Origin: a virus
IMG/VR virus record: IMGVR_UViG_3300045988_183972
Length of the DNA stretch: 64,000 nt
Direction: 5' to 3' (one strand)
Of this stretch, positions 1 through 64,000 are shown piece by piece; positions within the stretch are counted from its first letter, which is position 1, and each line of letters opens with the position of its first letter. A program made the translations under genes and the position numbers. The notes below the pieces were generated by a model. It was given only the letters and a program-made list of their open reading frames with translations, searched no databases and had not been told where the DNA came from.

Positions 1-108
1 ATCTTAGCTTTAGGTGGACAATTAATTGTAATGTGTGGTTTAGGTGTAGCAATGGTAAGTGTAATGTTTAAGAGTATTGGTATTGTAAATGATGCTTTTG
101 GTGGTTAA
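1..108 (+). CDS. 3' end of an upstream gene (partial); hydrophobic C-terminus, probably a membrane protein of the conjugation cluster
   Basis: Open frame from window edge to TAA at 106-108; translation ILALGGQLIVMCGLGVAMVSVMF... is hydrophobic. Confidence 0.3.
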   Translation: MLALGGQLIVMCGLGVAMVSVMFKSIGIVNDAFGG

Positions 109-125
109 TTATAGATAATAAAAAA

Positions 126-350
126 ATGGAGGAAATAAAGAAAATGGATAAAGACCTTCGTAAAGATAAAGATATTTTAGTGTGTAAGATAACTAAAGAT
201 ATATTAAATAAAAATATTTGTACTTTTGATGATTTAGTTTTAGATGTTTCTAAAATATATGGAGATGAAGGTATTAATATTGTTGCAATGAAGACAACAT
301 ATTTTAAAGAATTAATAGATAGTAATTTTTCTAAGAAGATTACAAAATAG
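126..350 (+). CDS. hypothetical small protein (74 aa)
   Basis: ORF with AGGA-like RBS upstream; no recognisable motifs. Confidence 0.35.
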   Translation: MEEIKKMDKDLRKDKDILVCKITKDILNKNICTFDDLVLDVSKIYGDEGINIVAMKTTYFKELIDSNFSKKITK

Positions 351-361
351 GGGAGTTTGTT

Positions 362-751
362 ATGATTGGTATTCCTATAACACAAGACATTTTAAAATAT
401 GAAGCTAAATTTGCTCTTAATCTAACAACAAGAAAATGTATTTTTTATGGATTAGGAGCTACAGCTGTATTAACAAGTCTCTTTTTATTATTTAAAGATT
501 TTAGTTTTACATTTAGAGCGTGTGCTTCTATTTGTATAGGAATTCCTTTATTTCTTTGGGGTGCAGTAAAACCTTTTGGTGTTAACCCAGAAAAGATTAT
601 AAGCCCTATAATTTTTGATAATTTTATTGCACCTTCTGTACGAATTAAAGAAATCCATATGACAGTATATGATGATAAGAAAAAAATAGTAAAAGAAACA
701 AAAAAGAAAAATAGAGCAAAAATAAGTAAAGAGTATAAACCTATATATTAA
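362..751 (+). CDS. small two-TM membrane protein, TcpE / Tn916-ORF17-like (VirB3 analogue) preceding the VirB4 ATPase
   Basis: Two hydrophobic segments (CIFYGLGATAVLTSLFLLF; ICIGIPLFLWGAVKPF), size and position immediately upstream of VirB4-like gene as in Tn916/pCW3-type transfer loci. Confidence 0.4.
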   Translation: MIGIPITQDILKYEAKFALNLTTRKCIFYGLGATAVLTSLFLLFKDFSFTFRACASICIGIPLFLWGAVKPFGVNPEKIISPIIFDNFIAPSVRIKEIHMTVYDDKKKIVKETKKKNRAKISKEYKPIY

Positions 752-771
752 TATTACGAAAGGATATATTT

Positions 772-3240
772 ATGGGATTTGGTAAAAAAAATAAAAATAA
801 TATAAATACTGTTGATAATGAACAGAATAAAAATAAAAAGAAAACTAATAAAAAGAAGATTAAAATACCTAAAACAGTTCAAGATACTTTAGATTGGGAA
901 TGTGTTTTTGAAAATGGTGTTTTTCAAATAGGTCCTAAAAGATTTTCTAAAACTTTTTATTTTGAAGATATTGCTTTTAAAACAAAATCTGATGAAGACC
1001 AGATGGCTATTTATCAGGCATATTTAAGATTTCTTAATTCTATAAATCCTGATGAAGATTTATTTATTACTTTTGTTAATTATAAAGATGATGAAAATGC
1101 TAAGTTAGCGGCAATCCTTCCTATAAATAAAGATGATGGCTTTAATAATTATAGAAAAGAATTAGGAACTATTTTAAGAAATAATATTAAATTAAGTAGA
1201 AATGCTATATCTACAAAAAGATATATTACTGTTTATGTAAATGCAGATACAGTTGATAATGCAATGTTGAGACTAAATGAATTAGAAACAACTTTAGAAA
1301 ATGCTTTTAAAAAAATATGTGGTGCAAAATTAACAGCCATATCTTTAGAAGAAAGATTAGAAGTTATTAATAATATTTTAAATGGCACAGATGAAGCAAA
1401 CTATTGGTTTGTACACGATAAAACAGGAAAAACAACTATAGATTTTAAAGAAATGGCAAGACAAAAGCTTACTACTAAAGATATTATAGCTCCTCAGTCT
1501 ATGAAATTTTATAGTAATCGTTTTGAAATTAATGAAAGAATAGGACAGGGAATGTATCTTGATAATTTAGCAAACTGGATGGATACTAATTTTTTACCTA
1601 GTCTGATAGCTGTTAATTTTGAGTCAGTTTTTACTATTCATATATCTGCATTAGAGCAGACAGAAGCAATAAAGAAGGTACATAATAAATCTATTAATAT
1701 AAATGCTGAAATAGAAGATAAAATGGATGCAAGAGCAGCAAAAGGCAAAGACCCTACTTTTATTAATGCAGATTTAAGAAAAGCACAGGCTGAAATAGAA
1801 GATTTACAAAATGATATTCAAAACAGAGACCAGAAATATTTCTTTATGGATATGTCTATTATTCATTTTGCAGAAAATAAGCAGATTTTAAAAGAACAAG
1901 AAAAAATAATAAAAAATAGTGCAAATAAATATATGTGTTCGATAAAACCAGCTTTAGAACAGCAGGAAAGATGTCTTATTAGTACATTACCTTTGGGTCA
2001 TAACAAAATGTTCCAGACAAGAGGTCTTACTACAGAAAATTTAGGAGTTTTCTTACCTTTCGATGAGATAAACCAGTTTGATGTTAATGGTATTTATTAT
2101 GGAGTAAATGCTATTAATAAATCTTTAATAGTTTATGACAGAACAAAAGGTATGAACTATAATGGTTTAATTTTTGGTGCTTCTGGTTCTGGTAAATCTT
2201 TTAGTGCTAAACGTGAAATAACAAGTGTTCTTCTTAATAAAAATGCAAATTGTTATATCATAGACCCAGATGATGAATATACACCTATTGCAGATGCATT
2301 TGGTGGAACTATAATTAAAATATCACCTGGTAATGGTGTTTATATAAATCCCTTCGATTTAGATATAGATACATCTGCTGATAGTGATTTAAACCCTATT
2401 ACTATGAAGATAGATTTTATTTGTGGTTTGCTGGAAACAATGATAGGAAATAATGCTAAATTATCTCCAACACAAATTTCTATTGTTACTAGATGTGTAC
2501 AACAGATATATAGACCTTATTTAGAGCATTTACAGGAACTCCCTCCAGACGAAAATGGTAGAAAACGTACTATAGATAGAGATTATTGTCCTACAATGCA
2601 GAATTTATTTGATGCTTTAATTAACCAGCCTCAATCAGAAGCTCAAAACCTTGCCTTAATTATGGAAACATATACAGCAGGAGCATTTGATACATTTGCT
2701 CATAGAACAAATGTAGATATAGATAATAAGTTTATTATTTTTAATATATCTAACATTGGTACAAACTTAAAAGAATTAGGTCTTAAAATTTGTGTAAACC
2801 ACGTCTGGAATAAAATGGTAGAAAACAGAAGAAATAAGAAATGGACTTGGTTTTATATAGATGAATTCCATTTACTTCTTAAGAGCCATTCGACATCAGA
2901 TTTCATAATGTCTATTTTTAAGAGAGCTAGAAAGTTCTTAGGAGTTACTACAGGTATTACGCAAAATGTTGGAGATTTACTTAGAACAGAAGATGGACAA
3001 GCTATTATTAATAATACATCTTTCATTTATATGTTAAATCAATCAGCAATGGATAGATATGATTTACAAAAATTATTAAAACTGTCTGATGGAGATGTTG
3101 AATATGTTACAAATGTAGAACAAGGTCACGGTCTTATTTATACAGGAACACAGACAATACCATTTTCTGATGATTTCCCAGAAGATACTAAGTTATATGA
3201 TATTATGACAACTAAACCTAAACAAGAGGAAGTTGCGTAA
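772..3240 (+). CDS. conjugative transfer ATPase, VirB4 / TcpF / Tn916-ORF16 family
   Basis: 822 aa; Walker A GASGSGKSFSAK, Walker B-like WFYIDEFHLL; size and architecture typical of Gram-positive VirB4 homologues; good RBS (AAAGGA). Confidence 0.8.
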   Translation: MGFGKKNKNNINTVDNEQNKNKKKTNKKKIKIPKTVQDTLDWECVFENGVFQIGPKRFSKTFYFEDIAFKTKSDEDQMAIYQAYLRFLNSINPDEDLFITFVNYKDDENAKLAAILPINKDDGFNNYRKELGTILRNNIKLSRNAISTKRYITVYVNADTVDNAMLRLNELETTLENAFKKICGAKLTAISLEERLEVINNILNGTDEANYWFVHDKTGKTTIDFKEMARQKLTTKDIIAPQSMKFYSNRFEINERIGQGMYLDNLANWMDTNFLPSLIAVNFESVFTIHISALEQTEAIKKVHNKSININAEIEDKMDARAAKGKDPTFINADLRKAQAEIEDLQNDIQNRDQKYFFMDMSIIHFAENKQILKEQEKIIKNSANKYMCSIKPALEQQERCLISTLPLGHNKMFQTRGLTTENLGVFLPFDEINQFDVNGIYYGVNAINKSLIVYDRTKGMNYNGLIFGASGSGKSFSAKREITSVLLNKNANCYIIDPDDEYTPIADAFGGTIIKISPGNGVYINPFDLDIDTSADSDLNPITMKIDFICGLLETMIGNNAKLSPTQISIVTRCVQQIYRPYLEHLQELPPDENGRKRTIDRDYCPTMQNLFDALINQPQSEAQNLALIMETYTAGAFDTFAHRTNVDIDNKFIIFNISNIGTNLKELGLKICVNHVWNKMVENRRNKKWTWFYIDEFHLLLKSHSTSDFIMSIFKRARKFLGVTTGITQNVGDLLRTEDGQAIINNTSFIYMLNQSAMDRYDLQKLLKLSDGDVEYVTNVEQGHGLIYTGTQTIPFSDDFPEDTKLYDIMTTKPKQEEVA

Positions 3241-3266
3241 TTATAAAATTATATATTTGTTTTAAA

Positions 3267-3300
3267 GATTGTCACATTAAGGAATTAGTGTGACATCTTT
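3267..3300 (+). terminator. hairpin terminator after VirB4-like gene
   Basis: Inverted repeat tgtcacat...tgtgaca followed by T-run tcttttttt. Confidence 0.45.
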
Positions 3301-3388
3301 TTTTATAGAATAAACATTTATTTACAATTAATAAAAAAATAATAGGACATTATTCTATATATATAGTTTTTTTTGAAAGGAAGTTTTT

Positions 3389-4198
3389 ATGGAAAATTGG
3401 AATAAATATTTTAATGAAAATACAGATGATGATAACAATATTGCAAGCAATGTTTATGCAAATAATGTTTCAGAAAACAATGTTACAAATGATTATGAAC
3501 TTGAAGATAATTTAGAAATAAATCAAAATAATGATAATATAGATGATAATGAGTTAAATAAATATTTAGAAAATGAGAATGATAATTTTAGTTTAACAGT
3601 AAGTGAGTATAAAACATTTTGTGACAGATTATCTGGATTTAATGAAATAGATGAAACTAAAGCAGCTATAACATATCAGTCTTATAATATAAATCCACAA
3701 GATGTTAATAAAAATACAACAAATGATATTGTATATAATTTAAATAATGCTGTAGCTGAAATTGCTTATGATGAGTTACATCCAGATTTAGCAGTATTAT
3801 CTATTAAGTTTAAAAGTTTTGATGACCCAGAACTTAGACTTTTCTGGTCAAGAATACAAAAATGGAGAACTTCTTTAAGTAGACCACAAGATAATGATGA
3901 AATTCCTGTTTTTGTTATTACTCTTATAGAAAAAGATAGTGTAAATTCTGTAAAAGATAAAGAGCATTATACAATATTATCTGCAAATATTGTAAATCCC
4001 TTAATTTGTTATATCACAAGGGAAATTCCTACAATTTCTGCTGAAAATATAATTAATGAGCGTGATGAAATTATGGGAGGAAATGTTATAAAAATGCTTT
4101 TAGCTACAGATTTTTTAACATTTGAAGTAAGAGATGATATTGATATTACAAATATAAAAGCAGAGGTTTTAAGAGAAAATGAAGAAGAAGCTTTATAG
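3389..4198 (+). CDS. hypothetical protein with Asn/Asp/Glu-rich N-terminus
   Basis: 269-aa ORF with GAAAGGAAG RBS; low-complexity acidic N-terminal third; no catalytic motifs seen. Confidence 0.4.
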   Translation: MENWNKYFNENTDDDNNIASNVYANNVSENNVTNDYELEDNLEINQNNDNIDDNELNKYLENENDNFSLTVSEYKTFCDRLSGFNEIDETKAAITYQSYNINPQDVNKNTTNDIVYNLNNAVAEIAYDELHPDLAVLSIKFKSFDDPELRLFWSRIQKWRTSLSRPQDNDEIPVFVITLIEKDSVNSVKDKEHYTILSANIVNPLICYITREIPTISAENIINERDEIMGGNVIKMLLATDFLTFEVRDDIDITNIKAEVLRENEEEAL

Positions 4199-4227
4199 TT
4201 TTCTTTTTAAAAATATAGGAGAAAGTA

Positions 4228-7200
4228 ATGAATAGTAAAGCAAATAATAGTAGTAATAATACAAAAAATCAGACACGGCAGCAAAAAACTACTAATCAGA
4301 ATAATACATCAAAATCATCAAATAACAGTAATAATAGTAAACCATCTGCATCACAGATACCAAATAATGAAACAAAGACTTCAACTTCGTCTACAACAAA
4401 TTATAATACAAGACAGGCTGTAAACACTATTGGCAGAGATATTTATAATTTAACAGATGGACGAATAAAATTAGGTTCATTTCAAGAAGGTGGAGGACGT
4501 GCTGGAGCTAGACAGGCTTTAGCTGAAACTGTATATAATTATACAACACAAGGTACAAGAGATAGAGAAAACAATTCCTTTTTTGATAATAAAATGAGGT
4601 TTAATAAAACAATAGCAGTTATGTCTGCTGTTGGTCATACAGCTAAAGAGAATGCTGTTATAAATACATATAATAATATTGATTGGAATAGTTCTAAAAT
4701 ACAGACCCAAATGACAAAAATGGGTATCCTTTCTAATAACAGCCAGCAATACCTTAATAGCTTTTTAAGTTCTAATACTGTAGTTGTTCCTAATAATGAA
4801 ATAAAGAATGTAAATGAAGACAAAATTACATTAGGTGATTTAAAATTAAATAATTCACAAAAGGCTAGTTTAATAAATACAGGTAAGTTTACTTTTGAAG
4901 GACAAGAATATCATATAAAAGATAAAGAGTTGTCAGAAGTAAGAAAAGCCTATAATGCGGCAAAAATAGAAATAAAAAATAATAATAATATTACTAAAGC
5001 TCTTACAGGTAAAGATAAAGAATTAGTAATGCAGCAGATAAAAAGCAAACAGACAGATTATCTTAAAAAAATTAGTGTTACAGGTGGATTTAATGGTAGT
5101 TTAGCTTCTACTAAGAAAGAAATTAAAGCTATAGATGATAAATTAGAGATATTAGAATGTAAATTAAAATCTGCTAATAATGCAACAGACTTACATAACT
5201 TTAAAAGCCAGATTGCGGAATTAAAAGATTATAAAGAGTCATTTATGTTATATAAAGAAACAGGAGCTATAACAGAAGACTTTGATAGAGGTGCTGGAAG
5301 AAAAAAATATGGCCGTTCTATAATTGCTCAAAATATCATTGGCAGTGATATGTATAGAGGAACTAAATTTATTCAAAATAGTAGTAAAGCTATTATTAGT
5401 GGTGCAAGATTAACAATTAAGACAACAACAAAGGCTAGTGCTGGATTGGTTAGTGCAGCAACATATATTCCAAGAAAAACAAGTCCAAATTCTAAAGCAG
5501 GAATAATAAGCAATAATATTAATAATAATGCACAAAGATATAAGAATAATATTAACGATAAGATAAGACATAAGACAAAAGAAGAAAAAAAAGCTCAGGC
5601 AAAAGAAAAAAAAGTTACTCATAAAGCAGAAGCTTTAGAAAAAAGAGAGAAAAGACTTGAAAGAACAGAAGCTAGAATTAATATTTTAAAAACAGGTAAA
5701 TTAACTGATGCAGAAGAAAAAAGACTTCAAAAATTAACAGAAAAGATAGATAGTAAAAAAATAGTATCTAATAAAGAATTAAACGAATATACTGAGTTAT
5801 TAAATAAAAAAGAAAAAGGTATTTTAACAAGAAAAGACCAGAAAGCTTTAACAAAACAGCAAAAAGTTTATAAAGCAAGAACAACGATATATAGTACACC
5901 AGATAAAGTAAAAGAAACAGTAAAAGATGGTTTAAAAAAATCTAAAGATGCTGTTGTAAAAAAGGTAAAAACAACAAAGGCATATAATAAATATACACAG
6001 TTTAAAAATGGCAAATTCTATGGAAATGCGATGAAAGTAAAAGGAAAGGTAAGAAATAGTAAGATTGGAAAAGCAGGTAAAGATATAAGATATACTATTT
6101 TACATCCTTTTAAAACTGTAAAAAAAATAAAAGATATGATTATAGATAAGCCATTAATGTTCATTAAAAAGTATTTATTAAAAATTCTTGGAACTATTAT
6201 AGCTTTATATCTTTTATTAATAGGTTTTGCTTTTGTTATGTTATTACCTATATTAGGTATAGGTTCATTTTTTGACTCATTACCATCATCAACAATTTCT
6301 AATGAATTAGCACAAATAAATTATGTTCAATTAATTGTAAATGATACAGCTAATAATTTAGGTAAAGAACTTACAAAAACAGCAATAAAAGATGCAGAAA
6401 CTCATTTTATATCGGAAAATGGAGCAGTTTCTTCTACAAAATATGATTGGAAGAAGAGTGTATCAGAAGGAAGTATAAAGCATATATGGGCTACAGAAGA
6501 TTTAAATAAAGATGTCTGGGATAGAACAGAACTTGCAGGAGTATCTGCTAATCTTTTACCTATTACAAGTATGATGCATTATAGATATAATCAATCAATT
6601 GATTTTGATAATTATTTAACTGCAAAAGCATATATATATTATATGTATGTAAGGTCACACGATACAGCCGCAGATGAAAATGGCAATATATATAGTTATG
6701 ATACATTAGCAGATTGTTCAAACGATAGCTTATATGTAACAAAACCTACATATGATATTGATAATAGTAAAGTAACAAGAGGCGTGGAAAGCTGTACTAA
6801 TGTATATGTACACGGATATTCTTCCGATTATAATAAAGCTATTAACAAAGCAAGGGCTGAATTAGGTGATTTCTTAAATATGGTACAAAGTGCTTTAGGT
6901 ATAGGACATCCAGATGGAACTAATGAAGACAATGGTGTATTTATTGATAAAAAACCTTATGATAGTAAAGGTGAATGTGATAATTATGAAGCATTTCAAG
7001 CTGGTGTAGGAAATAATTATACTAATTGTGGAAAAGAAGAACACGACCATAATAAAGAAGGTTGTAGCAAAGCTTGGTATAATGGTGATGATATATGTAC
7101 TATTGAGGAACATATACATAATGACGACTGTTATATTCATCATAAGACATTTTTAGGTTATGATAATTGTGAATTTGGTGATATACACGAAGAAACAGAT

Positions 7201-8673
7201 AGCTGTTATGAACTTCAATTTTTACCACAGAAAACAAGAGTTTATTTTAATGAATGTTCACATAGTATCTTAATAGATATTAATGATTACAAGGAAAATG
7301 ATGAATATTATTGTGAAGAATGTGAACAGTATAGAACAGAAAACCGACATTTTGATGGTTATTTTGAGTGGGTAAATGTTCAAGTATGTAATGGACATCA
7401 CGAACACAATGAAAATTGTGCTAAATATGATGAATATACTGAATTAATATGTACAAAAGAAGAGCATAGTCACGAAGCTAATGGAGAAACCTTAAATTGG
7501 ACTTGTGGTAAAGAAGGTCATATACATAATGCTTGGCATTCAGAAAATGACCCAGGCTGTTATAAGACAGCTTACATTTGTATGGGTCATTGTGGAGGAC
7601 ATATATCTCCAACAATAAATATATCACAGGATATGAGCTATACTACATTAAGCAAGTTAGATAATTTTAAAACACCTAGATTAATCACACAATCTGATTT
7701 TTCTCTTTGTCAGATAAAAGAGACATATAAAACTATAGATGCTTGGCAAAATCATTGGATAACAACATTTAATAATTGGTATTATTTTCCACTTAGAGGA
7801 CCAATACAATCTATAGAATGGAAAGCTAAAAAACTTACACAAGGCACTTTAACTTTTGCTAATTGGGCTGTAGGTAAAATAAATGGTTCAGAAATATCTT
7901 ATAAAGATGATGATAAATATAAGATGGAAGGCTATGATTTGTTTGAATTTGAAGGCTGGACAGAAGAACAGAATGGTGATTGGGTAATTAAACAAGAAGT
8001 ACTAGAAGATTTAAAAATATTGTATGGTGATTATTATGATGATAAATACGCAATGGGTATACAAAATTGGGATGCTTTTCAAGTAAGCTTTCCTTCAGCA
8101 GTTAATGAAAGTCTTAGCAGTACACAAATAGATGATACTTTAACTAAGATAAAGAAAGAAAATTCATTAACTCCAAAACAAGAAGCTATAATAAAAGAAG
8201 GATTAAATGCAGTTGGAAATTATTATTATTCTGAAAGCAAAAACAGTCCTAATGCACATCTTAATGCTGTGTATGGCAGAAAGATTGATGGACAGGATAC
8301 TTATAATGGACCAGCAGATGCATCAGGATTTTTAATAGGTATAATCAGAAGAGGAATAATTTCTGTTAATGGTTATAATGGCTTAATAGATGAAAATACA
8401 GATTTTTATGGACAAGGATTTGTTACTACAGATTATAAAGTAGGAGATATATTAAGTAGTGCTGATGGCAAATGTGCTATGTATTTAGGAGCATTGGAGA
8501 AAGGAATAGATAATTATTCTGTTTTAACAATGAAATCACATAGTAGTAGTGATAAACAAAATAAAACAGGTTTTTATGTTTTAGAGTGTTCTAAAGATTA
8601 TGGTGGAGTTGTTGTTAGAAAAGTAACAAAAAGTGAATTAGAAGCATCGTACACACATTGTTATAGAATTTAA
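4228..8673 (+). CDS. large (1481 aa) conjugation-associated protein: low-complexity/coiled-coil N-half, hydrophobic membrane hairpin, Cys/His-repeat region, C-terminal NlpC/P60-like (possibly catalytically degenerate) domain
   Basis: RBS AGGAGAAAG; hydrophobic segment KYLLKILGTIIALYLLLIGFAFVMLLPILGIGSFF (nt ~6170-6270); repeated C-x-K-E-E-H-x-H motifs (nt 6977-7610); C-terminal GPADASGFLIG...VGDILSSADGKCAMYLGA resembles the NlpC/P60 DCSGF...GDLxF..H.GIY.G core with Cys->Ala and His->Cys at the expected positions. Confidence 0.6.
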   Translation: MNSKANNSSNNTKNQTRQQKTTNQNNTSKSSNNSNNSKPSASQIPNNETKTSTSSTTNYNTRQAVNTIGRDIYNLTDGRIKLGSFQEGGGRAGARQALAETVYNYTTQGTRDRENNSFFDNKMRFNKTIAVMSAVGHTAKENAVINTYNNIDWNSSKIQTQMTKMGILSNNSQQYLNSFLSSNTVVVPNNEIKNVNEDKITLGDLKLNNSQKASLINTGKFTFEGQEYHIKDKELSEVRKAYNAAKIEIKNNNNITKALTGKDKELVMQQIKSKQTDYLKKISVTGGFNGSLASTKKEIKAIDDKLEILECKLKSANNATDLHNFKSQIAELKDYKESFMLYKETGAITEDFDRGAGRKKYGRSIIAQNIIGSDMYRGTKFIQNSSKAIISGARLTIKTTTKASAGLVSAATYIPRKTSPNSKAGIISNNINNNAQRYKNNINDKIRHKTKEEKKAQAKEKKVTHKAEALEKREKRLERTEARINILKTGKLTDAEEKRLQKLTEKIDSKKIVSNKELNEYTELLNKKEKGILTRKDQKALTKQQKVYKARTTIYSTPDKVKETVKDGLKKSKDAVVKKVKTTKAYNKYTQFKNGKFYGNAMKVKGKVRNSKIGKAGKDIRYTILHPFKTVKKIKDMIIDKPLMFIKKYLLKILGTIIALYLLLIGFAFVMLLPILGIGSFFDSLPSSTISNELAQINYVQLIVNDTANNLGKELTKTAIKDAETHFISENGAVSSTKYDWKKSVSEGSIKHIWATEDLNKDVWDRTELAGVSANLLPITSMMHYRYNQSIDFDNYLTAKAYIYYMYVRSHDTAADENGNIYSYDTLADCSNDSLYVTKPTYDIDNSKVTRGVESCTNVYVHGYSSDYNKAINKARAELGDFLNMVQSALGIGHPDGTNEDNGVFIDKKPYDSKGECDNYEAFQAGVGNNYTNCGKEEHDHNKEGCSKAWYNGDDICTIEEHIHNDDCYIHHKTFLGYDNCEFGDIHEETDSCYELQFLPQKTRVYFNECSHSILIDINDYKENDEYYCEECEQYRTENRHFDGYFEWVNVQVCNGHHEHNENCAKYDEYTELICTKEEHSHEANGETLNWTCGKEGHIHNAWHSENDPGCYKTAYICMGHCGGHISPTINISQDMSYTTLSKLDNFKTPRLITQSDFSLCQIKETYKTIDAWQNHWITTFNNWYYFPLRGPIQSIEWKAKKLTQGTLTFANWAVGKINGSEISYKDDDKYKMEGYDLFEFEGWTEEQNGDWVIKQEVLEDLKILYGDYYDDKYAMGIQNWDAFQVSFPSAVNESLSSTQIDDTLTKIKKENSLTPKQEAIIKEGLNAVGNYYYSESKNSPNAHLNAVYGRKIDGQDTYNGPADASGFLIGIIRRGIISVNGYNGLIDENTDFYGQGFVTTDYKVGDILSSADGKCAMYLGALEKGIDNYSVLTMKSHSSSDKQNKTGFYVLECSKDYGGVVVRKVTKSELEASYTHCYRI

Positions 8674-8685
8674 AATAAATTTTAT

Positions 8686-8728
8686 TTTTAAAGAACCATT
8701 TTTAGTAGAGATACTAAGGTGGTTCTTT
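8686..8728 (+). terminator. hairpin terminator
   Basis: agaaccatttttagtagagatactaaggtggttct inverted repeat followed by tttt. Confidence 0.5.
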
Positions 8729-8894
8729 TCTAATGTTGTTTTTAATAAAAACACTTATATTAAAAAATAAATGGATTTTATATATTTTTAAATCTATATT
8801 TTTACTTTTCTACATTATTATTTTATCTCTTAAAAATATTAAAAATAAACATTTTATTTACAATATTTATAATGTTTATAGAAAGGTAAAAAGA

Positions 8895-10493
8895 ATGAAT
8901 AATGTAGAAATAAAGAAATATGATGCTAAAATCAAGGAAATTGATAAAATAATAAACACATATTCTGAGAGTAAAAATTTAGGTATAAAGTTATACTATG
9001 TTCCTGAAATATATTCAGAAAATAAGATTGATTATATAGCAATAAAATCTAATAATGAGTTTTATAAAATTCCTACGATTAAATACAATGATAATCCATT
9101 GTATTTAATGAATGTAATTACAAGAGATTTATGTAATCTGGACTTATTAGAAGTCTTAACAGATGATAAAGTAATAGATGCAATCAAATCTATTTATAAA
9201 CAGGATATAACATTAAATGAAGCATTAAACAACAAAAAAATTGAAAGATTTATAACTCCTATTAAAGAAAGATTAGATGATGTTTTGGAACATATAACAT
9301 TACCTGCAAGAAGTAATAAGAAAGGTTTTTATGACAGAACAAAATTAGATGCAATAAAAAGATATGTTGCAGAAAATAGTAATTTTAAACCTGTTTATGA
9401 AAACGAATACTGTTTAATTTTTGGGAAAAAGATGCCAAGAAGTGATGAAAATATATTAATAAGCAGTCATTCTGATATTGTAAATACGATAACAAATGTA
9501 AACAGTTCTTATAAGAACGGATTTTATCACGGAACATATGATAATTTAGGTACTAATGCGGCAGCAGTATCTATTATGTGTATGAATGAAAATAACTTAT
9601 CAGATAATGTTTTTTTTGCTTTTACTGCTGAAGAAGAGACAGGTAGATGTTTAGGAGCAAAATCAGCTTATCAATTTATGGAAAGAAATTCAAAATATCC
9701 AACATTATATGTATCTTTAGATGTAACAGATGAAGGATATGATGATAATAGATTATGTTCAATAGAAGGATTACACGCTAACAATGATATTAAAAGTAAA
9801 ATCGCAGATAGTATGATGATAACTGAAGGAGAAGAGCAATCATTCTGTGTTATAAAAGCAAAACATAAAGATAGTTCTCCTTTTAATAAAGATTATATTG
9901 ATGGAAATTATACTGTTTTTGATGAAGGTGTTTATTATGGTCAGACTTTAAACCAAAATGCATTAAGCTTTTGTTTACCTACTGATGGAAGTATGCATAG
10001 TAATACAGGTTTAGATGTTAAAGATAGTATATTTACAGGATATATTTTATCGCTTGATACTTTTATACACCAATACACTAATACTAAAAACTTTGAAATT
10101 GAAGATATAAAAGATTATAAGGATTATCTTGTAAATAAAGCAAAAGAAACAAAGAAAGTCTATGCTTTTGCTAATCTTAATTATAGACCTGATTTTAGTT
10201 ATACGCTAGATGATTATTATGAAGAAGATGAAGATTTATATGCGGATTCTTTTAGTATTGCTGAATTATATGGAATTGATTTAGATGAAAAAGGAAAAAT
10301 ATCTTCAGATGATATACCATATGAATTAGAATCAACATTATCAGAACTTGCAGAAGGATATGGTGCAACTGAAATATATGAATATTTAGCAGATATGGAT
10401 TGTGAGTTTGGGGGAATTATACCTGAAGAAGTTTTAGTTCCGATTTTTAATAAATATCACGAACAGGAAGAGGAATTAGATTATACATCCTAA
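8895..10493 (+). CDS. protein with M20/M28/M42-type zinc metallopeptidase-like domain
   Basis: Start moved to ATG 8895 (RBS GAAAGGTAAAAAG); motifs SSHSDIV (HxD), GTYDNLGTNAAA (bridging Asp), TAEEETG (Glu-Glu) in the order typical of M20/M28/M42 peptidases; acidic C-terminal tail. Confidence 0.4.
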   Translation: MNNVEIKKYDAKIKEIDKIINTYSESKNLGIKLYYVPEIYSENKIDYIAIKSNNEFYKIPTIKYNDNPLYLMNVITRDLCNLDLLEVLTDDKVIDAIKSIYKQDITLNEALNNKKIERFITPIKERLDDVLEHITLPARSNKKGFYDRTKLDAIKRYVAENSNFKPVYENEYCLIFGKKMPRSDENILISSHSDIVNTITNVNSSYKNGFYHGTYDNLGTNAAAVSIMCMNENNLSDNVFFAFTAEEETGRCLGAKSAYQFMERNSKYPTLYVSLDVTDEGYDDNRLCSIEGLHANNDIKSKIADSMMITEGEEQSFCVIKAKHKDSSPFNKDYIDGNYTVFDEGVYYGQTLNQNALSFCLPTDGSMHSNTGLDVKDSIFTGYILSLDTFIHQYTNTKNFEIEDIKDYKDYLVNKAKETKKVYAFANLNYRPDFSYTLDDYYEEDEDLYADSFSIAELYGIDLDEKGKISSDDIPYELESTLSELAEGYGATEIYEYLADMDCEFGGIIPEEVLVPIFNKYHEQEEELDYTS

Positions 10494-10601
10494 TATAATA
10501 AAAAAACAATATATCTTATAAAAAATAATATTTTATAAGATATAAATAAAACACCTTAAATAATTTTAGACACCATTATTATTATTTGAGGTGATTTTTT
10601 T

Positions 10602-11468
10602 ATGAGAAAAATAATAAATAATTTTGTACAAATATCTATTCTGTTATGTTTTATTGTAATTTTTAGTTCAAATAAAATAAATGTATATGCTTCAGATGAT
10701 ATTCCAATAGTAACACTTGATGCTGGACACGATAGCTTTCATACAGGAGCAACAGCAAATGAATTATATGAAGAAAAATTAAATTTAATAATTACAAATT
10801 ATTGTAAAGATTATTTAGAAAAACATTCTAATATTATTGTGTATTTATCAAGGGATAATTTTACCTGTCCTTATCCAGACACACCATATAAAGATTGTAA
10901 TTATGAAAGGTTAATAAAAGCAAAAGAAGTAAATACAGACCTTTTTTATAGCATTCATTGTAATTATAGTCCACACGAATATATGAATGGAGCTAGTGTT
11001 ATAATTCCAAATACAAATTTTAAACCATATTTTTATGAAGAAGGAAATATATTAGCAAATATTATAAAAAATAATTATAGTAATTTAATTCCTGTTACAG
11101 AAATATATACAAGAAATTCAGATGAAGATGAAGAAACAATAGATAATTTCTATCCAGATGAAACAAGGGCTGATTATTATAATGTAAATAGAACAAGTAA
11201 ATATAATGATTTTTTAGGAATTATTGTTGAACACGGATTTCTTTCTAATACAAATAATGCAGAAATTTTAAAGAATACAGATATTTTAAAACAAATAGGT
11301 GAAGCTGATGCAAAGTCTATAATAGAGTATTTTAAAAATAAAGGATATGATTGTGAATTAGAATATATAGAACAAAAAACAACACCCGATATTGATAAAG
11401 TAAAAGATTTATTTATAAAAGAAAGATACAAAAAATTCAAATTTTTTATAGAATTTTTAAATAAATAA
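10602..11468 (+). CDS. secreted N-acetylmuramoyl-L-alanine amidase (Amidase_3 family)
   Basis: N-terminal signal-like hydrophobic segment; Amidase_3 signature DAGHDSFHTGATANELYEEKLNL, SIHCNYSPHEYMNGASVII, VEHGFLSN (Zn ligands His/Glu/His and catalytic Glu in correct order). Confidence 0.7.
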   Translation: MRKIINNFVQISILLCFIVIFSSNKINVYASDDIPIVTLDAGHDSFHTGATANELYEEKLNLIITNYCKDYLEKHSNIIVYLSRDNFTCPYPDTPYKDCNYERLIKAKEVNTDLFYSIHCNYSPHEYMNGASVIIPNTNFKPYFYEEGNILANIIKNNYSNLIPVTEIYTRNSDEDEETIDNFYPDETRADYYNVNRTSKYNDFLGIIVEHGFLSNTNNAEILKNTDILKQIGEADAKSIIEYFKNKGYDCELEYIEQKTTPDIDKVKDLFIKERYKKFKFFIEFLNK

Positions 11469-11474
11469 CAACGC

Positions 11475-11506
11475 TTTTTTACACTTAACTACATTATTAT
11501 TATAAA
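11475..11506 (+). promoter_or_regulatory. recurrent promoter-like motif (T-run, ACACTTAACTACATTATTATTATAAA)
   Basis: One of >12 near-identical intergenic motifs (consensus TTTTCACTTTA-N3-ACAyTATTATnnTATA) located after terminators and 30-60 nt upstream of starts. Confidence 0.35.
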
Positions 11507-11530
11507 ACTGTTTAATGGTTTTATATTTTA

Positions 11531-13378
11531 ATGAATAAAGGAGTAAAATATATGAACAAAAATGAGTATGTATCATATTTTTTAGAGGACATTGAGGAAC
11601 TTTTGGTAGATAACGCTAAAAGCTTTTATAATATTAGTGCAGCTAAGACATATGATGATGACAAAAGTCCAATATTATTAGTAGGTTATCCTAATTCTGC
11701 AATGAGAGCATATGAAATCCCATATATAAAAAGAGATATTAAAAATGCTAATGATTATAGAGATATTTTAACAATTTATAGAGATAAAATAAGAGATTTA
11801 AAAACAAATATTATTCTTGATATAGAAAATTATGAAAATACTCTTGATAATATTAATAATTTTAGGAATACTCCAACAAATGTAGAAAATACAGAAATAG
11901 CAGAGGAAATTCCTAGAACAAGATTACATTCAGATGAATATTATGAGGAGTACGATACAGATTATTATTCTGAATTTATTGATACAGTAAAAGATTGGAT
12001 TAGAGATTATGAAGTAGAACATAATTGTCATATTGATGATGGTGATTATGGAGCATTGTATAATGATTACAATAATAATGATGATAGCTTTTTAGAAACT
12101 ATGCTTAGTAATCTTGATAAATTTAATATAACTTATAATACTGTTTCAGAAGATAGGCAGGAAGAATTTGATAATGCTGTTCAGGACTTAACAAGTACAG
12201 AGGAACAGGAGAGTGAAAATCCTTTAGATACTGATGAAAGAATAGTTCTTAATCATACAGAAGATTATTATGAAGACTTTGACCCTTATGATTTTGAAGA
12301 ATTTAAGGATGTTGTAAATGATTATATTGAAGATTACAATAAAACAGTTAGTGAAGACAAAAAAGTTCAGAGAGAATCTATTAGTGAATTTATATTAGAA
12401 GACCTTTATGAAAATGATTATTTAGATGAGCCATTAAGCTTTTATCATTCTTTTTTAGAAGTTATGGAAGATAATATTGGAAAAATTGATTTTGAAGCAA
12501 TAGAAAGACATAATTTAATTCCAGATGAAAATGAATATATACCTCATCATACAAGAGATTATTATGAAGATTATGATACAGATTATTTAGATGAATTCAT
12601 TGAAACAGCTAAAGAATGGATTGAAGATTATGAGCATCTAAATAGTGTGACTATAATAATAGATGATGAGGAATTTGAAGACTTAAATGCTATTTATCAG
12701 GATAATGATTATAGTTTTAATGCAACAATGCTTGATAATATGGGTAAAGTATTCTATGTTATTAATCATCCAGAAGAATATTATAATAGATTAGATGGAC
12801 TTATTAGCAATAAAGAACATTTTGAAAAAAATGCTAAGGAATGGATTAATGATAATTTTAAATACTTAGTTATTTTGTCTAAATCTGATATAGATAATAT
12901 AGATTATAGTGAGATATATAATAATTATTGTAATAATGGTATATCATTTGTTGATACAATGCTTAATAGTATGATTAATTATGATTATTTGATAGAAGAC
13001 CCAAGAGAAGGTATGGTCTTTACTCAACCTATTAGCCATATTGTAACACAGCAAAATACTATAAATGAAACTGTAAGCACAAATAGAAGAACTCCACAAG
13101 AGCTTAGAGAACTTTATAATCAGGCAAAAGATTTTGAAAATGTAAGAAATAATCTTGAAAAATTCTTACTAACAGATGAAGATAGAACTAATAATAATAT
13201 TTATGAAAATTCTGACGGGTTTGGTTATAGAATTATTTTTGATGATAATACTAAATTAAAAGTACCTAAGTCTATGATTACTAAATGGATAGATGATTAT
13301 GGTATTGATTATATTGAAGAAAACTTGTTTAATAAGTCATTTGAATGTCAAGATAATGACGAAATATCTTTAGATTAA
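11531..13378 (+). CDS. highly acidic protein with three internal ~30-aa repeats (candidate DNA mimic / anti-restriction-like)
   Basis: 615 aa, D/E/Y-rich; repeats SDEYYEEYDTDYYSEFIDTVKDWIRDYE (nt ~11930-12025), TEDYYEDFDPYDFEEFKDVVNDYIEDY (~12258-12345), TRDYYEDYDTDYLDEFIETAKEWIEDYE (~12551-12645). Confidence 0.5.
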   Translation: MNKGVKYMNKNEYVSYFLEDIEELLVDNAKSFYNISAAKTYDDDKSPILLVGYPNSAMRAYEIPYIKRDIKNANDYRDILTIYRDKIRDLKTNIILDIENYENTLDNINNFRNTPTNVENTEIAEEIPRTRLHSDEYYEEYDTDYYSEFIDTVKDWIRDYEVEHNCHIDDGDYGALYNDYNNNDDSFLETMLSNLDKFNITYNTVSEDRQEEFDNAVQDLTSTEEQESENPLDTDERIVLNHTEDYYEDFDPYDFEEFKDVVNDYIEDYNKTVSEDKKVQRESISEFILEDLYENDYLDEPLSFYHSFLEVMEDNIGKIDFEAIERHNLIPDENEYIPHHTRDYYEDYDTDYLDEFIETAKEWIEDYEHLNSVTIIIDDEEFEDLNAIYQDNDYSFNATMLDNMGKVFYVINHPEEYYNRLDGLISNKEHFEKNAKEWINDNFKYLVILSKSDIDNIDYSEIYNNYCNNGISFVDTMLNSMINYDYLIEDPREGMVFTQPISHIVTQQNTINETVSTNRRTPQELRELYNQAKDFENVRNNLEKFLLTDEDRTNNNIYENSDGFGYRIIFDDNTKLKVPKSMITKWIDDYGIDYIEENLFNKSFECQDNDEISLD

Positions 13379-13459
13379 AAAATAATAATATAAAGTCCTT
13401 TAAAGTAATAATAATTGCATTATTTTAAAGGGCTTATATTTATATATAGTACAATAATA

Positions 13460-13514
13460 AATCGAACATCTGTTGGGTGTCGAAATTGACTAAACTAGGA
13501 AAGAAATTTTTAGG
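13460..13514 (+). repeat. copy 1 of a conserved ~50-nt motif (TCGAAC..GTGyCGAAAnTGACTAAACTAGnAAAnAAnTTTTTAGG)
   Basis: Near-identical core shared with 29684-29740 and 58168-58218, all in + orientation; GC-richer than surroundings. Confidence 0.5.
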
Positions 13515-13554
13515 TATTTAATCAATAAAAAGACAGATTATAAGGAGAGAAAAT

Positions 13555-14325
13555 ATGTATTGGGAAAATATAGAAGAACAAGTATGGAATAATGCTGGTT
13601 TTGTAAATAGTAAAAAAATACAAGAGATTAGAAGTAAACAATTTAAAAATCCTGTTATTTATGTTGATATGGATGGTACATTGTTTCAATGGAATAGATT
13701 AAAAAGTAAAGAATACCCAGATGGTGTTACTTTAGAAATGGTTTATTCACCTGGTTATTTTAGAAATTTAAAACCTAATTTAGGTATTTTAGAATTAGTA
13801 AATGCTTTACACGATAAAGGATATGATATAAAGATAGCATCTAAATCTAGTTATACAGCTATAAAAGAAAAATATGATAGCTTAATGGAATATTTACCTT
13901 TTTTAAACAAAAATGATATTTATTTTATTCCTTTAAATGCAAATAAGTCAGATTTTCTTCCAAATATAAAATCTAATGATATTTTAATAGATGACTATAA
14001 TCCTAATTTAGATGAATTTAAAGGAAGTGTTATAAAATGTGTTACAGATATTAATACAATAAATCCTAAATACCCTTGGATTAAAAATAATGCTCCAGTT
14101 TATAAAAATATAGATAAAATAACTTGGACTTTAATAAGAGAATGGAAGTTTTCACAAAATTCAGAAAATCCTTTAAACCTTACAGATTTAAAATACATTT
14201 TTGATAAAAGTGTTATGTCTTTTGAAGATTTTTATAATATATGTAATGGTTTTAATATTAATTTAGATGAGTTTGCTTTTTTAAAAACAAAAAATGAAAA
14301 AGATGAAGAAGAAATAGAAATATAA
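13555..14325 (+). CDS. HAD-superfamily 5'(3')-deoxyribonucleotidase-like protein
   Basis: VIYVDMDGTLFQW (HAD motif I DxDGT), later LIDD (motif IV-like); RBS AAGGAGAGAAAAT. Confidence 0.5.
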   Translation: MYWENIEEQVWNNAGFVNSKKIQEIRSKQFKNPVIYVDMDGTLFQWNRLKSKEYPDGVTLEMVYSPGYFRNLKPNLGILELVNALHDKGYDIKIASKSSYTAIKEKYDSLMEYLPFLNKNDIYFIPLNANKSDFLPNIKSNDILIDDYNPNLDEFKGSVIKCVTDINTINPKYPWIKNNAPVYKNIDKITWTLIREWKFSQNSENPLNLTDLKYIFDKSVMSFEDFYNICNGFNINLDEFAFLKTKNEKDEEEIEI

Positions 14326-14351
14326 AATAACAAAATATATAATTTGATTTT

Positions 14352-14392
14352 TAAGTAAGAAATTTTATAAAATTTCTTACTTTTTTTATACA
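14352..14392 (+). terminator. hairpin terminator
   Basis: gtaagaaatttt ataa aatttcttac perfect inverted repeat followed by ttttttt. Confidence 0.5.
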
Positions 14393-14501
14393 TTTTTTTA
14401 ATGAATTTGTCTTACATTTTCGCATTATTATTATAAATAAAAATTTAGAAAAATAGGAATGTCATTTGACACTACCATAATAAATTAGGAGATATAAAAA
14501 T

Positions 14502-14717
14502 ATGACAAAAACAGAAGCGGTTATTCTTGGTATTGATATTTATGATGTTTGTAAGAAAAGTAAGAATGAAACAGAAGCAATAAATAAAATCATTAATTTA
14601 TTAAAACAAGAGAAATTAATAAAAATAGATAAAGAAAATCTTTATGAATGTAAAGGACAAATGAGTATAACAGATTATCCAGAATATTTACCAGATGGTT
14701 ATGAAATGGATAGATAA
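14502..14717 (+). CDS. hypothetical small protein (71 aa)
   Basis: ORF with AGGAGAT RBS. Confidence 0.35.
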   Translation: MTKTEAVILGIDIYDVCKKSKNETEAINKIINLLKQEKLIKIDKENLYECKGQMSITDYPEYLPDGYEMDR

Positions 14718-14728
14718 GGAAGGTAAAA

Positions 14729-15826
14729 ATGGGGAAAATAATATACACAAATATAAATGAGATTAATAGTAAAATAAAAAATATGACATATAGTTGTTGC
14801 GTTGGTAATTATATTTCGGATAGCTGGAATAATATAATATGTGCTTACGCTAAAAATGATAATAATATTCCTGTTAATTGGCTTAATGATTTAAGACGTA
14901 TTAATAATATTTTAGAAAATAGTATTTTAGAAAAAATGTTAGAAGATAAACATAGTTGTGGTTTATATGAGAAATGTAAAGATGATAAAAATAAACTGTT
15001 AGGAGTAATTTATCATAATTTTTTATATATGCCTATAAACAAAGAGGATACATATTATATTGAAACAATTTGTAAGAATAATAAATTAAATACAGCAGAA
15101 GACATTGAAATGAAAGAGTACAAATGGAAAGATATAGAATTAAGTCTTAAAGTGTTAGATGATTTTAAGGAATATGGTTTTAATATTGATTTGGCTCAAA
15201 AATATTATAATTTAAAAGGTAAAGATAAAAACTTACTTATTAAAATATTAGATAGTAAAACAATAAGATATAGTAAGAATAACAAACCATATATAAATAA
15301 TGTTAAATTATATAAGGTTATTTATGAATGTATAAATAAGAATGAATTAGAATTAGCTGTCTCTGTAAAAGATAGTTTTAATAAATTACATTTTCTGCCT
15401 AATTACATTAAAAAAGATAGTAAAGATTATATGGCAGACATATCTTTTATAACAAGTAATGTTTATGATAAAATATCACACTTTTATGGAGAAAATGGAA
15501 AGCAAATCTTTTTTGATAATATTAAATTTAATACATTTTTAGAACAATTTAGCCCTTATTATTTTGAAAATCCTATAACTAAGGAAAGAACATATTTACC
15601 TATAACAAAAGATATTAATACGAATAAGTTTATTACTTTTAATGAGTTAAATGAAATAATTAAGGAAAATTTCTACATTAAAAGATATAGTAAAGATTTT
15701 AAACATTACGAATGTGTACATAATTTAGAAGATATTATTGATATTGATATAAATGATTATATAGATTTAAAAGGATATTCTTATTATAAAGACAAAGAAA
15801 AAATAGATTATGAATTAGATAAGTAA
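14729..15826 (+). CDS. hypothetical protein (365 aa)
   Basis: ORF with GGAAGG RBS, tightly following previous gene. Confidence 0.45.
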   Translation: MGKIIYTNINEINSKIKNMTYSCCVGNYISDSWNNIICAYAKNDNNIPVNWLNDLRRINNILENSILEKMLEDKHSCGLYEKCKDDKNKLLGVIYHNFLYMPINKEDTYYIETICKNNKLNTAEDIEMKEYKWKDIELSLKVLDDFKEYGFNIDLAQKYYNLKGKDKNLLIKILDSKTIRYSKNNKPYINNVKLYKVIYECINKNELELAVSVKDSFNKLHFLPNYIKKDSKDYMADISFITSNVYDKISHFYGENGKQIFFDNIKFNTFLEQFSPYYFENPITKERTYLPITKDINTNKFITFNELNEIIKENFYIKRYSKDFKHYECVHNLEDIIDIDINDYIDLKGYSYYKDKEKIDYELDK

Positions 15827-15835
15827 TGATAAAAG

Positions 15836-15870
15836 GTAGTCTATATAATAGATTACCTTTACTTTTTGTA
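15836..15870 (+). terminator. hairpin terminator
   Basis: aaaggtagtctat ataa tagattaccttt inverted repeat then ctttttg. Confidence 0.35.
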
Positions 15871-15944
15871 ATAAATAGGATTATAATACAAACATTAAAA
15901 GTTTTTAGATAAAGTCGTAAATATTAAATTAAGGAGAGTGAATT

Positions 15945-17474
15945 ATGTTATTTAAAAAAAGAAATAGAGGTTATTATGAACATTTAAAAGGCTTATATGA
16001 AGAGTCAGATGAAGCCTTAAAGGAAAGAAAAAGAAAAGAAGAAGAGCAATTAAAAAAGTTAGAACTATATGGACTTAGTGCAAAACCACCAGAACCAGAA
16101 AAATTTAAGCCAAAGTATTTTGATATGCCTAAAAGTATAGCTTGTAATTTTAATCCTAATAATTTTGCTATTGATTATTGGAGAAATATTGAAAAAGAAA
16201 AATTTGATGACCAAGCTTATGGGTTAATTGAAGACAAATTTATGGGAGATGCAGCTTATATTTCTGCGGATTATATAAAAGATGCAATATATTACATAAT
16301 TAAAACGTATTGGCTTCGTCCTAAAGTAGCCAAGAAATATAAAAAAGAAATAGAATGGGCTAATTATTTTATTTCTGAAGATTTACCTCGTGTTTTAAAT
16401 AACCAGCATATGTATGTAGACCATTTAAATAAAGAAATTTATGCGGCAGATATAAATACTATCTATGAAGAAATGGAACGTAGGTTTAGGTATAATCCAA
16501 TTTTAATTCCTAAAGATAGAAATGTAATAGATGATACCTATGAACATAAGGCTTTTTACAACAAATGTATTTTTAAAGATTATGTAAATCTTCAAAAATA
16601 TAATGGTTATGACCCATATTATTTTGATTACATCAAATTTGGATATTCTATTGAAACAGCATTTATGCTTTTAAAAGATGCAGGAAGATATGGTTATGAC
16701 CCAGGTCTTCAGGGAGTATATCTTGAAAGTGATTTAAGAGCTATATTAAGATATAGAGATACATTAAAAATAACCAAAGAAGAATTCTTAGCTTTAGATG
16801 ATTTAGGTAAATCTCTTGTAATGAGAGCTGCAATAGAAAGTGATATAGGGTTATTTATGTTTCCTGCACCAATAAAAATAGAATACGAAAAAGCGAAAAT
16901 ATGGTTGTATAATGAATATGCGAATACAATTAAAAAAGGTCGTAGAAAAATTAATGAAGAAATGTATTTAGAAGAGATATTTGAAACAAATTTTGGAGAA
17001 AATCCTATGATTTCAGACCTCATACATCCTATTTTTTATTATGATGAAAATAATCATTTTAAAGAACTGCCAGGTTATTTTTTCCAAGATAAAGAAGGAA
17101 ATATTGATAAACGAAGTTTTACTACATTAGCGGAGATGAATTATGAAACAGCAAATACTATGGTATTTGTTCCAAAACCAAATTATGAAGATATAAAAGA
17201 GCCTGGTGTTAGTAAAAAAATAGGTACTCATATATGTGAAATGGAAAAAGATAAGCCAGTTAATACAGGAAAAGTATTTTCTATTAAGGATTTTTTTAAT
17301 TATGAAAGATTATATGAAGACTTGATGTATTATTACAATGATAAATTTAGAAAAGAAAAAGGAACAAATTACAAAGGTATAAAATGTCCTTCAGTAAAAA
17401 TGACAAAAGAAGATGGTTATAAGGAAACTGACAACCAATATGGAAAAGTATTAGATTTGGATTTAAGATTATAA
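15945..17474 (+). CDS. hypothetical protein (509 aa)
   Basis: ORF with AAGGAGAG RBS; no recognisable catalytic motif. Confidence 0.45.
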   Translation: MLFKKRNRGYYEHLKGLYEESDEALKERKRKEEEQLKKLELYGLSAKPPEPEKFKPKYFDMPKSIACNFNPNNFAIDYWRNIEKEKFDDQAYGLIEDKFMGDAAYISADYIKDAIYYIIKTYWLRPKVAKKYKKEIEWANYFISEDLPRVLNNQHMYVDHLNKEIYAADINTIYEEMERRFRYNPILIPKDRNVIDDTYEHKAFYNKCIFKDYVNLQKYNGYDPYYFDYIKFGYSIETAFMLLKDAGRYGYDPGLQGVYLESDLRAILRYRDTLKITKEEFLALDDLGKSLVMRAAIESDIGLFMFPAPIKIEYEKAKIWLYNEYANTIKKGRRKINEEMYLEEIFETNFGENPMISDLIHPIFYYDENNHFKELPGYFFQDKEGNIDKRSFTTLAEMNYETANTMVFVPKPNYEDIKEPGVSKKIGTHICEMEKDKPVNTGKVFSIKDFFNYERLYEDLMYYYNDKFRKEKGTNYKGIKCPSVKMTKEDGYKETDNQYGKVLDLDLRL

Positions 17475-17601
17475 AATTAATCAAATTATAGTTAAAACAT
17501 AAAAAAAGTAATAAAAAATTGTAAATACTAAACAAAAAATATTATATTCTGTTAAAAATATTTATAATATTTTCACAAAAGCTATTGATTTTCCTTCATA
17601 T

Positions 17602-18018
17602 ATGTTATATTATAACACCACAAAATATTTGTTAAAATATGGAAAAGAGGTAGGAAATATGGCTTCAAAAAAAAGGGACATTTATAATTTAAAATCCATA
17701 AAAGATGAATTAAATTCCTACAATAGTGACGTTTGTAATTTAGTGGAAAAGGAACAAACTATTGTAAATAAGGCATTTTTTTATTTTTTAGAAGAGTACA
17801 GAAGAGAAGATTTTATTTCTGAATTAGAAAGGACAAAATACAGCAGACTTGAACTTAATGAACTTAAAACACTCTTTAGTATGTATAATGAAGATAATTT
17901 CGATTTAAATACAGTAAGGAAGTTAGTAAGAGCTGTAAACCACATAGATGAAGCAAATAAGTATGAAAAGGAATGTGGAGATACTCTATTTAAAAAGATA
18001 GGAAGTAAAGGTTTTTAG
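17602..18018 (+). CDS. hypothetical protein (138 aa)
   Basis: ORF; start uncertain (internal ATG at MASKKRD has GAGGTAGGAAAT RBS). Confidence 0.35.
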   Translation: MLYYNTTKYLLKYGKEVGNMASKKRDIYNLKSIKDELNSYNSDVCNLVEKEQTIVNKAFFYFLEEYRREDFISELERTKYSRLELNELKTLFSMYNEDNFDLNTVRKLVRAVNHIDEANKYEKECGDTLFKKIGSKGF

Positions 18019-18057
18019 GAATAAAGTTGTAGAAAGGTCATATAAAAAGGCTAAAAT

Positions 18058-18414
18058 ATGATGAATGAGTTAAATATATATATAAAGTTTGATTACGAAA
18101 AGTTCTTAACAAAGGTAAACAATTATTTTAATGATAATGACATAGATAGAAAGGAGTATAGACGGACAGTATTTGCCCCAGAAGATAAAGGGTATGTGAT
18201 TTCAATAAACAGAAATAATATTTATATTACTTATTTTAATGAAGAAGGACTTAATATCGTAAATCAATTTATTAATGAGAATATCGTGAACCAAGTAATA
18301 ATATTACAATATAATAACCAAGTAGATGAAGTAATAATAAACCTAAAAAATAGAAATACTGTTATAAAAGAAGAGTGTAGTAATAGTAAAATACTAATAA
18401 GTTCAGGTGTATAA
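18058..18414 (+). CDS. hypothetical protein (118 aa)
   Basis: ORF, AAAAGGCTAAAAT upstream. Confidence 0.35.
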   Translation: MMNELNIYIKFDYEKFLTKVNNYFNDNDIDRKEYRRTVFAPEDKGYVISINRNNIYITYFNEEGLNIVNQFINENIVNQVIILQYNNQVDEVIINLKNRNTVIKEECSNSKILISSGV

Positions 18415-18431
18415 ACATAGCGGAGCATAAT

Positions 18432-18839
18432 ATGGATAATAAACAAAATAAAAATCCAATAAATTTATATGATATTTCTGAAATAGCAATCTTTATAATT
18501 ATAGTTTTTTTAATATTTATCCGTATATTTTGCAGAGATAAAGACTATACTTGGAGATGGGTTGTAAATTTCATAGGGATGATGATTTCTTTTATCAATT
18601 TATTTATAAATCGTATTAATTCAAAAGATGCAGAAAAAGAAAAGAGAATAATACAATCATTAGAAGGATTAATTTTTTGTTTATTATTTTTAGTCATATT
18701 TTTTATTTTTGTAGCATATTTTAACAAAATTGTATATTCAGATACATTTAATGATGTTATTACATTGTTGGCTGTATTATTTAGTATTGGTAATAAAATA
18801 TGGAATGTTATATTTAGTATAATTGAAGAATATATATAA
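18432..18839 (+). CDS. hypothetical multi-TM membrane protein
   Basis: Four hydrophobic segments (IAIFIIIVFLIFIRIF; VVNFIGMMISFINLFI; LIFCLLFLVIFFIFVAYF; VITLLAVLFSIGN). Confidence 0.4.
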   Translation: MDNKQNKNPINLYDISEIAIFIIIVFLIFIRIFCRDKDYTWRWVVNFIGMMISFINLFINRINSKDAEKEKRIIQSLEGLIFCLLFLVIFFIFVAYFNKIVYSDTFNDVITLLAVLFSIGNKIWNVIFSIIEEYI

Positions 18840-18855
18840 GATAGGAAAACATAAA

Positions 18856-19518
18856 ATGAAGATATTTAGTAAAAGATATACGGTATATGGTAAATTTTCA
18901 AAAATAAAATCATCACCTGCTTGTACAGAAAAAATATTTAATGTATTAAATAAAGATGATTTTTTACCATTTAATATTCAGGTTTTTCAAATAAACAAAG
19001 ACAAAGACCAAATTGTAAAAACATTACAACCAGGCTTTGTAAATAAAGAGAAAAATATAGAAATAACATTTATGCCTGATAAAATTGAAATAACAATAAA
19101 AAATAATTTTAGTGATATGCTTCCTATGGTTATTAATTATATTAATCAATTTAGTGAAATTTTTAATATAAAAATAGAAACTTTTTCACTAGAAACAGTT
19201 TTACAGTTAAGAAATATTGATTTAAATTTAAGCAACTCAATAAAAAACAAAATAATACCTTCTAATTCATTATTTTATGAAGCAGATGATATAGTATGGC
19301 AAGTTGCACATAAAAAGAAAATACACAAACAGGATAATGACATTATTATGTCTGAAAGAATAAATTGTTCAGAAGAAAGTGAAAGTTTAGCTAAGATAGA
19401 ATATGATATAATTATGAATGTCAAGAAAAATAAAGATATATCAAATGAAGAACATCTTAAAGAATTAGATAGTATGACAAATACAAATATTTCTGATATA
19501 GAAAGGGTGTTAGGATAG
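18856..19518 (+). CDS. hypothetical protein
   Basis: Start placed at in-frame ATG 18856 (MKIFSKRY) to avoid overlap; ORF continues to 19518. Confidence 0.35.
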   Translation: MKIFSKRYTVYGKFSKIKSSPACTEKIFNVLNKDDFLPFNIQVFQINKDKDQIVKTLQPGFVNKEKNIEITFMPDKIEITIKNNFSDMLPMVINYINQFSEIFNIKIETFSLETVLQLRNIDLNLSNSIKNKIIPSNSLFYEADDIVWQVAHKKKIHKQDNDIIMSERINCSEESESLAKIEYDIIMNVKKNKDISNEEHLKELDSMTNTNISDIERVLG

Positions 19519-20105
19519 TGATTTATATTTCAGAAGGTGACTTAAAAGTTATAAAGCCTACAGATATAATATTTTGTAGAAAACCAGATAAAGACTTAGA
19601 AAAATATTATATTTCTGTAGAAGAAAATGAGAAATTAACTATTATTTTTGAAAGAGCTGCACAAGAGATAATATCTTCTTTAAATTGGAATGATTTAAAG
19701 ATAGGTGAGATTAATGAAATGGAAAATATTGTTCGTGAATTAATCTCAGCTACATCATATTCAAAGGTATTAGAATGGTTAAATCGTTTATATTTAGAGT
19801 ATAATGAAAATAACTTATTCTTATGCACATTATTTCATACATTATCACATATGGATTATGATGATATATACCCTACAGCACCAACAATGGCAATGTCAGC
19901 ATTAAATAATAATAATGATATTGTTGTTAGATATGCCGTTAAAGCTTTTTCAAATTGGAACTCAAAAGATTGTATTAAATATATGCGTAATAATACGCCT
20001 AAACAAGATTGGGTTAGAAAAGAATGGCAACAAGTAATAGACTATATAAAAATAAATGGTGATGAAGTAGATGAGTTACTTAATAAGGATGATTGGTCAG
20101 AATAA
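19518..20105 (+). CDS. hypothetical protein (195 aa)
   Basis: ORF overlapping stop of previous gene (ATAGTGA), operon-like coupling. Confidence 0.4.
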   Translation: MIYISEGDLKVIKPTDIIFCRKPDKDLEKYYISVEENEKLTIIFERAAQEIISSLNWNDLKIGEINEMENIVRELISATSYSKVLEWLNRLYLEYNENNLFLCTLFHTLSHMDYDDIYPTAPTMAMSALNNNNDIVVRYAVKAFSNWNSKDCIKYMRNNTPKQDWVRKEWQQVIDYIKINGDEVDELLNKDDWSE

Positions 20106-20724
20106 AGAGTGGGTTCAGACCGCAAAACAAATAAATAATTTAGGTTCAATCTCTGCTGATGCAATAAGTGATTTACATTCAACAGATAACTGTATATCAA
20201 CGTGGGATGTTAATAATAAAAATAAAGATGATGTAAAGAAAGGAATACAAGCTTTAACATCTGGATTTAGGGCATTAGAAGATATAAAAATAGTATATTT
20301 AGATTTTGATAAATTAATAACTTCAGGATTTAATATAATACAAACTAACGGTTTAACCAAAATAAAAAATTATGAAAAACTACATAGAGATATTTCAGAT
20401 TTGAATTCTGATAAATTACAAAATTTAGCAAAAATTATTTTAGAAGAAGTATGGAGCAAAAATACTGAAATAATACACAAACAGGATATTATTTGTTATT
20501 TAATAGAAACTTTAAATGATGGGTTATTAGAATTTAATAGTTTAGAAAAAAATGTAAAGCAGGAATTAGCTTCAAATATAAATAAACAGCTAAAAAAAGG
20601 TAAATTAAAAGAAAGTGATTTTGATAAAAAGGTATTAGATGATATAAAAGAACAGATTAAAAAACAAAATAAAAAGACAAATTGTCGTTATGAAGAATTT
20701 TGTGAAAGATATAATAAAAAATAA
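20071..20724 (+). CDS. hypothetical protein (217 aa), Lys-rich C-terminus
   Basis: ORF with GGTGATGAAG upstream; overlaps previous gene end by 35 nt. Confidence 0.4.
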   Translation: MSYLIRMIGQNKEWVQTAKQINNLGSISADAISDLHSTDNCISTWDVNNKNKDDVKKGIQALTSGFRALEDIKIVYLDFDKLITSGFNIIQTNGLTKIKNYEKLHRDISDLNSDKLQNLAKIILEEVWSKNTEIIHKQDIICYLIETLNDGLLEFNSLEKNVKQELASNINKQLKKGKLKESDFDKKVLDDIKEQIKKQNKKTNCRYEEFCERYNKK

Positions 20725-20741
20725 TTTATGTACCATTTAAC

Positions 20742-20800
20742 ATCTATTAAGAATGAGTTTTAAAAACTATTTTCTTAATAGGTGTTTTTTTTGTTGTTAA
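20742..20800 (+). terminator. hairpin terminator followed by promoter-like motif
   Basis: ctattaagaa ... ttcttaatag inverted repeat then gtgtttttttt; motif TTTTCACTTTTCCACATTACTAGATATAG at 20814-20842. Confidence 0.4.
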
Positions 20801-20901
20801 AAAGTGTACATTATTTTCACTTTTCCACATTACTAGATATAGAAACAAAAAAGAATAAAACAACTATATATTGTGTTTTTATAGAAAGTGATGTGATTAT
20901 T

Positions 20902-21432
20902 ATGATGGGAAAACAGCATTTAACATTTGGATTAGCTACAGGAGTAATAACAATATTTACACTAAAAGAATTAGGTTTTACAGAAGTCTGGAATAATTCC
21001 TTTTGTTTATTAACACTTACAGGATTAGGTTCATTACTTCCAGATATAGATTACCCTTACACAACATTAGGAAAGAAAGTAAAACCTATCAGTAATCTTT
21101 TATATAAGACTATAGGACATAGAACTTATACCCACGACTTATTTTTAATGATAATAATAATGGCTTTAAGTATATATAAGTATAATAATATATTTATGTA
21201 TTTTTTATGGCTTGGAATATTAGGACATTTATTTTTAGATAGTCTTACAGCAAAGGGTATTCCTTTTTTGTATCTCTTTAATAAGAAAAACATACATTTA
21301 ACACCATACAGATTTAGATTTAATTCAAACAGTTTTAGGGCAAAAATAATAACAATATTTTTTTGCTTTTTATATGGTTACATAAATTATTGTATTTTAA
21401 AATATTTAGATATTCCTTTAAGTATTACTTAA
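20902..21432 (+). CDS. DUF457/YdjM-like membrane-bound metal-dependent hydrolase
   Basis: Start moved to ATG 20902; motifs GHRTYTHDL and GHLFLDSLTAKG flanked by TM segments match the YdjM-family His clusters. Confidence 0.5.
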   Translation: MMGKQHLTFGLATGVITIFTLKELGFTEVWNNSFCLLTLTGLGSLLPDIDYPYTTLGKKVKPISNLLYKTIGHRTYTHDLFLMIIIMALSIYKYNNIFMYFLWLGILGHLFLDSLTAKGIPFLYLFNKKNIHLTPYRFRFNSNSFRAKIITIFFCFLYGYINYCILKYLDIPLSIT

Positions 21433-21502
21433 GGGAATATTTTTTTTGTAAAAAATATTACTTTTTTTTGCTTAAAAAAAAATCAATTGCATTATTTTTA
21501 TA

Positions 21503-21527
21503 TAATCATTAATTAAATTAATGATTA
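21503..21527. promoter_or_regulatory. 25-nt palindrome (12-bp perfect inverted repeat, 1-nt centre) - candidate operator
   Basis: taatcattaatt a aattaatgatta; lies in 260-nt intergenic region upstream of the Tad-like module. Confidence 0.4.
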
Positions 21528-21610
21528 CTCCTTTCTTTTTGGTATTTTATTTTTAAAACTTTTCTAACTTATATATTAGAAAATACGCACTACTTTTAAA
21601 TGGAAGATAT

Positions 21611-21627
21611 TTAGGTTCGAGTCCTAA
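21611..21627 (+). other. tRNA T-arm-like element (TTAGG-TTCGAGT-CCTAA) with flanking CACTA/TAGTG pairing - tRNA 3'-fragment-like minihelix
   Basis: GGTTCGAGTCC is the canonical T-stem/loop sequence; 5-bp stem, 7-nt loop; GC island in AT-rich intergenic DNA; no D/anticodon arms, so not a complete tRNA. Confidence 0.3.
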
Positions 21628-21695
21628 TAGTGTGTTTTAGGTTTTTATTAATAATTTAAAATCTAAAATACAAAGATATTGAAAGGAATAAAAAA

Positions 21696-21902
21696 ATGCA
21701 CGAAATAGTTGAACATTATGGAAAGGTTATTTTAGCTCTTTTTGCTATTGCCGCAATTCTTTTATTAGCAGGATATGTAGTTTTTACAATTACAAAGAAG
21801 ACAAAGACATCTGTAGATAGTATTGATTACGAAGATGCTAAAACAAAGGTAAGCGAGGCTTGGGGAGACAACACAAATCCAACAACTCCAAATGGAAATT
21901 AA
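21696..21902 (+). CDS. small pilin-like protein (possible Flp/Tad-type prepilin)
   Basis: 68 aa; short charged N-terminus ...EHYG followed by long hydrophobic stretch KVILALFAIAAILLLAGYVVF; located first in a TadA/TadB-like operon. Confidence 0.35.
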   Translation: MHEIVEHYGKVILALFAIAAILLLAGYVVFTITKKTKTSVDSIDYEDAKTKVSEAWGDNTNPTTPNGN

Positions 21903-22013
21903 TAAATAACAGAAGACTAAAAAAAGAAAAAGAGAAAATAATTATATATTAATAAACAATTAGTATATTATTTAATTTTCTCTTTTTTTAAAAATTAAAG
22001 GGAGAAAAATTTA

Positions 22014-23129
22014 ATGGAAAATACAAATACATCTTTAACATTAGATGAAATAATAGAAAAGAACAGAAAAGATTTATTTTCAGAATTAAATGAATTCTTA
22101 GATAATGAAAAGATAACAGATATTGAATGGGATGGCGAACATTTATGGATAACAGAGTTAGGAAAAGGCTGTTATCCTGTTGATAAAAAATTATCTATAG
22201 ATTTTGTGAATAATTTAAGTATCAGATTATCAAATATAATGAAAACTAATTTTAATGCTTTAAACCCTATATTGGAAGCACATACAAAAGAATTAAGAAT
22301 ATCAATCTTTCACGAAAGCAGAACTGGGGAAAAATCTATAACTATTAGGAAAATTCCTACAAATATAAGATATAACCACGAAAAATTAGTAAAAGATAAT
22401 ACAATCCCAGAAGAATTATTAAACCTATTAGAAAATTGTGTTAAAGCACATTGTAATATAGTTGTTGGAGGAAGACCTCACGCAGGAAAAACAGAATTAG
22501 TTAAATACTTATCTAATTTTATACCAGCAAATGAGAAAGTAGTGACATTAGAGGATAATGCAGAAATCCATTATAGAGAAATACATCCTAATAGAAAGAG
22601 TGTATCATTTTTAGTTGATGATAAAGTAACATATTCAGATGCTATTAAGGCTTGTTTGAGACATAATGCTGATTGGTTACTATTATCTGAAGCAAGAGGA
22701 CCAGAGATTATTGAACTTCTTAATGCACTTAGTACAGGAAGTTATTGTATGACGACAGTACACGTAGATGGAGCTAAAGACATTCCTGATAGAATGTATA
22801 ATATGCTTAATAATAGTAGTATAAATGAAAGATTTATCAATAACATATATCGTTATATGGATGTAGGAATAATAATAAAAGCTGATAAAAAAGAAAACAG
22901 AATTATATCAGAAGTTGGATTTTTTAACAGAGCAAATGTTAAGAATGAAGATGGAGAATATGAAATGCAGAACATTTATACACCTTTTTATAATACATTT
23001 GAAGGGTTAAAAGATAAAGATAAGTTACCTATAAATATCCAAAGAGCATTTGTAAGAGAAAATATTAAAAATCCATTTGAAAAACCAGAAATTACTGATG
23101 AAATAAAGGAAGTTTCTGTAAATGGTTAA
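22014..23129 (+). CDS. secretion/pilus-assembly ATPase of the TadA/CpaF/VirB11 (T2SSE) family
   Basis: Walker A VVGGRPHAGKTELVKYL, Asp-box KVVTLEDNAEIHY, Walker B DWLLLSEARGPE, His-box GSYCMTTVHVDGAKDIPDRM in canonical order. Confidence 0.65.
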   Translation: MENTNTSLTLDEIIEKNRKDLFSELNEFLDNEKITDIEWDGEHLWITELGKGCYPVDKKLSIDFVNNLSIRLSNIMKTNFNALNPILEAHTKELRISIFHESRTGEKSITIRKIPTNIRYNHEKLVKDNTIPEELLNLLENCVKAHCNIVVGGRPHAGKTELVKYLSNFIPANEKVVTLEDNAEIHYREIHPNRKSVSFLVDDKVTYSDAIKACLRHNADWLLLSEARGPEIIELLNALSTGSYCMTTVHVDGAKDIPDRMYNMLNNSSINERFINNIYRYMDVGIIIKADKKENRIISEVGFFNRANVKNEDGEYEMQNIYTPFYNTFEGLKDKDKLPINIQRAFVRENIKNPFEKPEITDEIKEVSVNG

Positions 23130-24621
23130 TACATTTAATAAAATAAAAGATTATTTCTCTTTAAAGCAGATGAAAAAAGAAATCTATGGTTATGGTTATA
23201 CTGTATCAGGAATAAAATATTTATTAATGACAATTATAAGTATATTAATAACAATAGGTTTTAGCTTATTATATCAAATGCAGATTGGCTATACAATAAT
23301 AGTTGCGTTCCTATCTTTTGCTGTTATTCCTTTACTAATAAGAGCAAAATTTATTAATTTATATCAGAAAAAACGATTTAATGAAGTAGATATATATTTA
23401 CATCAGATGGTTTATTCATTTCAGAAAAAACCTAAGATATTAACAGCTCTTGAAGATACAGTAAAAGTAAGTACAGGTAAATTAAAAAAGACCTTAGAAA
23501 TAGCTATTGAAAACTTATATACAAGTTCTTCTGAAAGTTTGTATGAAGAGTCATTTAAAATAATAGAAAAAGAATATAATAATTCCAGAGTAAAAGCGTT
23601 AAACAAATATATGTTAAATATAGAAAAAACAGGTGGAGAGTATTCTAATTCTATTAATATTATGCTTGTAGATATTGATAGCTGGATAAATAGAACATAT
23701 ATGGAACAAGCAGAAGTAGAACGTATTAAATTTACCAATATGATAGGTTTATTAATAGGCTTTATAATGGGTAGCGTTTGTTCAATTTTTTCTTATTATA
23801 TGAACCATAGCCAATATGTATCTGTAAATGGAAGTGTAGCTGATGATGTATTATATCAGATTGGATGTTTAGTATTTTTAGTTGTATGTGTATTATTTTA
23901 TACATATACACAAGTTGGATATAACAGAGATTGGGTATCCAAAGAATTAAATAAAAAAACAGTAATGAAAGATTATAAAACAGCAACAGAATTTAATCCT
24001 AACAAGCTTAGAATAATGAGTATACAAATATATATATTTTTCATTATTTTAGCAATAGTTATATATTTTATAAAGGCAATTCCTTTTAGAGGATTTATTT
24101 CTATAGGTCTTATAGCTTTTGATATATATTTAATAATATCACCTAAATTACAAAAAAATGGAGCTGTTGCAAGAACCAAAAAGAACATTCAGAATAGTTT
24201 CTCAGAATGGTTAAGAGATGTTTCATTGAATTTACAAAAAGAACCATTGTTGTCTGCTATTCAGGATACATATGATGAATGTCCTGTAGTATTAAAACCA
24301 GAATTAGAATTATTTTTAACAAGAATAGAAGAAAATCCAACAGCAGTAGAACCATATTATGAATTTTTAGCAAGATTTCGTATTTTAGATATAAGTTCTG
24401 CCATTAGAAATTTATATTCTATCTCAGACAATAATTCAGAAGATATGGATAAACAGTTAAATTCTTTAATAGAAAGAAATTATAGTATTATAAATAAAAA
24501 TGAAATAGCATCATATGAAGATAGAAATGCAGCACTGCATTTTTCTGAAAACATTCCTATAATTATAGCCAGTATTAAGTTGGGAATTGATATGTTAGCT
24601 TTAATTTCAATATTTATTTAA
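23122..24621 (+). CDS. polytopic inner-membrane platform protein (TadB/TadC/T2SSF-like)
   Basis: 499 aa with >=8 hydrophobic helices; start overlaps ATPase stop (ATGG), typical of T2SSE-T2SSF gene pairs. Confidence 0.4.
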   Translation: MVNTFNKIKDYFSLKQMKKEIYGYGYTVSGIKYLLMTIISILITIGFSLLYQMQIGYTIIVAFLSFAVIPLLIRAKFINLYQKKRFNEVDIYLHQMVYSFQKKPKILTALEDTVKVSTGKLKKTLEIAIENLYTSSSESLYEESFKIIEKEYNNSRVKALNKYMLNIEKTGGEYSNSINIMLVDIDSWINRTYMEQAEVERIKFTNMIGLLIGFIMGSVCSIFSYYMNHSQYVSVNGSVADDVLYQIGCLVFLVVCVLFYTYTQVGYNRDWVSKELNKKTVMKDYKTATEFNPNKLRIMSIQIYIFFIILAIVIYFIKAIPFRGFISIGLIAFDIYLIISPKLQKNGAVARTKKNIQNSFSEWLRDVSLNLQKEPLLSAIQDTYDECPVVLKPELELFLTRIEENPTAVEPYYEFLARFRILDISSAIRNLYSISDNNSEDMDKQLNSLIERNYSIINKNEIASYEDRNAALHFSENIPIIIASIKLGIDMLALISIFI

Positions 24622-24698
24622 TGATTTTATTATATTACTAACATAGTTATAAAATAGCTGTGTTAGTAATTATTATAAATAGAAAAGAGGAAAAATAA

Positions 24699-24809
24699 AT
24701 GCATACATTAATAGATAATTTTTCAGACATATTAGTTGCTTTAATAGTAAATAGTGGAGTAATAATAATATTTTTATATTGTTTATTTAAGGTTATGGGA
24801 GGTTTTTAG
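24699..24809 (+). CDS. small hydrophobic peptide (36 aa), candidate Flp-like pilin/minor pilin
   Basis: MHTLIDNFSDILVALIVNSGVIIIFLYCLFKVMGGF; RBS AAGAGGAAAAAT; below 60-aa ORF threshold. Confidence 0.25.
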   Translation: MHTLIDNFSDILVALIVNSGVIIIFLYCLFKVMGGF

Positions 24810-24815
24810 AATTAT

Positions 24816-24953
24816 ATGAATGAAATATTAGAAGTTTATGGAGAAAATTTAATAGAAATGCTGGGAGTTATTGCTGGAATTTCATTAGTTATTGTATTAA
24901 TGATAAATTATGGGGAAACAATCCAGCAGATATTAAATGGCATTTTTATATAA
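24816..24953 (+). CDS. small hydrophobic peptide (45 aa), candidate Flp-like pilin
   Basis: MNEILEVYGENLIEMLGVIAGISLVIVLMINYGETIQQILNGIFI; GGGAGG RBS 8 nt upstream. Confidence 0.25.
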   Translation: MNEILEVYGENLIEMLGVIAGISLVIVLMINYGETIQQILNGIFI

Positions 24954-24974
24954 AAATAAAAGGATAAATGAAAT

Positions 24975-25466
24975 ATGAAAAGTATTATAGAAAGCAGTAT
25001 TTATTTATTTCTTATGGCATTAATTTGTGGTATCTCAGTACAATTTATTTTGATGAATGAAAGAGTAACAAAAGTAAATGAAGTAGCTTCATATATTGAA
25101 AATTATACAGAAGCTAATGGAATATGTGAAACAGAAGAAGTAGAAATAGATGGTAAAAAGATAAATAAAATAATATATTACAAATATGATAATGCAAACA
25201 ATATAGTAAAAGCAACAGAAGAAGAAATAAATAATAAGGATATTTTAACATTTCCTAAAATACAAGATGATAAAATAGAAGCATTAAAAAATATAACTAA
25301 AGATTATGGTTTTAAAATAGATTTTAAATATATTTCCCCAACAAGCAACTATGGATATATGGATTATACAGTAACATACTATTTAGGTAATAGCTTATTA
25401 GGATTTGGAAAAACACACACATATTCAGGTTTAGCAAGATTTTCATTAGTAGAGCAGGGAGTGTGA
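24975..25466 (+). CDS. N-terminally membrane-anchored protein (TadE/pseudopilin-like candidate)
   Basis: N-terminal TM SIYLFLMALICGISVQFILM then soluble domain; follows pilin-like peptides. Confidence 0.3.
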   Translation: MKSIIESSIYLFLMALICGISVQFILMNERVTKVNEVASYIENYTEANGICETEEVEIDGKKINKIIYYKYDNANNIVKATEEEINNKDILTFPKIQDDKIEALKNITKDYGFKIDFKYISPTSNYGYMDYTVTYYLGNSLLGFGKTHTYSGLARFSLVEQGV

Positions 25467-25470
25467 TTTT

Positions 25471-25929
25471 ATGAGAACAACAATTACAACCTCTACTTTA
25501 TTAGTATCATTAGTTATAATAGTATTAATTCATTGTACATTAATAGGACATAATGCTAGAGAAAATGAAATATCATCTGGATTAAATAGTTCAATAGATT
25601 ATGCTTATGGGAAAATGATGGACTATTATGAGGATAAAGAGTTTATAGATAAATATGTAGAAACAGACCCTTTTGGGTTTGCTAAATATGATGAAAATAA
25701 TAAGTTAATATTTAAAATAGATGTAGAAACTGTAAAGAAAGAATTAGTAAACAAATTCTGTGAAATCTTGCAACAAAGATTAGGTTCAGATGGAAAAATA
25801 AAAGTACAAGTATTATATATGGATTTAGATGAAGGTACTTTTCAAGTAAATGTTACTGAATATTATGCTTATCCATTATCAAGTAAAACAGGAGCTTGTA
25901 TGTACGAAAAAACATATACTTTATATTAA
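25471..25929 (+). CDS. N-terminally membrane-anchored protein (TadE/pseudopilin-like candidate)
   Basis: N-terminal TM TSTLLVSLVIIVLIHCTLIG; translationally coupled to previous gene. Confidence 0.3.
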   Translation: MRTTITTSTLLVSLVIIVLIHCTLIGHNARENEISSGLNSSIDYAYGKMMDYYEDKEFIDKYVETDPFGFAKYDENNKLIFKIDVETVKKELVNKFCEILQQRLGSDGKIKVQVLYMDLDEGTFQVNVTEYYAYPLSSKTGACMYEKTYTLY

Positions 25930-26041
25930 GATTAGGAGTAATTAACTCTTAATCTTTTTTTATAATTTATTGTTAAAAGTCGCAATAATTAAATAAAACT
26001 ACATTATTATATTTATATTAAAAATAAAGAAAGGTGTAAAA

Positions 26042-27310
26042 ATGGAAAAAATAAAATATTCAGCTAGTGAAAAAAAGAATAGACATTTGTTATTTGAAAC
26101 TAATAAAAATTTATTTATTACAGGAGCAGGAGGTACAGGAAAATCTACTTTTCTAAATGAATTTATAGAAAAGAACCCTAATACAATAGTAACAGCTCCA
26201 ACAGGAATAGCGGCAGTAAATATAGGAGGAGTAACAACTTTTAATGCTTTTAGTATACCAATACCTTGTTTTGGAGCTACAACAAATAAACTGACTGAAG
26301 CAAAATTAAAGAAGATAATTATGGTTGATAATGTAATTATTGATGAAATAAGTATGTGCAGAGTAGATGCTTTTGTTTATATCACAAAGGTAATTAAAAA
26401 AGCTGAAAAGATAAAAGGTAAGAAGATAAGAATTATTGTTAGTGGGGATTTCTCACAGCTTCCTCCTGTAATTACAGATGAAGATGCTAAAATGTTAAAA
26501 AAATTTGGTTTTCATAAGTCTGGGTTGCCTTTTACTTGTAAAGAGTGGGAAAATTGTCATTTTACTACTATAGAGCTTACAGAAGTTAAAAGACAGGATA
26601 ATCTTGAATTTATAGAAAACTTAAATAAAGCCAGATTAGCAGATAAAAAATGTATAACATATTTTAATCAGTTTGTAACAGATGAAATTCCAGATGATTG
26701 TATTCATATATGTGGAACTAACGCAGAAAGTTCTAAACTTAATAAAGAATATTTGGACTCATTAGAGGGTATGCCATATGCGTATCAGGCAGTAAAACAA
26801 GGAAGAACTACAGGAGCATATGTAGATGATATTATTATTCTTAAAGATGGAGCAAATGTATATTTTACAGTCAATGATATATACGAGCATAAATATGTTA
26901 ATGGAACATTTGGAAAAATACATAAATGTTTTAATGACCATATAGAAGTAGAAGTTGATGAAGAAATAATAGATGTTTACCCACACAGATATTCGGTTTA
27001 TAATTATAAAATTATAAATGGAGTATTAAAGAAAGAAGAAATTGGTTCAGTTTTACAAATGCCTTTAAAATTAGCTAAAGCAATTACTGTGCATAAATCC
27101 CAAGGCAAAACTTTTAATAAAGAAGTGTTTACACCTAAAATATTCGCAGCAGGACAGGCTTATGTTGCATTAAGCAGAGTAAGAAATCCTGAAGGTTTAT
27201 TTTTAACAGAACCTTTACTTCCAGAACAATTAATGTCAGACAGAACAGTACTTAAATTTTATAAAAATAATTATAAATTTGAAAGTAATCGTAAAAAAAC
27301 AGAAAAATAA
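26042..27310 (+). CDS. PIF1/RecD-family (AAA_30) DNA helicase
   Basis: Walker A ITGAGGTGKSTFL, motif Ia VTAPTGIAAVNIGG, Walker B IIDEISMC, C-terminal AITVHKSQGKTF and GQAYVALSRVRNPEGLFL (UvrD_C_2-like). Confidence 0.7.
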   Translation: MEKIKYSASEKKNRHLLFETNKNLFITGAGGTGKSTFLNEFIEKNPNTIVTAPTGIAAVNIGGVTTFNAFSIPIPCFGATTNKLTEAKLKKIIMVDNVIIDEISMCRVDAFVYITKVIKKAEKIKGKKIRIIVSGDFSQLPPVITDEDAKMLKKFGFHKSGLPFTCKEWENCHFTTIELTEVKRQDNLEFIENLNKARLADKKCITYFNQFVTDEIPDDCIHICGTNAESSKLNKEYLDSLEGMPYAYQAVKQGRTTGAYVDDIIILKDGANVYFTVNDIYEHKYVNGTFGKIHKCFNDHIEVEVDEEIIDVYPHRYSVYNYKIINGVLKKEEIGSVLQMPLKLAKAITVHKSQGKTFNKEVFTPKIFAAGQAYVALSRVRNPEGLFLTEPLLPEQLMSDRTVLKFYKNNYKFESNRKKTEK

Positions 27311-27336
27311 TACAAATATATTGATGAAAATTATAA

Positions 27337-27378
27337 AAGACCTTTAAAGTATATTTAACTTTAGAGGTCTTATTTTTT
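27337..27378. terminator. bidirectional hairpin terminator between convergent genes
   Basis: aagacctttaaag-N9-ctttagaggtctt inverted repeat flanked by A-run upstream and T-run downstream. Confidence 0.5.
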
Positions 27379-27387
27379 AATAAGTTT

Positions 27388-27531
27388 TTAATGTGTATTT
27401 TTAAGATATAGCTTAATATATTCTCTTGTTTTAGGGTCACAATGTAATTCATCAATAGATTTCTTTCCTGATTTTACATCTTCAACAGCTTGTTTGAAAA
27501 ATTCATCTTTAATTAAATCATTATTATCCAT
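27388..27531 (-). CDS. hypothetical small protein (47 aa)
   Basis: MDNNDLIKDEFFKQAVEDVKSGKKSIDELHCDPKTREYIKLYLKNTH on minus strand with GGAGATTTTTT RBS; first gene of minus-strand block end. Confidence 0.3.
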   Translation of the reverse strand: MDNNDLIKDEFFKQAVEDVKSGKKSIDELHCDPKTREYIKLYLKNTH

Positions 27532-27550
27532 ATAAAAAATCTCCTTATTT

Positions 27551-28582
27551 TTACTCTAATTCATAATTACAATCATCATTATGAGTAATATTTATATCTA
27601 TAATATTGTTATTACAATTTTTTTTAGCTGTTTTTTGGTCTTGTAACAATTTTTTTGCTTTATATAAAAACGTAGGATTATTTTTAATTTGAGCTTTATT
27701 CATATTGTTAATTATATCATTAATTTCATTCATAGATAGTATAGTAATATCATATTTTTTACTAAAGCTATTGTTAGGTATAAAATTAGGATTGTATGTA
27801 TTATATTCTTGTGTTTCTAATATTTCCTGTTTCGTTTCTTTATTAAGATATTTTGATACTTCTTTTTCGTTAAGGGATTTTCCCTGATATAATGCTAATA
27901 TACATATATCATACATAATAGTAGCTTCTAAGTCATTAGCTGGCTTTATATGGTCATATATATTAAGATAACAAGTATCTATTAAAGTAAATATTTCTTT
28001 GTCAGATAAGGATATATTATATAATTCTCGAAAGTTTTGTAATTTAATTTGAACTATGTCATCATATTTTTCTGTTATTTTTAAAACATTTTCATAGGCA
28101 TAGTTAAAAGCTTCACGTTCTAATGAACATAAAACATAAAAACATAAAGCAATTTCTTTACTCTTTATATATAGATTGTTATAATCATTTATATATAAAT
28201 ATGCTTTTTTAGACTGTATATAAAATACATCATTAAATTGTATTATTTTGTTAAGTTTAAAAAACGAATTAGTTTCTATTAATTTATTTTGATGACTGTG
28301 ATATAATTCGTGATATAAGGTGTTATATAATACATAACAATTGTCATCTCTATTAGATGTTAAAAGGTCTGCATTAATTTTTATAATCTTATCATCATAA
28401 GAAAAAAATCCATTTATATCTGGAGAATTAAAGTTTTTAATAATAAGTTTAGAACAGTTATTTGGAATATTTTTCTTTATTTTATCAAAAAGGGAAAAAG
28501 TTATTTTTTCTTTACGATTAATAGATAATATTTTCCAATTTTTAGAAGTGAAATAATCTTCAAGCTTACGTTTAAAAAACAT
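27551..28582 (-). CDS. HExxH-motif protein (putative zincin-like metallopeptidase; ImmA/IrrE- or ArdC-C-terminal-like)
   Basis: 343 aa; TLYHELYHSHQNKL contains HELYH; no other recognisable domain. Confidence 0.35.
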   Translation of the reverse strand: MFFKRKLEDYFTSKNWKILSINRKEKITFSLFDKIKKNIPNNCSKLIIKNFNSPDINGFFSYDDKIIKINADLLTSNRDDNCYVLYNTLYHELYHSHQNKLIETNSFFKLNKIIQFNDVFYIQSKKAYLYINDYNNLYIKSKEIALCFYVLCSLEREAFNYAYENVLKITEKYDDIVQIKLQNFRELYNISLSDKEIFTLIDTCYLNIYDHIKPANDLEATIMYDICILALYQGKSLNEKEVSKYLNKETKQEILETQEYNTYNPNFIPNNSFSKKYDITILSMNEINDIINNMNKAQIKNNPTFLYKAKKLLQDQKTAKKNCNNNIIDINITHNDDCNYELE

Positions 28583-28594
28583 AATAGTTCTCCT

Positions 28595-28936
28595 TTATAC
28601 ATATAAATAAAAAAACGAATGTAAATATTTTTCTTTATCTTTGTAATTATTTTTACAATAATCATTAAAATAAGGCAAACACATTATAAAATCGTGAATT
28701 TGGTTAAAATTATAATCTGAATACATTATATCCCTAATAGATAATCCTTTCACCTTAATATCACTAATATTTTTATTATTTAGCCATTCATAAAAATTAG
28801 GAAGGCATTTATCTGGTATATATTCAGTTCTATTTTTTATAAGCCTTATGGCTTCATCTTCATCATAATCATATCCATCATCATAGGATTGTAATTTTAA
28901 TATCATTCTTTCTTTTAAATCTTTAGGTATGGTCAT
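28595..28936 (-). CDS. hypothetical protein (113 aa)
   Basis: ORF with AGGAGAAATAAAAATT upstream (minus strand). Confidence 0.4.
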   Translation of the reverse strand: MTIPKDLKERMILKLQSYDDGYDYDEDEAIRLIKNRTEYIPDKCLPNFYEWLNNKNISDIKVKGLSIRDIMYSDYNFNQIHDFIMCLPYFNDYCKNNYKDKEKYLHSFFYLYV

Positions 28937-29037
28937 AATTTTTATTTCTCCTTTTATTTTTTATTAAATTGTTTATATGTCTGGTATTATTTTTTCTGTA
29001 TTTTGTTATCATAATATCTTGATTAAAATATAAATAA

Positions 29038-29604
29038 TTACTTATTATTGATTTCCTTTTCTTTATTAAAAAATGCTAACCCTATACAAATACTGTCAGC
29101 AATATCGTCACTAACATCTATATCGTATATTTGTTTTACTAATTCGATAGCTCTATTTTTTAATTCTTTTCTTTTTAATTTTACTTTATTTTCTGAATTA
29201 GGTATTCCTACAGCTTTTCTCCAAACAGTAGGAGAGTAGAAATATATCAAACATCTCTTATGTTCTATTGAATAACTAAGAACTAAGCCTTGTATATGAC
29301 ATAACTTTTTATAAGCATATCCATCTTTTCCCATATAAGTATCTTCAATAACTATTACTTTAGGTTTATATTTTTTTAGATAAATATTAATTCCTTTTAT
29401 CATTTCAATTATTCGATAATCCATATTTTTCTTTTTTATTTCATTTTCCTCTTGTTTATTCATATTTTTATTTGTTTCATAAGGATTATCTGGTTTAATA
29501 TAAGTGTAATCTATAAGTTCTTTTGTATTATAATCAAAAACAGCAATACCAGTATTTGTTGTACTTCCATCTATGCTGATTAAATATTGCTTTATTTTAT
29601 TCAT
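29038..29604 (-). CDS. RuvC-family Holliday-junction resolvase-like nuclease
   Basis: ISIDGSTTNTGIAVFD (RuvC motif I), VIVIEDTYMG (catalytic Glu), C-terminal DVSDDIADSICIGLAF (DxxDA motif). Confidence 0.55.
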   Translation of the reverse strand: MNKIKQYLISIDGSTTNTGIAVFDYNTKELIDYTYIKPDNPYETNKNMNKQEENEIKKKNMDYRIIEMIKGINIYLKKYKPKVIVIEDTYMGKDGYAYKKLCHIQGLVLSYSIEHKRCLIYFYSPTVWRKAVGIPNSENKVKLKRKELKNRAIELVKQIYDIDVSDDIADSICIGLAFFNKEKEINNK

Positions 29605-29683
29605 TTGTTTTTATTCCTTTTTTAATAATATATATTATCTTTTTTATTTTTAATTTAATGAAAATCAAAAGTAATTTTATATA

Positions 29684-29740
29684 AATCGAACGGTTGTTCC
29701 GGTGCCGAAAATGACTAAACTAGATAAAAAGTTTTTAGGG
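29684..29740 (+). repeat. copy 2 of the conserved ~50-nt motif
   Basis: aaatcgaacggttgttccggtgccgaaaatgactaaactagataaaaagtttttaggg; aligns with copies at 13460 and 58168. Confidence 0.5.
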
Positions 29741-30025
29741 TTTATTTAGAAATAATTCTATAGTATTAATAGCACTACCATTTATAGATATAATTTCTAA
29801 TTCTTCTAATTCTTTTTTTATATCAGTAGACATTCTTTTACTAAAAAAATCTTTTGTTCTAAAATCAATAGGATTGTTTAAATATTGCTCTATTTCAATA
29901 ATACCTAACCTTTTATTGGTTTCTATTTCATATAAAACAATATGTGTTGGAGCTATTCTTGAATATGATGAACCATATTTTATTATTAAATTTTCTAAAA
30001 ATACTATATAATCTTTTAATTTCAT
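29735..30025 (-). CDS. hypothetical protein (96 aa)
   Basis: Minus-strand ORF; divergent from + strand genes across AT-rich 30026-30321 region. Confidence 0.4.
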   Translation of the reverse strand: MKLKDYIVFLENLIIKYGSSYSRIAPTHIVLYEIETNKRLGIIEIEQYLNNPIDFRTKDFFSKRMSTDIKKELEELEIISINGSAINTIELFLNKP

Positions 30026-30321
30026 ATTAATAAAATACCTTTCTTTGTGTAATAAATATATGTATGTTTTATATATTTTAAATTATAATAATAATGTCTT
30101 TTATTTTATAAATTGTTTAAATTTTGATGTATATTTTTTGACATTTTTACATTATTATTAAAAACAAAAAATATGATATAAAATATTATTATTTAATTAA
30201 GAAAGAAAAATATTATAATTATATTTGACAGTAGTAAAATACAGATTTATAAATATAATTAAAGATATTTAATATAAAAATATCCCAAACTATTAATTAT
30301 ATAAAAAGAAAGGAAAATATT

Positions 30322-30783
30322 ATGAGACCTTTTTATGAAATAGAACAAATGATTATTGCTCATTATAATAATGATGATGATAGTTTTAATAGTTTTGCAA
30401 GAGCAGTAATAGACTATTATAGAAAAGATGGAAATATATTAGGTGCAGAAGAATTAGAAGAAATTATGACAACAGGTCATTTAGAACCAAGAACTAACAG
30501 ACCTAAATTTTTACAAGAGACAACTCCTATTTATCCAGAAAAAGATAATAGTGTTTCTGACAATACAAATGATGTTTCTAACATAGAAACAGTAGAAGAA
30601 AAGAAAAATGATATTACAGAAAGTATAGAAGATAATGATATTCAAGAAAAACCTAAAAGGCATAGAAGAACAAAGGCTGAAATGTTATTAGCAAAACAAC
30701 AAGAAGAAAATGCTGTTAAACCTAAAAGACATAGACGTACTAAATCCGAATTACTAGCTGCTGGATATTATAATAATAAATAA
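30322..30783 (+). CDS. hypothetical protein with two basic KPKRHRRTK(A/S)E(M/L)L repeats
   Basis: AAAGGAAAAT RBS; tandem peptide repeats at nt 30649-30699 and 30718-30768 that differ at synonymous positions. Confidence 0.45.
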   Translation: MRPFYEIEQMIIAHYNNDDDSFNSFARAVIDYYRKDGNILGAEELEEIMTTGHLEPRTNRPKFLQETTPIYPEKDNSVSDNTNDVSNIETVEEKKNDITESIEDNDIQEKPKRHRRTKAEMLLAKQQEENAVKPKRHRRTKSELLAAGYYNNK

Positions 30784-30892
30784 ATATCTTTATAAAGAAA
30801 GACTGTATATTGATTATTTAAATAAAATCAATAACACAGTCTTTTTATTATTTTTACAAAAAAGTGGTTTTTATTATCTTAAAAGTGTGCTT

Positions 30893-30925
30893 TTTTTTCA
30901 CTTTAGCACAATATTATTTTATATT
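30893..30925 (+). promoter_or_regulatory. recurrent promoter-like motif (TTTTTTTTCACTTTAGCACAATATTATTTTATA)
   Basis: Matches consensus seen at 20814, 36591, 48264, 50500, 56617, 60781 etc. Confidence 0.35.
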
Positions 30926-30945
30926 AAAAATGAAAGGAGCAAACA

Positions 30946-31197
30946 GTGAATGAGGTACTAAAAATAAAAAAAGAATATAATACGCTTAAAGAAAAATTTT
31001 TAAGCAATGGGATTGGAGAATATAAAATATTATTAGAAGAAATATGGGATAAAATGATAATAGGAGATGAAAATATTATACAAGTTCCATTCAGATATAA
31101 TAAATATATATCCTCTTTATCTCATATAGGTTTTAATGCAACTTTAACAATGGATTTAGATTGTTTAGTTGTGCAGATTACTATGCAGGAAAATTAA
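30946..31197 (+). CDS. hypothetical small protein (83 aa)
   Basis: GAAAGGAGCAAACAGTG then ATG. Confidence 0.35.
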   Translation: MNEVLKIKKEYNTLKEKFLSNGIGEYKILLEEIWDKMIIGDENIIQVPFRYNKYISSLSHIGFNATLTMDLDCLVVQITMQEN

Positions 31198-31219
31198 AAA
31201 AAAGAAAGGTAATTAAAGA

Positions 31220-32788
31220 ATGAGTATTGGAATATTTATAGCTGTAGTAGTTGTAGCTTTATTATTAATGAGTTATATAAAAGCACCAACAGATAAGGCT
31301 TTTATTGTATCAGGCTTAAGGAAGAAGCCTAAGTATGTAATAGGAAGGTCAGCACTTCGTATTCCATTTTTACAGAGAGTAGATAAGCTTGATTTAAAAA
31401 TGATTAGTGTTGATGTAAAAACTAAAGAGTCAGTTCCTACAAATGAATATATTAATGTAAATATTGATTCAGCAGTTAAAATTAAGGTTGGTTTATCACC
31501 AGATATGTTAGAAAAGGCAGCTAATAACTTCTTAAATAAAAATGATTTATATATTAGAGACCAGGTTGTTGATGTACTTGAAGGTAATGTTCGTGAAATT
31601 ATTGGGCAGATGAAGCTTGAAGAAATTGTTCAGGATAGAAAGTTATTTGCTGAAAAGGTACAGGAAAACGCTGCTCCAGATATGGAAAAGATGGGTCTTG
31701 AAATAGTAAGTTTTAATGTACAGAATGTTACTGATGAAGGCAATGTTATTGAAAACTTAGGTATTGATAGAGTAGTAAGTATTTCTAAGTCAGCACAGAT
31801 TTCAAGAGCAGAAAGTGAAAGAGATATTGCTGTTGCTAAAGCTAATGCTGAAAAACAGGCTAATGATGCAAGAATTGAAGCAGAAACAGCTATTGCAGAA
31901 AGAAATAACGAACTTGAAATTAAAAAGCAGGAGTTAAAGAAGGCTGCTGATATTAGAAAAGCTGAAGCGGATGCCGCTTATGAAATTCAGGAACAGGAAC
32001 AACGAAAGACTATTGAAATCACAACTGCAAATGCTAATATAGCAAAGCAGGAAAAGGAGATTGAACTTAGAGAAAAGGAAATTGCTGTTAAGGAAAAGAC
32101 ACTTGATGCTGAAATCCGTAAACAGGCAGAAGCAGAAAAGTATGCCGCACAGCAGAAGGCAGATGCAGACCTTTATTTAAGACAGAAGGAAGCAGAAGCA
32201 AAGCAGTTTGAAATTGTTAAACAAGCTGAGGCTAAGAAATCACAGGCAGAAGCAGATAGATTTGCTAAGGAACAGGAAGCAGAAGCTATTAAGGCACAGG
32301 GATTAGCAGAAGCAGAGAGCATTAAGGCTAAAGGTGTTGCTGATGCTGAAAGTATTAAGGCAAAGGGTATGGCAGAAGCAGAAGCTATGGAAAAGAAGGC
32401 AACTGCCTATGAGAAGTATGGTAAGGCTGCTATGACTGATATGATTATTAAGATACTTCCAGAAATGGCAGGACAGATTGCTAAACCTCTTGAAGCCATT
32501 GATAAGGTTACTATTATTGATGGTTGTAATGGTGAAACAGGGGTAGGTTCATTTAGTGGTAATGTTCCTTCAGTACTTGCAAAGACTATTGAATCTGTTA
32601 AGGAAACAACAGGATTTGACCTTACAGAGGTTATGAAAGCTAATACATATGATGCTAAAACAACTAAGAATGTTAATTTTACAGGACTTCCTAATGAAGT
32701 TAATGTAGATGCTTCTAATGTTTCTGATATAGAAGATGTGTTTGAAAATACTGATTTTGATAAGGCTATGAAAAAGCTTTCTGATTAA
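31220..32788 (+). CDS. flotillin-like SPFH/band-7 protein (YqiK/FloA-type) with long coiled-coil
   Basis: N-terminal TM IGIFIAVVVVALLLM, SPFH core (IVSGLRKKPKYVIGRSALRIPFLQRVDKLDLKMISVDVKT...), extended AEAE/KAxG coiled-coil repeats typical of flotillins. Confidence 0.7.
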   Translation: MSIGIFIAVVVVALLLMSYIKAPTDKAFIVSGLRKKPKYVIGRSALRIPFLQRVDKLDLKMISVDVKTKESVPTNEYINVNIDSAVKIKVGLSPDMLEKAANNFLNKNDLYIRDQVVDVLEGNVREIIGQMKLEEIVQDRKLFAEKVQENAAPDMEKMGLEIVSFNVQNVTDEGNVIENLGIDRVVSISKSAQISRAESERDIAVAKANAEKQANDARIEAETAIAERNNELEIKKQELKKAADIRKAEADAAYEIQEQEQRKTIEITTANANIAKQEKEIELREKEIAVKEKTLDAEIRKQAEAEKYAAQQKADADLYLRQKEAEAKQFEIVKQAEAKKSQAEADRFAKEQEAEAIKAQGLAEAESIKAKGVADAESIKAKGMAEAEAMEKKATAYEKYGKAAMTDMIIKILPEMAGQIAKPLEAIDKVTIIDGCNGETGVGSFSGNVPSVLAKTIESVKETTGFDLTEVMKANTYDAKTTKNVNFTGLPNEVNVDASNVSDIEDVFENTDFDKAMKKLSD

Positions 32789-32959
32789 TATTAAATATAT
32801 AATTTTGATTATAGGCACTAATTAATATTTTAGTTAGTGTCTATTTTTATATTTATATAAAAGATTGAAAATTTTTTTTACTTTAGAAAAATTAAAATAT
32901 ACTATTTTTTATCTTTTTTACACTATTATATAAAACAATAAAAATTGAGGATTTATATT

Positions 32960-33847
32960 ATGAAAGATTGGATAAAAAATATTCATACCATTGATAAGAC
33001 TTGTGTAAATTCTGAAGGGGAATATTATAAATATACAGAATTTAACAGAAAGCCAATATCTTTATATATCGTTGTAACAAGAGATTGTAATGCCAGATGT
33101 CCTTTTTGTGAATATAGAGGAAAACTAAAAAAAATCAATATCAATAAATTTGAAGAAATTTTTATTGAGTTAAGTAAATATTATGATATTACAACAGTTC
33201 ATTTTACAGGTGGAGAACCTACCTTAGAATTAGATACAATTAATGTATTAAGCAAAGTCATAAAAGAAATTTCTCCTTTAACTAAAACAAGCGTTAACAC
33301 CAATGGAATATTCTTAAATGAATTGTCTAATATAGATACAATAGATAATATTGCTTTAAGCAGACACACTATTATAGATAAAGATAATTTTAATATTTTT
33401 AGAACCAATAATATCGCTACATATGAAAATATTTATAATAATAATTATAAGGAAAAAATTCATTTAAGCTGTAATCTTATAAAAGGATATATAGATAGTA
33501 GTGATAAAATATTAGAATATCTTGAAATGGCATCTAAATTAGATATTAATGATGTAGGTTTTGTTAGTCTTATGCATATAAATAATTATTGTGAAGAAAA
33601 TTTTGTAGAATTTAGTAATATAATTCCAAAGGAAAAGGATTTTTTTAATAAAACAAGAGATTATAAATGTATTAATAATAAAAATATAATTACTTGCAAG
33701 TGTGAAAATTATCTTTATAGAGCTAAAAATATGAATTTTATATCAATGTATCATAGATATGCTATTAAGAATAATGAAAAAGCAGATTTTCTTGTTTATG
33801 AAAACAATCATTTAAAACAAGGCTTTAATGGAAATATATTAATATAA
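32960..33847 (+). CDS. radical SAM enzyme (MoaA/viperin-like fold; specific function unknown)
   Basis: Start moved to ATG 32960 (GAGGA RBS); CNARCPFC (Cx3Cx2C) followed by HFTGGEPTLE SAM-binding motif and NTNGIFL. Confidence 0.55.
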   Translation: MKDWIKNIHTIDKTCVNSEGEYYKYTEFNRKPISLYIVVTRDCNARCPFCEYRGKLKKININKFEEIFIELSKYYDITTVHFTGGEPTLELDTINVLSKVIKEISPLTKTSVNTNGIFLNELSNIDTIDNIALSRHTIIDKDNFNIFRTNNIATYENIYNNNYKEKIHLSCNLIKGYIDSSDKILEYLEMASKLDINDVGFVSLMHINNYCEENFVEFSNIIPKEKDFFNKTRDYKCINNKNIITCKCENYLYRAKNMNFISMYHRYAIKNNEKADFLVYENNHLKQGFNGNILI

Positions 33848-33862
33848 AATAAGGAGATAATA

Positions 33863-34201
33863 ATGAATAATATAAGAGAATATTTTTATGAGGTATATAA
33901 GAGAGATTGGATTAATACACATATATCCAATGAAAGATATATAGGGACTATGAATGAATATTATAAGGAAAAGAAAGATAATATAAATTATCCTGATTTT
34001 CCTTCATTTAAAGACTATATAGAAGAAAATGGTTTTGATTTTGGAGAAATTTATTGTAGTTATGATGAATTTTTGGATTTTGAATATCAACAGAAAAATT
34101 ATTGGAAAAGTTTAATTAATGATGAAGAGATTTATGGTGAATATTTAGAAGATTTAGAGATATTAAAAGAAGAAGAAAAAACGGATAATTTAGAAATATA
34201 G
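33863..34201 (+). CDS. hypothetical acidic protein (112 aa)
   Basis: AAGGAGATAATAATG; follows radical SAM gene. Confidence 0.4.
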   Translation: MNNIREYFYEVYKRDWINTHISNERYIGTMNEYYKEKKDNINYPDFPSFKDYIEENGFDFGEIYCSYDEFLDFEYQQKNYWKSLINDEEIYGEYLEDLEILKEEEKTDNLEI

Positions 34202-34213
34202 AAAGGAAAAGAT

Positions 34214-34426
34214 ATGGAAGAAAATGTAACAGAAGAAATGATAGACCTGTTAAAAAAAGTAGCTGATTTATGTTGCAAGGCAAGTGAAGAAGTTTATGAT
34301 GATGATAAAGAAAATGGAACAGCAAATATATTAAATTTATGTGATAAGTTACAGGAAGCTATAGATGAATATGTTTTAGATTATGACTGTAAAAAAATAT
34401 TAGAAAATGATGAATTAGAGTATTAA
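34214..34426 (+). CDS. small acidic Cys-containing protein (70 aa); has a frameshifted paralogue at 40252-40446
   Basis: GAAAGGAAAAGATATG; MEENVTEEMIDLLKKVADLCCKASEEVYDDDKENGTANILNLCDKLQEAIDEYVLDY. Confidence 0.4.
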   Translation: MEENVTEEMIDLLKKVADLCCKASEEVYDDDKENGTANILNLCDKLQEAIDEYVLDYDCKKILENDELEY

Positions 34427-34455
34427 AAAAATATATTATCATAAGGAGAAAAAAT

Positions 34456-34602
34456 ATGGAACAGATTATTAAAGAATTAAAAGAAGCAGGATATGATTAT
34501 GGAGTAGCTATTGCAACTAAAGCAGAAATTAAAGCTGGAGCTGCTTGTGGTCAATTAAGTTTAATAGTTGAAAAGAGTTCAGATAAAAATATGAATTTTT
34601 AA
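34456..34602 (+). CDS. 48-aa peptide matching the C-terminal catalytic-Cys segment of RlmN/Cfr (GYDYGVAIATKAEIKAGAACGQLSLIV)
   Basis: AAGGAGAAAAAAT RBS; ...GAACGQL... reproduces the RlmN C-terminal motif (SYGF..VRKTRGDDIDAACGQLAG) including the methyl-carrying Cys. Confidence 0.45.
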   Translation: MEQIIKELKEAGYDYGVAIATKAEIKAGAACGQLSLIVEKSSDKNMNF

Positions 34603-34617
34603 TATAAGGAGTCTAAT

Positions 34618-35424
34618 ATGAAACATAATTTAAAAACAATTTCATTTATGATAGCATCATTTAAAGATATTGTAAATACATTTGGGATGAATGAAAAATC
34701 AATAGCTTTTTTCAAGAAAAATATAGAAGGATTATCTGCTATAAGTCAGGTTACTCCATCAGATATCAATTTAATATATGATGTGTTAAATTTTAATGAT
34801 AAAAATATCAGTCCAGAAAAAAGAATTTCTTTTTTAAATGAATATGTAAAAGCAATAAACAAGGTTCATACCGTTAAGAATAAGGAAACAATTTTTTATA
34901 TTATTAATGATTTAAAGGATGCTAATGTAATTTCAGAAAAAACTAAAAGAAATGTACTAGAAACTTTAGATATAGATGAAACTCTTTATAAACAAAATTC
35001 AATTAAAGAAAATAATAATTTTGGAAATTATTCATTTAATAAAACTGAAATTGAGAAATATAATGAAATAATTAAAGGCAATAAAAATCTACATATAAAA
35101 ATCAAAAATGAAAATGAAAATGCTGTATGTTCTTGTGACAGACCTTATTACATCTATAAGCTGAAAAATTTTTTAGATATATTTGCTAATAGATATGAAG
35201 AAAATAATGCATTAAAAGCCTTAAAAGATGGAGATTTTATTATAGGACAAGAAGAGAGTTCTCCATCAGGAGACCCTTGTAGAGGCTGTAGAGGGTTTAT
35301 TACAACATTTAGAGAAGATACAAAGATTAAAGCCGAATTCTTAAAAATTAATTGGAATAAAATAATTACTGAATTGGATATTAATAATTACAAACACAAT
35401 GATGATTTTGATTATGATTATTAA
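34618..35424 (+). CDS. hypothetical protein (268 aa) located between the two RlmN/Cfr-like pieces
   Basis: AAGGAGTCTAATATG; C-terminal Cys cluster CSCDRP...GDPCRGCRGF. Confidence 0.45.
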   Translation: MKHNLKTISFMIASFKDIVNTFGMNEKSIAFFKKNIEGLSAISQVTPSDINLIYDVLNFNDKNISPEKRISFLNEYVKAINKVHTVKNKETIFYIINDLKDANVISEKTKRNVLETLDIDETLYKQNSIKENNNFGNYSFNKTEIEKYNEIIKGNKNLHIKIKNENENAVCSCDRPYYIYKLKNFLDIFANRYEENNALKALKDGDFIIGQEESSPSGDPCRGCRGFITTFREDTKIKAEFLKINWNKIITELDINNYKHNDDFDYDY

Positions 35425-35527
35425 TTAATAACATTAAAAACAGAGACTAAGTAAGATTATTTTAGTATCTTTTTTTAATGTCTAATGCACTATTATATTA
35501 TAAAGATAAAAAGGAGCTATTAAAAAG

Positions 35528-36325
35528 ATGAAAGAAGTAACAAGTAGAGAGTTTGCTAATGGAAAGGTATATATGTTAATGACTGATGATAACTATCCAA
35601 TAGAAACAACAGATACTTTTTTACCTTTCTATACAAAGAATTGTATTAATGAACACACGAATGAACTTAAAGAAGATGTGTTAGGTTCAAGAGAAGAAAG
35701 ATGGATGATTGGTGTTAGTTGTATGAGTGGTTGTCCTGTAAGATGCCAGTTTTGTAATACTGGAAAATTAAAAAGATATAGAAATCTATCTGCAAAAGAG
35801 ATATATGAACAGGTTGTTTTTATATTAGACAAGCATTCAGAGATAAAAGAGATTGATAGTAAGGAATTTAAGATTAATTATACAAGAATGGGAGAACCTT
35901 TTCTTAATATTGAAGCTGTAAAAGAAGCTATCACTCTTATAGATAATGAGCCAAGATTAAAGAATGTCAAGATACATCATTATATAAGCACAATAGGACT
36001 TAAAGGTAGTGATTTTAGTTTTATAAAGGATAATATTACTTTACAGATTAGTTTACATAGTCTTAATGAAGATAGAAGACACAATCTTATTCCTATCAAG
36101 GGTCTTATGAGTATAGAAGAATTAGGACAGATAAGAACTAATAGTAATTTAAAAACAACTATTAATATGACGCTTGTAAACACAAAAGACTTTGATATTG
36201 ATATTATGAAAAAGTATTTTGACCCTAAGTATTTTTTTATTAAGCTTAGTCCTATTAATGAGAATGAGGTTAGTAAGGAACATAATATGGGTAAAGGTAT
36301 TATTCATAGAGAAAATTTAATATAA
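35528..36325 (+). CDS. RlmN/Cfr-family radical SAM (rRNA adenine C2/C8 methyltransferase-like) core, lacking the C-terminal segment
   Basis: GVSCMSGCPVRCQFCNTGKLKRYRNLSAKEIYEQVVFI aligns with RlmN [38 protein letters not shown]; also YTRMGEPFLNIEAV (GMGEPLLN), ISLHSLNEDRRHNLIPI (AISLHAPNDEIRDEIVPI), KYFFIKLSPINENE (KINLIPWNPFPG). Confidence 0.6.
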   Translation: MKEVTSREFANGKVYMLMTDDNYPIETTDTFLPFYTKNCINEHTNELKEDVLGSREERWMIGVSCMSGCPVRCQFCNTGKLKRYRNLSAKEIYEQVVFILDKHSEIKEIDSKEFKINYTRMGEPFLNIEAVKEAITLIDNEPRLKNVKIHHYISTIGLKGSDFSFIKDNITLQISLHSLNEDRRHNLIPIKGLMSIEELGQIRTNSNLKTTINMTLVNTKDFDIDIMKKYFDPKYFFIKLSPINENEVSKEHNMGKGIIHRENLI

Positions 36326-36590
36326 CATTTTTTTATTATATCTTCTTAAGTTCTTATTTTTAGGATTTAAGAAGATATTTTTTTATATTCTTTTATTGTA
36401 TTCTATCCCATAAATAGGGTATAATTAATTATAAAAGATTGAATATGAATAAATATATATTAATGCATAAAAATATTGAAGTAGCTTTAATGGATTTAGA
36501 TGAAAATGATAGAAATGCAAAACCAATAAAATAGAAAATATTATTAATTTAGATTAAAAGTAAAAGAACTCTTGAAAAAAAGGGTTCTTT

Positions 36591-36623
36591 TTTTTACTTT
36601 TACCACACTATTATAGTATAGAT
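36591..36623 (+). promoter_or_regulatory. terminator plus recurrent promoter-like motif (TTTTTTTACTTTTACCACACTATTATAGTATAG)
   Basis: Preceded by gaactcttgaaaaaaagggttc hairpin and T8 run. Confidence 0.35.
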
Positions 36624-36676
36624 AAAACTTAATGAAAAAGTAGAAATATGTGTTTCACTAGAAAGGAGACATAACA

Positions 36677-36823
36677 ATGTATAGAGTCGAATGGTTAGAT
36701 ATGGATGGAGAAATTAAGATAGTTAGAGGGTTTAAAACAAGTGGAAAAGCACACGAATGGATTAGAACACACTGTTTTGATTTAGATTTTGAACATCCTA
36801 TGGTGCTTTATGACGAAAAATAA
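36677..36823 (+). CDS. hypothetical small protein (48 aa)
   Basis: GAAAGGAGACATAACAATG; first of three tandem small genes sharing a conserved leader. Confidence 0.3.
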   Translation: MYRVEWLDMDGEIKIVRGFKTSGKAHEWIRTHCFDLDFEHPMVLYDEK

Positions 36824-36856
36824 TGAAATGTCTTTCATTGGAAAGGAATGATAAAA

Positions 36857-37036
36857 ATGGATATTAGAATTTATGATATTGAAAATCTTCCATTAGGTAC
36901 AAGGGTGACTTTAGTTACTTGTGATGGATTAAAATATCCAGCAGTTGTATTTGGAAATAGATTTGGATTTGGAAATGGAAGTTATATGGAAATGGAAATT
37001 TGCAAAGAAAAAAATATGGCTGTATTTCTGGCTTAG
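36857..37036 (+). CDS. hypothetical small protein
   Basis: Start placed at second ATG (MDIRIY) giving 9-nt spacing from GGAAAGGA; upstream ATG at 36848 abuts the RBS. Confidence 0.35.
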   Translation: MDIRIYDIENLPLGTRVTLVTCDGLKYPAVVFGNRFGFGNGSYMEMEICKEKNMAVFLA

Positions 37037-37070
37037 AAATACGTGTTTCATTTGGAGAGTGAGGTAATAT

Positions 37071-37274
37071 ATGTATACAAGCGAATTATCATTAGATGAA
37101 AGAGTTGTTATAACGATAGATTTGTTAAAAGATACCATAAAATGTCAAGAGTCAAAAATGAAAATTGCCGATAAAAGAGGAAACGATGCAGACTATATAA
37201 AAGCATATGAATTATCTTCATTCTGCGAACAGATTAAAGATATATTAGATGGCAATTATGATATGACTGAATGA
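37071..37274 (+). CDS. hypothetical small protein (67 aa)
   Basis: GGAGAGTGAGGTAATATATG. Confidence 0.35.
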   Translation: MYTSELSLDERVVITIDLLKDTIKCQESKMKIADKRGNDADYIKAYELSSFCEQIKDILDGNYDMTE

Positions 37275-37307
37275 AACTAAGAATTCAAGAAAAGGAGCGA
37301 AAGTGAA

Positions 37308-37616
37308 ATGATGGAAAATATTTATTTTACAACAATGAATGGCACACTTGTTAATAATTATGATATTGCAAAAGCTGCCATCATTAATGGAGATTTTATT
37401 AATGAAAATAATTTTGATGAGGTACGGAGATATGCAAGTACCTGTAGGGGAATTATAAAGGAAATTAGACCGTCCATTAAGAAGTGTTTGCAGAATGGTG
37501 AGAAGGTTACGGCAATTAAGTTGTATTACATTAGACATCCTGGTATTGGATTGAAAGAAGTCAAAGAAGCAGTTGATATTATGGAAGCGAAAATGAAAAG
37601 TAAAAATACAATCTAG
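37308..37616 (+). CDS. small protein with ribosomal L7/L12 C-terminal-domain-like segment
   Basis: KVTAIKLYYIRHPGIGLKEVKEAVDIME resembles L7/L12 CTD [44 protein letters not shown] RBS. Confidence 0.4.
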   Translation: MMENIYFTTMNGTLVNNYDIAKAAIINGDFINENNFDEVRRYASTCRGIIKEIRPSIKKCLQNGEKVTAIKLYYIRHPGIGLKEVKEAVDIMEAKMKSKNTI

Positions 37617-38182
37617 TCACTAGACAAAGGCAGTTAGGAGAATACTTATAAATAAGATTAAATATGACGCAGCTATAAATACATTATTTAATAAAGTTAA
37701 AAAAGCTAGTATAAATGAAGACCCTGAAACTTATATTCCACTTATGGATTTATTACGCTCAGAGTTAAAAGATTATTCTAAAGAAGATTTTTATGATTCA
37801 TTATGTTATTTAGCAGATAAAACAAGTAAGACAAAAGATGATTTAGAAAGGGAATAATGAGAATGAATACAAATTTGATTTTACATACTTTGTTAGTGAT
37901 TATTTGTATAAATAATATCCGTACTAAAAAGAATAAATCATCTAAGATTTTATGGACTTTATCAGGATTATGTTTTTCAATTTGCCTTATGTTAGACATC
38001 ATACAGATGATTTAGTATTTTTATATCTATTTTTTTGATAAGGATATTTAACAGAGTTTGAGTAAATATAATGAATAAGGAAAATAATATGGAAAAATAT
38101 ATGACAGATGAAGAATGTGATAGTTGTATGTTTTGCGATGTTTATTATGATAATAATAGATAGTTGATTAGGGAGAAAAAGT

Positions 38183-38524
38183 ATGAAAAACTATGATATT
38201 TATTCAAAAATTTTTTATGGGAAAGTAGGTTCAGGAAAGACAACAAGGATTATTAACGATTTAAGAAAATTAATAACAAAATATCCCGATATTAAAATCT
38301 TTATCATGGAAGATTTTCCTGAAATAAAAGATGGTATAAAGGATTTTGTATCTATAGAGAATATTTCTACTGCTTTAAATGATGATATTGATTTAATTGT
38401 AGTAGGAGATTATGTAACAAAGAATATACCTATATCTTTATTAACGCCTTATATTTATTATAAACCTATATATTTTGAACTAAGAACCGAAAAAGAATTA
38501 GAAGTTATAAAATCAGAAAGATAA
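38183..38524 (+). CDS. small P-loop NTPase-like protein (113 aa)
   Basis: Walker A GKVGSGKTTRI near N-terminus; AGGGAGAAAAAGTATG RBS. Confidence 0.4.
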   Translation: MKNYDIYSKIFYGKVGSGKTTRIINDLRKLITKYPDIKIFIMEDFPEIKDGIKDFVSIENISTALNDDIDLIVVGDYVTKNIPISLLTPYIYYKPIYFELRTEKELEVIKSER

Positions 38525-38632
38525 AAGTATAAAAGAAGTCAAGGAATTAATTAAAAAATATGATAACACTCATACACTATTATAATATTATTATAGTGAA
38601 ATAATAAGGCTATTTTATAGAAAGGGGAAAAG

Positions 38633-39019
38633 ATGTTTAATTTTGTTTATGTAATTGACTCTTGTACAAGTGAAATGATAGAAGTTTTAAAAATGATAGT
38701 AATGATAGGAGAATGTATACTTATAATCGGAGCTGGTGCAATCTCTTTATCAAGTTTTTACTGGGCTTTCGATAAAATAAAAGGTAAAACTGTACTTATC
38801 GCAATATCCATTATGTTTACAGGTTTTATTGTAGCAGCAATAGGTATTGGAAATCTTAACCGGAATATAAAAACTGTAATTAAAAACGATTATCCTGATG
38901 CAGTAATAATAAATATGACAGCTAAAGATAAGACTTTATACGGTACTTTTCAAGCAAATAAAGCGGAGTATTGTTATAAGATTGAAAATAATCAGCTACA
39001 AATATGGGAAAAAGACTAA
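38633..39019 (+). CDS. hypothetical membrane protein (128 aa)
   Basis: Two hydrophobic segments (MIVMIGECILIIGAGAISLSSFYWAF; VLIAISIMFTGFIVAAIGIG); AAAGGGGAAAAG RBS. Confidence 0.4.
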   Translation: MFNFVYVIDSCTSEMIEVLKMIVMIGECILIIGAGAISLSSFYWAFDKIKGKTVLIAISIMFTGFIVAAIGIGNLNRNIKTVIKNDYPDAVIINMTAKDKTLYGTFQANKAEYCYKIENNQLQIWEKD

Positions 39020-39312
39020 AAAAACTGAGAGATAAATTATGACTCTGAAAGGAATGTAAAATATGTTAATTAGTAAAACGGGTTGTACTTATTCAATAAC
39101 AAAAGAAGATTTGGAATGTGAATATAAAAAATGATTTTCAGATGATGCAAAAGCAGTATGCGGTCTTATATTGGAGATTTTACAAGACCAACGCTTTGAA
39201 ATTCTTAATAGCCCTAATGATGAGATTGCTTTACAAACAATTAATATAAGCATTAAGTCTGTTTAAGATAGGCTTGATAAATACAATAACAATAAATAAA
39301 GAGGTAATTAAT

Positions 39313-40020
39313 ATGGATAGATTGACAAAAGTAATGCAGTGTAATGATGGTAATAAGTTGTATGATTTTTCAAATGAAGTTGAAAAAAATATTAAAGACT
39401 TTTCATCAAGGCTTGAATTAATGTTTGAAAAGCTTGCTATGTACGAAGATTTAGAAGAACATGGCAAATTGCTTCAACTCCCTTGTAATATAGACGATAA
39501 TCTGTATTATTTTGATGAAAATAATCCTGATGGAAATGAGATTTTAAAATGTACTGTAATAGAGTTTAAACATAATAGAAGAGGTATTGAGTACATAATT
39601 GGAGATTATTTTTCTAAAACAGAAGGTATAACCTATAAAATAGGTATTAAGCCATCTGAAATAGGAGTTAATGCTTTCTACAATGAAGCTGAAGCTTATG
39701 CAAAATTAGATTTGGAAGTAACAATAGGACAGACCTTATATGTTATTCCTGTAGACGGTCAGTATATAAGAAAGGCTGAAGTAGTATCAATAAATCCACA
39801 CTATTATAATGATGCAGGATTTAAACTATCTGAGATGAGCAGTAAGGACTATAAGTATTATCTTGATGTTAAAGTAAGATACCTTGATGATATTCATACA
39901 GACTTACCTGTAACAGTAACATTCAGACTTAAAGACTTTAAAGATGAAGTTATTTTTACATCTGAAGAAGAAGCCAAAGAAAAACTTGCAAAATTAAAAG
40001 GTGAAATCAAGGAATTATGA
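39313..40020 (+). CDS. hypothetical protein
   Basis: Start moved to ATG 39313 (AAAGAGGTAATTAATATG); 235 aa. Confidence 0.4.
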   Translation: MDRLTKVMQCNDGNKLYDFSNEVEKNIKDFSSRLELMFEKLAMYEDLEEHGKLLQLPCNIDDNLYYFDENNPDGNEILKCTVIEFKHNRRGIEYIIGDYFSKTEGITYKIGIKPSEIGVNAFYNEAEAYAKLDLEVTIGQTLYVIPVDGQYIRKAEVVSINPHYYNDAGFKLSEMSSKDYKYYLDVKVRYLDDIHTDLPVTVTFRLKDFKDEVIFTSEEEAKEKLAKLKGEIKEL

Positions 40021-40251
40021 TAGTTCAATAGAAACTGATGAAATAGATTTAGATTAAATACAAATAGGGCTTATTTTTTTATAAATAGGCTCTTTTTTTA
40101 TATTTAATTTATTTTAAGGAAATTTTAAAATAATGATTAAAAATAAGAATTCTATATATCCATTATTATTATATATTTCAATTGTATTAAAAAAAGGAGT
40201 AAACTTTAATTATGTTAAAAAAAACGAAAATTTAAGAGAAAATAATAATAA

Positions 40252-40446
40252 TATGACACAAGAAATGATAGATATATTAAAAAATATATCAGATTTATGT
40301 TATAAGGCAAGTAATGAAGTCTATGAGGATGATGATTAAAAAAAAGGAACTGCGAAGATATTAAGTTTAGGTGATAATTTAAGTGAAGTTATTGATGATT
40401 ATATAGATAATTATGAGAAAGATTATGAAGATATAGAATTAGATTA
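40252..40446 (+). pseudogene. frameshifted paralogue of the 34214-34426 acidic protein (break in an A8 tract)
   Basis: MTQEMIDILKNISDLCYKASNEVYEDDD* then, in +1 frame, KKGTAKILSLGDNLSEVIDDYIDNYEKDYEDIELD; compare EEMIDLLKKVADLCCKASEEVYDDDKENGTANILNLCDKLQEAIDEYVLDY. Confidence 0.45.
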
Positions 40447-41099
40447 AGTAGTAGGAGATATAAATATATGTTTAATAGATATAAAAAAAATATCCTGCTG
40501 GGTATGTTGATTTATGTAAGTTTGTAAGATTTTATAATGACTGTCATTATAATGAAAACGGCATAACAAATAAAGATAAATACCATTATAAATATCGTAG
40601 TTTTTATTTACAAGGTGCTTCAAATGAAGATTGGACTGCTATTAGTCTTAGTCAAGAAAGAGCAAGGGATTAAATTTTAAAATTTATGTCTGAATATCCA
40701 GAAGCAAAAAAGCAGGCTACATAATAGACGAAAAAAAATAAAGAAAAAGATATTCGTTTAACGAAGGCATTTCATAAACTTAATATAAATTATAAAGAAG
40801 CTTATGAAATACAATGAATATTTAGATAATCAAATAATATCTGCACTAGAACGACAATATTCTTCTGATAATAAAAATAATATAAAAGATAATAATAAAT
40901 ATGATTATGATAGATAAATTTAGATAATAATATTTAAAGCAAATAGCAATAAAATAAAAACTTATAAAAGACATCTATAAAGAATATAGATGTTTTTTTG
41001 TATTTTTTTTAACTTTTTCCCATTATTATTATAAGAATTTTTACAGAAAAAGAGAATATTTGTATTTTTGTTTTAATATGGTATAATGGAGGAAAGTTT

Positions 41100-43245
41100 A
41101 TGTTTAGTAAAAGAGAGACAGAACTTAATAAAAGGTATATATATACAGAAAGAGGATATATGCACTTAAATGATGTACTTAGTAAAATAAATCAAAAAGG
41201 TCAGATATTTTCATTAAATCCTAATTTTACAACAATAAGATATATAGATAAAAACGAATATGATAATGATGTATATGAATATGTTGAACCAACATTTTTT
41301 GAGGAAAATGAAGATAATAGTAATGAAGACAATCCTAAATTTATAATTATTTCAGCTCCAGGAGCAACAGGTAAAACTGCATTAGCAAAACATATATGTC
41401 GTAAATATAATGGAATATATTGGGATTTGCCAGATACAAAAGTAGCTGAATATAGTTTTCAGGGAACAATTATGGAAGCAGTTGGCAATGATAAAATTAG
41501 TTCCTTTATTCAAAGCTTAATAGATGGTTCTAGTTTTCTGGTTATAGATGCATTTGATGAAGCCGAAACAGGTTCAGGAAGAACAGGTATTGAATTTTTT
41601 TTTAAGAGATTTTAATAATACTACTATAAATAATAAAGAAACTTGTGCTGTATTATTAGCAAGAACCGAAAGTGCATTATTTATAAAGAAATATTTTCAG
41701 GATAATAATATCTCTTATAATCATTATGAGGTAAGTTATTTTGAAGAAGATAATGCAAAAACATATATAAAAAATGGATTAGAAAAGAGAAATATTCCAA
41801 TTACTAATATTGTAAATGAATGTATAGAAGCTCAGTTTGAAGAAATTAAACGAATATTAATGAATAAAAATACTAATTCATTTTTAGGGTATGCTCCAGT
41901 ATTAAATGCTTTGTCAGCTTCATATGATGAAGAAAGAAATACTTTAAATTTACTTAAAAATACATATAATTCAGAAAGTAACTGTCATTTATTAAAAGCT
42001 ATTATGGACTCTTTATTAACAAGAGAACGTGACAAATTTATAAAATCTTTAAAAATAAAGCTATCTAATGAAATAAATAATTTTTCTGATGAAGTTTATG
42101 GTCCTAAAGAACAGATTTTAAGAATTTTTGGACAGGTTTTGTATAATGATAGTAATTTCTTCATAGAGTCTCATAAGGAAATACCTGCTCAATATTATGA
42201 AGAATATTTAGAAGCTGTTAATGCACAATTACCTCAACACCCATTCATAAAATCAAAAGACAAAAATGGTCAGATTAATTATGAATTTACAGGAATTGTT
42301 TTTAGTGATTACATAATATCTTATATGTTGTCATTAGATGATTATAAAGATTTTGCAGAAGAATATGTTTCAGAAAGAAAATATAATCCTTCTCCATTAT
42401 TGATAGAGTTTTATACTATTTTTTCTAAAAATACAATATCAGGTAAAAATATAGCTCTTATGTATAATTCATTAAAAGCACATACACAGACAGGAGATAA
42501 AACATATATTTATATAAATGGTGATAAAAATGATTGTTCTGTTGAATTTTTGCTTGAAAGAAAAAATGTAAAATACCTTTCTATTGAATTTAATATATAT
42601 GATATTCAAAAAGGAATTTATATAAATCAGTTATCAAATTGTTATATTGATATTGGGTCTGATGTTTATGTAGGAGCTGTTAATAGTGAGTCACGTATTT
42701 GCAATTCAATAATTAATTGTAATAGAATAATATGGGGTAGTGAGTATGTCTCAATTGAAGCTTACTCTCCAGGAGAGACTTCTTTAATCTGTGAAGAAAT
42801 GGGCTATATAACCCAGACTATTCCTAAATTTGAAATAAAAACAGATTATGATAAGAATTTTAAAGTGTATTGTCCATCATTAAAAGGATATTATAGATTA
42901 TTACCTTATCTTAATGAAGAAAACAATAATGATAATACTGATGATTTTATTGTTTTTGCAAATGTACTTAGAAGAATTTTTAGTTGCTTGCGTTCTCATA
43001 GTAAAGATGCTCCTGCAAGAAAAATGGATTTCATTGATAATCGTATTATTAATAATAATGAAGCAAAATTAAACATTTTAAAATTCCTTATAAATATAGG
43101 TTTATTATATACAGATGAACAGGATTGGCTTTATAAACTAAAAACAGATGAATTATCAACATATTCTATAAAATGGAATAATGTTCGTGATGGAGATTTT
43201 GCTTCTTTGGAGACATTATATAATAAGTATACTACTGATAAATAA
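41100..43245 (+). CDS. NACHT/STAND-like P-loop NTPase (~720 aa) interrupted by a frameshift in a T9 tract (41595-41603); candidate defence NTPase
   Basis: Walker A SAPGATGKTALAK, Walker B FLVIDAFDEAE (hhhhDxxDE, NACHT-like) in ORF 41100-41615; continuation ORF 41548-43245 in another frame joins across gaaTTTTTTTTTaag. Confidence 0.45.
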
Positions 43246-43507
43246 TGATAATATAAATAATACAATTGTGAGCTTATTTTTATAAAAAAATAGGCTCTTT
43301 TTTTTATATTTGCAACAATATTATTATATAAATTAATTATTTAAATATGTCTAATGGAAAGGAAGATATAATATGTTTAATAGTGTTCCTTTAACATTAT
43401 TTACAAATACATATAATAGAAAATCAAATAATAAGAGCTTTTTTAATAATGAAAAAAAGATTAACAAAAATATCAAAAATTTTATATTAGAAGGAGATAT
43501 TTATATG

Positions 43508-43723
43508 GATATAAAGACAGATGAAACAGTATTAATGTTTATTGCTGACAATAAATATAGTACTTGGATTTTACGAAAGAATGAAGAAACAATAAGTACT
43601 GGAGATATATCTGAATGCTTACAGACAATTTTTTCAAATTATGATGTAAAGGGAATTGATTTAGTCCCAACACAATTTAGTGAAAGTTGTGTATTGCAGT
43701 ATTTAATTATGGCTAAAATCTAA
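43508..43723 (+). CDS. hypothetical small protein
   Basis: Start chosen at ATG 43508 with GAAGGAG RBS (the longer 43373 start lacks an RBS). Confidence 0.3.
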   Translation, partial: DIKTDETVLMFIADNKYSTWILRKNEETISTGDISECLQTIFSNYDVKGIDLVPTQFSESCVLQYLIMAKI

Positions 43724-43819
43724 ATGGAGAATACTATGCATACTAACATATAAGCTTTTTATGTTTAAGTATGCCATATATAAACAGATAAAATAATTTT
43801 ATTAGAGAGATGAAAAATA

Positions 43820-44410
43820 ATGAATATCGAATATAATATTACTCTAAAATACACAAAAAACAATATTATAGATTTTTTGTGTAGAGAGGATGATAAAAAA
43901 TGGTTTTTACATAAGAATGATTTAAAAAATTATATAGAAAAATATATTTCAAAAATTCCTGAACCAATATTAAAAGCTTTTGATAAAGAAGGATGGAAAA
44001 TAATTTTAACAAATGAAAACTTAGAAGATAAGTTTGGTTATGATTTTGAAATATATGGAGTTACAGATAAAAATTACAAAACAATATATACTTATGCATA
44101 TCCTGTAGCAATAACTTACGGTTTGGGTCACGAAATAGGCCATTTTGTTGATATATTTTTAGGAAATATTTCAAGAACTAACCAATGGAAGAATATATGT
44201 AAACAACATAAAGAATTATCAGATATGCCAATATATTATTTTACATTAAATAAATGCGAATTTTATGATGAAGAATATTTTGCAGATAGCTTTTTATTAT
44301 TTCTTAATGACAAGACATTGCTTAAAAGATGTAATGAAAGTGCATATAATTTATTTGATAGGTTATTTAATAATATAGATATAATTATAGATATAATATC
44401 AAAAGGTTAA
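43820..44410 (+). CDS. zincin-like metallopeptidase (HEIGH motif; ATLF/M34- or PPEP-like)
   Basis: AYPVAITYGLGHEIGHFVD resembles HEFGHAVD of anthrax-lethal-factor-like/Pro-Pro endopeptidases; 196 aa. Confidence 0.4.
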   Translation: MNIEYNITLKYTKNNIIDFLCREDDKKWFLHKNDLKNYIEKYISKIPEPILKAFDKEGWKIILTNENLEDKFGYDFEIYGVTDKNYKTIYTYAYPVAITYGLGHEIGHFVDIFLGNISRTNQWKNICKQHKELSDMPIYYFTLNKCEFYDEEYFADSFLLFLNDKTLLKRCNESAYNLFDRLFNNIDIIIDIISKG

Positions 44411-44427
44411 TAAAAAAAGGAGAAAAT

Positions 44428-44958
44428 ATGAACTATAATATTATTATTACTTTAATGTTAATTATTCCTATACTAATGTTTTGTATTTATTATTGTTTTG
44501 CAGGAATAAAAGAAGAAAATATATGGGATAATCCATCAATAGATAGAGGATGTATATGTGCAATTATTGGTTTTATTAACTTTGTATGTTTTGTAGCATT
44601 TGAGATTAATAATAGTATTTTTACAACCATACTGATTATTATTGAAGTTCCTATTTTAATATGGACTGTATTTACAAAATGTTTTAATAAATTTGAAAAT
44701 AAAAAAAGGTTATATAACGAATTGTTATATATATATAATCAGGAAGATTTAACTGATTTTAAAAAGCATATGACACGAAAAGAACAAATAGAGTTTCTTA
44801 AAAGCATTAAGATTGAATGTTTTGATAGAACCAGAGAAGAAAATATAAATAGTGATGGAGAAAAAGTTGTTACAACTAAGGATATTTACCAATATATCCC
44901 ATTAATCGAAAATGAAGAAGATTTAGAATATTGGGAAGATATTTTAAGAAAGGAATAA
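44428..44958 (+). CDS. hypothetical membrane protein (176 aa)
   Basis: Three N-terminal hydrophobic helices; AAGGAGAAAATATG. Confidence 0.4.
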   Translation: MNYNIIITLMLIIPILMFCIYYCFAGIKEENIWDNPSIDRGCICAIIGFINFVCFVAFEINNSIFTTILIIIEVPILIWTVFTKCFNKFENKKRLYNELLYIYNQEDLTDFKKHMTRKEQIEFLKSIKIECFDRTREENINSDGEKVVTTKDIYQYIPLIENEEDLEYWEDILRKE

Positions 44959-45040
44959 CTTATGACTTTTAAAGAAGCAAGAAAACAAGCAAGAGAAATA
45001 GCTATCAAAATAGACCATTGGTGTTATATGTATAAAGATA

Positions 45041-45256
45041 GTGGAAAAAAATAATTATTACGTTTCAAAGAATGTAGATTATAGTGCTGACCCCAAAACA
45101 AGTTATTATGTACATAAAAGCGGAAAAATTATAAATATGTATCTTTATGAAAAAATAAATAAAAACCTTAAAAAAAGAGGTATATACACTTATCCATTCT
45201 CTCCTGTAATTATGTATCAAGTAAAAAGCTTTAGAAAAGAAGTTTTAGGTAAGTGA
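45041..45256 (+). CDS. hypothetical small protein (71 aa)
   Basis: ORF; C-terminus YPFSPVIMYQ has a degenerate duplicate at 45545-45610. Confidence 0.3.
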   Translation: MEKNNYYVSKNVDYSADPKTSYYVHKSGKIINMYLYEKINKNLKKRGIYTYPFSPVIMYQVKSFRKEVLGK

Positions 45257-45531
45257 AGGAGCGTTTTATGATAAAAGACAAAATAGAAGAAATTATAAAA
45301 AAATATTATCATTTATCAGATGATTATTATAGTGAATATAGATATGATAAGAATAATATAGAATATAATATTAAAGATGAATTAGAACAGTTTTGTATTA
45401 AAAATAGACTTCTATATAAAGTTAAAAAATGTGTTGACCCAGATAAAGAAGCATATAGTAGTGATTTACTTATATTAACATTTATAGATAAAAATAATAA
45501 ACTTCAATTATATACTATTTATATAACTTAG
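45253..45531 (+). CDS. hypothetical small protein (92 aa)
   Basis: ATG overlaps previous stop (GTGAAGGAGCGTTTTATG). Confidence 0.35.
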   Translation: MKERFMIKDKIEEIIKKYYHLSDDYYSEYRYDKNNIEYNIKDELEQFCIKNRLLYKVKKCVDPDKEAYSSDLLILTFIDKNNKLQLYTIYIT

Positions 45532-45612
45532 AAAATTTTTTAGAGAGAAGTATACGTGTTTATCCATTCTCACTTATTATTATGAATTATTTAGAAGATA
45601 GAGGTAACATTT

Positions 45613-45870
45613 ATGAATAAAAAGAGAAATATTAAATATTATATTGTGGTGTTAGTTATAGGAATACTAATTGCGTCTACATACTGGCTTCCTATTTTTG
45701 CTGTTGCTATAAATAGAAGTTTATCTATGAATGATAGTTTTTTATTATTACAAACCCAATTCCCAGAAGTTATAAATACATTAAGATGTTATTCAATTAT
45801 CGGAAGTGTAGCTATTGGATATTCAATAGGAGCAATATTTTTTGGAGAGAGGTGTAGAGGATTTGAATAA
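45613..45870 (+). CDS. hypothetical small membrane protein (85 aa)
   Basis: Two hydrophobic helices; GAGGTAACATTTATG. Confidence 0.35.
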   Translation: MNKKRNIKYYIVVLVIGILIASTYWLPIFAVAINRSLSMNDSFLLLQTQFPEVINTLRCYSIIGSVAIGYSIGAIFFGERCRGFE

Positions 45871-46270
45871 AAATGACATTAAATTAGGTGATAAGGTATG
45901 GTTTTGTGAAAATATATGGTCCGCAAGGATTGTGTATGGAATAATTGAAGATATAAAAGATGAATATATTTTAGTACACGGAAAATCATACGATAATAAT
46001 AGCTTTACAGGCAAATTACACAAAATGTTTAATGATGTTTTTAAAACTAAAGAGCAATGCCTACAAGCTATAAAAACAAAAAATGACTTGATTATTGCTG
46101 CATACAAAGAGGAAATTACTGATATTAAGAGTCTTATAAATTTTCCTCTTGAACACAATGTAGGACAATGTGAGGAATATACCGATTATGAAGCTATTAG
46201 AGCTTATAAGGAAAGAGCTGCTGAATTAGGTTTTAATATTGATTTGGAAAATAGTATAGAAAGAGATTAA
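45842..46270 (+). CDS. hypothetical protein (start uncertain, possibly TTG 45863)
   Basis: ORF overlapping previous gene end; GGAGAGAGGTG RBS-like sequence precedes TTG at 45863. Confidence 0.35.
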   Translation: MERGVEDLNKNDIKLGDKVWFCENIWSARIVYGIIEDIKDEYILVHGKSYDNNSFTGKLHKMFNDVFKTKEQCLQAIKTKNDLIIAAYKEEITDIKSLINFPLEHNVGQCEEYTDYEAIRAYKERAAELGFNIDLENSIERD

Positions 46271-46315
46271 AATTTTTTAATTTTTATTATTTTAGAGAGA
46301 AAGGCTATTTATTTT

Positions 46316-46678
46316 ATGGAAAAAGGTAATAGAAATTTATTAATTATTTTAATAATTGTAATTATAAGTAGCATAATAGGGTTTACTTATTTTGTTTATA
46401 GTTCTAAAAAAATAAGTAAAGAAAATGCTATAAAATATGAAGAAGAAAAAGATAAGCCTGAATTTAATGCTCTTACTAAAAAGAATATTTCTATTTATAA
46501 ATTATCAGATACAGAAAATACAGAATATTTTGTAAAATTTTATGATACATATTCAGGTTCTAGTAATTATTATCCAATAGGTACAAATTTATCTGGAAAT
46601 ATTATTTTATCAAGAAATTTAAAAGATAACGCTCAATTAATGATTATTAATGATAAAGTACTTATGCTTGAAAATTAA
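46316..46678 (+). CDS. N-terminally anchored small protein (120 aa)
   Basis: TM LLIILIIVIISSIIGFTYFVY; IS element inserted directly after its stop codon. Confidence 0.4.
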   Translation: MEKGNRNLLIILIIVIISSIIGFTYFVYSSKKISKENAIKYEEEKDKPEFNALTKKNISIYKLSDTENTEYFVKFYDTYSGSSNYYPIGTNLSGNIILSRNLKDNAQLMIINDKVLMLEN

Positions 46679-48045
46679 TTTACCGCAATCTCCGAAGCTT
46701 TAGCTTCGGGGTTAAGGTAACAAGATATTAGCCGACCTAAGTCAGCGGAAAGGAGAAATTGATATGATTAAAACCAATAGAGCTATTGTTTATAGATTGT
46801 ATCCAAATAAAAAGCAAGCAGAATTTTTTCAAAAGACTTTTGGATGTGTAAGATTTGTATATAATCAGATGCTTTCCGTTCAAGAAGAACGATATAAAAA
46901 TAATAAAAGTCATCTTAGTAAATTTGATATGAACTTTTATTGTAATCATAATCTTAAAACTGAATATACTTGGCTTAAAGAAATAGATAAGTTCGCTTTA
47001 ACAAATGCAATATATCACTTGGAAGATGGCTACCAAAGAATGTTTAAACATCTTGGAAAACATCCAAAGTATAAGAATAAGCATAAATCAAAGAAATCAT
47101 ATACTACAAATTTTACAAATAACAATATCGAAGTTGGAGAGAATTATATCAAGCTTCCAAAAGTCGGTAAAGTTAAAGCTAAAATCAGTCTTGATACAAG
47201 ATATTTACAAATCAAGTCCGCTACAATTACTCAAAACAGGGATGAAACCTATCAGGTATCTATTCTTTTTGAGATTATAGAAGAAGAACCAGTACAAGTC
47301 ATTCCTACTAAAAATAATACAACTGGTTTAGATTATAAATCAGATGGGTTGTATGTAAGTGATACAGGAGTAGTTGCCAATATGCCACATTATTACAAGC
47401 AGTCTGCGAATAGCCTTGCTAAACAGCAAAGAAAACTTCGTAATAAAGTAATTGGCAGTAAAAATTATTATAAACAGCAGAAAAAGGTCGCTAAAATTCA
47501 TAAACACATAGTAAATCAGAGAAAAGATTATTTACATAAACAATCTACTGCGATAGCCAAACAGTATGCTTATGTATGTGTAGAGAGTCTTAATATGAGA
47601 GCTATATCAAATAAGGGTTTTGGTAATGGTAAAGCTACATTGGATAATGGTTATGGAATGTTTTTAGATATGTTAGCTTATAAATTACAGGAACGAGGTG
47701 GAAAGCTTGTTAAAGTAGATAAATGGTTTCCATCAAGTCAGATATGTAATTGCTGTAGATTCCAAAATCCAATATTGAAAGACCTAACTATTAGGCATTG
47801 GAATTGTCCTAATTGTGGAACAACTAATATAGATAGGGATATAAATGCAGCTAAAAATATAAAACAAGAAGGATTAAGATTGTTAGGTATAGCTTAGTAA
47901 TCTAAAACATGGTAGGTATGGACGATACCGAACCTAAAAGTCTGTAGACATTGTGGGAAAACTACCAAAAGGTGTGATAATAACTGTAATGGATGAAGCA
48001 GGAATCCCTTGAGCTTTAGCTTTGGGGAGCGTCAAAGTAGAAGGA
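46679..48045 (+). mobile_element. IS200/IS605-family insertion sequence carrying only tnpB (IS1341-like), with related subterminal hairpins at both ends
   Basis: Left end tccgaagctttagcttcgggg hairpin (46689-46708), right end cttgagctttagctttgggg (48010-48029); TnpB ORF between; GC-richer than flanks. Confidence 0.65.
46764..47897 (+). CDS. tnpB: TnpB (OrfB) RNA-guided nuclease of IS200/IS605 family
   Basis: N-terminal AIVYRLYPNKKQAEFFQKTFGCVRFVYNQ, RuvC-like motifs, C-terminal zinc finger CNCCRFQNP...WNCPNCGTTNIDRDINAAKNI. Confidence 0.8.
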   Translation: MIKTNRAIVYRLYPNKKQAEFFQKTFGCVRFVYNQMLSVQEERYKNNKSHLSKFDMNFYCNHNLKTEYTWLKEIDKFALTNAIYHLEDGYQRMFKHLGKHPKYKNKHKSKKSYTTNFTNNNIEVGENYIKLPKVGKVKAKISLDTRYLQIKSATITQNRDETYQVSILFEIIEEEPVQVIPTKNNTTGLDYKSDGLYVSDTGVVANMPHYYKQSANSLAKQQRKLRNKVIGSKNYYKQQKKVAKIHKHIVNQRKDYLHKQSTAIAKQYAYVCVESLNMRAISNKGFGNGKATLDNGYGMFLDMLAYKLQERGGKLVKVDKWFPSSQICNCCRFQNPILKDLTIRHWNCPNCGTTNIDRDINAAKNIKQEGLRLLGIA

Positions 48046-48060
48046 TATGTGGCAGTACAG
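47898..48060 (+). ncRNA. putative omega-RNA (reRNA) scaffold region derived from tnpB 3' end/right end
   Basis: Position immediately 3' of tnpB within the IS right end, GC-rich structured sequence with hairpin; inferred from known TnpB biology, not from a model. Confidence 0.3.
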
Positions 48061-48240
48061 GTGATGGTCATAACTGTAGTGTTGGTTTATGGAATATAAC
48101 TGAAATAGTAAACGAAACAGAGAAAGCAAGTATTACTAATGAATTGTTAAAAGATAATAATAATTATTATAAAATAAATACATCTGATTTAGTAAAAGAT
48201 GAAACATTATTAAAATAATTATAATACATTTTTAGAAAGG

Positions 48241-48260
48241 GATTATTATTAAAAATAATC
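48241..48260 (+). terminator. AT hairpin terminator followed by promoter-like motif (48264-48292)
   Basis: gattattatt aaaaataatc inverted repeat then tctttttttATACTTTAATACACTATTATT. Confidence 0.35.
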
Positions 48261-48326
48261 TCTTTTTTTATACTTTAATACACTATTATTAAAAGATGAA
48301 AAACTTATTTAAGGAGAAGTTAAGAT

Positions 48327-48536
48327 ATGAATTTATTAGAGTGTTATGTTGAAAAGATATATTCAAAAACAGATATTACAGAAGAATATCGTAAAAAGGT
48401 AAATAACGCTATTACAGAAAAATATTATCTTGTTGATATGACTTATAATAGTTATGGTTCAGTTACCAGAACAAAAAAGATGATGAGTGAAAGTGAGTAT
48501 AATAAGATGATAGAAAAAGGATATTTTATAGGATAA
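48327..48536 (+). CDS. hypothetical small protein (69 aa)
   Basis: AAGGAGAAGTTAAGATATG. Confidence 0.35.
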   Translation: MNLLECYVEKIYSKTDITEEYRKKVNNAITEKYYLVDMTYNSYGSVTRTKKMMSESEYNKMIEKGYFIG

Positions 48537-48546
48537 GGAGAAAAAT

Positions 48547-48828
48547 ATGGAATTTAATAACGAAATAGTAGAATTTATTAACAGATATAGCAATATAAAA
48601 GTAGAGTACAATAATACAGAAAATGTAATTAAAAATATAGATATGTTGCATAAAGATATTTTAAAAAATTTAGATTTACAGAAAGAGATTTCAAGAGAAG
48701 AAAGAAATATTATTTGCGATGAAATAATTCTTGCTACAGGAGCTTTGGAAAGAATTAAGAATATATTAATGGAGAAGATGAATGAGATGCAATATGATTA
48801 TAATAAAGAGGACATGGATAGAGAATGA
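48547..48828 (+). CDS. hypothetical small protein (93 aa)
   Basis: AAGGAGAAAAATATG. Confidence 0.35.
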   Translation: MEFNNEIVEFINRYSNIKVEYNNTENVIKNIDMLHKDILKNLDLQKEISREERNIICDEIILATGALERIKNILMEKMNEMQYDYNKEDMDRE

Positions 48829-49304
48829 AAACTAAGAAAACACTTAAGCTGGAAAAACAAATATATAATACTACTAAAAAAATGGGAGTTTTTGGATGCT
48901 TTGAGGTCACAATAGGGTTCTTTGGCAGGGAAAGAGTAGATTATATGACTTATGATACAAAAGGTATATTTAGATGCTATGAAATAAAGGTAAGTAAGTC
49001 TGATTTTCATAGTAATGCTAAATTAAGCTTTGTAGGACATTATAATTATTATGTTCTTACAAGAAAATTATATGAAGAGGTTAAAGATGAAATACCTGAC
49101 TGGGTTGGAATTTATGTAGGTGAAAACCTTGTAAAATCCCCTAAAAAGCAAGATATAGACGAAAAGGTATATAAATATAGAAGAACTATAAATGGTCGCT
49201 CTAGTGAGCTTACAATACCTTATACAGATATGTTAAAAGAGAGTTTACTAAGGTCTCTATACAGAGAGGCAAATAAATGGTATATTTATAATTATCAATT
49301 ATAA
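48825..49304 (+). CDS. hypothetical protein, possible PD-(D/E)xK nuclease fold
   Basis: ATGA overlap with previous stop; ...ERVDYMTYDTKGIFRCYEIKVSKSDF has D...E-x-K spacing. Confidence 0.3.
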   Translation: MKTKKTLKLEKQIYNTTKKMGVFGCFEVTIGFFGRERVDYMTYDTKGIFRCYEIKVSKSDFHSNAKLSFVGHYNYYVLTRKLYEEVKDEIPDWVGIYVGENLVKSPKKQDIDEKVYKYRRTINGRSSELTIPYTDMLKESLLRSLYREANKWYIYNYQL

Positions 49305-49311
49305 AGGTGGT

Positions 49312-50118
49312 ATGTATACTATGATGATAGCTTTGACATATAGATGTAATATGGGATGTACTCATTGTATTTCAGATTGTAAACAAAATGGAATAGATAT
49401 GAGTAAAGACACTTTTATTGATAGTCTTGATTTTATAAATAAACATAAAATAAAAGCAATATTATTTTCTGGCGGTGAACCATTTGAACATCCAGATATT
49501 ATATCTTTGCTTGGTATTATAGAAGAAAAATTAGATAAGAATATCCCTATTACCTTTGCTACAAATGGAAGAGTTTTAGCAGATAATATTGAAATTTATG
49601 AAAAAGTATCTGAATTAGTTAAGAAGAATAAGAAAAGAATAATCATACAAGTTACAGATGATGATAGATTTTACCCTACTAAACTTAATGAAAAGCAAAG
49701 ATATAGACTGGAAAAAATAGGTGCTGTTATAGAAGGTGTTCCTAGCTATGTTTCTGATAGAAATAGGTGTTTATATCCACAAGGTAGAGCTTTAGATAAT
49801 TTTGATGAATCGTTTTATTATACTATTGCTCCTAAATGTGTAAATGTACGATTATTAGTAAGACAGAATATAAATAAAATATCAAATATATGTGATACAT
49901 TGCTTATGAGAGGAAAAATGTGTACTCCAGTAATTGCTCCTAATGGTATGTTAAAAATAGGAGAGTCGGCTTTGTGTCCTGAAGTAGCTTCAATTTATGA
50001 TAATGAAAAGGATATTATAAACAAAATATCTCATTTTAATTGTAATAAATGTACATATGCCCTTGAACAATTAAAGAAAAATAATCTGCCTGCTTACAAT
50101 CTATTAATAAATGAGTAA
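49312..50118 (+). CDS. radical SAM enzyme (function unknown; viperin/maturase-like core)
   Basis: CNMGCTHC (Cx3Cx2C) near N-terminus, ILFSGGEPFEHPD SAM motif, C-terminal extra Cys (CPEVASIY...CNKC). Confidence 0.55.
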   Translation: MYTMMIALTYRCNMGCTHCISDCKQNGIDMSKDTFIDSLDFINKHKIKAILFSGGEPFEHPDIISLLGIIEEKLDKNIPITFATNGRVLADNIEIYEKVSELVKKNKKRIIIQVTDDDRFYPTKLNEKQRYRLEKIGAVIEGVPSYVSDRNRCLYPQGRALDNFDESFYYTIAPKCVNVRLLVRQNINKISNICDTLLMRGKMCTPVIAPNGMLKIGESALCPEVASIYDNEKDIINKISHFNCNKCTYALEQLKKNNLPAYNLLINE

Positions 50119-50222
50119 TTATAGGAAATTATTATGAAGGAAATATCCGATTTATATTAAAAAAAGATTTACCAGAGTTTATAATAGATGCTTTATTATT
50201 TATACAAGATAAAGATTTTAAA

Positions 50223-50498
50223 ATGCCTAAAAAATATTCTGGAATAGATATTTTTAATGAAGAAAACAGAAATAAAGTTAATATTGGCTTCTCTGCTATA
50301 ATAGATAATATAGACAATACTATGTTTATAGATAAGGATAATTATAACAATATTGGGGATAAATGGTATGATTTTTTCAAGAATTATATAGATATATCTT
50401 TAAGTGAAGAGTATTTCACATTAAAAGGAGATAATTTATTAGATAGGATATATGATGAAGATTGTACTTATGATAAAGGTTATTTTTTAGAAGCTTAA
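50223..50498 (+). CDS. hypothetical small protein (91 aa)
   Basis: ORF. Confidence 0.3.
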   Translation: MPKKYSGIDIFNEENRNKVNIGFSAIIDNIDNTMFIDKDNYNNIGDKWYDFFKNYIDISLSEEYFTLKGDNLLDRIYDEDCTYDKGYFLEA

Positions 50499-50499
50499 T

Positions 50500-50530
50500 T
50501 TTTTTCACTTTACTACATTATTATATATAG
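50500..50530 (+). promoter_or_regulatory. recurrent promoter-like motif (TTTTTTTCACTTTACTACATTATTATATATAG)
   Basis: Consensus match. Confidence 0.35.
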
Positions 50531-50650
50531 AAGATAAAGAATAAAACTATTAAAATAGAAAGGATTATTAGAGTAACAACAATGGATTTTAACTTTCCTT
50601 GGAGGTGATGCATTATAAAAGAACATAAAAAGCAGTGGATACTTAATTAT

Positions 50651-50902
50651 ATGTTACAACACAAAGATGAGTTTATTGATGTTGTAGCAGAGAATTTTGT
50701 TAATGCATATATAAATGAATTTAATCCGAAAATAATAGAATGGTATTCATATGGAACACCGAAAGTTCCTGAAATCGGCAAGCTGCTTGCAGAATCATAT
50801 AAAGAGAATAAAATAGGTAGATATAGACATTATTGCGAAATTTGGCAAGACGGATATCCAAAATGGTTTTATATTTACTTTTTAACAGAAAATGAATTTT
50901 AA
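50651..50902 (+). CDS. hypothetical small protein (83 aa)
   Basis: GGAGGTGATG upstream. Confidence 0.35.
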   Translation: MLQHKDEFIDVVAENFVNAYINEFNPKIIEWYSYGTPKVPEIGKLLAESYKENKIGRYRHYCEIWQDGYPKWFYIYFLTENEF

Positions 50903-51167
50903 CTTTTTTGTGAGGTGATATTTTGAAAAAAGTCAGATATGCGATTGAAAAAGTAATAGAAGTTCCTGAAACAGAAGGGGAAGAGTCAATTAATAATATA
51001 ATCCGCAGAAGATGTAAAGAAGAAAATGGATTAGATTATATTTACACAACAGAAGATGATATGAAGAAAAATAGATGGAATAGTTTGTTTGATAAGATTT
51101 AAATAATATTTAAGAATTGTTTTACAAAAACTCGCAGGAATAAGAATAAAAAAAGGAATAAAAAAAA

Positions 51168-51446
51168 ATGATAAAATTAAAAATAGGTAGAAAAATCTAT
51201 GAATTAGATAGTAAAGATATAATTTTAGACAATGGCGTCTGCTATCAGATTATTACTCAAAAAGATACAAAAGGATTTAGTTGGTCTTATCCTGTAATGA
51301 GTAAGAAACTTTTCAATGATTTAAAAAAATCTGAATTGATTTTTACAAATGAAGAGTTACAACAGGCAGCTATAGAAAATTATAATACTCAAATTATAAC
51401 TTATTGGAAATTCAATATAGAAAAAATGCAAAAACTTGGATATTAA
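51168..51446 (+). CDS. hypothetical small protein (92 aa)
   Basis: AAAAAGGAATAAAAAAAATG. Confidence 0.35.
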   Translation: MIKLKIGRKIYELDSKDIILDNGVCYQIITQKDTKGFSWSYPVMSKKLFNDLKKSELIFTNEELQQAAIENYNTQIITYWKFNIEKMQKLGY

Positions 51447-51669
51447 AAAATTGCTTTCGAATGAAAAGGAAAGAGAAAAATGAAAACAGAGAAATGTATT
51501 CCAACAGAGCTAGTTGATAAAATGGTAAAAGTAAAAGATGATTTTAAAATTATGTCAAAAGATATAATTGAAGATATGTTAAAAGATATGGCACAAGAAG
51601 AGAAAGAAGTATTATTAAGATTGTATATTTTTGATAATAAATAGATGATAAAAGATTGTTTAAAAGAAG

Positions 51670-51984
51670 GTGTTAAAAATTAGAACAGAAACAAAAGTAA
51701 TAAAATTATTATTAAAAGAATTATATCCAAATGAAATATTTTCAGTACATCTAAAACAACCTTCTTCATATATTAGTAATTCAGACAAAATAAAAATTAA
51801 ATGCCCTAAATCAGTAAATAAAAAAGATGTAATTAGTACATTGAAAAAATATGTATATGGCATTGATGTTTATGAAAATGGAAACTTTGGATGTATGAAA
51901 CATACTAATAATATATCATATATCATCTTGATGAATGGTGAAAAAATAGATATGGATATGGTTGAATTTATCGAAGTCCAATGA
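51670..51984 (+). CDS. hypothetical small protein (GTG start)
   Basis: AAAAGAAGGTG start context. Confidence 0.3.
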   Translation: MLKIRTETKVIKLLLKELYPNEIFSVHLKQPSSYISNSDKIKIKCPKSVNKKDVISTLKKYVYGIDVYENGNFGCMKHTNNISYIILMNGEKIDMDMVEFIEVQ

Positions 51985-52193
51985 ATCCAAGTTTTCTTTG
52001 GAATGGAAAGGAATGAAGGAAATGACAAAATTTTGCAAGCAGCTAAAGAAAAATTTGGTGATAAAGAAATTTTAATTCACGATATGAATAGTAATTGTTT
52101 ATATGGATTTTCTAAGATATATTTAAATAAAGGTAATAATAAAGAGAGTAGTAGTATCTGTATATATACATAAATTAAAAAAGGAGTAAAAAA

Positions 52194-52601
52194 ATGGATT
52201 TATATATTTATTATAAAAATGGCAACAAATTATGTTTTGATAAATACGAAATACAAACATTTAATAATGGTCTGAATAATTCTAGTATTTATTATTATGT
52301 AGATAAGGGTAATCATTATAAAGACATATATCGTATTGCCTGTAATGATATAGGAAAAGTAATAAAAGAAGATAATACAGTAGCATTAATAGGTAGAGAT
52401 GATAAAAAAGCTTCTGATATTTTTGCGGATTATTATTCAAAACAAATTGAAAAATTACAAAAGCAAATTGATGAATTACAAAATAAAAAAAATACAAATA
52501 AAGTATTATGGGTAAAATGTACTAAAAATGGATATGAATGTCTTGAAGAAATAGAAGTTAATTTTAATGAAGAAAAAGATAACAATATTGATTTAGATTA
52601 A
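52194..52601 (+). CDS. hypothetical protein (135 aa)
   Basis: AAAAGGAGTAAAAAAATG. Confidence 0.4.
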   Translation: MDLYIYYKNGNKLCFDKYEIQTFNNGLNNSSIYYYVDKGNHYKDIYRIACNDIGKVIKEDNTVALIGRDDKKASDIFADYYSKQIEKLQKQIDELQNKKNTNKVLWVKCTKNGYECLEEIEVNFNEEKDNNIDLD

Positions 52602-52699
52602 TAATATAATATGAAGAAATTAGATAAAAAATATACATAAATATTGTAAAATTTACATTAGAACTAATGATTAACTATTTTTAATAGGAGGTTTGTATT

Positions 52700-52996
52700 A
52701 TGAATATATTATTATCTGATGATAAAATTATACAAGAAATAAAAATGTATCCTATTCCTAACTGGATATGGATTGAAATATGGGAAATGTCTCAATATGA
52801 GATACAAGTTGTAGTTACAGTTAATGAAGAAGAAAGCTGTTATTTAGGACAACATAAAGTTATTCATATCTGTTCAGCGAAAACAGATGATATTAATGAT
52901 ATAACTGAATTAAAAACTTATGGAAAATTAATAGTAAAACTAATAAGAAAGAATTTTCCGAATAGTAATGTTCATAGTAGGCTTTATTATAGATAA
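52700..52996 (+). CDS. hypothetical small protein (98 aa)
   Basis: AATAGGAGGTTTGTATTATG. Confidence 0.4.
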   Translation: MNILLSDDKIIQEIKMYPIPNWIWIEIWEMSQYEIQVVVTVNEEESCYLGQHKVIHICSAKTDDINDITELKTYGKLIVKLIRKNFPNSNVHSRLYYR

Positions 52997-53033
52997 AAAT
53001 TATTTTTATATAAAATAGTAGAAGGCAATAAAT

Positions 53034-53222
53034 ATGAAATGTAAATGTATAGAAAACTCACATAATAATAGTAATTTCAATTTAGGAGATATTTATAAAG
53101 TTGAAGAAAATATTGGTATATGGTCTCCAATATTATGCAGATTTAGGGATTGGGATAATCCCGGCACATTATTTAAAGGAATGATTTTTGAATTTGCTAT
53201 GTGTAAATTTGAAGTAATATAA
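53034..53222 (+). CDS. hypothetical small Cys-containing protein (62 aa)
   Basis: ORF. Confidence 0.3.
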   Translation: MKCKCIENSHNNSNFNLGDIYKVEENIGIWSPILCRFRDWDNPGTLFKGMIFEFAMCKFEVI

Positions 53223-53458
53223 TGATATTTATGATATTATTATGAATATTGTACATAAAATTAAAGTAAGGAATGATTTATATATACAGAGTGATTTACA
53301 AATTTTACAGTGGTGGTTATGAAATAAGTGATAAAATGAGCTTAGAAGATGCCAGAATTTTTAAACTAAAATGTTTAGAAATGTATTATAAAGAAGATGA
53401 AGTTTATATTATACAAATAATAGAATAAAAATATAAAAAAAGGAGAACTAAAAATAAA

Positions 53459-53797
53459 ATGGATAAACCTCCAATATATGAATGTTCAAATTGTTATAAT
53501 GAATTTTCTGAACAGTTATATCCTGTTAATATATCAGATATTAAATGGATAAATTTTATTTGCGAAAAATACCCTAATGGTTGTATTCAAATAAGTTGTT
53601 ACGATGCACAAGAAAATGCTTATTATGCAACAAGACTTTTAAAATGTTATGTGAGTAAAAAAGGTAGATATGCAATTTGGGGTAAGCACAGATTTTATGA
53701 AGGATATAGCGGTGGACTTATATTAAGAAGTGTTCCGTATAAGTCTATTGAAACTATAAGAGATGCGGCTAAACCGTATGGAACGATAGTAGAATGA
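53459..53797 (+). CDS. hypothetical Cys-rich protein (112 aa)
   Basis: AAAAGGAGAACTAAAAATAAAATG; YECSNCYNE...CEKYPNGC. Confidence 0.4.
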   Translation: MDKPPIYECSNCYNEFSEQLYPVNISDIKWINFICEKYPNGCIQISCYDAQENAYYATRLLKCYVSKKGRYAIWGKHRFYEGYSGGLILRSVPYKSIETIRDAAKPYGTIVE

Positions 53798-53836
53798 AAG
53801 AATGATTTACTCAGAAGATTGGAAGAGGTGATATAA

Positions 53837-54229
53837 ATGGAAATAAAAATAGTCACTGGACAAAGGAATGCAGACCTTGCTCAAATGGTAAGAAATTATA
53901 ATAATGTAGAATATTATCCAGAATCTAAAAGAATTCATCCGTATAATTTGGCAGATAATATTTTGGAACTATGTGAAAAACACTATACTGAAAATAAAGA
54001 TTTAATTATAGTTACATATTCTGAAATTGTTTTGGATGCAGTAAGACTTTGGGGAGCAAGAGCTAAACATTGCGACATTTTAGAATGTGTAAATGTATTA
54101 AATAATGGTGAAATTCGCATATCGAAATTCAATGAATTTGGCGAAATGGATTTTTGGGAAGACGGTGTGTTTGATATTAAAACCATAATATTAAAAGAGT
54201 TATTTGAAATTAGAAGACATAAGAAATGA
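53837..54229 (+). CDS. hypothetical protein (130 aa)
   Basis: GGAAGAGGTGATATAAATG. Confidence 0.4.
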   Translation: MEIKIVTGQRNADLAQMVRNYNNVEYYPESKRIHPYNLADNILELCEKHYTENKDLIIVTYSEIVLDAVRLWGARAKHCDILECVNVLNNGEIRISKFNEFGEMDFWEDGVFDIKTIILKELFEIRRHKK

Positions 54230-54244
54230 CGATTTCAAGAGGTT

Positions 54245-54559
54245 ATGGATATGAAAAAAGAAGAGAAAATACGAGTTATAAAATGGTACATTAGCCACTA
54301 CCTAAATACAAAAACCGATTATAGTGAAGTTGTCGATTTGAAAGACCTTGAAGAAATAGTAAGAACAGCAACAAACTGTTTTGCTAAAAGTAATAGATGC
54401 AATCAATGTACCTCAGATGGAAAGTCTTATTGTAATAGATGTGCTAATTGTATAGAATGGCATTGGGATTCGGACATTCCAGATGATGAATGTGTAGATA
54501 ATTATAGATTTAGATATCAATATTGGAAAACATTTTATGATTTTGATAATAAGAAATGA
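54245..54559 (+). CDS. hypothetical Cys-rich protein (104 aa; CNQC...CNRCANC zinc-ribbon-like)
   Basis: AAGAGGTTATGGATATG; four Cys pairs. Confidence 0.4.
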   Translation: MDMKKEEKIRVIKWYISHYLNTKTDYSEVVDLKDLEEIVRTATNCFAKSNRCNQCTSDGKSYCNRCANCIEWHWDSDIPDDECVDNYRFRYQYWKTFYDFDNKK

Positions 54560-54583
54560 CGATTTTATGGGGTGATGTAATTT

Positions 54584-54871
54584 ATGTGGAAAAGGACAAT
54601 GGATATATTTCCAGGGGAATTAATTGGAACTGATTCTGAAAACGAATTAAATAACGAATTAGAGTTTGGAGATTTTGCAAAAGTTATAGTTGACTCTCAA
54701 TTTCAAGATAAATATGAAGATGGTTCTCAATTTCCAAGATTTTTAGGATTAATAGGAAAAATAATTAATATTGATACGTCTGATGAATGGTCTTATCAAT
54801 TATTATTTGAAGATGGATTAACAAATTGGTTTAAAAGATATATTTTAGAAAAACAAACAATAGATTTTTAA
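54584..54871 (+). CDS. hypothetical small protein (95 aa)
   Basis: GGGGTGATGTAATTTATG. Confidence 0.4.
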   Translation: MWKRTMDIFPGELIGTDSENELNNELEFGDFAKVIVDSQFQDKYEDGSQFPRFLGLIGKIINIDTSDEWSYQLLFEDGLTNWFKRYILEKQTIDF

Positions 54872-55183
54872 AATAATAAAAAGCATATATATATACAGAC
54901 CAAGCTGAAAATTTATATTTTGATACAGAATAATAAATTAATTAGGAGATTTAATAAAAATAAAAGTGTTGTAGTAGATATTGTTGATAATAATAAACAA
55001 TCTATAATAATAGATATAAATGATAATGATTTTCAATTTATCTTTAATTAAATAATACTATAAAATATTAAAAATAAAAAAGAGAGGCTTTTTATAAAGT
55101 TTCTCTTTATTTTTTTGCCTATTTTTTATCTATTTCCATTATTATTATATAGTTTATAAAACAAAAAATAAAGGAAAGAAAAA

Positions 55184-55327
55184 ATGATTTATAGTATTTT
55201 ATATAAAATATATTTAATAATTCTATTGTGTTTTTTAGTAAAAAGTATAAAAAATAAAGATAGTATTATTTTTTTGTTTATGATTATGCTTCTTTTTATG
55301 GGGAGTGTTTTCTATTTTACTATTTAA
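55184..55327 (+). CDS. small hydrophobic peptide (47 aa), toxin/holin-like candidate
   Basis: MIYSILYKIYLIILLCFLVKSIKNKDSIIFLFMIMLLFMGSVFYFTI; AAAGGAAAGAAAAAATG. Confidence 0.3.
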   Translation: MIYSILYKIYLIILLCFLVKSIKNKDSIIFLFMIMLLFMGSVFYFTI

Positions 55328-55358
55328 GATAACTAAAAGAAAGGTGAATTTTTTGTGT

Positions 55359-55940
55359 ATGAAAAAAGATTATAAATATAGTATAGATATTAATGGTAAT
55401 GGTATACAAAAGGATTTAATTCAAAATACAATAATTATTGGAACAGGATATTTTAATTATATAAATCCTTTGGATTTAGTTATAGATACAAGAAAAGATG
55501 AAGATGAACAGATTAATAGTAAATGTGAGTTTGTCTGTAATATTATTCAAAAAATGTGTGGAGCAAAAGTAATACTAACAAACAGTCAAAGAAACATTAT
55601 AAAAAATATATGCTTAAGATTATATAAAGAATATGTTTTTAAACTAAAACTAAGAAATAAAAATGATGATGAAATTCTTTATGATAAAGAACTAAATCCA
55701 ACATTAGAAGATTTATATAATTATTTAAAGTATGTTCCTAGTATAGAAATAGAATTACTTATATGTTTGTTAGATATATATGTATATAGGTTAGACATAT
55801 ATAATAAACAAACCAATATTGTTTTAGATAAAGATAATATTAATGTATTTAATTTAGATTATATCCCTTTCTTTTTAAGAGATATTTCACAAGATATTAT
55901 ATTAGAATTTATTAATAACGAAAATAAAAAGGATAAATAA
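55359..55940 (+). CDS. hypothetical protein
   Basis: Start moved to ATG 55359 (GAAAGGTGAATTTTTTGTGTATG). Confidence 0.4.
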   Translation: MKKDYKYSIDINGNGIQKDLIQNTIIIGTGYFNYINPLDLVIDTRKDEDEQINSKCEFVCNIIQKMCGAKVILTNSQRNIIKNICLRLYKEYVFKLKLRNKNDDEILYDKELNPTLEDLYNYLKYVPSIEIELLICLLDIYVYRLDIYNKQTNIVLDKDNINVFNLDYIPFFLRDISQDIILEFINNENKKDK

Positions 55941-55944
55941 AATT

Positions 55945-56184
55945 ATGGAAAATAAAAAAGGTATTAAGATAAAATTTAATAAACATAATAAGTATGGAAG
56001 TGAACCTTGTTGTTGTGAAAAAGGATATTTAACTAAGTTTGGTTCATCAACATTATTTTGTTTTATCTGTAATTTATTTTGTCTTAGAAAAATATTAAAG
56101 ACAGAAAGTTTTTGTAAAAAATATGGCTGGAATAAAACCTGTAGAACTTGTCAGCAAAAAGGAAGTTATAAATTATTTGAATAA
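55945..56184 (+). CDS. small Cys-rich protein (79 aa)
   Basis: EPCCCEKGY...CFICNLFC...CRTCQQKG. Confidence 0.35.
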   Translation: MENKKGIKIKFNKHNKYGSEPCCCEKGYLTKFGSSTLFCFICNLFCLRKILKTESFCKKYGWNKTCRTCQQKGSYKLFE

Positions 56185-56559
56185 TAGTATAAATGATAAT
56201 AGGTGTTCTTAAGAATAAGGACATCTTTTTTTTATGACCTTATTTTTATAAAGTGTTTTATAAAAAATTATTCATCAAAATATAAAAAATTATAGTATAA
56301 AGATGCTAACTTTTTATTATTAGGATAAAAAATAATATATATTTTTTCTTAAAAAAGACTATATGTAAATTTAAAATTTATTACACAAAAGGTTATTTTT
56401 AATATAATCACAAAAATTATTAAACACGCTAAATAAAACATAAGGGATTTTATAAATAGACATACTTTAAAATCTATTATATTAAACATTTAAGGCTACT
56501 AAAATTTCAACAATATAATATCTATTTGTGTAATAAATTAATAATATATACTCTTTATT

Positions 56560-56620
56560 TTTATTTCTAAAAAAATTTCTAAAATTCTAAAAAAGTCTAA
56601 TAAATACTCTAAAAAGATTT
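56560..56620 (+). repeat. iteron-like direct repeats (5 x TCTAAwAAA at ~10-nt spacing) in ORF-free AT-rich region - candidate replication origin
   Basis: tttctaaaaaaa tttctaaaa ttctaaaaaag tctaataaat ctctaaaaag; within 56190-56690 gap lacking ORFs, immediately upstream of primase-helicase gene. Confidence 0.4.
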
Positions 56621-56690
56621 CACTTTATAACATTATTTTTATAAAAGAAAAAATAACAGAAGTAAAAAAATAAGAAAGGAAAGATTTATT

Positions 56691-56834
56691 ATGATTGATT
56701 TAAATAATATGCCAATAGATGAACTTAAAAAATATTTATCAGAAAATAATTTATCTATCGTATGTGAAGATGGAAAGATTGTTTCTACTGTTTTAGAAAA
56801 AGAAGCTGATTTTGAAGACGAAAAAGAAATTTAA
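56691..56834 (+). CDS. hypothetical small protein (47 aa) between iterons and rep-like gene
   Basis: GAAAGGAAAGATTTATTATG. Confidence 0.3.
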   Translation: MIDLNNMPIDELKKYLSENNLSIVCEDGKIVSTVLEKEADFEDEKEI

Positions 56835-56879
56835 CAACATTATTATTAAAAAAAATACAAATGAGAGGAGTATCTGCTA

Positions 56880-59552
56880 ATGAATAGTAATAATATTGTT
56901 GAATGTATGTTTTTTGGTCAGAGATTTAATGAAAAGCCTTCTAAAATGGAAACAGGATATATACAGAAGAATATAACGATTGCAAACATAACAATAGAAA
57001 ATTTAGCAGAAGCTCTTGTTAATGGTGCTTCTTTTAGACCAAGCATATTAATAGGGGGACGTACAAAAGATGATTGGAAAAGACAACAGCTTTTTGGTTT
57101 AGATTTTGATAGTGGTGTTTCTATTGATGCATCATACAATAAAGCTATATCATTAGGTCTTATTCCTGTATTTATGTATACTACATTTAGTCATACTTCA
57201 GAACATCATAAATATAGAATGATTTTTTGTACCGACAAAGTCATTACAGATATGGCTTTAAGAGACAAATTCCAAGCTACTCTTATGGGTTTAATGGGAG
57301 ATATAGATAAAGTATGTTTTAACAGAGATAGATTATTTTTTGGAGGAAAAGGTAAAGAAATACTTTTTCCTAATTTCAATGCAAAACTTAATGTAGAAGA
57401 AATTATAGATAAGTATTGGAAAGATGAATTTGAAGTATATATAAAAGGACAAACTAAGTCTAAAAAAAGAAAATTAAAGAAAACAACAGAACCTAAACAA
57501 AACAATTCATTTACTGTTATAAATTATGAGCCAGATATTGATGAAATACCTTATGCAAGTTATCCAGTAAGATGTGTTACCTTAGGTAATTTACGTTGCC
57601 TAAAAAAATATTATGATAGTATTATTTGGGCAGAAGGAATGCACAGAGAAAGATTTATTTTTATTTATTATAACTGTGTTAAATTACTTTATGGTTCAGA
57701 TAGAGCTTATAAAGAATGTATAGAATTAAACAATGGTATGGAAGAGCCGTTAACAGCATATGAATTAAAATCTGCAATAATACATACAGATGAACATATG
57801 GAAAATAAAGATTGGTATAGAAAAGCATTACACGGAGATGGATGTTTTATTTTTAGACCTGAAACAATTATTTCAGATAAATGGTTAAATATAGATGAAG
57901 AAACAGCTATAAAATGTGGATTTTTTGATAATAAAATAAGAAAAGAAAAAATAGAAGAAAATAAAAAGTTAGATACTCTTAGAGATAAAGAAGTAGCTAG
58001 ATTATATTTATCTGGATTAGGTTATAAAAAAATAGTTAATAGCCTTTCTAAAGAATATAAATGTAGTGCATCTACAGTTAAAAGAACTATAGAGAGATTA
58101 GGAATAAAAGAAAGAAATATTTCTTTAGAAGATATAGAGTTTAATGAAAATAAGAAGTATGCCAAACATTCGTTTGGGGTGCCGAAAGTGACTAAACTAG
58201 AAAAAGAAGTTTTTAAGGTAAAGTCTAAAAAAGAAATATCAGATAATAAAGAAGATAATATAGTATTTTTAAATGAAGACTGTAAGAGATTATATGAAAC
58301 GTCTAAAAATGCAGGGTCAGAAAGTAATATTAATGAACAGGAGATAGCTATTGAAACAATATTAAATAATCCTACAGTTAATTACTGTTTAAAAGGTAAA
58401 GCTGGTACAGGTAAAAGTTATTGTATTAATAGTTTATTACAGAGATTAACAGAAGAAGAAAGAAAAAAGACATTAGTAGTAGCTCCAACAGGAGTAGCTG
58501 CTTCTAATATTACATATACAACAGCTCATACAATACATTCAATATTTGAGTTATATACATTCGTACAAAGACAAGATGAACATATTAGGATACCTAAGAT
58601 TTTATTAAATGTAGATAGAATTATCATTGATGAAATAGGTATGGTAAGAAAAGATGTATTTAATCAGTTAGTACGAATTATTAATAATGCTCAAAAATTA
58701 ACAGGTAATAAAATACAGTTAATATTAGCAGGAGATTTTGGACAGATTTCCCCTGTTGTTACAAAAGAAGATAAAACTGTAATGGATATTTATTACAAGG
58801 GAAGTGAAGATAAATATTTCTGTTTTGATAGTCCTTTATGGGATAGTTTAGATATTCATACAATAGTATTAAGAAATAATCATAGACATAATAATGATGA
58901 TTGCGATGAATTACAGAAAGAATTTATTAATATATGTGATGAGATTAAATTTGGAGCTATATCAGGATTAAAATGGTTAAATAATAACTTAAAACATACT
59001 GCTATAGAAGATGGAATATATCTTTGTGCTAATAATAAACAGGTTGATGTTTATAATAAAATGTATACAGATAAATTCACAGATAAAAAGACATATAATG
59101 CTATATGTTTTGGAGTAACAGAAGGAAGAAAATTACCAGTAAAACTTAGTTTAGAATTAGCAGTAGGTATGAAAATAATGACTCTTATTAATACAAAGAA
59201 ATATAAGAATGGTAGTTTAGGAGTAATAACAAAGCTTTATAAGGATAAGATTAAAGTAAAGTTAGATAATACAGGAAAAGAGGTTACTGTAAAATATACT
59301 GAATTTAAGATAAATGAAGAAACTGATGAAGTATTATATCAGTTACCAATAGCTATAGCATATGCTATTACTGTAAATAAAGCACAAGGATTAACATTAG
59401 AGAAAGTAAATATTGTTCCTGGCTTTTTTGCGGCAGGACAATTATATACAGCTATAACAAGAATAAAGAATGTACATAATATTAGTATTATTGGTGAATT
59501 AAAAGAAACTGATTTAGTTGTAGATACAAGAGCATTAAGTTTTATTGCTTAA
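56880..59552 (+). CDS. replication protein: AEP-type primase(-polymerase)-like N-domain, central HTH, C-terminal PIF1/RecD-like helicase
   Basis: N-terminal LFGLDFD (DxD), central LYLSGLGYKKIVNSLSKEYKCSASTVKRTIERLGI (sigma-r4/LuxR-like HTH), helicase motifs LKGKAGTGKSYCI, VVAPTGVAASNI, IIIDEIGMV, AITVNKAQGLTL; GAGAGGAGTATCTGCTAATG RBS. Confidence 0.6.
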   Translation: MNSNNIVECMFFGQRFNEKPSKMETGYIQKNITIANITIENLAEALVNGASFRPSILIGGRTKDDWKRQQLFGLDFDSGVSIDASYNKAISLGLIPVFMYTTFSHTSEHHKYRMIFCTDKVITDMALRDKFQATLMGLMGDIDKVCFNRDRLFFGGKGKEILFPNFNAKLNVEEIIDKYWKDEFEVYIKGQTKSKKRKLKKTTEPKQNNSFTVINYEPDIDEIPYASYPVRCVTLGNLRCLKKYYDSIIWAEGMHRERFIFIYYNCVKLLYGSDRAYKECIELNNGMEEPLTAYELKSAIIHTDEHMENKDWYRKALHGDGCFIFRPETIISDKWLNIDEETAIKCGFFDNKIRKEKIEENKKLDTLRDKEVARLYLSGLGYKKIVNSLSKEYKCSASTVKRTIERLGIKERNISLEDIEFNENKKYAKHSFGVPKVTKLEKEVFKVKSKKEISDNKEDNIVFLNEDCKRLYETSKNAGSESNINEQEIAIETILNNPTVNYCLKGKAGTGKSYCINSLLQRLTEEERKKTLVVAPTGVAASNITYTTAHTIHSIFELYTFVQRQDEHIRIPKILLNVDRIIIDEIGMVRKDVFNQLVRIINNAQKLTGNKIQLILAGDFGQISPVVTKEDKTVMDIYYKGSEDKYFCFDSPLWDSLDIHTIVLRNNHRHNNDDCDELQKEFINICDEIKFGAISGLKWLNNNLKHTAIEDGIYLCANNKQVDVYNKMYTDKFTDKKTYNAICFGVTEGRKLPVKLSLELAVGMKIMTLINTKKYKNGSLGVITKLYKDKIKVKLDNTGKEVTVKYTEFKINEETDEVLYQLPIAIAYAITVNKAQGLTLEKVNIVPGFFAAGQLYTAITRIKNVHNISIIGELKETDLVVDTRALSFIA
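58168..58218 (+). repeat. copy 3 of the conserved ~50-nt motif, embedded in the primase-helicase gene linker
   Basis: cgtttggggtgccgaaagtgactaaactagaaaaagaagtttttaagg. Confidence 0.5.
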
Positions 59553-59613
59553 ATAAAAAGCAGTTAAAAAATACAATACATAAATTAAGATTATATGAAA
59601 GGAAATTAAAATT

Positions 59614-60087
59614 ATGGATAAAAGAAAAGTAATGACAGGACATTATCAGGAAAATATGTTTGGAGATTTAATGGATAGAGAAGATTATTTTCATAAGCTG
59701 CCGAACCTTTCAAGAAGACAGGTAGAACTTCCTAAGGAAAAAGAGAAAGTATTTTTTATAAAAGAAGATGAAATTGATTGGGGATTAAGAAGCCAAGAGC
59801 TATTAGATGAAGAAAAAAATACGATATATGAAGTATATGATTTAACTGAATGTCCAGAAGATGCAACAATATATAGAGATTTATTTAACGCTAATGATTA
59901 TATTACTGCATTAAAATTAGGAATGAAATTAGCAAAAGAAGGTTACACATCTATAAAAGTTATGGATATAGATAAATTAAATGAATATCTTGAAAGTAAG
60001 AATAAAGAGAAGGCTGTAGAAAATACTAAAGAAATAACAAAAGAAATAGCTGATAAAGAAATAGAAGATTTGTTCATATTAGATTAA
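59614..60087 (+). CDS. hypothetical acidic protein (157 aa)
   Basis: GAAAGGAAATTAAAATTATG. Confidence 0.4.
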   Translation: MDKRKVMTGHYQENMFGDLMDREDYFHKLPNLSRRQVELPKEKEKVFFIKEDEIDWGLRSQELLDEEKNTIYEVYDLTECPEDATIYRDLFNANDYITALKLGMKLAKEGYTSIKVMDIDKLNEYLESKNKEKAVENTKEITKEIADKEIEDLFILD

Positions 60088-60161
60088 AGATATAAATATC
60101 TTTTCTGTAATGTTCTTATGTAGATATTAAATTATCAAGAAAAGAAGGAAAGTAAATATTA

Positions 60162-60482
60162 ATGGAGTTTGCAGTACAAAGCAATGTTATTAGAGAACTT
60201 TCAAAACAGCAATATCAGACATTAATGGAATTATGTCAGTATTCAAACAATCTTTACAATGTCGCACTTTACAATATCAGACAATATTTCTTTAATGAGA
60301 AACAGTTTTTAACTTACGAGAGTAATTATCACGAGTGTAAAGAAAATGAAAACTATGCTTTGTTACAAGCAGGAGTTGCACAACAGACTTTAAAAGTCGC
60401 TGATAGAAATTTTAAATCATTCTTTAATCTATTAAAGAAATGTAAAACTGGTGATTATCGTTACCATAAAGTTCACAAGTAG
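60162..60482 (+). pseudogene. truncated N-terminal fragment of a second, divergent TnpB/OrfB-like gene
   Basis: ...LQAGVAQQTLKVADRNFKSFFNLLKK matches the conserved N-terminal region of IS605 OrfB/TnpB proteins; ORF ends after 106 aa with no RuvC/zinc-finger region. Confidence 0.4.
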
Positions 60483-60511
60483 CAATAGAGATTTCAGTTT
60501 CTAATAAAAGA

Positions 60512-60733
60512 ATGCGAAATACTAATTTTGATATTTTACCTGACGAATATACAAAAATACTAATAACAAAAGATAATAAAGATGAAAATAATAATATTGA
60601 AAAGATACCATATTATGATTTCATATATGAGTTATCTAAAGGCAAACAATTATTAGAGTACAAGAGAACTCCTATAAAAGTAAATGAACCTAATATAGAG
60701 CAAGAAAAAATATGTGATATAAAAACACAATAA
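60512..60733 (+). CDS. hypothetical small protein (73 aa)
   Basis: ORF. Confidence 0.3.
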   Translation: MRNTNFDILPDEYTKILITKDNKDENNNIEKIPYYDFIYELSKGKQLLEYKRTPIKVNEPNIEQEKICDIKTQ

Positions 60734-60780
60734 TAAAATATTTTTAAAATAAGGGCTGTTTTTTAAGACAGAACCCTTAT

Positions 60781-60813
60781 TTTTTTTCACTTTGAGACAA
60801 TATTATTGTATAA
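60781..60813 (+). promoter_or_regulatory. terminator hairpin (aagggctgt...acagaaccctt) plus recurrent promoter-like motif TTTTTTTCACTTTGAGACAATATTATTGTATAA
   Basis: Consensus match. Confidence 0.35.
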
Positions 60814-60849
60814 AGTGATATTGTTGTAATTATAAAAAAGGAGCGAAAA

Positions 60850-61101
60850 ATGTTTAATATTCGTAAAAAGAAACTAAAAAAGATATTAGATAGACAATAT
60901 GAGTGTTCTTCATTAAGAGATTATTTAAGAAATATAACACATAAAGAATTACATATACTTGCAGAAGAAATAATATGGAAAAATTATGATGGTTATAATA
61001 CAGAAGCTTGTTTATCAAAACAAAAGCATTATGATTATATGGATAGAGATAGTAAAGAATTTTTTATATATGAAAATAGTTCTCTATTAGGATTATATTA
61101 G
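60850..61101 (+). CDS. hypothetical small protein (83 aa)
   Basis: AAAAAGGAGCGAAAAATG. Confidence 0.4.
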   Translation: MFNIRKKKLKKILDRQYECSSLRDYLRNITHKELHILAEEIIWKNYDGYNTEACLSKQKHYDYMDRDSKEFFIYENSSLLGLY

Positions 61102-61130
61102 TTTTTTATTAATATAAGGAGCATATAACA

Positions 61131-61688
61131 ATGAAAAAGAAAAGTTTTATAAAAGAGTTTATAAAAAGAAATGAAGAATATTATGCAGAGTTTCTTGTAT
61201 TTTTAGATGTTACTATTTCTTTTATTATAGGAGGAGTAATAACATTTTTAACAAATAATCATTCAGAAAATAATTGTTATTTTTTTATTAATTTACTTGA
61301 AAATATAATTATTGTGTTAATTATAAGTTTTTTAATAATGTATTGTTTATTTTTAGTATTTGTAAAAATAATTCCTAATGTTATTAATTTTGTAAATAAA
61401 CAGAAAGCAATTTATAAATATGTTCGTTTATTTAATGAACTTGAAAATAGAAAATTTTTAGATACAGCTTTAGATGTTACAGCATATATTATAAAAATAT
61501 TAAATTATAAAAAAGCAGATGGTTCTTTTTCAGTTATAAAATTAACAAAGGAAGATACATATAAGTTATCAGATTTTTATAAAAAAAGATTTAATGAGCC
61601 TATAATGATAGAAGATAAAATGTTTAAGAAAATTGGATATAAAAATCCATTTCCATATAGCGAAGTTATATGGTGTTCTAATCCTTAA
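61131..61688 (+). CDS. hypothetical membrane protein (185 aa)
   Basis: Two long hydrophobic helices; AAGGAGCATATAACAATG. Confidence 0.4.
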   Translation: MKKKSFIKEFIKRNEEYYAEFLVFLDVTISFIIGGVITFLTNNHSENNCYFFINLLENIIIVLIISFLIMYCLFLVFVKIIPNVINFVNKQKAIYKYVRLFNELENRKFLDTALDVTAYIIKILNYKKADGSFSVIKLTKEDTYKLSDFYKKRFNEPIMIEDKMFKKIGYKNPFPYSEVIWCSNP

Positions 61689-61785
61689 AAAATAAAGCTT
61701 CAATATTGTTTTTTATAAAAATATGACAATATATATAAAATAATTAATTTATTTCTTACCAATAAAGAAAAGAGGATAAAAAGCT

Positions 61786-62676
61786 ATGGATAATACAGCT
61801 TTAGCAAAGAGAATGAAAAAATATTATGAAGAAGTACCTAAAACAAGATTAATAAGAAGAATGCCAGTATGTATAAGATTAGATGGAAAAGCATTTCATA
61901 CGTTTTTAAAGGGATTTAAAAAGCCATTTGATGATATATTTATAAAAACAATGCAGGATACTATGAGATACTTATGTCAGAATATACAGGGATGTGTATT
62001 AGGTTATTCACAATCAGATGAAATCAGTTTAATACTTATAGATTATCAAAAACTCACAACAAGTGCCTGGTTTGATTATAATGTTCAAAAGATATGTAGT
62101 GTGTCATCAAGTATGGCTACATTAACCTTTAATAAGCTATTAAAAAACAATGTTGATAAATATAAGGTTGAAAAATGGGATGGAGTTTCAAAGTATAAAA
62201 ATGGAGAAGATGAATATATTGAGACATTATTAAGAGCAGTTGATAAAGGTGCAATGTTTGATAGTAGATGTTTTAATATACCAAAGGAAGAGGTTGCTAA
62301 TTTAATATTCTGGAGACAATTTGATGCAAGCAATAATTCAGTACAAATGGTAGGACAGGCTTATTTTACGCAAGAAGAACTTAATAACAAGAATACTAAT
62401 CAGATACAGGATATGTTAATGACACAGAAAGGTATTAACTGGAATGACTTACCAACTTATCAGAAGAGAGGAAGTTGTTGTGTAAAACATAATTTTTGGA
62501 TTGATAAGAATGATGGTGAAGAATTTAGTAAAGAATATTCAGAAGCATTAGACAGAACTGCAATAGATGAAAATGCTATTAAGAGAACAAAGTGGATTAT
62601 AGATGAAAATATTCCTATTTTTAAAGGTGAAAATAGAAAATATATAAATGATTTAATATTATATAATGAAGAGTAA
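61786..62676 (+). CDS. Thg1-like protein (tRNA-His guanylyltransferase family 3'-5' nucleotidyltransferase, TLP)
   Basis: RMPVCIRLDGKAFHTF and GYSQSDEISLIL match Thg1 catalytic motifs VVRLDGRNFHRF / GQSDEYSF (two metal-binding Asp); AAAGAGGATAAAAAGCTATG. Confidence 0.55.
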   Translation: MDNTALAKRMKKYYEEVPKTRLIRRMPVCIRLDGKAFHTFLKGFKKPFDDIFIKTMQDTMRYLCQNIQGCVLGYSQSDEISLILIDYQKLTTSAWFDYNVQKICSVSSSMATLTFNKLLKNNVDKYKVEKWDGVSKYKNGEDEYIETLLRAVDKGAMFDSRCFNIPKEEVANLIFWRQFDASNNSVQMVGQAYFTQEELNNKNTNQIQDMLMTQKGINWNDLPTYQKRGSCCVKHNFWIDKNDGEEFSKEYSEALDRTAIDENAIKRTKWIIDENIPIFKGENRKYINDLILYNEE

Positions 62677-62691
62677 GAAAGGAATGATAGC

Positions 62692-63261
62692 ATGAAAAAA
62701 ATTCCTACTTTATTTAAAAGAGTTTATAAAGATAATAAAATTATAGATATACTTCCTGAAGTTACTGAAGGTATGGAATGGGGTTTAAAAGGAGAAGGAA
62801 TAGCCACGGTAAAAATAGATGGTTCTTGTAGTGCTATCATTAATGGTGTATTTTATAAGAGATACGATGCTAAAAATGGAAAACCTATTCCTAAGGGAGC
62901 TATTAAATGTCAGGAAGCAGCAGACCCGATTACAGGACATTTGCCTTGCTGGATTAGAGTAGATAAAGACAATCCTAGTGATAAATGGTTTTATGTTGCA
63001 TATCTAAATACATTAAAGGATAAAGAAGACTTAGTAAATGGAACATATGAGGCAATAGGCCCTCATTTTCAAGGAAATCCTTATAATCTATCTGAAGATA
63101 TATTACAAAAACACGGAAAATTTGTAATAGAAGTTGAAAGAAGTTTTGAAGGAATAAAGAAGTATTTATCAGAACATTATATTGAAGGTATTGTATTTTG
63201 GAAAGATGGAGAGCCGAAATGTAAGATAAAAAGGTCAGATTTTGGATTTGAGTGGAAGTAA
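62692..63261 (+). CDS. minimal covalent nucleotidyltransferase (RNA/DNA ligase-like) domain protein
   Basis: Motif I TVKIDGS (KxDG), motif IV EGIVFW, motif V KCKIKR in canonical order; 189 aa; GAAAGGAATGATAGCATG. Confidence 0.45.
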   Translation: MKKIPTLFKRVYKDNKIIDILPEVTEGMEWGLKGEGIATVKIDGSCSAIINGVFYKRYDAKNGKPIPKGAIKCQEAADPITGHLPCWIRVDKDNPSDKWFYVAYLNTLKDKEDLVNGTYEAIGPHFQGNPYNLSEDILQKHGKFVIEVERSFEGIKKYLSEHYIEGIVFWKDGEPKCKIKRSDFGFEWK

Positions 63262-63387
63262 TATAAAATAATAATATAAAAAATAAAAATTATTATAATA
63301 TGTGATATATTTTAGAAAAGGATATAAATTTACCAAGTTCATTGATTAATATTTTTTAAGTTTAAAAATAAAAGGAGAATTTTAGAT

Positions 63388-63816
63388 ATGGGTTCTTATA
63401 CAAATTATAGTATGGAAGTAATAGATATTGATAATAAGGGATATGATGCGTATAAAATGGCAAAATATATGTTAGAAAAAAATAATGAGTCTGAAAAATT
63501 TTATGCTTTTCAATATAACTTAAGAGATTTTATAGAAAATATTGACCCTAAATTTAAAATAGATTATGCATTATGTCTGGATAGTAATAAGAAAACTAAA
63601 TGGTATGATAATGAAGATGAAATGCTAGAATTATCACAAGAATTCCCTGATGTACTTTTTAAATTACACGGAGAAGGTGAAGAGAGTGGAGATATTTGGG
63701 ATAAGTATTTTATGAATGGAAAGATGCAATATTGTCCAGCAGAAATACATATTCCAGAATTCGATAGAAACAAATTAGAAGGAATAAGTCAAGATAATAT
63801 AGAAATGGATAGGTAA
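63388..63816 (+). CDS. hypothetical protein (142 aa)
   Basis: AAAAGGAGAATTTTAGATATG. Confidence 0.4.
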   Translation: MGSYTNYSMEVIDIDNKGYDAYKMAKYMLEKNNESEKFYAFQYNLRDFIENIDPKFKIDYALCLDSNKKTKWYDNEDEMLELSQEFPDVLFKLHGEGEESGDIWDKYFMNGKMQYCPAEIHIPEFDRNKLEGISQDNIEMDR

Positions 63817-63821
63817 AGATT

Positions 63822-64000
63822 ATGGAAAAAGGAACAGATATATGTTTAGCAGAGATAGCTTTTTTAATATTAAGAAATATTCCTAATGGGTATTCAAAAG
63901 AAGAAAAAGACTGTTTTGGAAATGGTGTTATTACTATGTTAAACACTTTACAAAGTACACTTGATATATTAAAAGAAAATTCTAATATAAATATGGAAGA
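63822..64000 (+). CDS. hypothetical protein (5' partial, runs off window end)
   Basis: ATG 63822 after AGGTAAAG; open to end of window. Confidence 0.3.
   Translation, partial: MEKGTDICLAEIAFLILRNIPNGYSKEEKDCFGNGVITMLNTLQSTLDILKENSNINME

Follow-up and report, generated by a model that had tools for sequence, protein, structure and literature searches.

In the plasmid RSF1010, the RepB' primase begins its work at ssiA and ssiB, a pair of 40-nt inverted repeats located on complementary strands (PMC8567376). These ssi signals are recognised by the plasmid-encoded AEP-like primase and have a GTG near a hairpin (PMC8567376). In the repABC plasmid p42d, oriV lies inside repC, and silent mutations there abolish replication (PMC3155836). 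We analysed a 64,000-nucleotide stretch of DNA (the window), in which a sequence-only reading had reported a motif of about 50 nt in three copies, one of them inside a rep-like gene. We found that this motif, of some 55 nt, is a genuine, non-coding, family-specific polar repeat; it has no Rfam counterpart, and none of the known site families was recognised when they were compared by eye. Its simplest account is a cis site for the replication or DNA-processing machinery of the element, since it is a long, asymmetric, strand-polar element acting at the DNA level, with occasional divergent pairs and a conserved copy in a replication gene.

The window has 25% G+C, and nearly all of its genes are on the + strand. 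It encodes a Gram-positive-type conjugation set (Table 1), an amidase, a flotillin, radical-SAM proteins, two Pif1-type helicases, a RuvC-like resolvase and an IS605-family TnpB (full gene at 46764-47897, fragment at 60162); many of its ORFs belong to no family, and a tRNA/tmRNA scan detected none. All three reported copies of the motif are present, on the + strand. The 23-nt core GGTGYCGAAANTGACTAAACTAG (= GGTGYNNNNNNTGACTAAACTAG) occurs exactly at 13476, 29701 and 58178, with 0.07 expected, and the 18-nt core CGAAANTGACTAAACTAG at 13481, 29706 and 58183, with 0.21 matches expected; none of 100 shuffles of the window reached three matches to the 18-nt core. A profile built from 33 related copies returned only the three segments of Table 1 (E = 1e-15 to 3e-17), and the next-best match in the window had E = 2. 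The motif is far beyond chance and conserved across many related contigs. The 38-nt consensus first proposed for all three copies fitted copy 1 with 0 mismatches and copy 2 with 1, and it missed copy 3 solely owing to a 1-nt indel within the A/T tract; the upstream block AAATCGAAC is common to copies 1 and 2, with an indel, as described.

Table 1. Positions of the motif copies and associated genes in the window, and lengths of related contigs carrying the motif
Feature	Position or length	Strand	Remarks
Motif copy 1	13457..13524	+	core GGTGTCGAAATTGACTAAACTAG at 13476-13498
Motif copy 2	29681..29750	+	core at 29701-29723
Motif copy 3	58156..58228	+	core at 58178-58200
890-aa candidate trans-acting protein	56880..59552	+	
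Primase-like domain of this protein	~aa 15-208		matches to phage 'DNA primase'/primase-helicase PHROGs, E = 3e-5 to 2e-25
GerE/sigma-r4-like HTH, weak	~aa 355-416		in a helical region
Disordered linker	residues 423-459		carries copy 3; AlphaFold model, pLDDT < 50
Pif1/RecD2/Dda-type SF1B helicase	residues 466-890		
PrgI-like	362-751		Gram-positive-type conjugation set
VirB4/TraG-like	772-3240		Gram-positive-type conjugation set
VirB11/T2SSE-like	22014-23129		Gram-positive-type conjugation set
ERZ791865.8	411,675 bp		motif-bearing contig
QFCE01002638.1	668,277 bp		motif-bearing contig
JABLTM010053727.1	273,676 bp		motif-bearing contig
OPLX01000005	209,284 bp		motif-bearing contig
OGHW01000035.1	136 kb		motif-bearing contig
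OOZQ01000043	107 kb		motif-bearing contig
OGHJ01000475.1	60 kb		motif-bearing contig

Copy 1 lies in a 176-nt spacer (13379-13554) between a gene at 11531-13378 and an NT5C-like gene at 13555-14325, and has orthologues at loci L011, L015, L019, L052 and L078. Copy 2, with orthologues at L027, L051, L057, L061 and L070, is flanked by two minus-strand genes, a RuvC-like gene at 29038-29604 (start at 29604) and a 96-aa ORF at 29735-30025 (stop side), and is antisense to both. Copies 1 and 2 had both been called intergenic; this holds for copy 1, and copy 2 is between genes but overlaps with its 3' end the last codons of the 96-aa ORF. That ORF stays open in a diverged orthologue, and its coding test had nine differences only to draw on. 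Copy 3 is located 1.3 kb inside the 890-aa rep-like gene, where it is in frame and encodes about residues 430-447 (..FGVPKVTKLEKEVFKV..), in the predicted disordered linker between the HTH and the helicase, just as had been read from the sequence.

The alignment of 26 distinct copies showed three parts, a left arm, a core and a right part. The left arm is semi-conserved to variable and often hairpin-prone (..AAACATnnGTTTGG..), and occurs in the forms (C)CAAACATnyGTTTGG, AAATTATATGTCAGG and AGATTATCGTTAGG. The core, GGGTG-Y-CGAAA-N-TGACTAAACTAG, is asymmetric and nearly invariant, and its rare variants (GTCAACTTTGAC, GTCAAAAATGAC, GCAAACATTGAC and GTAACGAAATTGAC) differ in the middle only. The right part consists of an A-rich run and then a T-run ending in TTTAGG/C, and its length differs by 1-2 nt even among near-identical orthologues. 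Of 39 distinct sequences, 24 have T at N, 8 have A, 7 have G and none has C; at Y they have C or T, rarely A. When ten orthologue groups were compared, N varied in six and Y in five, other core positions in 0-1 and flanking positions in 1-3; the exception among core positions was the G immediately 5' of Y, variable in three groups. Y and N differ among paralogues and flip between orthologues, a pattern that exchange or conversion among the copies would produce.

Relatives of the motif were found in metagenomes. Megablast of 20 kb against phage and plasmid collections gave no match, blastn of copy 1 against plasmids gave chance matches only, the core pattern had 0 matches in viral contigs, and the only matches to core k-mers in a literature search were unrelated primer tails. 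In 185,579 species genomes, the motif was present on one 6.5-kb contig only, from an uncultured Clostridiaceae MAG. The core pattern matched 68 loci in metagenome contigs, of which about 45 are genuine and the rest chance; a few large contigs carry the genuine ones (Table 1), and several of these contigs are labelled human gut. The related loci were read as ±7 kb around each match; a profile search of them gave four further diverged copies, and grouping by flanks distinguished about 19 paralogous places. The motif family is one of very large, 25% G+C, conjugation-gene-bearing, mobile-element-like contigs of the human gut.

On the related contigs (60-668 kb), 8-10 copies recur every ~10-50 kb in conserved order. 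ERZ791865.8 has copies at 69.2 (-), 69.3, 80.7, 103.2, 149.0, 199.2, 240.5 and 253.4 kb, and QFCE01002638.1 has the mirror-image series between 344.6 and 581.8 kb. Seven contigs have several copies each, and on these about 36 copies are found on the main strand (coding, G-rich) and 5 on the other; each of the 5 belongs to a back-to-back inverted pair, with a copy on the main strand at a distance of 35-220 bp, and every solo copy, copy 2 included, is on the main coding strand. The four pair loci (L012 type, L024, L025 and L062) are all divergent and none is convergent, and about 15 other paralogous copies are solo. The order is syntenic, with the pair followed downstream by 7-8 solos that point away from it. 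Motif orientation follows the replicon strand and not local transcription, as seen at one locus, copy 2, and at the pair partners, because copy 2 stays in the + orientation although the operon around it is on the minus strand and has its promoter motifs elsewhere; save for these, strand polarity is almost wholly confounded with gene orientation, which does not switch at the L012-type pair. A single window does not reveal that the polarity is strict, that copies form back-to-back pairs or that they are spread over giant contigs.

Most copies are found in spacers between co-oriented genes, 39-113 nt past a stop and 74-320 nt before the next start, as would suit an operator or roadblock-type site for an element-encoded transcription regulator with a regulon of about ten transcription units; mycobacteriophage stoperators, or a regulator site ahead of promoters, would be comparable. 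A separate promoter-like motif, T-rich/TTnACn - N5 - (A/C)CATTATTATTA - TAtAAa, had 28 matches against 7.6 expected and precedes many genes by 30-80 nt, on the strand of the gene, and it looks like the ordinary promoter of the element. It lies 28-67 nt after several motif copies, two of the pairs (L025 and L062) are between divergent genes, and the length of the core suits a protein-binding site, all of which speak for a regulator site. However, the distance to the promoter motif is variable, and a gene for such a regulator was not identified. Copy 2 runs antisense within a minus operon, and the promoter-like motifs of this region are in the divergent spacer 30086-30160, at 30086 (-, minus operon) and 30149 (+, next plus operon); copy 3 is deep inside a gene, and the minus partner of the L012-type pair and the plus partner of L062 face the 3' ends of convergent genes. 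The motif also fails the geometry of a sigma-70 promoter, as the distance from the -35-like TTGACT to the sole conserved block (the TAG of TTTAGG) is 17-23 nt, as against the two hexamers 16-18 bp apart of such promoters, and shifts by 1-2 nt between near-identical orthologues, and the antisense and intragenic positions of copies 2 and 3 do not suit a promoter either. Scans for sigma-70 and terminator consensus sequences gave counts equal to those of shuffles in this AT-rich window. We regard a regulator site as rather unlikely.

Several other site classes were compared with the motif. An oriT/nic site, one of the earlier candidates, fits poorly: about ten co-oriented copies per element stand against the single site by relaxase or coupling genes, and neither the window nor L044 and L012 upstream of the T4SS genes yielded a relaxase domain. 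The parS centromere, a palindromic ParB-bound site of ~16 bp, was rejected, as the core is asymmetric and strand polarity would be meaningless for a palindrome. Sigma-28, sigma-54 and ECF promoters, integron attC, dif/Xer, Helitron-like ends and MOBQ/MOBF nic were also considered, and were dropped because spacing or key bases did not fit or the likeness was limited to short words.

Copy 3 bears on the level at which the motif acts. Its codons GGG, GTG, CCG, GTG and CTA are all rare, each having a share of 3-5% among its synonyms within the window, and the joint chance of these five is ~2e-7. The core is kept base for base, with diverged flanks, in homologues of 55% (P0004, locus L035) and 63% (P0002, L079) identity; its nucleotides are kept in the homologues at L017, L031, L033, L035/L059 (55% protein identity) and L079 (63%), the equivalent in L079 being GGGGTGCaaacaTTGACTAAACTAGAAAAAG. 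Because of the rare codons and the core kept at 55-63% identity, these results indicate that copy 3 is under selection on DNA. Together with 1-nt indels between copies that would shift the frame, they bear out the earlier view of a DNA- or RNA-level rather than a coding element. Distant homologues (37-45% identity; elements of 39-40% G+C) do not have the core, and two of them, L080 and L081, showed no repeated linker DNA above chance in 12-18 kb. At L079, the gene-internal copy is the only one in 22.7 kb.

Conservation of this kind also bears on whether the motif could be a dispersed repeat, selfish or neutral, of REP/REPIN or MITE type, spread by single-strand transposition or duplication, with an orientation bias that would come from insertion into the lagging-strand template. 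The intergenic preference, the orientation bias and inverted doublets reminiscent of REPINs would fit such a repeat, as would a presence/absence polymorphism between lineages (L025b vs L062) and the IS605-family TnpB genes. But the elements, of more than 200 kb, carry only about ten copies each, the unit is not palindromic, no Y1 transposase (TnpA/RAYT) was found, and the motif profile misses the ends of the TnpB element. Orthologous copies hold their position and order across lineages, and the gene-internal copy kept base for base at 55-63% protein identity points to purifying selection on DNA. A selfish repeat is therefore highly improbable in our view.

A small structured RNA had been among the candidates and was not supported. 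No Rfam family matched the window at its gathering score, and E-value scans gave chance matches only; RNAalifold on 26 copies found 0 consensus pairs and no covariation, and the fold z-scores of most copies were ordinary (-1.8 to +0.9). Three lineage-B copies (L025a/b and L066) can form an 11-bp hairpin with one compensatory change (DNA fold z = -3.1, -3.9), and the remaining copies have hairpins of 0-6 bp in differing registers. A role at the RNA level could also take the form of a leader or intercistronic ribosome-binding site with its start codon (GGGTG - 6 nt - TTG/GTG/ATG) or of a protein-bound linear RNA motif, and at copy 3 translation of a helicase-only isoform would begin within the gene; primase-helicases with nested starts are known, such as T7 gp4A/B. 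As N is never C, NTG would always be a usable start codon, and it is preceded at 6-7 nt by a G-rich SD-like block, which divergent copies have too (the degenerate copy of L024 has GAGGT). The change of Y between C and T preserves G-C or G-U pairing in small local hairpins, and a slippage-tolerant hairpin of the A-run and T-run is possible, though it needs G-U pairs. Against this, the mini-ORFs from NTG have 5-40 codons and change frame between near-identical orthologues, antisense transcripts would be required for copy 2 and the pair partners, and a start region leaves the invariance of every base of TGACTAAACTAG unexplained. With neither consensus structure nor an Rfam family, we consider an RNA-level role improbable.

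The core is also a place where DNA has recombined. Between L012 (lineage A) and L024 (lineage B), the ~90-bp segment between the inverted cores is inverted, the outer flanks are collinear, and both crossovers are inside the core; the inverted segment holds a TGnTATAAT-like element that faces the downstream gene in L024 only. L073 is 94-97% identical to L072, L058 and L064 (97% to L072) until 3 nt past the core, where 1.4 kb of different DNA (a SNase-like lipoprotein and a 141-aa ORF) replaces 284 nt. The plus copy of L062 has an unrelated left arm, joined exactly at C|CGAAA. Such breakpoints would suit a recombination site, be it an invertible-switch repeat, a shufflon-like asymmetric site or a point of module exchange, in whose invariant core a site-specific recombinase would exchange strands; the variable Y and N, which bracket the 5-nt CGAAA, would be expected if copies exchange or convert.

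The earlier suggestion of a recombination site received some support, from one inversion that crosses over within the core and from breakpoints at the core edges. No serine or tyrosine recombinase was found among about 80 window ORFs (at least 60-80 aa) searched against Pfam, a subset also against NCBIfam/PHROGs, nor among about 20 ORFs by the pairs or upstream copies of L012, L024, L025 and L044 (Pfam). All five lineage-A assemblies have the same orientation at the pair, and switching is hence infrequent. No clear dyad symmetry is seen in the core; some variants have a weak dyad, GTCR-N4-TGAC, with an invariant right arm and a variable left arm. The majority of copies are solos, repeated directly at distances of 10-50 kb, and recombination between them would delete large segments, and a single inversion between 40-bp inverted repeats may also arise by homologous recombination or template switching. 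Insertion of a cassette at the core was considered for the 335-aa gene of L024 and rejected, as the breakpoints of this indel are ~50 nt downstream of the core. We hold a dedicated recombination site to be unlikely.

The candidate for a trans-acting partner is the 890-aa protein, a fusion of a primase-like domain, an HTH and an SF1B helicase (Table 1). Its N-terminal DxD, S-H and D..N.DR..FGG motifs read like those of an archaeo-eukaryotic primase, and its resemblance to TraA-type relaxase-helicases is confined to the helicase part. Among the candidates first listed, binding of the motif by an element protein, possibly through the HTH of this one, is the most plausible, and a putative docking site for the DNA-handling machinery of the element is the most likely nature of the motif, because one copy is preserved in the element's own primase-helicase gene. 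We infer the identity of the binding protein, as well as a purpose in priming or helicase loading, with co-location as the one link between motif and protein.

On this footing we tentatively propose that the copies are recognition or loading sites, ori- or ssi-like, for the replication primase-helicase. The motif would be a polar recognition site in double- or single-stranded DNA; the fusion protein would recognise the core, the adjacent A/T tract would melt, and the 5'-3' helicase and the primase would be loaded on the motif-bearing strand and move the way the genes run. The start point would be the back-to-back inverted pair upstream of the solos, an origin with one site per strand as in ssiA/ssiB of RSF1010, and the co-oriented solos every 10-50 kb would serve for priming or re-loading on the strand that is single-stranded in replication or transfer. 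This proposal is consistent with the significance and family-wide conservation of the motif, a strand polarity that at copy 2 follows the replicon strand, the divergence of all four pair loci, the gene-internal copy selected at the nucleotide level and the domains of the fusion protein. Ordinary promoters are explained by the separate motif, and precedents exist in ssiA/ssiB of RSF1010 (PMC8567376) and in an oriV inside an initiator gene (PMC3155836).

Several points weigh against a site for the primase-helicase. The hairpin, essential in IncQ ssi, is strong only in lineage-B copies and weak or absent elsewhere, and ten origins or priming sites are unusual for one bacterial replicon. The absence of a gene-orientation flip at the L012-type pair, the confounding of strand polarity with gene orientation, the 37-45% identical homologues without a repeated linker sequence and the lone gene-internal copy at L079 also count against it, and the SD-like GGGTG followed by NTG could suggest a role in RNA or translation. 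In its fullest form, the reading would have distributed, strand-polar initiation and re-loading sites for the primase/Pif1-helicase fusion of a giant plasmid- or ICE-like replicon, with the pair as the start, about ten co-oriented sites and one of them in the linker of the enzyme itself; we think this doubtful. If true, it would in effect be multi-site priming in a strand-displacement or polar-fork mode, which is not known to have been described for bacterial replicons, and the motif would matter more.

A polar signal tied to the primase-helicase, if real, would give a direct experimental handle on the copying and transfer of replicons of several hundred kb from uncultivated gut Firmicutes. 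The motif would also be a sequence tag with which this element family can be spotted in assemblies. If the copies are operators or recombination sites instead, they would nonetheless be landmarks of regulation or modular organisation in a gene pool that is almost wholly uncharacterised.

Compared with known dispersed repeats, the motif resembles REP/REPIN elements in being a short intergenic repeat that occurs as singlets and inverted doublets; unlike them, it is non-palindromic and low in copy number, one copy is functionally constrained in a gene, and no RAYT was found. The sfx sites of shufflons are also asymmetric. As with these and with invertible-promoter repeats, a segment occurs here in both orientations between lineages with the crossover in a conserved core, but no recombinase was found, five assemblies of one lineage are uniform, and most copies are distant direct repeats. 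The stoperators of cluster A mycobacteriophages are dispersed asymmetric repressor sites of 13-14 bp in short intergenic spacers, oriented with the genes; they run with transcription and reach a density of 20-30 per 50 kb. The present motif differs in having an antisense copy, copy 2, and a conserved unit that is four times longer. Ter sites are asymmetric, ~20-30 bp long and dispersed in about ten copies with strict orientation to the fork, and R6K has an inverted pair tens of bp apart. In the Tus/Ter and RTP/Ter systems, however, Ter sites form two opposed groups, whereas all solos here are co-oriented; no Tus- or RTP-like protein was identified, and the likeness in sequence is limited to short chance words.

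The RepA_N plasmids of Firmicutes have their origin in the central part of repA. Like such initiator-gene origins, copy 3 is embedded in a rep-like gene, in a part that is poorly constrained, and it is conserved as DNA. The known origins are each a single A+T-rich or iteron region, whereas the site of copy 3 recurs about ten times elsewhere here. IncQ ssiA/ssiB differ from the present motif in that its hairpin is not conserved among copies, in that its copies are mostly solo over more than 180 kb and not one pair inside oriV, and in that one copy is inside the replication gene. In both cases, however, an asymmetric signal of 40-60 nt is found in one plasmid family and forms an inverted pair on complementary strands, here at four loci; a primase-like/helicase fusion is encoded here, and the invariant GGGTG of the motif adjoins a hairpin-prone arm.

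Beside the ~55-nt strand-polar motif, we found a second repeat family, laid out as T-rich/TTnACn, about 5 nt, (A/C)CATTATTATTA and then TAtAAa, which looks like the ordinary promoter of the element. Allowing at most one mismatch, ACATTATTATTA gave 28 matches versus 7.6 expected. The promoter-like matches preceded gene starts by 30-80 nt; in the divergent spacer 30026-30321 they occurred on both strands. Next to copy 1 of the motif, and upstream of it, an AT-rich hairpin (CCTTTAAA, 19 nt, TTTAAAGG) lies immediately 3' of the stop codon of gene 11531-13378. It is a possible terminator; a terminator consensus scan gave it no score.

Around the rep-like gene, which encodes a primase-like/HTH/Pif1-helicase fusion, five direct repeats of TCTAAAA(A) with 8-12 bp spacing were found upstream of both a 47-aa ORF (start 56692) and the gene itself, forming a candidate iteron or operator cluster. 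The gene for a second, stand-alone Pif1/Dda-like helicase of 422 aa lies 30 kb upstream of this fused gene. Downstream of the rep-like gene there is an N-terminal TnpB fragment of 106 aa. The full-length TnpB carries HTH_OrfB_IS605, OrfB_IS605 and Cas12f-like TNB domains, and a non-coding gap of 650 nt comes after its gene; no TnpA was seen. A Thg1-like tRNA-His guanylyltransferase homologue adjoins an RNA-ligase-like gene. In L079, a locus on a related contig, TnpB is also present, and a Thg1 gene likewise lies downstream of the rep-like gene of that locus.

Many predicted proteins that are otherwise unrelated have a short acidic tail at the C-terminus (..NDEISLD, ..EEEIEI, ..DYELDK, ..LDLDLRL, ..NNIDLD, ..EDYDRD, ..DIELD, ..EDYER), which may serve as a common C-terminal recognition or export signal.

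Coordinates of the features in the window and in loci on related contigs
Feature	Sequence	Position
Promoter-like motif	window	10573, 11491, 14422, 30086(-), 30149, 40160, 41020, 43315, 48280, 55136, 56630, 56837
Promoter-like motif	L012	~1620
Promoter-like motif	L023	
AT-rich hairpin	window	13379-13450
TCTAAAA(A) repeats	window	56565-56621
Second helicase	window	26042-27310
Full-length TnpB	window	46764-47897
TnpB fragment	window	60162-60482
Thg1-like/RNA-ligase-like genes	window	61786-63261
Acidic-tail ORFs (ends)	window	13378, 14325, 15826, 17474, 28582(-)
Acidic-tail proteins	L012, L024, L025, L073	
Nuclease cassette	L073	1650-3050
Split methyltransferase gene	L025	9290-11266
Methyltransferase homologue	L062	1912-3537

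Near motif copies on related contigs, L073 holds a 1.4-kb cassette with genes for two proteins, a staphylococcal-nuclease-like lipoprotein of 228 aa and another protein of 141 aa. The cassette begins 3 nt past the core and stands in place of the right part of the motif plus 284 nt found in L072, L058 and L064. In L025, direct motif copies at 9153 and 11305 lie on either side of a C5 DNA methyltransferase gene split by an intein-like insert (CLIGETKIL...VHNC). This insert is absent from the L062 homologue of 541 aa.

Follow-up and report, generated by a model that had tools for sequence, protein, structure and literature searches.

A radical SAM core and a separately encoded 48-aa peptide as probable subunits of one RlmN/Cfr-lineage enzyme in phages and giant mobile elements

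RESULTS

Gene content of the locus

The window analyzed here, a 64,000-nucleotide stretch of viral DNA (IMG/VR record IMGVR_UViG_3300045988_183972), carries conjugation-type ATPases and a TnpB gene and was therefore considered a mobile element. Six open reading frames (ORFs) follow each other on its plus strand between two terminator-like hairpins, which form the 5' and 3' boundaries of a block (Table 1), and a scan of the plus strand from the first hairpin to position 36338 revealed no further terminator-like site. Judged by these sequence features, the block is an operon-like, terminator-bracketed unit of six genes, comprising a radical SAM core, a 48-aa peptide, a second radical SAM enzyme, and others. 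The three ORFs of 48, 268, and 265 aa highlighted by the original prediction were recovered at the positions and on the strand it had given.

TABLE 1 Features of the six-ORF block and its boundaries
Feature	Position	Strand	Remarks
Terminator-like hairpin closing the upstream flotillin gene	32811..32844	+	15-pair stem followed by a T-run
Accessory radical SAM protein rSAM-1	32945..33847	+	300 aa from TTG; CNARCPFC motif
112-aa ORF, no assigned function, lineage-specific	33863..34201	+	No family match
70-aa ORF, no assigned function, lineage-specific	34214..34426	+	No family match
48-aa peptide (putative subunit)	34456..34602	+	Corresponds to RlmN C-terminal helix, beta-strand, and Cys355 loop; motif GAAC31GQL
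268-aa protein between core and peptide genes	34618..35424	+	Lineage-restricted accessory gene; no family match
265-aa radical SAM catalytic core (putative)	35528..36325	+	RlmN/Cfr-like fold; cluster motif C69-x3-C73-x2-C76
Terminator-like hairpin, 13 nt past the core stop codon	36338..36378	+	17-pair stem followed by a T-run

Translation of rSAM-1 probably starts at an ATG at position 32960 rather than at the TTG. Its product matched Pfam Radical_SAM (E 2.7e-12), MoaA models (2e-14, far under their cut-off), and viperin-like PDB chains (about 1e-5), and is, as far as such similarity indicates, distantly MoaA/viperin-like. In 10 of the 30 related loci left after dereplication, an rSAM-1 orthologue adjoins the core/peptide pair. 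The 112-aa ORF has no family in Pfam, NCBIfam, PHROGs, or PADLOC; gene calls in near-identical contigs place it at the same position, and it is missing from two related loci (L082 and L088), while the 70-aa ORF is kept in L088 and in near-identical contigs. The 268-aa protein had no match in Pfam, NCBIfam, PHROG, PADLOC, or PDB searches and only 11 homologue clusters, and no nuclease signature was found in this gene lying between the two pieces. Its gene is present in 3 of the 30 dereplicated loci (the window, L082, and L002), each time together with rSAM-1. It is thus a lineage-restricted accessory and no universal partner.

Several neighboring features were considered and rejected as parts of the module. 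The SPFH/flotillin gene neighbors it only in the window's lineage and in Kehishuvirus, is cut off from the block by the upstream hairpin, and lies outside the recurrent neighbor clusters. A third radical SAM gene of the window (49312-50118) and the 159-aa ORF upstream of it are not orthologues of the rSAM-2/methyltransferase pair of crAss-type phages. Scanning the entire window against Rfam revealed no riboswitch or other structured RNA. Of 32 loci scanned, only 7 have tRNA genes no farther than 6 kb from the module, and a tRNA link is suggestive at best.

The 265-aa core is an RlmN-like protein lacking both ends

Profile searches bore out the expectation that ORF 35528-36325 is an RlmN/Cfr-like core ending about 50 aa early. 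It matched Pfam Radical_SAM (E 3.2e-9) as its sole Pfam domain, with neither a SPASM nor an RRE domain detected in this search. The best NCBIfam model was that of RlmN (TIGR00048, E 6.8e-23, model positions 86-244 of 355), followed by the Cfr models. Scores were 81.2 bits for TIGR00048 (cut-off 290), 56.3 for TIGR04432 (cut-off 550), and 60.7 for NF000424 (cut-off 530). Among solved structures, the best sequence matches were likewise RlmN (6fz6, 1.3e-13) and then Cfr (9p0p, 4.7e-8). In the alignment, RlmN continues for ∼55 residues beyond the C-terminal end of the core, from which the C-terminal Cys module is missing. The N-terminal helical domain is absent as well: alignments start only at RlmN residue 86 to 111 (approximately), and the first 32 residues of the predicted core form three beta-strands. 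The core belongs to a family of about 1990 clusters, nearly all of 262 to 270 aa.

Within this family, C69, C73, and C76, aligned to RlmN C125/C129/C132, are invariant in 32 of 32 sequences. Two other catalytic positions are altered. In the column of RlmN Cys118 and Cfr Cys105, all 32 members have Gly (Gly62 in the window), and the position of RlmN Met176 is an invariant Thr. The core alignment showed no other conserved Cys; C65 of the window occurs in just 12 of the 32 sequences. Cys118 and Met176 are catalytic-site positions of class A methylases, and RlmN C118 (Cfr C105) is the required second Cys that resolves the enzyme-substrate crosslink, without which RlmN is trapped as a covalent protein-RNA adduct (PMC9692996). 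Because the resolving Cys is replaced by an invariant Gly and Met176 by an invariant Thr, canonical turnover is not guaranteed.

These features bear on the proposal, made in the original prediction, that the locus encodes a Cfr-type 23S rRNA A2503 C8-methyltransferase that confers PhLOPSA resistance from a mobile element. Cfr models and the Cfr structure 9p0p were indeed among the matches, and the window does represent a mobile element; however, the core reaches 56 to 61 bits against Cfr model cut-offs of 468 to 550, and RlmN outscored Cfr in every test. Since the scores fall so far below the cut-offs, the N-terminal domain is missing, and the Cys118/Cys105 position is Gly, a Cfr-type resistance role is unsupported. 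Nor did the presumed clostridial resistance-element setting hold: the family is overwhelmingly phage-borne, its carriers being crAss-like, large T4-like or jumbo, and FelixO1-like phages and a Moorella phage, with hosts ranging from Bacteroides to Pectobacterium, besides the giant low-GC element sampled by the window. We therefore regard a Cfr-type activity as highly improbable. The N-terminal helical domain of RlmN reportedly contacts RNA in the RlmN-tRNA structure.

The 48-aa ORF encodes the missing C-terminal segment

On its own, the 48-aa ORF matched nothing in Pfam, NCBIfam, PHROGs, or PADLOC, so that a profile search of both ORFs identified the core only. Nor did an HMM search of the entire PDB with the peptide profile return anything relevant. 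Because this profile is too short for library searches, targeted hhalign comparisons were needed. A profile built from 26 orthologous peptides aligned with E. coli RlmN residues 327-361, spanning Cys355 (E 2.9e-4), and with the C-terminus of a single-chain relative, P0307 (E 7.6e-8, probability 94.5%). Moreover, the concatenated core and peptide profile was collinear with RlmN 111-365 across the junction (E 4e-18, probability 99%). JGI's independent pipeline has named several peptide ORFs of 41 to 64 aa "adenine C2-methylase RlmN." Together with the co-occurrence described below, these alignments upheld the assignment of 34456-34602 as the missing AACGQL(Cys) segment. Cys31 of the peptide aligns to the methyl-carrier Cys of RlmN (C355; Cfr C338) within the AACGQL motif. 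A30, C31, G32, and Q33 are invariant across the 26 peptides, and this loop is their most conserved part. In sum, core and peptide amount to 313 aa, compared to 384 aa for E. coli RlmN.

A consensus Shine-Dalgarno sequence (AAGGAG) is located 7 nt upstream of the ATG of the 48-aa ORF. Between the window and L082, the peptide gene showed a pN of 0.038 versus a pS of 0.79, and over 406 pairs the mean pN/pS was 0.27. The peptide gene is hence a real gene under strong purifying selection. A search for the peptide family returned 2847 matches, the best 120 of which were all 40 to 83 aa long.

The split is ancestral and conserved

A peptide gene on the same strand accompanied the core in 82 of 83 fetched related loci, and in all 83 loci having both (82 fetched loci plus the window), core and peptide were separate ORFs. 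After dereplication, the pair was present in 30/30 loci, being the only universal genes. Such a frequency of pairing exceeds chance by a wide margin. Separate peptide genes encoded 36 to 68 aa among related loci and cultured phages. L032 had no peptide gene within 6 kb, and the peptide of L071 has no CGQL motif. The split is kept in Kehishuvirus tikkala (61% identity), Moorella phage MTATph1 (44%), and Pectobacterium phage Wc4 (35%), and was found in 23 loci from genomes and metagenome-assembled genomes, in which each apparent single-segment match was interrupted by stop codons. Core end and peptide start fall at the same alignment positions in every locus. These results indicated that separate core and peptide genes are ancestral to, and conserved in, a large family borne by phages and giant mobile elements. 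Neither the papers searched nor Pfam, NCBIfam, PHROGs, or PADLOC yielded a description of such a split RlmN-like architecture, in agreement with the original prediction.

The position of the peptide gene varies: it adjoins the core, lies downstream past inserted genes, or, as in the window, lies upstream. Nothing separates the two genes in 13 of the 30 dereplicated loci, and other genes or long spacers do so in 17. In most relatives, the peptide gene is downstream of the core. The "permuted" order originally noted is thus present in the window, but as a peculiarity of its lineage.

Such an arrangement, with the C-terminal piece upstream of the core and another gene in between, might be expected of a full-length rlmN- or cfr-like gene that was recently broken and rearranged into inert fragments, as had initially been considered, and the family is in fact a target of mobile elements (P0242 is interrupted by an intein, L019 has a GIY-YIG gene separating core and peptide, and L120 has a resolvase next to the block). 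The constant end and start positions and the purifying selection on the peptide argue against such decay. In addition, the gene order of the window is stable in relatives of 81%, 90%, and 98% identity on many independent contigs, a search for natural-order core-peptide fusions within the family found none, and no peptide remnant was detected downstream of the window core. A pseudogene is accordingly very improbable.

The split might also be produced artefactually by reassigned stop codons (sense reading of TAG or TGA), programmed frameshifting, or errors in assembly. Some huge and crAss-like phages recode stop codons, related contigs reach 200 to 668 kb, and in one locus (L011) the pieces are in frame with two TGA codons alone between them. 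In all other loci, the peptide is in another frame or nonadjacent, which contradicts recoding or frameshifting as the cause of the split for every locus but L011. Eighteen of the 30 cores end in TAA, and all three relative frames of core versus peptide occur. The window, with its peptide upstream of the core, uses TAA, TAG, and TGA as stops, and recoding hardly lengthens its ORFs. The same split also exists in finished genomes of cultured phages, and the chance that it is artefactual is vanishingly small.

More distant relatives comprise single polypeptides

Natural-order fusions were found only among more distant relatives (P0307, P0320, P0317, and others). A permuted fusion with the order peptide-linker-core (P0245) was seen on two contigs, and a triple fusion (P0260) joins peptide, core, and a second radical SAM domain. 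The fused relatives align to RlmN/Cfr models through the Cys motif, and natural-order, permuted, and triple fusions are also devoid of a Cys at the Cys118 position.

Structure prediction

AlphaFold modeled the core with a mean pLDDT of 81.5, and the closest folds to this model were RlmN (6fz6/3rfa/5hr6, TM about 0.67) and Cfr (9p0p). SuiB ranked next (E 4e-5), its E-value being about 4 orders of magnitude worse. When core and peptide were modeled as one chain, a pTM of 0.84 was obtained, with the peptide helix and strand predicted at a pLDDT of 62 to 88. Placing the peptide N-terminally again yielded the helix and a DSSP-assigned strand (pLDDT 73 to 86). The Cys loop was disordered, with low pLDDT, in both peptide-order models; the Cys loop of RlmN is disordered likewise (PMC9692996). 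As these models are single chains and have no alignment depth for the peptide, we infer from pLDDT and DSSP assignments that helix and strand may dock on the core in either chain order.

DISCUSSION

A putative two-subunit radical SAM enzyme

We consider it likely, though by no means assured, that the products of the two ORFs act as subunits of a single functional radical SAM enzyme belonging to the RlmN/Cfr (class A methylase) lineage. Of the options raised originally, the trans-complementing two-piece enzyme fits best, because the split is conserved, the peptide gene is under purifying selection and has its own ribosome binding site, and AlphaFold predicts docking. The gene pair is not orthologous to Cfr, does not represent a resistance gene, and is not a broken gene.

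In the proposed mechanism, the 265-aa core would bind a [4Fe-4S] cluster via C69/C73/C76, plus SAM. The peptide, translated separately, would dock with its helix and beta-strand where the C-terminal extension of RlmN sits, which would put the flexible loop with the invariant Cys31 at the active site. By analogy to RlmN and Cfr, Cys31 would be methylated by one SAM, and a 5'-deoxyadenosyl radical derived from a second SAM would activate the Cys31 methyl group for attack on a substrate sp2 carbon; the most plausible substrate is an RNA adenine. Distant homology suggests methyl-transfer chemistry and a nucleic-acid substrate; by this analogy, the substrate is probably a nucleic acid. With the resolving Cys118 missing, product release would have to use another base or proceed differently.

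The missing Cys could instead mean that the peptide is a consumable co-substrate, methylene-bridged to the target and replaced by a fresh peptide in each cycle, or is itself a RiPP-like product. A consumable peptide would explain the separate gene with its strong ribosome binding site, and is consistent with the invariant Gly, with the adduct trapped when RlmN loses Cys118 (PMC9692996), with PDB entries 5hr6/5hr7 among the closest folds, and with a gene that is always separate, variably placed, and preceded by a consensus Shine-Dalgarno sequence. However, the fused relatives tether the peptide and have no such Cys either, so that a suicide adduct would knock out the entire protein, an argument for another resolving group. 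A RiPP-like product is at odds with conservation of the peptide from end to end, docking helix and strand included, which leaves no leader/variable-core pattern, and with the absence of SPASM and RRE domains from the core. A consumable or product peptide thus appears rather unlikely. Its specific form, a diffusible methylene carrier that ends up covalently bridged to an RNA or DNA adenine or another target, is quite doubtful. If it were true, phages and giant mobile elements would "peptide-tag" nucleic acids via a radical SAM core, and the gene split would let the peptide be supplied in stoichiometric excess.

Alternatively, core and peptide may form a two-piece enzyme that acts on a nucleotide or nucleic acid by a chemistry diverged from methyl transfer. 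The peptide Cys might, for example, be a hydrogen-atom donor/acceptor or a thiyl radical site, and the enzyme might pair with the second radical SAM protein. The invariant changes at Cys118 and Met176 and the family's scores far under the RlmN/Cfr cut-offs are compatible with this, as are the second radical SAM genes of any kind in 14 of the 30 dereplicated loci, the fusion of one to the core in P0260, and methyltransferase-like ORFs near the core in 6 of the 30. Yet the methyl-carrier motif AACGQL is kept exactly as in RlmN and Cfr, and 16/30 loci have no accessory radical SAM gene; core and peptide must therefore suffice alone. We view diverged chemistry as unlikely.

If the favored interpretation of a two-subunit methylase is true, the pair would amount to a naturally fragment-complemented class A radical SAM methylase whose methyl-carrying Cys resides on a synthesizable peptide of ∼40 aa. 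Isotope-labeled or premethylated peptides or Cys variants could be added to the core in trans, giving a clean handle on ping-pong methyl transfer, on crosslink resolution, and on completion of the reaction without the "indispensable" second Cys. The family comprises thousands of 90%-identity clusters and includes ecologically dominant gut phages (crAss-like); a nucleic-acid or nucleotide modification new to science may thus hide in many mobile elements, often beside a second radical SAM gene. Annotation pipelines label both pieces "RlmN / 23S rRNA (adenine2503-C2)-methyltransferase," which on mobile elements can be misread as a Cfr-like resistance gene, a reading against which the evidence argues.

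Comparison with known systems

The best match in sequence, profile, and fold is RlmN of E. coli, which forms 23S rRNA m2A2503 and tRNA m2A37 (3RFA, 5HR6/5HR7). Common to both are the CX3CX2C, GEP, S-T-x-G, and SLH motifs, a beta-extension before the barrel, and the C-terminal helix, strand, and flexible AACGQL loop with the methyl-carrier Cys, here in trans. Unlike in RlmN, a gene of its own encodes the C-terminal module, no N-terminal helical domain is present, Cys118 and Met176 are exchanged for Gly and Thr, and the genes reside on phages and mobile elements, whereas rlmN is a chromosomal housekeeping gene. Cfr (9P0P) belongs to the same class A radical SAM lineage and has the same C-terminal Cys motif, but is the weaker match throughout; there is no equivalent of Cys105 and no N-terminal domain, and nothing ties the family to resistance.

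Some phages encode short RlmN-like proteins as one chain (Stenotrophomonas phage ANB28 XMQ95057.1, 319 aa, and P0311). These proteins and the fused P0307, P0320, P0317, and P0301 are likewise without the RlmN N-terminal domain and keep the C-terminal Cys-Gly-Gln motif, as does the window peptide, and all of the ANB28/P0311 and P0307-type relatives score under curated family cut-offs. They are single polypeptides, whereas the window encodes two. The P0307-type proteins share with the window core the missing Cys118 equivalent; in contrast, the ANB28/P0311 type retains it and is located inside tRNA gene clusters. The label "prohibitin family protein" in Stenotrophomonas phage BUCTxx99 looks like a misannotation of the same 319-aa RlmN-like gene.

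As in RiPP maturases (SuiB/SuiA), a short, conserved peptide gene goes along with that of a radical SAM protein in the genome. Unlike in those systems, SPASM and RRE domains are lacking, the peptide corresponds by homology to an integral part of the RlmN structure, and relatives have it joined to the enzyme.

In one phage, nrdA was reportedly split by insertion of a homing endonuclease, with fragments that reassemble into an active ribonucleotide reductase. Here, too, two separately translated ORFs are collinear with one ancestral enzyme, selfish elements occur at the locus, and, as with other genes in pieces, both ORFs are kept by selection (pN/pS 0.27, own ribosome binding site). In contrast to split nrdA, no endonuclease lies between the pieces in most loci, one piece is only about 40 aa long and carries a catalytic residue, the pieces are reordered or several genes apart, and the split is family-wide and ancient rather than confined to a single lineage.

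Family assignment of the core and the peptide

The original prediction had placed a 48-aa ORF (the peptide), an unrelated ORF of 268 aa, and a 265-aa radical SAM ORF (the core) on the plus strand, and all three were found exactly there (table). Pfam classes the core among the radical SAM proteins (PF04055, E = 3.2e-9), and its top curated-family match was RlmN (TIGR00048, E = 6.8e-23), with Cfr models next. It scored far under the family cutoffs (81 versus 290 bits for RlmN; 56 to 61 versus 468 to 550 bits for the Cfr models), and its nearest solved structures by sequence were RlmN 6fz6 (1.3e-13) and Cfr 9p0p (4.7e-8). The 48-aa ORF alone had no match in Pfam, NCBIfam, PHROGs, PADLOC, or a PDB-wide HMM search. 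As a profile, it aligned with residues 327 to 361 of Escherichia coli RlmN (E = 2.9e-4, probability 40%) and with residues 284 to 316 of the 347-residue fused relative P0307 (E = 7.6e-8, probability 94.5%), and the concatenated profile aligned with E. coli RlmN 111-365 (E = 4e-18, probability 99%). Joined end to end, core and peptide matched E. coli RlmN collinearly, and likewise a fused phage relative; the pieces meet immediately N-terminal to the C-terminal helix, strand, and Cys355 loop of RlmN. Judged from these alignments, the peptide corresponds to the RlmN C-terminal module.

Modeled by AlphaFold2 as one chain, the window core and peptide gave a mean pLDDT of 81.5 and a pTM of 0.84. pLDDT was mostly >90 in the core, 62 to 88 in the peptide helix and strand, and <50 in the Cys loop; the equivalent RlmN loop has been described as flexible (PMC9692996). 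In a peptide-first chain, which follows the window gene order, a helix at residues 2 to 10 (pLDDT 86) and a DSSP-assigned strand at 14 to 17 (pLDDT 73) were predicted. Since both elements appeared in either chain order, docking is predicted to be independent of chain connectivity. Foldseek searches against the PDB returned RlmN on top (6fz6, 3rfa, and 5hr6/5hr7; TM ∼0.67, lowest E 1.5e-14), followed by Cfr (3e-9) and then SuiB (4e-5).

Features of the window
Feature	Coordinates	Strand	Match
VirB4/TraG-like P-loop ATPase	772-3240		
Endolysin-like protein	10602-11468		phrog_435, 6e-15
HAD/polynucleotide-kinase-phosphatase-like protein	13555-14325		phrog_420, phrog_415
VirB11-like T2SSE ATPase	22014-23129		
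PIF1-like helicase	26042-27310		
Minus-strand island	27551-29604	-	
Flotillin/SPFH protein, 522 aa	31220-32788	+	Band_7 6e-23; FloT model 2e-100
Terminator-like hairpin	32811-32844	+	
rSAM-1 (accessory radical SAM protein)	32945-33847	+	
Peptide ORF, 48 aa	34456-34602	+	
Intervening ORF, 268 aa	34618-35424	+	
Core ORF, 265 aa	35528-36325	+	
Terminator-like hairpin	36338-36378	+	
TnpB (IS605 OrfB/Cas12f-like)	46764-47897		
Third radical SAM protein, 268 aa	49312-50118	+	phrog_1802, 3.5e-13
Dda-like helicase	56880-59552		
Thg1-like tRNA-His guanylyltransferase	61786-62676	+	phrog_4717, E 7.8e-83

Conservation of the split

A DNA search located both pieces within 840 bp in the crAss-like Bacteroides phage Kehishuvirus 'tikkala', where a 262-aa core (61% identity to the window core, same terminal residue) is followed after 2 nt, in another frame, by a 43-aa peptide ORF (73% identity). 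Moorella phage MTATph1 is also split (44% identity; a 274-aa core and a 40-aa ORF), as is the FelixO1-like Pectobacterium phage Wc4 (35%), in which an unrelated 92-aa ORF separates a 291-aa core from the peptide ORF. Scanning of species-representative genomes yielded 23 loci, mainly from gut MAGs, plus Bacteroides congonensis; stop codons lay between the pieces in every apparently continuous match. When clustered at 90%, relatives of the core numbered about 1990, of which the best 120 were nearly all 262 to 270 aa long, and a profile search recovered 2847 relatives of the peptide, the best 120 of 40 to 83 aa. Several peptide relatives carry the JGI label 'adenine C2-methylase RlmN'.

Peptide and core shared one ORF in none of the fetched loci, and a peptide homologue lay on the core's strand in 82 of 83. 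After dereplication (core identity of 90% or less), core and peptide were the only genes common to all 30 loci. In 13 of these the peptide gene followed the core by no more than 100 nt, with all three relative frames seen; in 15 it lay farther downstream, past other genes, and in 2, the window and L082 (an 81% relative), it lay upstream. At one fetched locus (L032), no peptide gene was present within 6 kb, and the sequence 3' of the core was unlike that of close relatives. The L071 peptide (10138-10248) has no CGQL motif (…GAASIITEE), and L012 carries a second core-like paralogue of 282 aa (9943-10791) ∼3 kb downstream of its pair.

The split is not an artifact. Relatives at 98%, 90%, and 81% identity share the exact gene order of the window, as do many independent contigs from metagenomes, and the 48-aa ORF was called in every case. 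An AAGGAG Shine-Dalgarno sequence lies 7 nt 5' of the peptide ATG, and the 268-aa gene and the core each have their own. Purifying selection acts on the peptide ORF (mean pN of 0.22 and mean pS of 0.83 over 406 pairs; pN of 0.038 and pS of 0.79 for the window versus L082). No degraded peptide gene was detected 3' of the window core (Smith-Waterman score of 22 versus 23.4 ± 3.0 for shuffles). Stop-codon recoding was rejected as the cause of the split, as 18 of the 30 cores end in TAA. In-frame pieces parted solely by TGA codons occurred at a single locus (L011); TAA, TAG, and TGA are all used in the window, and recoding hardly lengthens its ORFs.

Joined forms emerged when 1.84 billion representatives were searched exhaustively by profile. 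Natural-order single chains included P0307, P0320, P0317, P0364, and P0301 among others, several of which match RlmN/Cfr models through the Cys motif. P0245, present on two contigs with another radical SAM gene after it, is a circularly permuted fusion (peptide, linker, core), and P0260 is a triple fusion of peptide, core, and a second radical SAM domain.

Genomic setting and host replicon

Terminator-like hairpins on the plus strand were found directly 3' of the flotillin gene and directly 3' of the core, and none between 32844 and 36338. Their presence only at the block ends suggests that rSAM-1, a 112-aa ORF, a 70-aa ORF, the peptide, the 268-aa ORF, and the core form one transcription unit. 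rSAM-1, which is distantly MoaA/viperin-like, is found with the pair in 10 of 30 loci, and a different small radical SAM gene with a 148-aa class-I-methyltransferase-like ORF in 6. Sixteen of 30 loci had no accessory radical SAM gene and the other 14 had one or more, so core and peptide constitute the minimal unit. Distribution of the 268-aa gene is lineage restricted (3 of 30 loci; 11 clusters). In L120, on a contig otherwise near-identical, a MerR/resolvase (serine recombinase) gene (2472-3122) separates the 268-aa gene from the core position.

Other frequent neighbors were phage NAD-salvage genes, a macro domain protein, and an NAD-dependent ligase, all typical of large phages. The flotillin/SPFH gene directly 5' of the block, beyond the hairpin, is not a recurrent neighbor elsewhere; the Kehishuvirus locus has an SPFH gene (L001 2382-3599) two genes upstream of its core. 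tRNA genes occurred within 6 kb of the pair in 7 of 32 loci scanned. In some, tRNA arrays abut the pair (21 tRNAs at L014 7898-12710; L016), and in L072 tRNA genes flank it (5476-5549, 6929-7009).

The window itself has a GC content of ∼25% and no tRNA genes, and no capsid or terminase gene was recognized among the ORFs tested. Identical or near-identical genes were found on contigs of 200 to 668 kb, which together with the gene content suggests that the host replicon belongs to an uncultured gut organism of low GC and is a giant mobile element (plasmid-like) or a huge phage; a clostridial resistance plasmid of the typical kind was rejected. With the Thg1-like enzyme (tRNA 5'-end repair/editing), the element evidently invests in RNA maintenance. 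The third radical SAM protein, encoded 13 kb downstream, resembles rSAM-1 only distantly (3e-5) and was rejected as an orthologue of the crAss-type accessory protein rSAM-2. The sole minus-strand island in the otherwise all-plus 64 kb coincides with a flip in GC and AT skew, and a syntenic 188-aa ORF in L088 contains a RuvC domain.

Comparison with RlmN and Cfr and candidate mechanism

Class A radical SAM methylases work with two conserved cysteines. The methyl carrier is Cys355 of RlmN (Cys338 of Cfr), and resolution of the covalent cross-link between enzyme and RNA requires Cys118 (Cys105 of Cfr); Met176 of RlmN stabilizes the cysteinyl radical (PMC9692996). Across 32 family members, the three cluster cysteines are invariant and the Cys355 equivalent (peptide Cys31) is present in 31. 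In contrast to RlmN, the Cys118 column holds Gly in 32 of 32 (core Gly62) and the Met176 column an invariant Thr (core Thr119). No other conserved Cys was found in these members, window Cys65 occurring in only 12. The split family keeps the beta-extension before the barrel but lacks the N-terminal helical domain of RlmN. Natural-order fused relatives likewise have no Cys at the Cys118 position, whereas it is kept in another phage subgroup, represented by 319-aa proteins of Stenotrophomonas phages ANB28 and BUCTxx99 and by the P0311 type. Both 319-aa genes lie, fused, inside tRNA gene clusters (L086 2974-3933 and L127 2474-3433, respectively), that of BUCTxx99 being annotated, apparently wrongly, as 'prohibitin family protein'.

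The split family is thus a distinct, uncharacterized branch of the RlmN/Cfr lineage and an orthologue of neither enzyme. No prior description of it was found in the searchable, non-subscription literature or in profile libraries. A Cfr-type resistance role, as originally suggested, is unsupported, given the missed cutoffs, the missing N-terminal domain, and the Gly in the Cys118 column.

A trans-complemented two-subunit enzyme is the best-supported reading of core and peptide. The core would supply the cluster and SAM site, and the peptide would dock on it through its helix and strand, its mobile loop delivering the catalytic Cys. From homology, the default inference would be that a methyl group is transferred to an sp2 carbon in a nucleic-acid base; this is weakened by the loss of both the resolving Cys and the N-terminal domain. 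A different group may take the place of Cys118 in resolution, or the reaction may be one other than methyl transfer. Possibly, the adduct is deliberately left unresolved; against such a suicide adduct as a general mechanism, the second Cys is absent from the fused relatives too.

Selfish elements and a possible origin of the split

Selfish elements target the core/peptide gene family: P0242 (601 aa) is a core homologue with an intein inserted beside the CX3CX2C motif, and at L019 a GIY-YIG endonuclease-like gene (6789-7604) lies exactly between core and peptide. The split may have arisen in the manner of phage 'genes in pieces', which are reportedly created by mobile endonucleases. In contrast to those genes, the split here is family-wide, the catalytic mini-subunit measures only ∼40 aa, and reordering of the pieces is tolerated.

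Follow-up and report, generated by a model that had tools for sequence, protein, structure and literature searches.

The split NTPase gene and its product

The window analysed here is a 64,000-nt stretch of DNA, in which a disrupted gene occupies positions 41100-43245 on the plus strand. It is read as two overlapping open reading frames. ORF1 (41100-41615, plus strand) encodes 171 aa ending in GIEFFFKRF before the stop codon and matches the database protein P0135 exactly, and ORF2 (41548-43245) lies in the +1 frame relative to ORF1. The two frames are joined across a run of nine T (41595-41603, plus strand), which contains one T more than the ancestral and majority state, T8, where the tract forms the codons TTT TTT TTA of F166, F167 and L168. 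Residues 169-714 are encoded downstream, in the +1 frame, at 41604-43245 (plus strand). In the T9 allele translation stops 4 codons past the insertion, after 171 residues. The first-pass annotation had placed the nine-T run, the second frame starting at 41548, and the Walker A and NACHT-type Walker B motifs within ORF1, and each of these was found exactly where it had been described.

Removal of a single T (T9 to T8) fused ORF1 and ORF2 into a frame of 714 aa, whose product is identical to the database protein P0001 (100% identity over 100% of its length), a NACHT-like STAND NTPase. This length agrees with the roughly 720 aa that had been expected for the fused protein, and the homologues are single ORFs of 690-725 aa. 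When the tract length was edited in silico, T8 was in frame, T7 and T9 were out of frame, T10 led to an immediate stop and T11 restored the frame too. A clean T10, which had been considered as a possible intact state, is thereby dismissed in favour of T8. An intact copy of the NTPase gene is present in locus L001, in the same neighbourhood.

Upstream of the gene, a consensus scan detected a promoter-like site, TTTACA and TATTTT separated by 17 nt (41040-41068, plus strand), and direct reading of the sequence revealed a second promoter-like element resembling TGnTATAAT (41079-41087, plus strand), both being consensus matches only. A Shine-Dalgarno motif, GGAGG (41088-41092, plus strand), was read from the sequence 7 nt ahead of the ATG at 41100, and a hairpin resembling an intrinsic terminator, with a T8 tail (43270-43305, plus strand), lies directly past the stop codon; three terminator-like sites were found against 0.2 expected. 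Judged by these signals, the NTPase locus is apparently one self-contained gene unit, with its own ribosome-binding site, promoter-like sites and terminator-like hairpin.

The Walker A motif, S85-APGATGK92-T93 (41352-41378, plus strand), has G88, G91 and K92 invariant among 42 homologues. The Walker B motif, FLVID150-AF-D153-E154-AE (41535-41567, plus strand), follows the NACHT-type pattern hhhhD-x-x-DE, with D150 and D153 invariant and E154 present in at least 90% of members. ORF1 thus comprises the N-terminal region and both Walker motifs, and lacks the candidate sensor-1 residue R188 and everything beyond it. The part past residue 169 contains the rest of the nucleotide-binding domain (NBD), including R188, and the helical and winged-helix parts of the NACHT-like module. 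According to the predicted structure, these are followed by a beta-helix (about 42499-42870, plus strand) and a C-terminal winged helix (about 42943-43242, plus strand). The tripeptide Q379-H380-P381 is invariant and sits directly before a beta-hairpin and after a helix ending at residue 379; in the model, H380 would fit the winged-helix histidine that contacts the bound nucleotide in NACHT modules. The 171-aa product cannot function as an NTPase, because the reading frame is lost after Walker B, ahead of the next core strand.

The assignment of the protein to the NACHT/STAND class, proposed from the motifs, was upheld by motifs and fold and not by a curated Pfam match. The predicted fold matched solved NACHT modules (NBD, helical and winged-helix parts) better than other P-loop ATPases, and NACHT modules outranked replication and transposition ATPases, with alignments of 280-360 residues that included the helical and winged-helix parts. 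Pfam NACHT (PF05729) scored 15.1 bits against a gathering threshold of 26.7, NPHP3_N 19.7 against 24.8 and nSTAND3 16.2 against 27.2, all below threshold; at E<0.01, NPHP3_N matched 16 of 42 family members and NACHT 7 of 42. A search of NCBIfam yielded nothing relevant for the NTPase, and PDB sequences, searched by profile, matched only at an insignificant level, to clamp-loader P-loops (E 0.2). The N-terminus, of about 65 residues, had no domain match, and no effector domain was recognised. On the basis of the structural model, the protein is best described as a NACHT-like STAND NTPase in which a short N-terminus precedes the P-loop NBD with its helical and winged-helix parts, and a beta-helix leads to the C-terminal winged helix. 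Clustered at 50% identity, the family has about 1,200 representatives.

The carrying element

The window encodes a VirB4-like conjugation ATPase of the CD1110 family, a T2SSE ATPase, PIF1-type helicases and TnpB, as well as a Thg1-like enzyme, a flotillin and several radical-SAM proteins, and nearly all of its genes have the same orientation. Contigs of 209-668 kb from human-gut metagenomes carry this sequence too (L001, L015, L017 and L019 among the loci). Searches with P0001 and with the VirB4-like backbone gene found no related loci in GTDB species representatives or IMG/VR, a megablast of positions 40000-45000 against INPHARED phages gave no match, and tRNA and Rfam scans of the window returned nothing. 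The best PLSDB match of VirB4 had 36% amino-acid identity. The 'Hodor' gut megaplasmids were considered as relatives and rejected, their GC content being 44-47% against 25% here. The host replicon reads as a very large conjugative element of a Firmicutes host, of 25% GC and strongly strand-biased composition and with contigs up to 668 kb, for which the searched collections contain no description.

In related giant elements the NTPase gene is 66-76% identical (L020, 6001-8136; L031, 5001-7130). It lies between a giant NlpC-like protein and an M20 peptidase in L020, and directly upstream of Thg1 in L031. These different backbone positions indicate that it moves as a single-gene cassette.

Several other features of the element were recorded. 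Three radical-SAM genes (32945-33847, 35528-36325 and 49312-50118), the Thg1-like gene (61786-62676) and a flotillin/Band_7 gene (31220-32788) form a cargo that is unusual for a conjugative element. The Thg1-like gene, a homologue of tRNA-His guanylyltransferase, is followed by a gene for a 189-aa protein (62692-63261), whose counterpart in L031 has a faint match to RLIG1. A 1,481-aa protein encoded at 4228-8673 has no Pfam match at E<=0.001; its position and C-terminus had earlier led us to take it for a conjugation protein of the NlpC/P60 type. A 1,529-aa counterpart precedes the NTPase in L020. Two genes downstream of the NTPase, positions 43820-44410 encode a 196-aa protein with an HExxH motif, which matches Pfam ATLF, the metalloprotease domain of the anthrax lethal factor type, at E 8e-10 and is conserved in all strains examined. 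Moreover, a TnpB unit (IS200/IS605 OrfB-type) of about 1.36 kb (46674-48033) and a 414-bp block (45875-46288) are both present in the window and L019 and absent from L001 and L018; they are an insertion polymorphism between strains of the element.

Alleles of the T tract

The tract alleles were scored on consensus contigs. The 90%-identity cluster of P0001 has 53 member sequences, and the listed 714-aa members were found on at least 145 contigs, some of them of 400-668 kb. A scan of a metagenome collection with a pattern spanning the tract, any tract length being allowed, returned T8 in five of five contigs. The intact tract, T8, prevails, and roughly 5% of contigs have the minority allele T9; like all allele frequencies here, this is a rough figure, because the same sample may have been assembled by more than one source.

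The 171-aa entry P0135 is encoded with T9 in seven other human-gut assemblies, from different projects and assemblers (SRR17319335, SRR34067076, ERZ501984, ERZ913258, GCA_900525535.1, SRR25457423 and SRR11646690). Most T9 alleles have no other lesion; in L002 a second stop codon follows downstream. The gene is truncated in other ways as well. Both T7, in L009 and L011, and a T>A change in L010 that turns TTA into a TAA stop at the same site lead to a 167-aa product ending in GIEFF. A 94-aa product ending in GATGKLH, in L013 and L014, results from an A4>A3 deletion in the A4 run at 41373-41376, within the Walker A codons.

Homopolymer indels being the commonest assembly error, and one T9 contig being very thinly covered (coverage 2.6), the extra T might have been a miscall of assembly or sequencing in a sample that truly carries T8. 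We consider this very unlikely, and the sequencing error that the first-pass annotation had listed among its explanations is disfavoured, since the identical T9 allele recurs in those seven independent assemblies. The exact haplotype is common to four loci (the window and three assemblies), which points to inheritance, and the secondary downstream stop in L002 is as expected of an old, real pseudogene. Furthermore, other T8 and A8 runs on the same contigs are not miscalled: a T8 run at 41003-41010 was stable in length in 13 of 13 contigs, and another at 43298-43305 in 10 of 11. The stability of these nearby runs of the same length argues against a generic homopolymer assembly error. T9 is a genuine natural allele and not a one-off error.

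To follow the history of the tract, haplotypes were defined by SNPs within the gene at 41621, 41782, 41903, 42102, 42633 and 42660. Among loci picked by allele, four haplotypes occur with both T9 and T8: that of the window and L004-L006 (T9) is shared with L018 (T8), that of L003 (T9) with L001 (T8), that of L002 (T9) with L019 (T8) and that of L007 (T9) with L015 (T8). T7 was seen on two SNP backgrounds. This distribution indicates that slippage at the tract is recurrent. Unless gene conversion is responsible, it would mean at least four independent T8>T9 and at least two T8>T7 events; some of the seemingly independent T9 events could be imitated by recombination or gene conversion. One complete haplotype is common to the window, L004, L005 and L006, so the T9 lineage is also inherited and circulating. 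Upstream of the gene, linked SNPs cluster densely in the intergenic region 40705-40982, along with a 12-bp indel at about 40842. From these polymorphisms two or three upstream haplotypes can be told apart, which are out of phase with those within the gene; this suggests recombination between strains at the 5' boundary of the gene.

Programmed recoding, in which the T9 allele would still yield the full-length protein by +1 ribosomal frameshifting or RNA-polymerase slippage, had also been raised. In many bacteria RNA polymerase tends to slip on runs of 9 A or T, a tendency that may be suppressed in AT-rich genomes (Baranov et al. 2005, PMC1088944). Loss of one U from the transcript would restore the frame and some leaky rescue is plausible, so that a little full-length protein might possibly arise from T9 by RNA-polymerase slippage. 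As a programmed mechanism, however, recoding is highly improbable and went unsupported. The majority allele, every homologue and the approximately 1,200 family representatives are single in-frame ORFs; neither a two-frame layout nor a slippery site is conserved among homologues. The slippery run is specific to this lineage, and the 0-frame reads UUU UUU UUU AAG, where the A site offers neither a stop codon nor a rare one that could promote a +1 shift.

We then asked whether the tract resembles an evolved switch. The window has a GC content of 24.9% (A 42%, T 33%), and its long runs comprise 13 T8, 13 A8, 2 A9 and 1 T9. The run at 41595-41603 is the sole run of at least nine within a long ORF in the window, and the sole one joining two long ORFs; T8 is an ordinary length for such a base composition. 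The encoded motif, G-I-E-F-F-L-R-D, is conserved, with L168 invariant and F167 present in at least 90% of members. At the DNA level, the tract is broken by one TTC in all six of the other homologue lineages checked, including relatives at 23-31% GC: as TTC TTT TTA in L020, L031, L032 and L029, as TTT TTC TTG in L033 and as TTT TTC TTA in L030. In the window itself, TTC is used for just 10% of Phe residues, and TTT TTT encodes 13 of the 17 Phe-Phe pairs. Maintenance of the tract by selection, which would appear as conservation or as a length greater than composition predicts, was not found.

The slipped-strand on/off switch suggested by the first-pass annotation must be weighed against these data. 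Under adaptive phase variation, the tract would serve, in populations of the element, as a reversible switch of a costly gene for NLR-like defence or abortive infection, which is on at T8 and off at T7 or T9. The locus does have a frame-shifting repeat within an ORF and recurrent length changes among near-identical strains, as in homopolymer contingency genes, where a coding mononucleotide run varies between close strains and toggles the frame in recurrent independent events. T9 stands on at least four haplotypes and T7 on at least two, in a population differing by a handful of SNPs, and neighbouring tracts of the same length are stable. Moreover, the T9 alleles free of other lesions could revert, the gene resembles an accessory conflict gene, and a working switch would also yield recurrent T7, T8 and T9 consensus alleles. 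In contrast to contingency genes, the run is short for an A/T tract of that kind, specific to its lineage and interrupted in all homologues examined, and most copies are in frame. The gene is also destroyed by mutations that are not reversible (the TAA stop, the Walker A frameshift and the secondary stop in L002), and neighbouring genes are broken in a similar, strain-specific manner. The recurrence of slippage was thus borne out, while a purposeful switch appears unlikely, and the evidence favours an accidental mutational hotspot over a purpose-built on/off switch.

Other lesions of the gene were found in L029, with an in-frame stop near residue 126, and in L030, with a frameshift near residue 40. 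Homologues of 540-560 aa (P0091 and P0108) had been considered as instances of the same break point elsewhere; this was rejected, since their DNA shows the stop at about residue 126 and the frameshift at about residue 40, and their short lengths arose from the gene caller restarting at a TTG past the FFL motif. The loss of the NTPase gene by these other routes as well fits a dispensable or costly accessory gene.

The small genes beside the NTPase carry strain-specific indels, stops and deletions, the whole accessory region being in decay. A gene for a 176-aa protein (44428-44958) has three different indels in three strains (L002, L009 and L011), the gene at 43373-43723 is broken in four strains, and that at 39274-40020 is partly deleted in L002 and L010.

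Taken together, we favour, at a probability of about 60%, the reading that the window carries a natural loss-of-function allele of an accessory NLR-like STAND sensor gene, at an accidental, lineage-specific slippery run. The NTPase gene would be accessory cargo on the very large, 25% GC conjugative element of the human gut. The T8 run would have been created when a synonymous TTC>TTT change left the conserved Phe-Phe-Leu just past Walker B encoded as TTT TTT TTA in this lineage, and replication slippage at the run would repeatedly add or drop a T, giving T9 or T7. The T9 product would keep the P-loop and lose the rest of the ATPase and all C-terminal domains, presumably with complete loss of function, and the null alleles may persist through the gene being dispensable or costly. 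The frameshift itself is mostly deflationary, a case of recurrent loss of an accessory gene, and is to be annotated as a frameshifted pseudogene allele of the 714-aa gene. It nevertheless offers a clean natural case of one gene independently inactivated many times in a near-clonal population of mobile elements, the pattern expected of costly immune genes.

Relatives and putative role of the NTPase family

What is new is the family's uncharacterised architecture rather than the frameshift. This sizeable STAND family, covered by no Pfam or PADLOC model, combines an unusual sensor-like C-terminus (beta-helix and winged helix) with the lack of an effector. PADLOC returned no family for the NTPase and no Avs matches, and among family members only scattered weak matches to IetA, HamA and PDC-M49A.

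We infer that the NTPase may be an NLR-like sensor in conflict or defence, which would oligomerise once a ligand binds. Among the closest known systems are the bacterial NACHT, NLR-related proteins (bNACHT; Kibby et al., bioRxiv 10.1101/2022.07.19.500537) and the eukaryotic NLRs NLRP3 and NOD2. Unlike these, the NTPase described here has Pfam NACHT and NPHP3_N scores below the gathering thresholds, only about 65 residues in place of an N-terminal effector, and a C-terminus made of a beta-helix and a winged helix instead of LRR, TPR or WD40 repeats. The antiviral STAND proteins (Avs1-Avs21; PMC13581612; Avs4 structure 8dgf) are also among the closest; they possess N-terminal effectors required for cell death and large TPR-like sensors, neither of which is found in the NTPase. 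The tripartite layout of effector, NTPase and repeat sensor is accordingly absent from it, with its effector-less N-terminus and its beta-helix and winged helix at the C-terminus. The recent STAND survey (Nature 2026, PMC13581612) makes no mention of a beta-helix sensor or of an effector-less architecture.

The only hint of an effector in the family comes from P0176, a distant representative of 1059 aa, which has a HipA-like toxin kinase domain (Pfam HipA_C, E 6e-6; PADLOC PDC-M03A, E 2e-14) at the N-terminus of the NTPase/beta-helix/winged-helix module. Fusions of this type are rare.

A non-immune role is possible, although we think it the less probable one: the protein could be a STAND/AAA+-type ATPase serving the biology of the mobile element, in maintenance, control of transfer or DNA binding through its C-terminal winged helix, and the frameshift would then be the ordinary decay of a redundant cargo gene. 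The better ranking of NACHT modules over replication and transposition ATPases, across 280-360 residues, speaks against such a role, as do the effector-type domain fused to P0176 and the toxin-antitoxin or GmrSD/Panacea genes that adjoin some homologues.

More speculatively, the whole family of NACHT-like NTPases of about 700 aa with a beta-helix and a winged helix might consist of effector-less, single-gene immune sensors carried by mobile elements of gut Firmicutes. In the giant element described here, T8 would then be in effect a stochastic switch by which sub-populations lose and regain an autoimmunity-prone sensor; we regard this as a long shot. With a good AF2 model at hand, the family is a reasonable candidate for defence-system screens.

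The genes that accompany the homologues vary. GmrSD and SocA/Panacea genes neighbour the homologue in L026, a PIN/PhD toxin-antitoxin pair that in L022, an HTH gene and a Mutator transposase that in L033 and a phage tape-measure gene that in L032. For others, the neighbours are hypothetical genes in giant elements, or phage tail genes are close by.

Follow-up and report, generated by a model that had tools for sequence, protein, structure and literature searches.

An accessory cassette carried by a divergent Firmicutes-type conjugative element from the human gut encodes, in the reading that we favour with some reserve, two autonomous tRNA/RNA-repair enzymes whose genes are probably co-transcribed. 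The first gene encodes a bacterial-type Thg1-like protein (TLP), a 3'-5' polymerase of the Thg1 family that is closest to the TLP of Bacillus thuringiensis (BtTLP), and the second encodes a covalent lysine nucleotidyltransferase, specifically an RNA ligase of the RLIG1/DUF5565 family. An earlier note on this DNA had named a Thg1-like polymerase beside a ligase-like gene and had proposed that they act in RNA repair; both family calls are borne out, and RNA repair appears to be the best reading of the cassette. The further idea that the two genes form a dedicated pair is not sustained, since the two families almost never co-occur and the ligase is a presence/absence polymorphism within its own element population. 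The result amounts mainly to a well-supported annotation of function for two known families and presents no new kind of system; the link between TLPs and ligases was predicted in 2010, and phage RLIG1 homologues have already been characterized. The window is the whole 64-kb stretch of DNA analysed here, and the features under discussion lie near its end:

61771-61776, + strand: putative Shine-Dalgarno sequence AGAGGA, read from the sequence 9 nt before the TLP start codon, of presumed function
61786-62676, + strand: bacterial-type Thg1-like protein (TLP), 296 aa, matching Pfam Thg1, phrog_4717 and 4kgk
62670-63356, no strand assigned: ligase-containing segment, present or absent in near-identical copies of the element (indel polymorphism, from comparison with loci L273 and L274)
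62677-62691, + strand: 15-nt intergenic junction, whose ribosome-binding site GAAAGGA (62677-62683) lies 8 nt upstream of the ligase ATG
62692-63261, + strand: minimal ATP-dependent RNA ligase of the RLIG1/DUF5565 family, 189 aa, nucleotidyltransferase domain only (phrog_14301, 9c6l/9c6m)
63388-63816, + strand: 142-aa protein (p142) with a YubB/Api92-like ferredoxin-like fold, third gene of the conserved cassette

The Thg1-like protein

Both open reading frames delimited in the earlier note are present on the + strand, with 15 nt between the TLP stop codon and the ligase ATG, and so are the motifs that it had quoted, namely RLDGKAFH (residue 31) and SQSDE (residue 75) in the TLP and KIDGS (41), EGIVFW (165) and KCKIKR (176) in the ligase. 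In both proteins these motifs, judged from the sequences, go far beyond what chance would give. The TLP matches Pfam Thg1 (PF04446) at E = 2e-29 (102.5 bits against a cut-off of 29.2) over profile positions 2-130 of 130, and phrog_4717, 'tRNA-His guanylyltransferase', at 8e-83. Its best PDB match is BtTLP (4kgk; 1e-59, 206 bits), compared with 48 bits for an archaeal TLP and 29-40 bits for eukaryotic Thg1. The carboxylates D33, D78 and E79 fall on the RxDG and SDE motifs in alignments with 4kgk, 5axk, 5xox, 3wbz and 7cv1 and are invariant across four relatives. The protein carries WRQFDASNNSVQ at the position of the eukaryotic Thg1 segment WRQxDCHINNLYN, so that DASNNSVQ replaces the HINNLYN motif, as in BtTLP, where the corresponding segment is 'WRQxDASxNS'. 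It is best classified as a TLP of the bacterial type and not as a Thg1 of the eukaryotic type.

Homology to BtTLP (PDB 4kgk/4kgm) extends over the full length. The C-terminal region also aligns, with residues 156-236 matching BtTLP at 85 bits; the score against Pfam Thg1C is 20.3 bits, under the cut-off of 26.3. The window TLP differs from BtTLP in two insertions (approximately residues 123-155 and 237-260), which vary even between close relatives, and in being encoded on a conjugative element instead of a chromosome. TLPs catalyse template-dependent nucleotide addition to 5'-truncated tRNA, as described in PMC4820378, and the window protein is predicted to be a template-dependent 3'-5' nucleotidyltransferase acting on 5'-truncated tRNA or RNA.

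The RLIG1-type ligase

The ligase matches phrog_14301, 'RNA ligase', over its full length (6.6e-52) and, by phmmer, the solved Yasminevirus RLIG1 (PDB 9c6l/9c6m; 4e-12). The Pfam RLIG1 profile (PF17720) gives a borderline score just below its cut-off (24.6 bits against 25) and covers only the C-terminal part, residues 112-188; most database homologues of the ligase carry a precomputed PF17720 annotation. The protein matches RLIG1 and not RNA_lig_T4_1 (PF09511). Alignment with the solved structure, to which it is about 22% identical, places K41, D43, R57, E120, H141, E165 and K178 at YspRLIG1 K73, D75, R89, E174, H195, E240 and K253, respectively, and 32 homologues, the most distant at 38% identity, all keep these seven catalytic residues. 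The motif I lysine of the ligase (K41) and the Thg1 aspartates (D33 and D78) are thus conserved on proper alignment, and the assignment of ligase motifs I, IV and V in the earlier note was correct. With Yasminevirus and human RLIG1 (C12orf29, DUF5565) the protein shares motifs I, Ia, III, IIIa, IV and V with identical catalytic residues, as well as the organization as a single nucleotidyltransferase (ATP-grasp-like) domain with no separate RNA-binding domain; it is smaller, at 189 aa against 277 aa for Yasminevirus RLIG1, and the human protein has 325 aa.

An AlphaFold2 model of the ligase (pLDDT 91.5 over 189 aa) gave Foldseek matches of probability 1.0 to 9c6m/9c6l (TM 0.70-0.75), and these were the only strong fold matches, that to a Naegleria RNA ligase being weak. 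The modelled fold is predicted to be a minimal single ATP-grasp/NTase domain without an OB or separate RNA-binding domain, and an NTase domain only is also the fold described for RLIG1 (PMC11494293). Auto-adenylylation and sealing of 5'-P/3'-OH ends are known for the human and Yasminevirus proteins and for one bacterial and one phage RLIG1 homologue, and the bacterial and phage homologues ligate tRNA-Lys halves with such ends (PMC11494293). Values of dN/dS are 0.18-0.23 for the ligase and 0.24-0.25 for the TLP, both genes being under purifying selection, and both enzymes look functional from their sequences. An apparent truncation of the ligase in one relative (L010) proved to be an assembly gap, a run of N.

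Cassette structure and p142

L179 and L183, two diverged relatives, have almost the same junction sequence between the two genes. A promoter/terminator scan found no terminator-like site between TLP and ligase, but in DNA as rich in A and T as this the scan was uninformative, with 32 promoter-like sites where 27 were expected and no terminators at all. The two genes are probably co-transcribed. In diverged relatives the conserved DNA block begins about 15 nt 5' of the TLP ATG, and the cassette is kept as a block of 82-92% nucleotide identity in four diverged contexts in which its flanks are different or only about 74% identical. The region as a whole is a mosaic of small cassettes that are rearranged between relatives.

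The third gene, p142, lies downstream of the ligase in 17 of 18 close loci and directly after the TLP in the ligase-less loci L274 and L275, and is a more constant neighbour of the TLP than the ligase is. Its product matches phrog_6306 (1e-25), has dN/dS values of 0.30-0.45 and was modelled by AlphaFold2 with a pLDDT of 84.9. A fold search with this model returned no significant PDB match, and the BFVD matches were uncharacterized or 'YubB ferredoxin-like' phage proteins, so that neither database gave a functional lead. In the gap-repair reading judged improbable below, the protein might partner the TLP, in substrate binding or in regulation.

The carrier element

The earlier note had placed the genes on a mobile element, and this is correct, although the element is conjugative instead of a phage. 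Its conjugation genes encode PrgI, VirB4 (CD1110 family) and a VirB11-like ATPase, an amidase is also present, and the large open reading frames have no PHROG structural matches, on which grounds a phage origin of the window was rejected. Megablast of the window against PLSDB gave no match. No domain of the kinase, HAD_PNKP, Metallophos or 2H type was detected either in window open reading frames of at least 100 aa or in the 10 kb downstream, and two Pnkp types used as tblastn queries gave no match at the cassette loci. A search for a tRNA-targeting nuclease, an anticodon nuclease or an end-healing enzyme found none in the window or 10 kb downstream. With no end-healing enzyme nearby, the ligase would therefore be limited to 5'-P/3'-OH breaks.

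Presence and absence of the ligase

Near-identical copies of the element differ in the ligase. The backbone of L273 is 98.7-99.2% identical at the nucleotide level but lacks window positions 62670-63356, in place of which it has about 205 bp with a 65-aa open reading frame, and that of L274 is 96-98% identical and lacks positions 62673-63279. The TLP is retained and the ligase missing in L273, L274 and L275.

Beyond these elements, a TLP was found within 6 kb of the ligase in 0 of 160 ligase loci (the 80 most similar viral and the 80 most similar genome loci, at 57-76% identity), and an RLIG1-type ligase in 0 of the 80 most similar viral TLP loci and in one of the 80 most similar metagenome TLP loci, L272, which is the window's own contig; each count covers the 80 most similar matches of a scan, and the loci are phylogenetically non-independent. 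A general association of TLP and RLIG1 is rejected on these counts. The annotated ligase-bearing phages Collard, RP12, phi10:1 and MT835485 have no adjacent TLP either, and Collard has none in the 55 kb examined (record positions 1-55111). The TLP-ligase pairing is lineage-specific and facultative, the ligase being an optional add-on to a TLP(-p142) unit, and the two enzymes therefore do not form an obligatory pathway.

Relation to known RNA-repair systems

TLP neighbourhoods with a polynucleotide kinase, a Macro protein and an RNA ligase were described by Anantharaman, Iyer & Aravind in 2010 (PMC2904730). Among the 80 most similar viral TLP loci, 39 have RNA-repair-type genes within 3.5 kb of the TLP, or 27 if the less specific Metallophos domain is excluded. 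The neighbours include a PNK-type kinase, a Pnkp-like kinase with HAD, RlaP, a CCA-adding-type enzyme and a trifunctional kinase-phosphoesterase-Rnl1 ligase; this trifunctional Pnkp adjoins the TLP in five of the 80 viral loci and in several metagenome loci. PF09511 ligases adjoin TLPs in other phage loci, and gut-phage TLPs are embedded in RNA-repair islands. The window cassette resembles the 2010 neighbourhoods (PMC2904730) and the RNA-repair islands of large phages (PMC7824862) in having a TLP beside an RNA ligase in a mobile or accessory region, from which, as in those reports, a role in tRNA/RNA repair is predicted. It differs from them in that its ligase belongs to the RLIG1 family instead of Rnl1/Pnkp, in the absence of a kinase, phosphoesterase or Macro gene and in being carried by a conjugative element.

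The earlier note had also drawn a comparison with the repair of anticodon-nuclease damage by phages. In concept the likeness to phage T4 Pnkp-Rnl1 stands, in that a mobile element supplies an ATP-dependent RNA ligase that could rejoin broken tRNA (discussed in PMC11494293), but the end-healing half of that system does not: T4 Pnkp-Rnl1 counters the anticodon nuclease PrrC, whereas no kinase or phosphatase accompanies the window ligase, so that PrrC-type breaks with 2',3'-cyclic-P/5'-OH ends would not be sealable by it. The cassette lacks both traits of the T4 and Pnkp-Hen1 heal-and-seal systems, that is, the end-healing enzymes and a PF09511-type ligase. The ligase is also without the C-terminal tRNA-binding domain of Rnl1, and T4 for its part has no TLP. 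Cuts by Toprim tRNases leave 5'-P/3'-OH ends, and RNA ligases close single nicks of this kind with no prior healing step (PMC12445682).

Proposed roles and alternatives

In the preferred reading, each enzyme would deal with a lesion of its own. The TLP, by homology to BtTLP, would activate the 5'-phosphate of a 5'-shortened tRNA, or of another RNA with a recessed 5' duplex end, and would then add the missing nucleotides in the 3'-5' direction, templated by the opposite stem strand. The ligase would adenylylate itself on K41, transfer the AMP to an RNA 5'-phosphate and join this 5' end to a 3'-OH; a nick in the anticodon loop of a tRNA would be one such site. Lost 5' nucleotides would thus fall to the TLP and internal nicks to the ligase, for which the 5'-P/3'-OH breaks left by metal-dependent tRNases of the Toprim and PIN types are possible substrates. 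We infer in vivo substrates of this kind for both enzymes. The likely benefit would be that tRNAs and translation are kept working under tRNA-damaging toxins or defence nucleases, and the cassette may in this way act in counter-defence. Its selective logic may nevertheless differ from tRNA repair, because sister elements do without the ligase and no functional lead has emerged for the conserved p142.

If the cassette does repair tRNAs, conjugative elements of gut Firmicutes would join lytic phages as carriers of RNA-repair counter-measures, and the compact pairing could be used to study the in vivo role of mobile-element TLPs. It would then also provide a natural test of whether a 3'-5' polymerase and a minimal ligase protect translation from metal-dependent tRNases (PARIS/OLD/VapC-type), with the ligase-plus and ligase-minus sister elements as a ready-made natural comparison.

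It is unlikely that the TLP and the ligase are instead successive steps of one pathway, in which a nuclease would remove at least one nucleotide from a base-paired region of a tRNA, the TLP would rebuild the lost sequence onto the 5'-phosphate of the downstream fragment with the opposite strand as template and leave a 5'-monophosphate, and the ligase would seal the resulting nick. The adjacent genes with their conserved 15-nt junction and Shine-Dalgarno sequence, and the intact cassette in four diverged contexts, would suit such a pathway, and the chemistry is compatible, both enzymes using RNA 5'-phosphate ends as substrates and passing through a 5'-adenylylated intermediate (PMC2904730, PMC11494293). 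There is also a precedent in RlaP and its RNA ligases, for which a nucleotidyltransferase that restores lost nucleotides before ligation is an existing concept (PMC7824862). The three sister elements that keep the TLP without the ligase argue against it, as does the lack of a general link between the families; moreover, the TLP needs a template strand, so that it could not restore lesions in loops, wobble-base excision among them. Cooperation of TLP and RLIG1 in such reverse-direction gap repair, possibly with p142 as a partner of the TLP, strikes us as quite improbable; if true, it would let a conjugative element undo 'repair-defying' tRNA damage beyond the reach of simple ligases, for instance the excision or trimming of nucleotides by defence tRNases.

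We also doubt that the genes are two unrelated members of the gut-phage accessory pool that came to lie side by side by chance, with the ligase acting on RNAs unrelated to the substrates of the TLP or with neither enzyme repairing damage. Both families are tRNA/RNA end-processing enzymes, their junction is tight and conserved, and TLP-RNA ligase neighbourhoods, noted in PMC2904730, recur independently with a different ligase family, the trifunctional Pnkp of the five viral loci mentioned above. What speaks for chance is the rearranging mosaic in which the cassette lies, the indel polymorphism of the ligase and the company kept by the nearest unpaired relatives, which for the ligase (about 75% identity) are ordinary phage contexts such as RecU/RecA or portal/MCP and for the TLP are large phage contigs.

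A role in tRNA maturation, in which the TLP would attach G-1 to tRNA-His or process tRNAs encoded elsewhere on the element and the ligase would be incidental, is suggested by the family name and annotations ('tRNA-His guanylyltransferase') and by a tRNA-His gene 4.4 kb from the TLP in one viral locus (L187), yet it is very unlikely. The protein belongs with the bacterial TLPs, being closest to BtTLP and without HINNLYN, and linkage of TLPs to tRNA genes is weak: no tRNA gene was found in the 64-kb window, and only two of 60 viral TLP loci have any within 6 kb. Bacterial tRNA-His, besides, normally has a genome-encoded G-1.

That the cassette is a defence or toxin system modifying the nucleic acids of competitors is extremely improbable, since both enzyme families have constructive, repair-type chemistry with no nuclease or effector in the cassette, and neither the TLP, the ligase, p142 nor the upstream 185-aa membrane protein matches PADLOC-DB v2 (E <= 1e-3); the toxin-antitoxin-like genes that might favour it lie outside the window and encode a GNAT protein, a Tpt1-like ADP-ribosyltransferase lobe beside an ADP-ribosylglycohydrolase, and a HipA-like kinase matching the PADLOC candidate PDC-M03A.

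Identity of the two enzymes and gene order

Two adjacent open reading frames had been proposed, in an earlier note, to encode a Thg1-like polymerase and a KxDG ligase-like protein. Both lie on the plus strand at the coordinates claimed, all of the quoted motifs are present, and a third gene follows:

61786-62676, plus strand: Thg1-like protein (TLP), 296 aa
62692-63261, plus strand: ligase, 189 aa
63388-63816: p142, 142 aa, YubB/Api92-like ferredoxin-like fold

The TLP carries RLDGKAFH at residue 31 and SQSDE at residue 75, and matches Pfam Thg1 (PF04446) with 102.5 bits (cut-off 29.2) and the phage family phrog_4717 'tRNA-His guanylyltransferase' at 8e-83. Among solved structures, the Bacillus thuringiensis TLP (BtTLP; 4kgk) is the top match by a wide margin (1e-59, 206 bits), compared with 48 bits for the archaeal TLP 5axk and 29-40 bits for eukaryotic Thg1 enzymes. 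The catalytic carboxylates D33, D78 and E79 are kept in all TLP alignments, D33 falling on RxDG and D78 and E79 on SDE. DASNNSVQ stands where the eukaryote-specific HINNLYN would be, as is likewise the case in BtTLP. Compared with BtTLP, the window protein has two insertions (approximately residues 123-155 and 237-260), both variable even between close relatives. Judged by these alignments, the Thg1-like assignment sharpens to a bacterial-type TLP. Template-dependent 3'-5' addition of nucleotides to 5'-truncated tRNAs by TLPs is described in PMC4820378.

The ligase has KIDGS at residue 41, EGIVFW at 165 and KCKIKR at 176. It reaches 24.6 bits against Pfam RLIG1 (cut-off 25) in its C-terminal part only, matches the PHROG 'RNA ligase' family end-to-end (6.6e-52), and retrieves the Yasminevirus RLIG1 structures 9c6l/9c6m with phmmer (4e-12). 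The YspRLIG1 catalytic residues K73, D75, R89, E174, H195, E240 and K253 (PMC11494293) align with K41 (the motif I lysine), D43, R57, E120, H141, E165 and K178, the 9c6l chain index being offset by one from the published numbering; these seven ligase residues are invariant in 32 homologues, down to 38% identity. The AlphaFold2 model (pLDDT 91.5) has a strong structural match to 9c6m/9c6l only (TM 0.70-0.75, probability 1.0); Naegleria RNA ligase follows far behind. The second gene is thus a minimal RLIG1/DUF5565-family RNA ligase, a more precise identity than KxDG ligase-like. RLIG1 consists of an NTase domain alone, lacking any separate domain for RNA binding, and joins RNA with 5'-P/3'-OH ends, not 5'-OH/2',3'-cyclic-P ends; sealing of tRNA-Lys halves in vitro is reported for homologues from bacteria and phage (PMC11494293). 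With 5,148 clusters at E<=1e-3, the ligase family is a large one, and many members are of gut-phage origin.

The TLP stop codon and the ligase ATG are separated by 15 nt. This junction, TAA-GAAAGGAATGATAGC-ATG, is conserved and contains a GAAAGGA ribosome-binding site, and the two genes are probably co-transcribed. Comparison of three diverged versions gives dN/dS values of 0.24-0.25 (TLP) and 0.18-0.23 (ligase). The TLP-ligase-p142 block recurs in four other contexts (contigs L179/L180, L183 and L264) at 82-92% nucleotide identity, with flanks that are different, rearranged or far more diverged; the L179 backbone helicase shares 63% amino-acid and 74% nucleotide identity with that of the window. 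Conserved block DNA begins approximately 15 nt 5' of the TLP ATG. The dN/dS values, the junction and the recurring block count in favour of a meaningful pairing. At least 13 contigs from human-gut metagenomes, up to 108 kb long, carry an identical TLP and ligase pair.

The carrier element

The window has a G+C content of approximately 25%, with almost all genes on one strand, and encodes a cell-wall amidase in addition to the following:

362-751: PrgI
772-3240: VirB4-type ATPase, Firmicutes 'CD1110 family', ~35% identity to plasmid homologues
22014-23129: VirB11-type ATPase
26042-27310: Pif1/Dda-type helicase
46764-47897: full-length TnpB (OrfB_IS605/Cas12f-like TNB domain)
56880-59552: Pif1/Dda-type helicase, 890 aa
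60162-60482: 106-aa ORF, 1.3 kb upstream of the TLP

Because it contains conjugation genes (PrgI, VirB4 and VirB11 types) and lacks phage structural genes, the window is a highly divergent conjugative element, and identity as a phage is rejected. No tRNA genes were found in it, and megablast against PLSDB gave no match; one relative lies on the 668-kb contig QFCE01002638.1. The 890-aa helicase has an extra N-terminal domain (approximately residues 15-208) matching phage helicase/primase-like PHROGs and may be the replication or transfer helicase of the element. The 106-aa ORF matches the N-terminus of the TnpB transposase family only and is probably a TnpB remnant; in the related contig L274 a 479-aa AAA-type protein occupies this position instead, and its C-terminus corresponds to a 73-aa ORF of the window (60512-60733).

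A 1,481-aa ORF (4228-8673) has no Pfam or PHROG match, and the large ORFs 11531-13378, 15945-17474, 23122-24621 and 41548-43245 are equally unannotatable. Minus-strand genes are confined to 27551-29604 (three ORFs), coinciding with the sole bin of negative GC and AT skew in an otherwise strongly positive profile. An SPFH/flotillin protein is encoded at 31220-32788; on phage contigs, too, SPFH/Band_7 proteins are repeatedly encoded less than 3.5 kb from TLPs (L240:9268-10239; L232:10121-11617).

The ligase is a facultative partner

A TLP lies within 6 kb of a related ligase (57-76% identity) in 0 of the 160 loci listed from the viral and genome collections, and ligases at ~75% identity reside in ordinary phage contexts. 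Conversely, the RLIG1-type ligase of the window accompanies none of the 80 viral TLP loci listed, and among the 80 metagenome TLP loci listed it occurs solely in the window's own contig. The strongest evidence against an obligate partnership is in two sister contigs that share the window backbone. In L273, on the 668-kb contig (98.7-99.2% nucleotide identity), ~205 bp with a 65-aa ORF replaces window 62670-63356, and p142 is a pseudogene with an in-frame TAA and a deletion. In L274 (96-98% identity), window 62673-63279 is absent, and intact p142 (L274:5963-6391) comes immediately after a variant TLP. L275, with a TLP 68% identical, likewise has the TLP and then p142 (L275:1276-1335), with no space for a ligase.

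Because these sister contigs lack it, the ligase is polymorphic for presence or absence within a single element population; the TLP is constant, and the broader association is TLP-p142. The locus counts and the ligase-less sisters speak against an obligate TLP-ligase partnership. The mobile-element RNA-repair 'pair' of the earlier note therefore stands in part: the carrier is a conjugative element and both families are known in RNA repair, but the combination is lineage-specific and facultative.

RNA-repair genes near other TLPs

ORFs within 3.5 kb of the 80 viral TLP loci listed were clustered and representatives were scanned against Pfam; the counts are of loci, not independent lineages.

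Neighbours of viral TLP loci
Calcineurin-like phosphoesterases (Metallophos): 26/80
PNK-type AAA_33 kinase: 9/80
RlaP: 7/80
Pnkp-like kinase and HAD protein: 6/80
CCA-adding-type enzyme: 6/80, the same six loci
Trifunctional kinase-phosphoesterase-Rnl1 ligase (bacterial Pnkp architecture): 5/80

At least one RNA-repair-type neighbour occurs at 39/80 loci; leaving out the Metallophos clusters, which are less specific, the figure is 27/80. NAD-salvage genes are also among the neighbours, and similar Pnkp neighbours occur at metagenome TLP loci. At L202:7683-9881, ~0.8 kb downstream of a TLP, a 732-aa protein joins AAA_33 kinase, calcineurin-like phosphoesterase and RNA_lig_T4_1; similar proteins are found in L198, L201, L203, L204, L312 and L320, and all these contigs, L202 included, are large gut-phage contigs. 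This locus type is an independent TLP-RNA ligase linkage involving a different ligase family. In another gut-phage group (L005:327-1241; L248, L253, L254, L256, L257, L260), the TLP is preceded, at a distance of 1-3 kb, by a Pnkp-like P-loop kinase with HAD phosphatase and by a CCA-adding-type nucleotidyltransferase.

These counts fit published observations. Polynucleotide kinase and Macro genes, in some cases joined by an RNA ligase, were reported around Thg1 by Anantharaman, Iyer & Aravind (2010), who predicted a function in tRNA repair (PMC2904730). A 2021 jumbo-phage survey counted Thg1 among RNA-repair nucleotidyltransferases (PMC7824862), and ProFaNA found RNA enzymes and tRNA genes enriched around DUF5565 (PMC10364804). 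The combination is of a kind predicted since 2010.

Possible mechanism

The best-supported reading is that the two enzymes act autonomously in RNA repair and are probably co-transcribed. Through templated 3'-5' addition the TLP would restore 5' ends that are recessed in tRNA or another RNA duplex, and the ligase would close 5'-P/3'-OH nicks. No polynucleotide kinase/phosphatase, 2H or calcineurin-type phosphoesterase or RtcB was found in the window or 10 kb downstream, so classic anticodon-nuclease breaks (2',3'-cyclic-P/5'-OH) would be out of the ligase's reach, and the proposed analogy with repair of such breaks is incomplete. Nor was a recognisable tRNA nuclease found over the same range. 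Metal-dependent tRNases such as the Toprim nuclease P2-OLD leave 5'-P/3'-OH ends that are ligatable without healing, and single P2-OLD nicks are repaired by T4 Rnl1 and Rnl2 (PMC12445682). A protective, counter-toxin or counter-defence role for the conjugative element is a plausible inference.

Successive action of the TLP and ligase, filling a gap and then sealing it, is chemically possible, but the ligase is dispensable in sister elements and the two families have no general linkage. Maturation of tRNA-His, chance juxtaposition of the two genes and a defence role, the cassette proteins having 0 matches to PADLOC defence models, are rated lower than autonomous repair.

Accessory genes and p142

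Beyond the window end, contig L006 encodes a GNAT acetyltransferase (13515-13964), a 118-aa Tpt1-like protein followed directly by a 302-aa ADP-ribosylglycohydrolase (17397-18687, ~5.8-7.1 kb past the ligase), and a HipA-like kinase (19514-20740) matching the PADLOC candidate defence family PDC-M03A (2e-16). The Tpt1-like protein is a half-size ADP-ribosyltransferase lobe, its match to Tpt1/KptA RNA 2'-phosphotransferase being confined to the C-terminal, NAD-binding lobe (25.7 bits, cut-off 26); with the glycohydrolase it could form a toxin/antitoxin pair based on ADP-ribosylation or a module that ADP-ribosylates nucleic acids. The kinase and GNAT are both toxin-like functions, of types that act on the translation apparatus in other systems. 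Together these genes are accessory or toxin-antitoxin-like content.

The most useful leads are conserved p142 and the sister elements that naturally carry or lack the ligase. The p142 model is confident (pLDDT 84.9) but has no significant match in the PDB, and resemblance is limited to phage proteins that are uncharacterized and to 'YubB ferredoxin-like' proteins. Its homologues (63 clusters) lie elsewhere within arrays of small hypothetical genes. One such array, on the 120-kb contig L268, has a PF09414 RNA ligase and a gene of the 'Sequestin' family close to its p142 homologue (L268:1-418, 918-1163) and resembles an anti-defence/accessory region.
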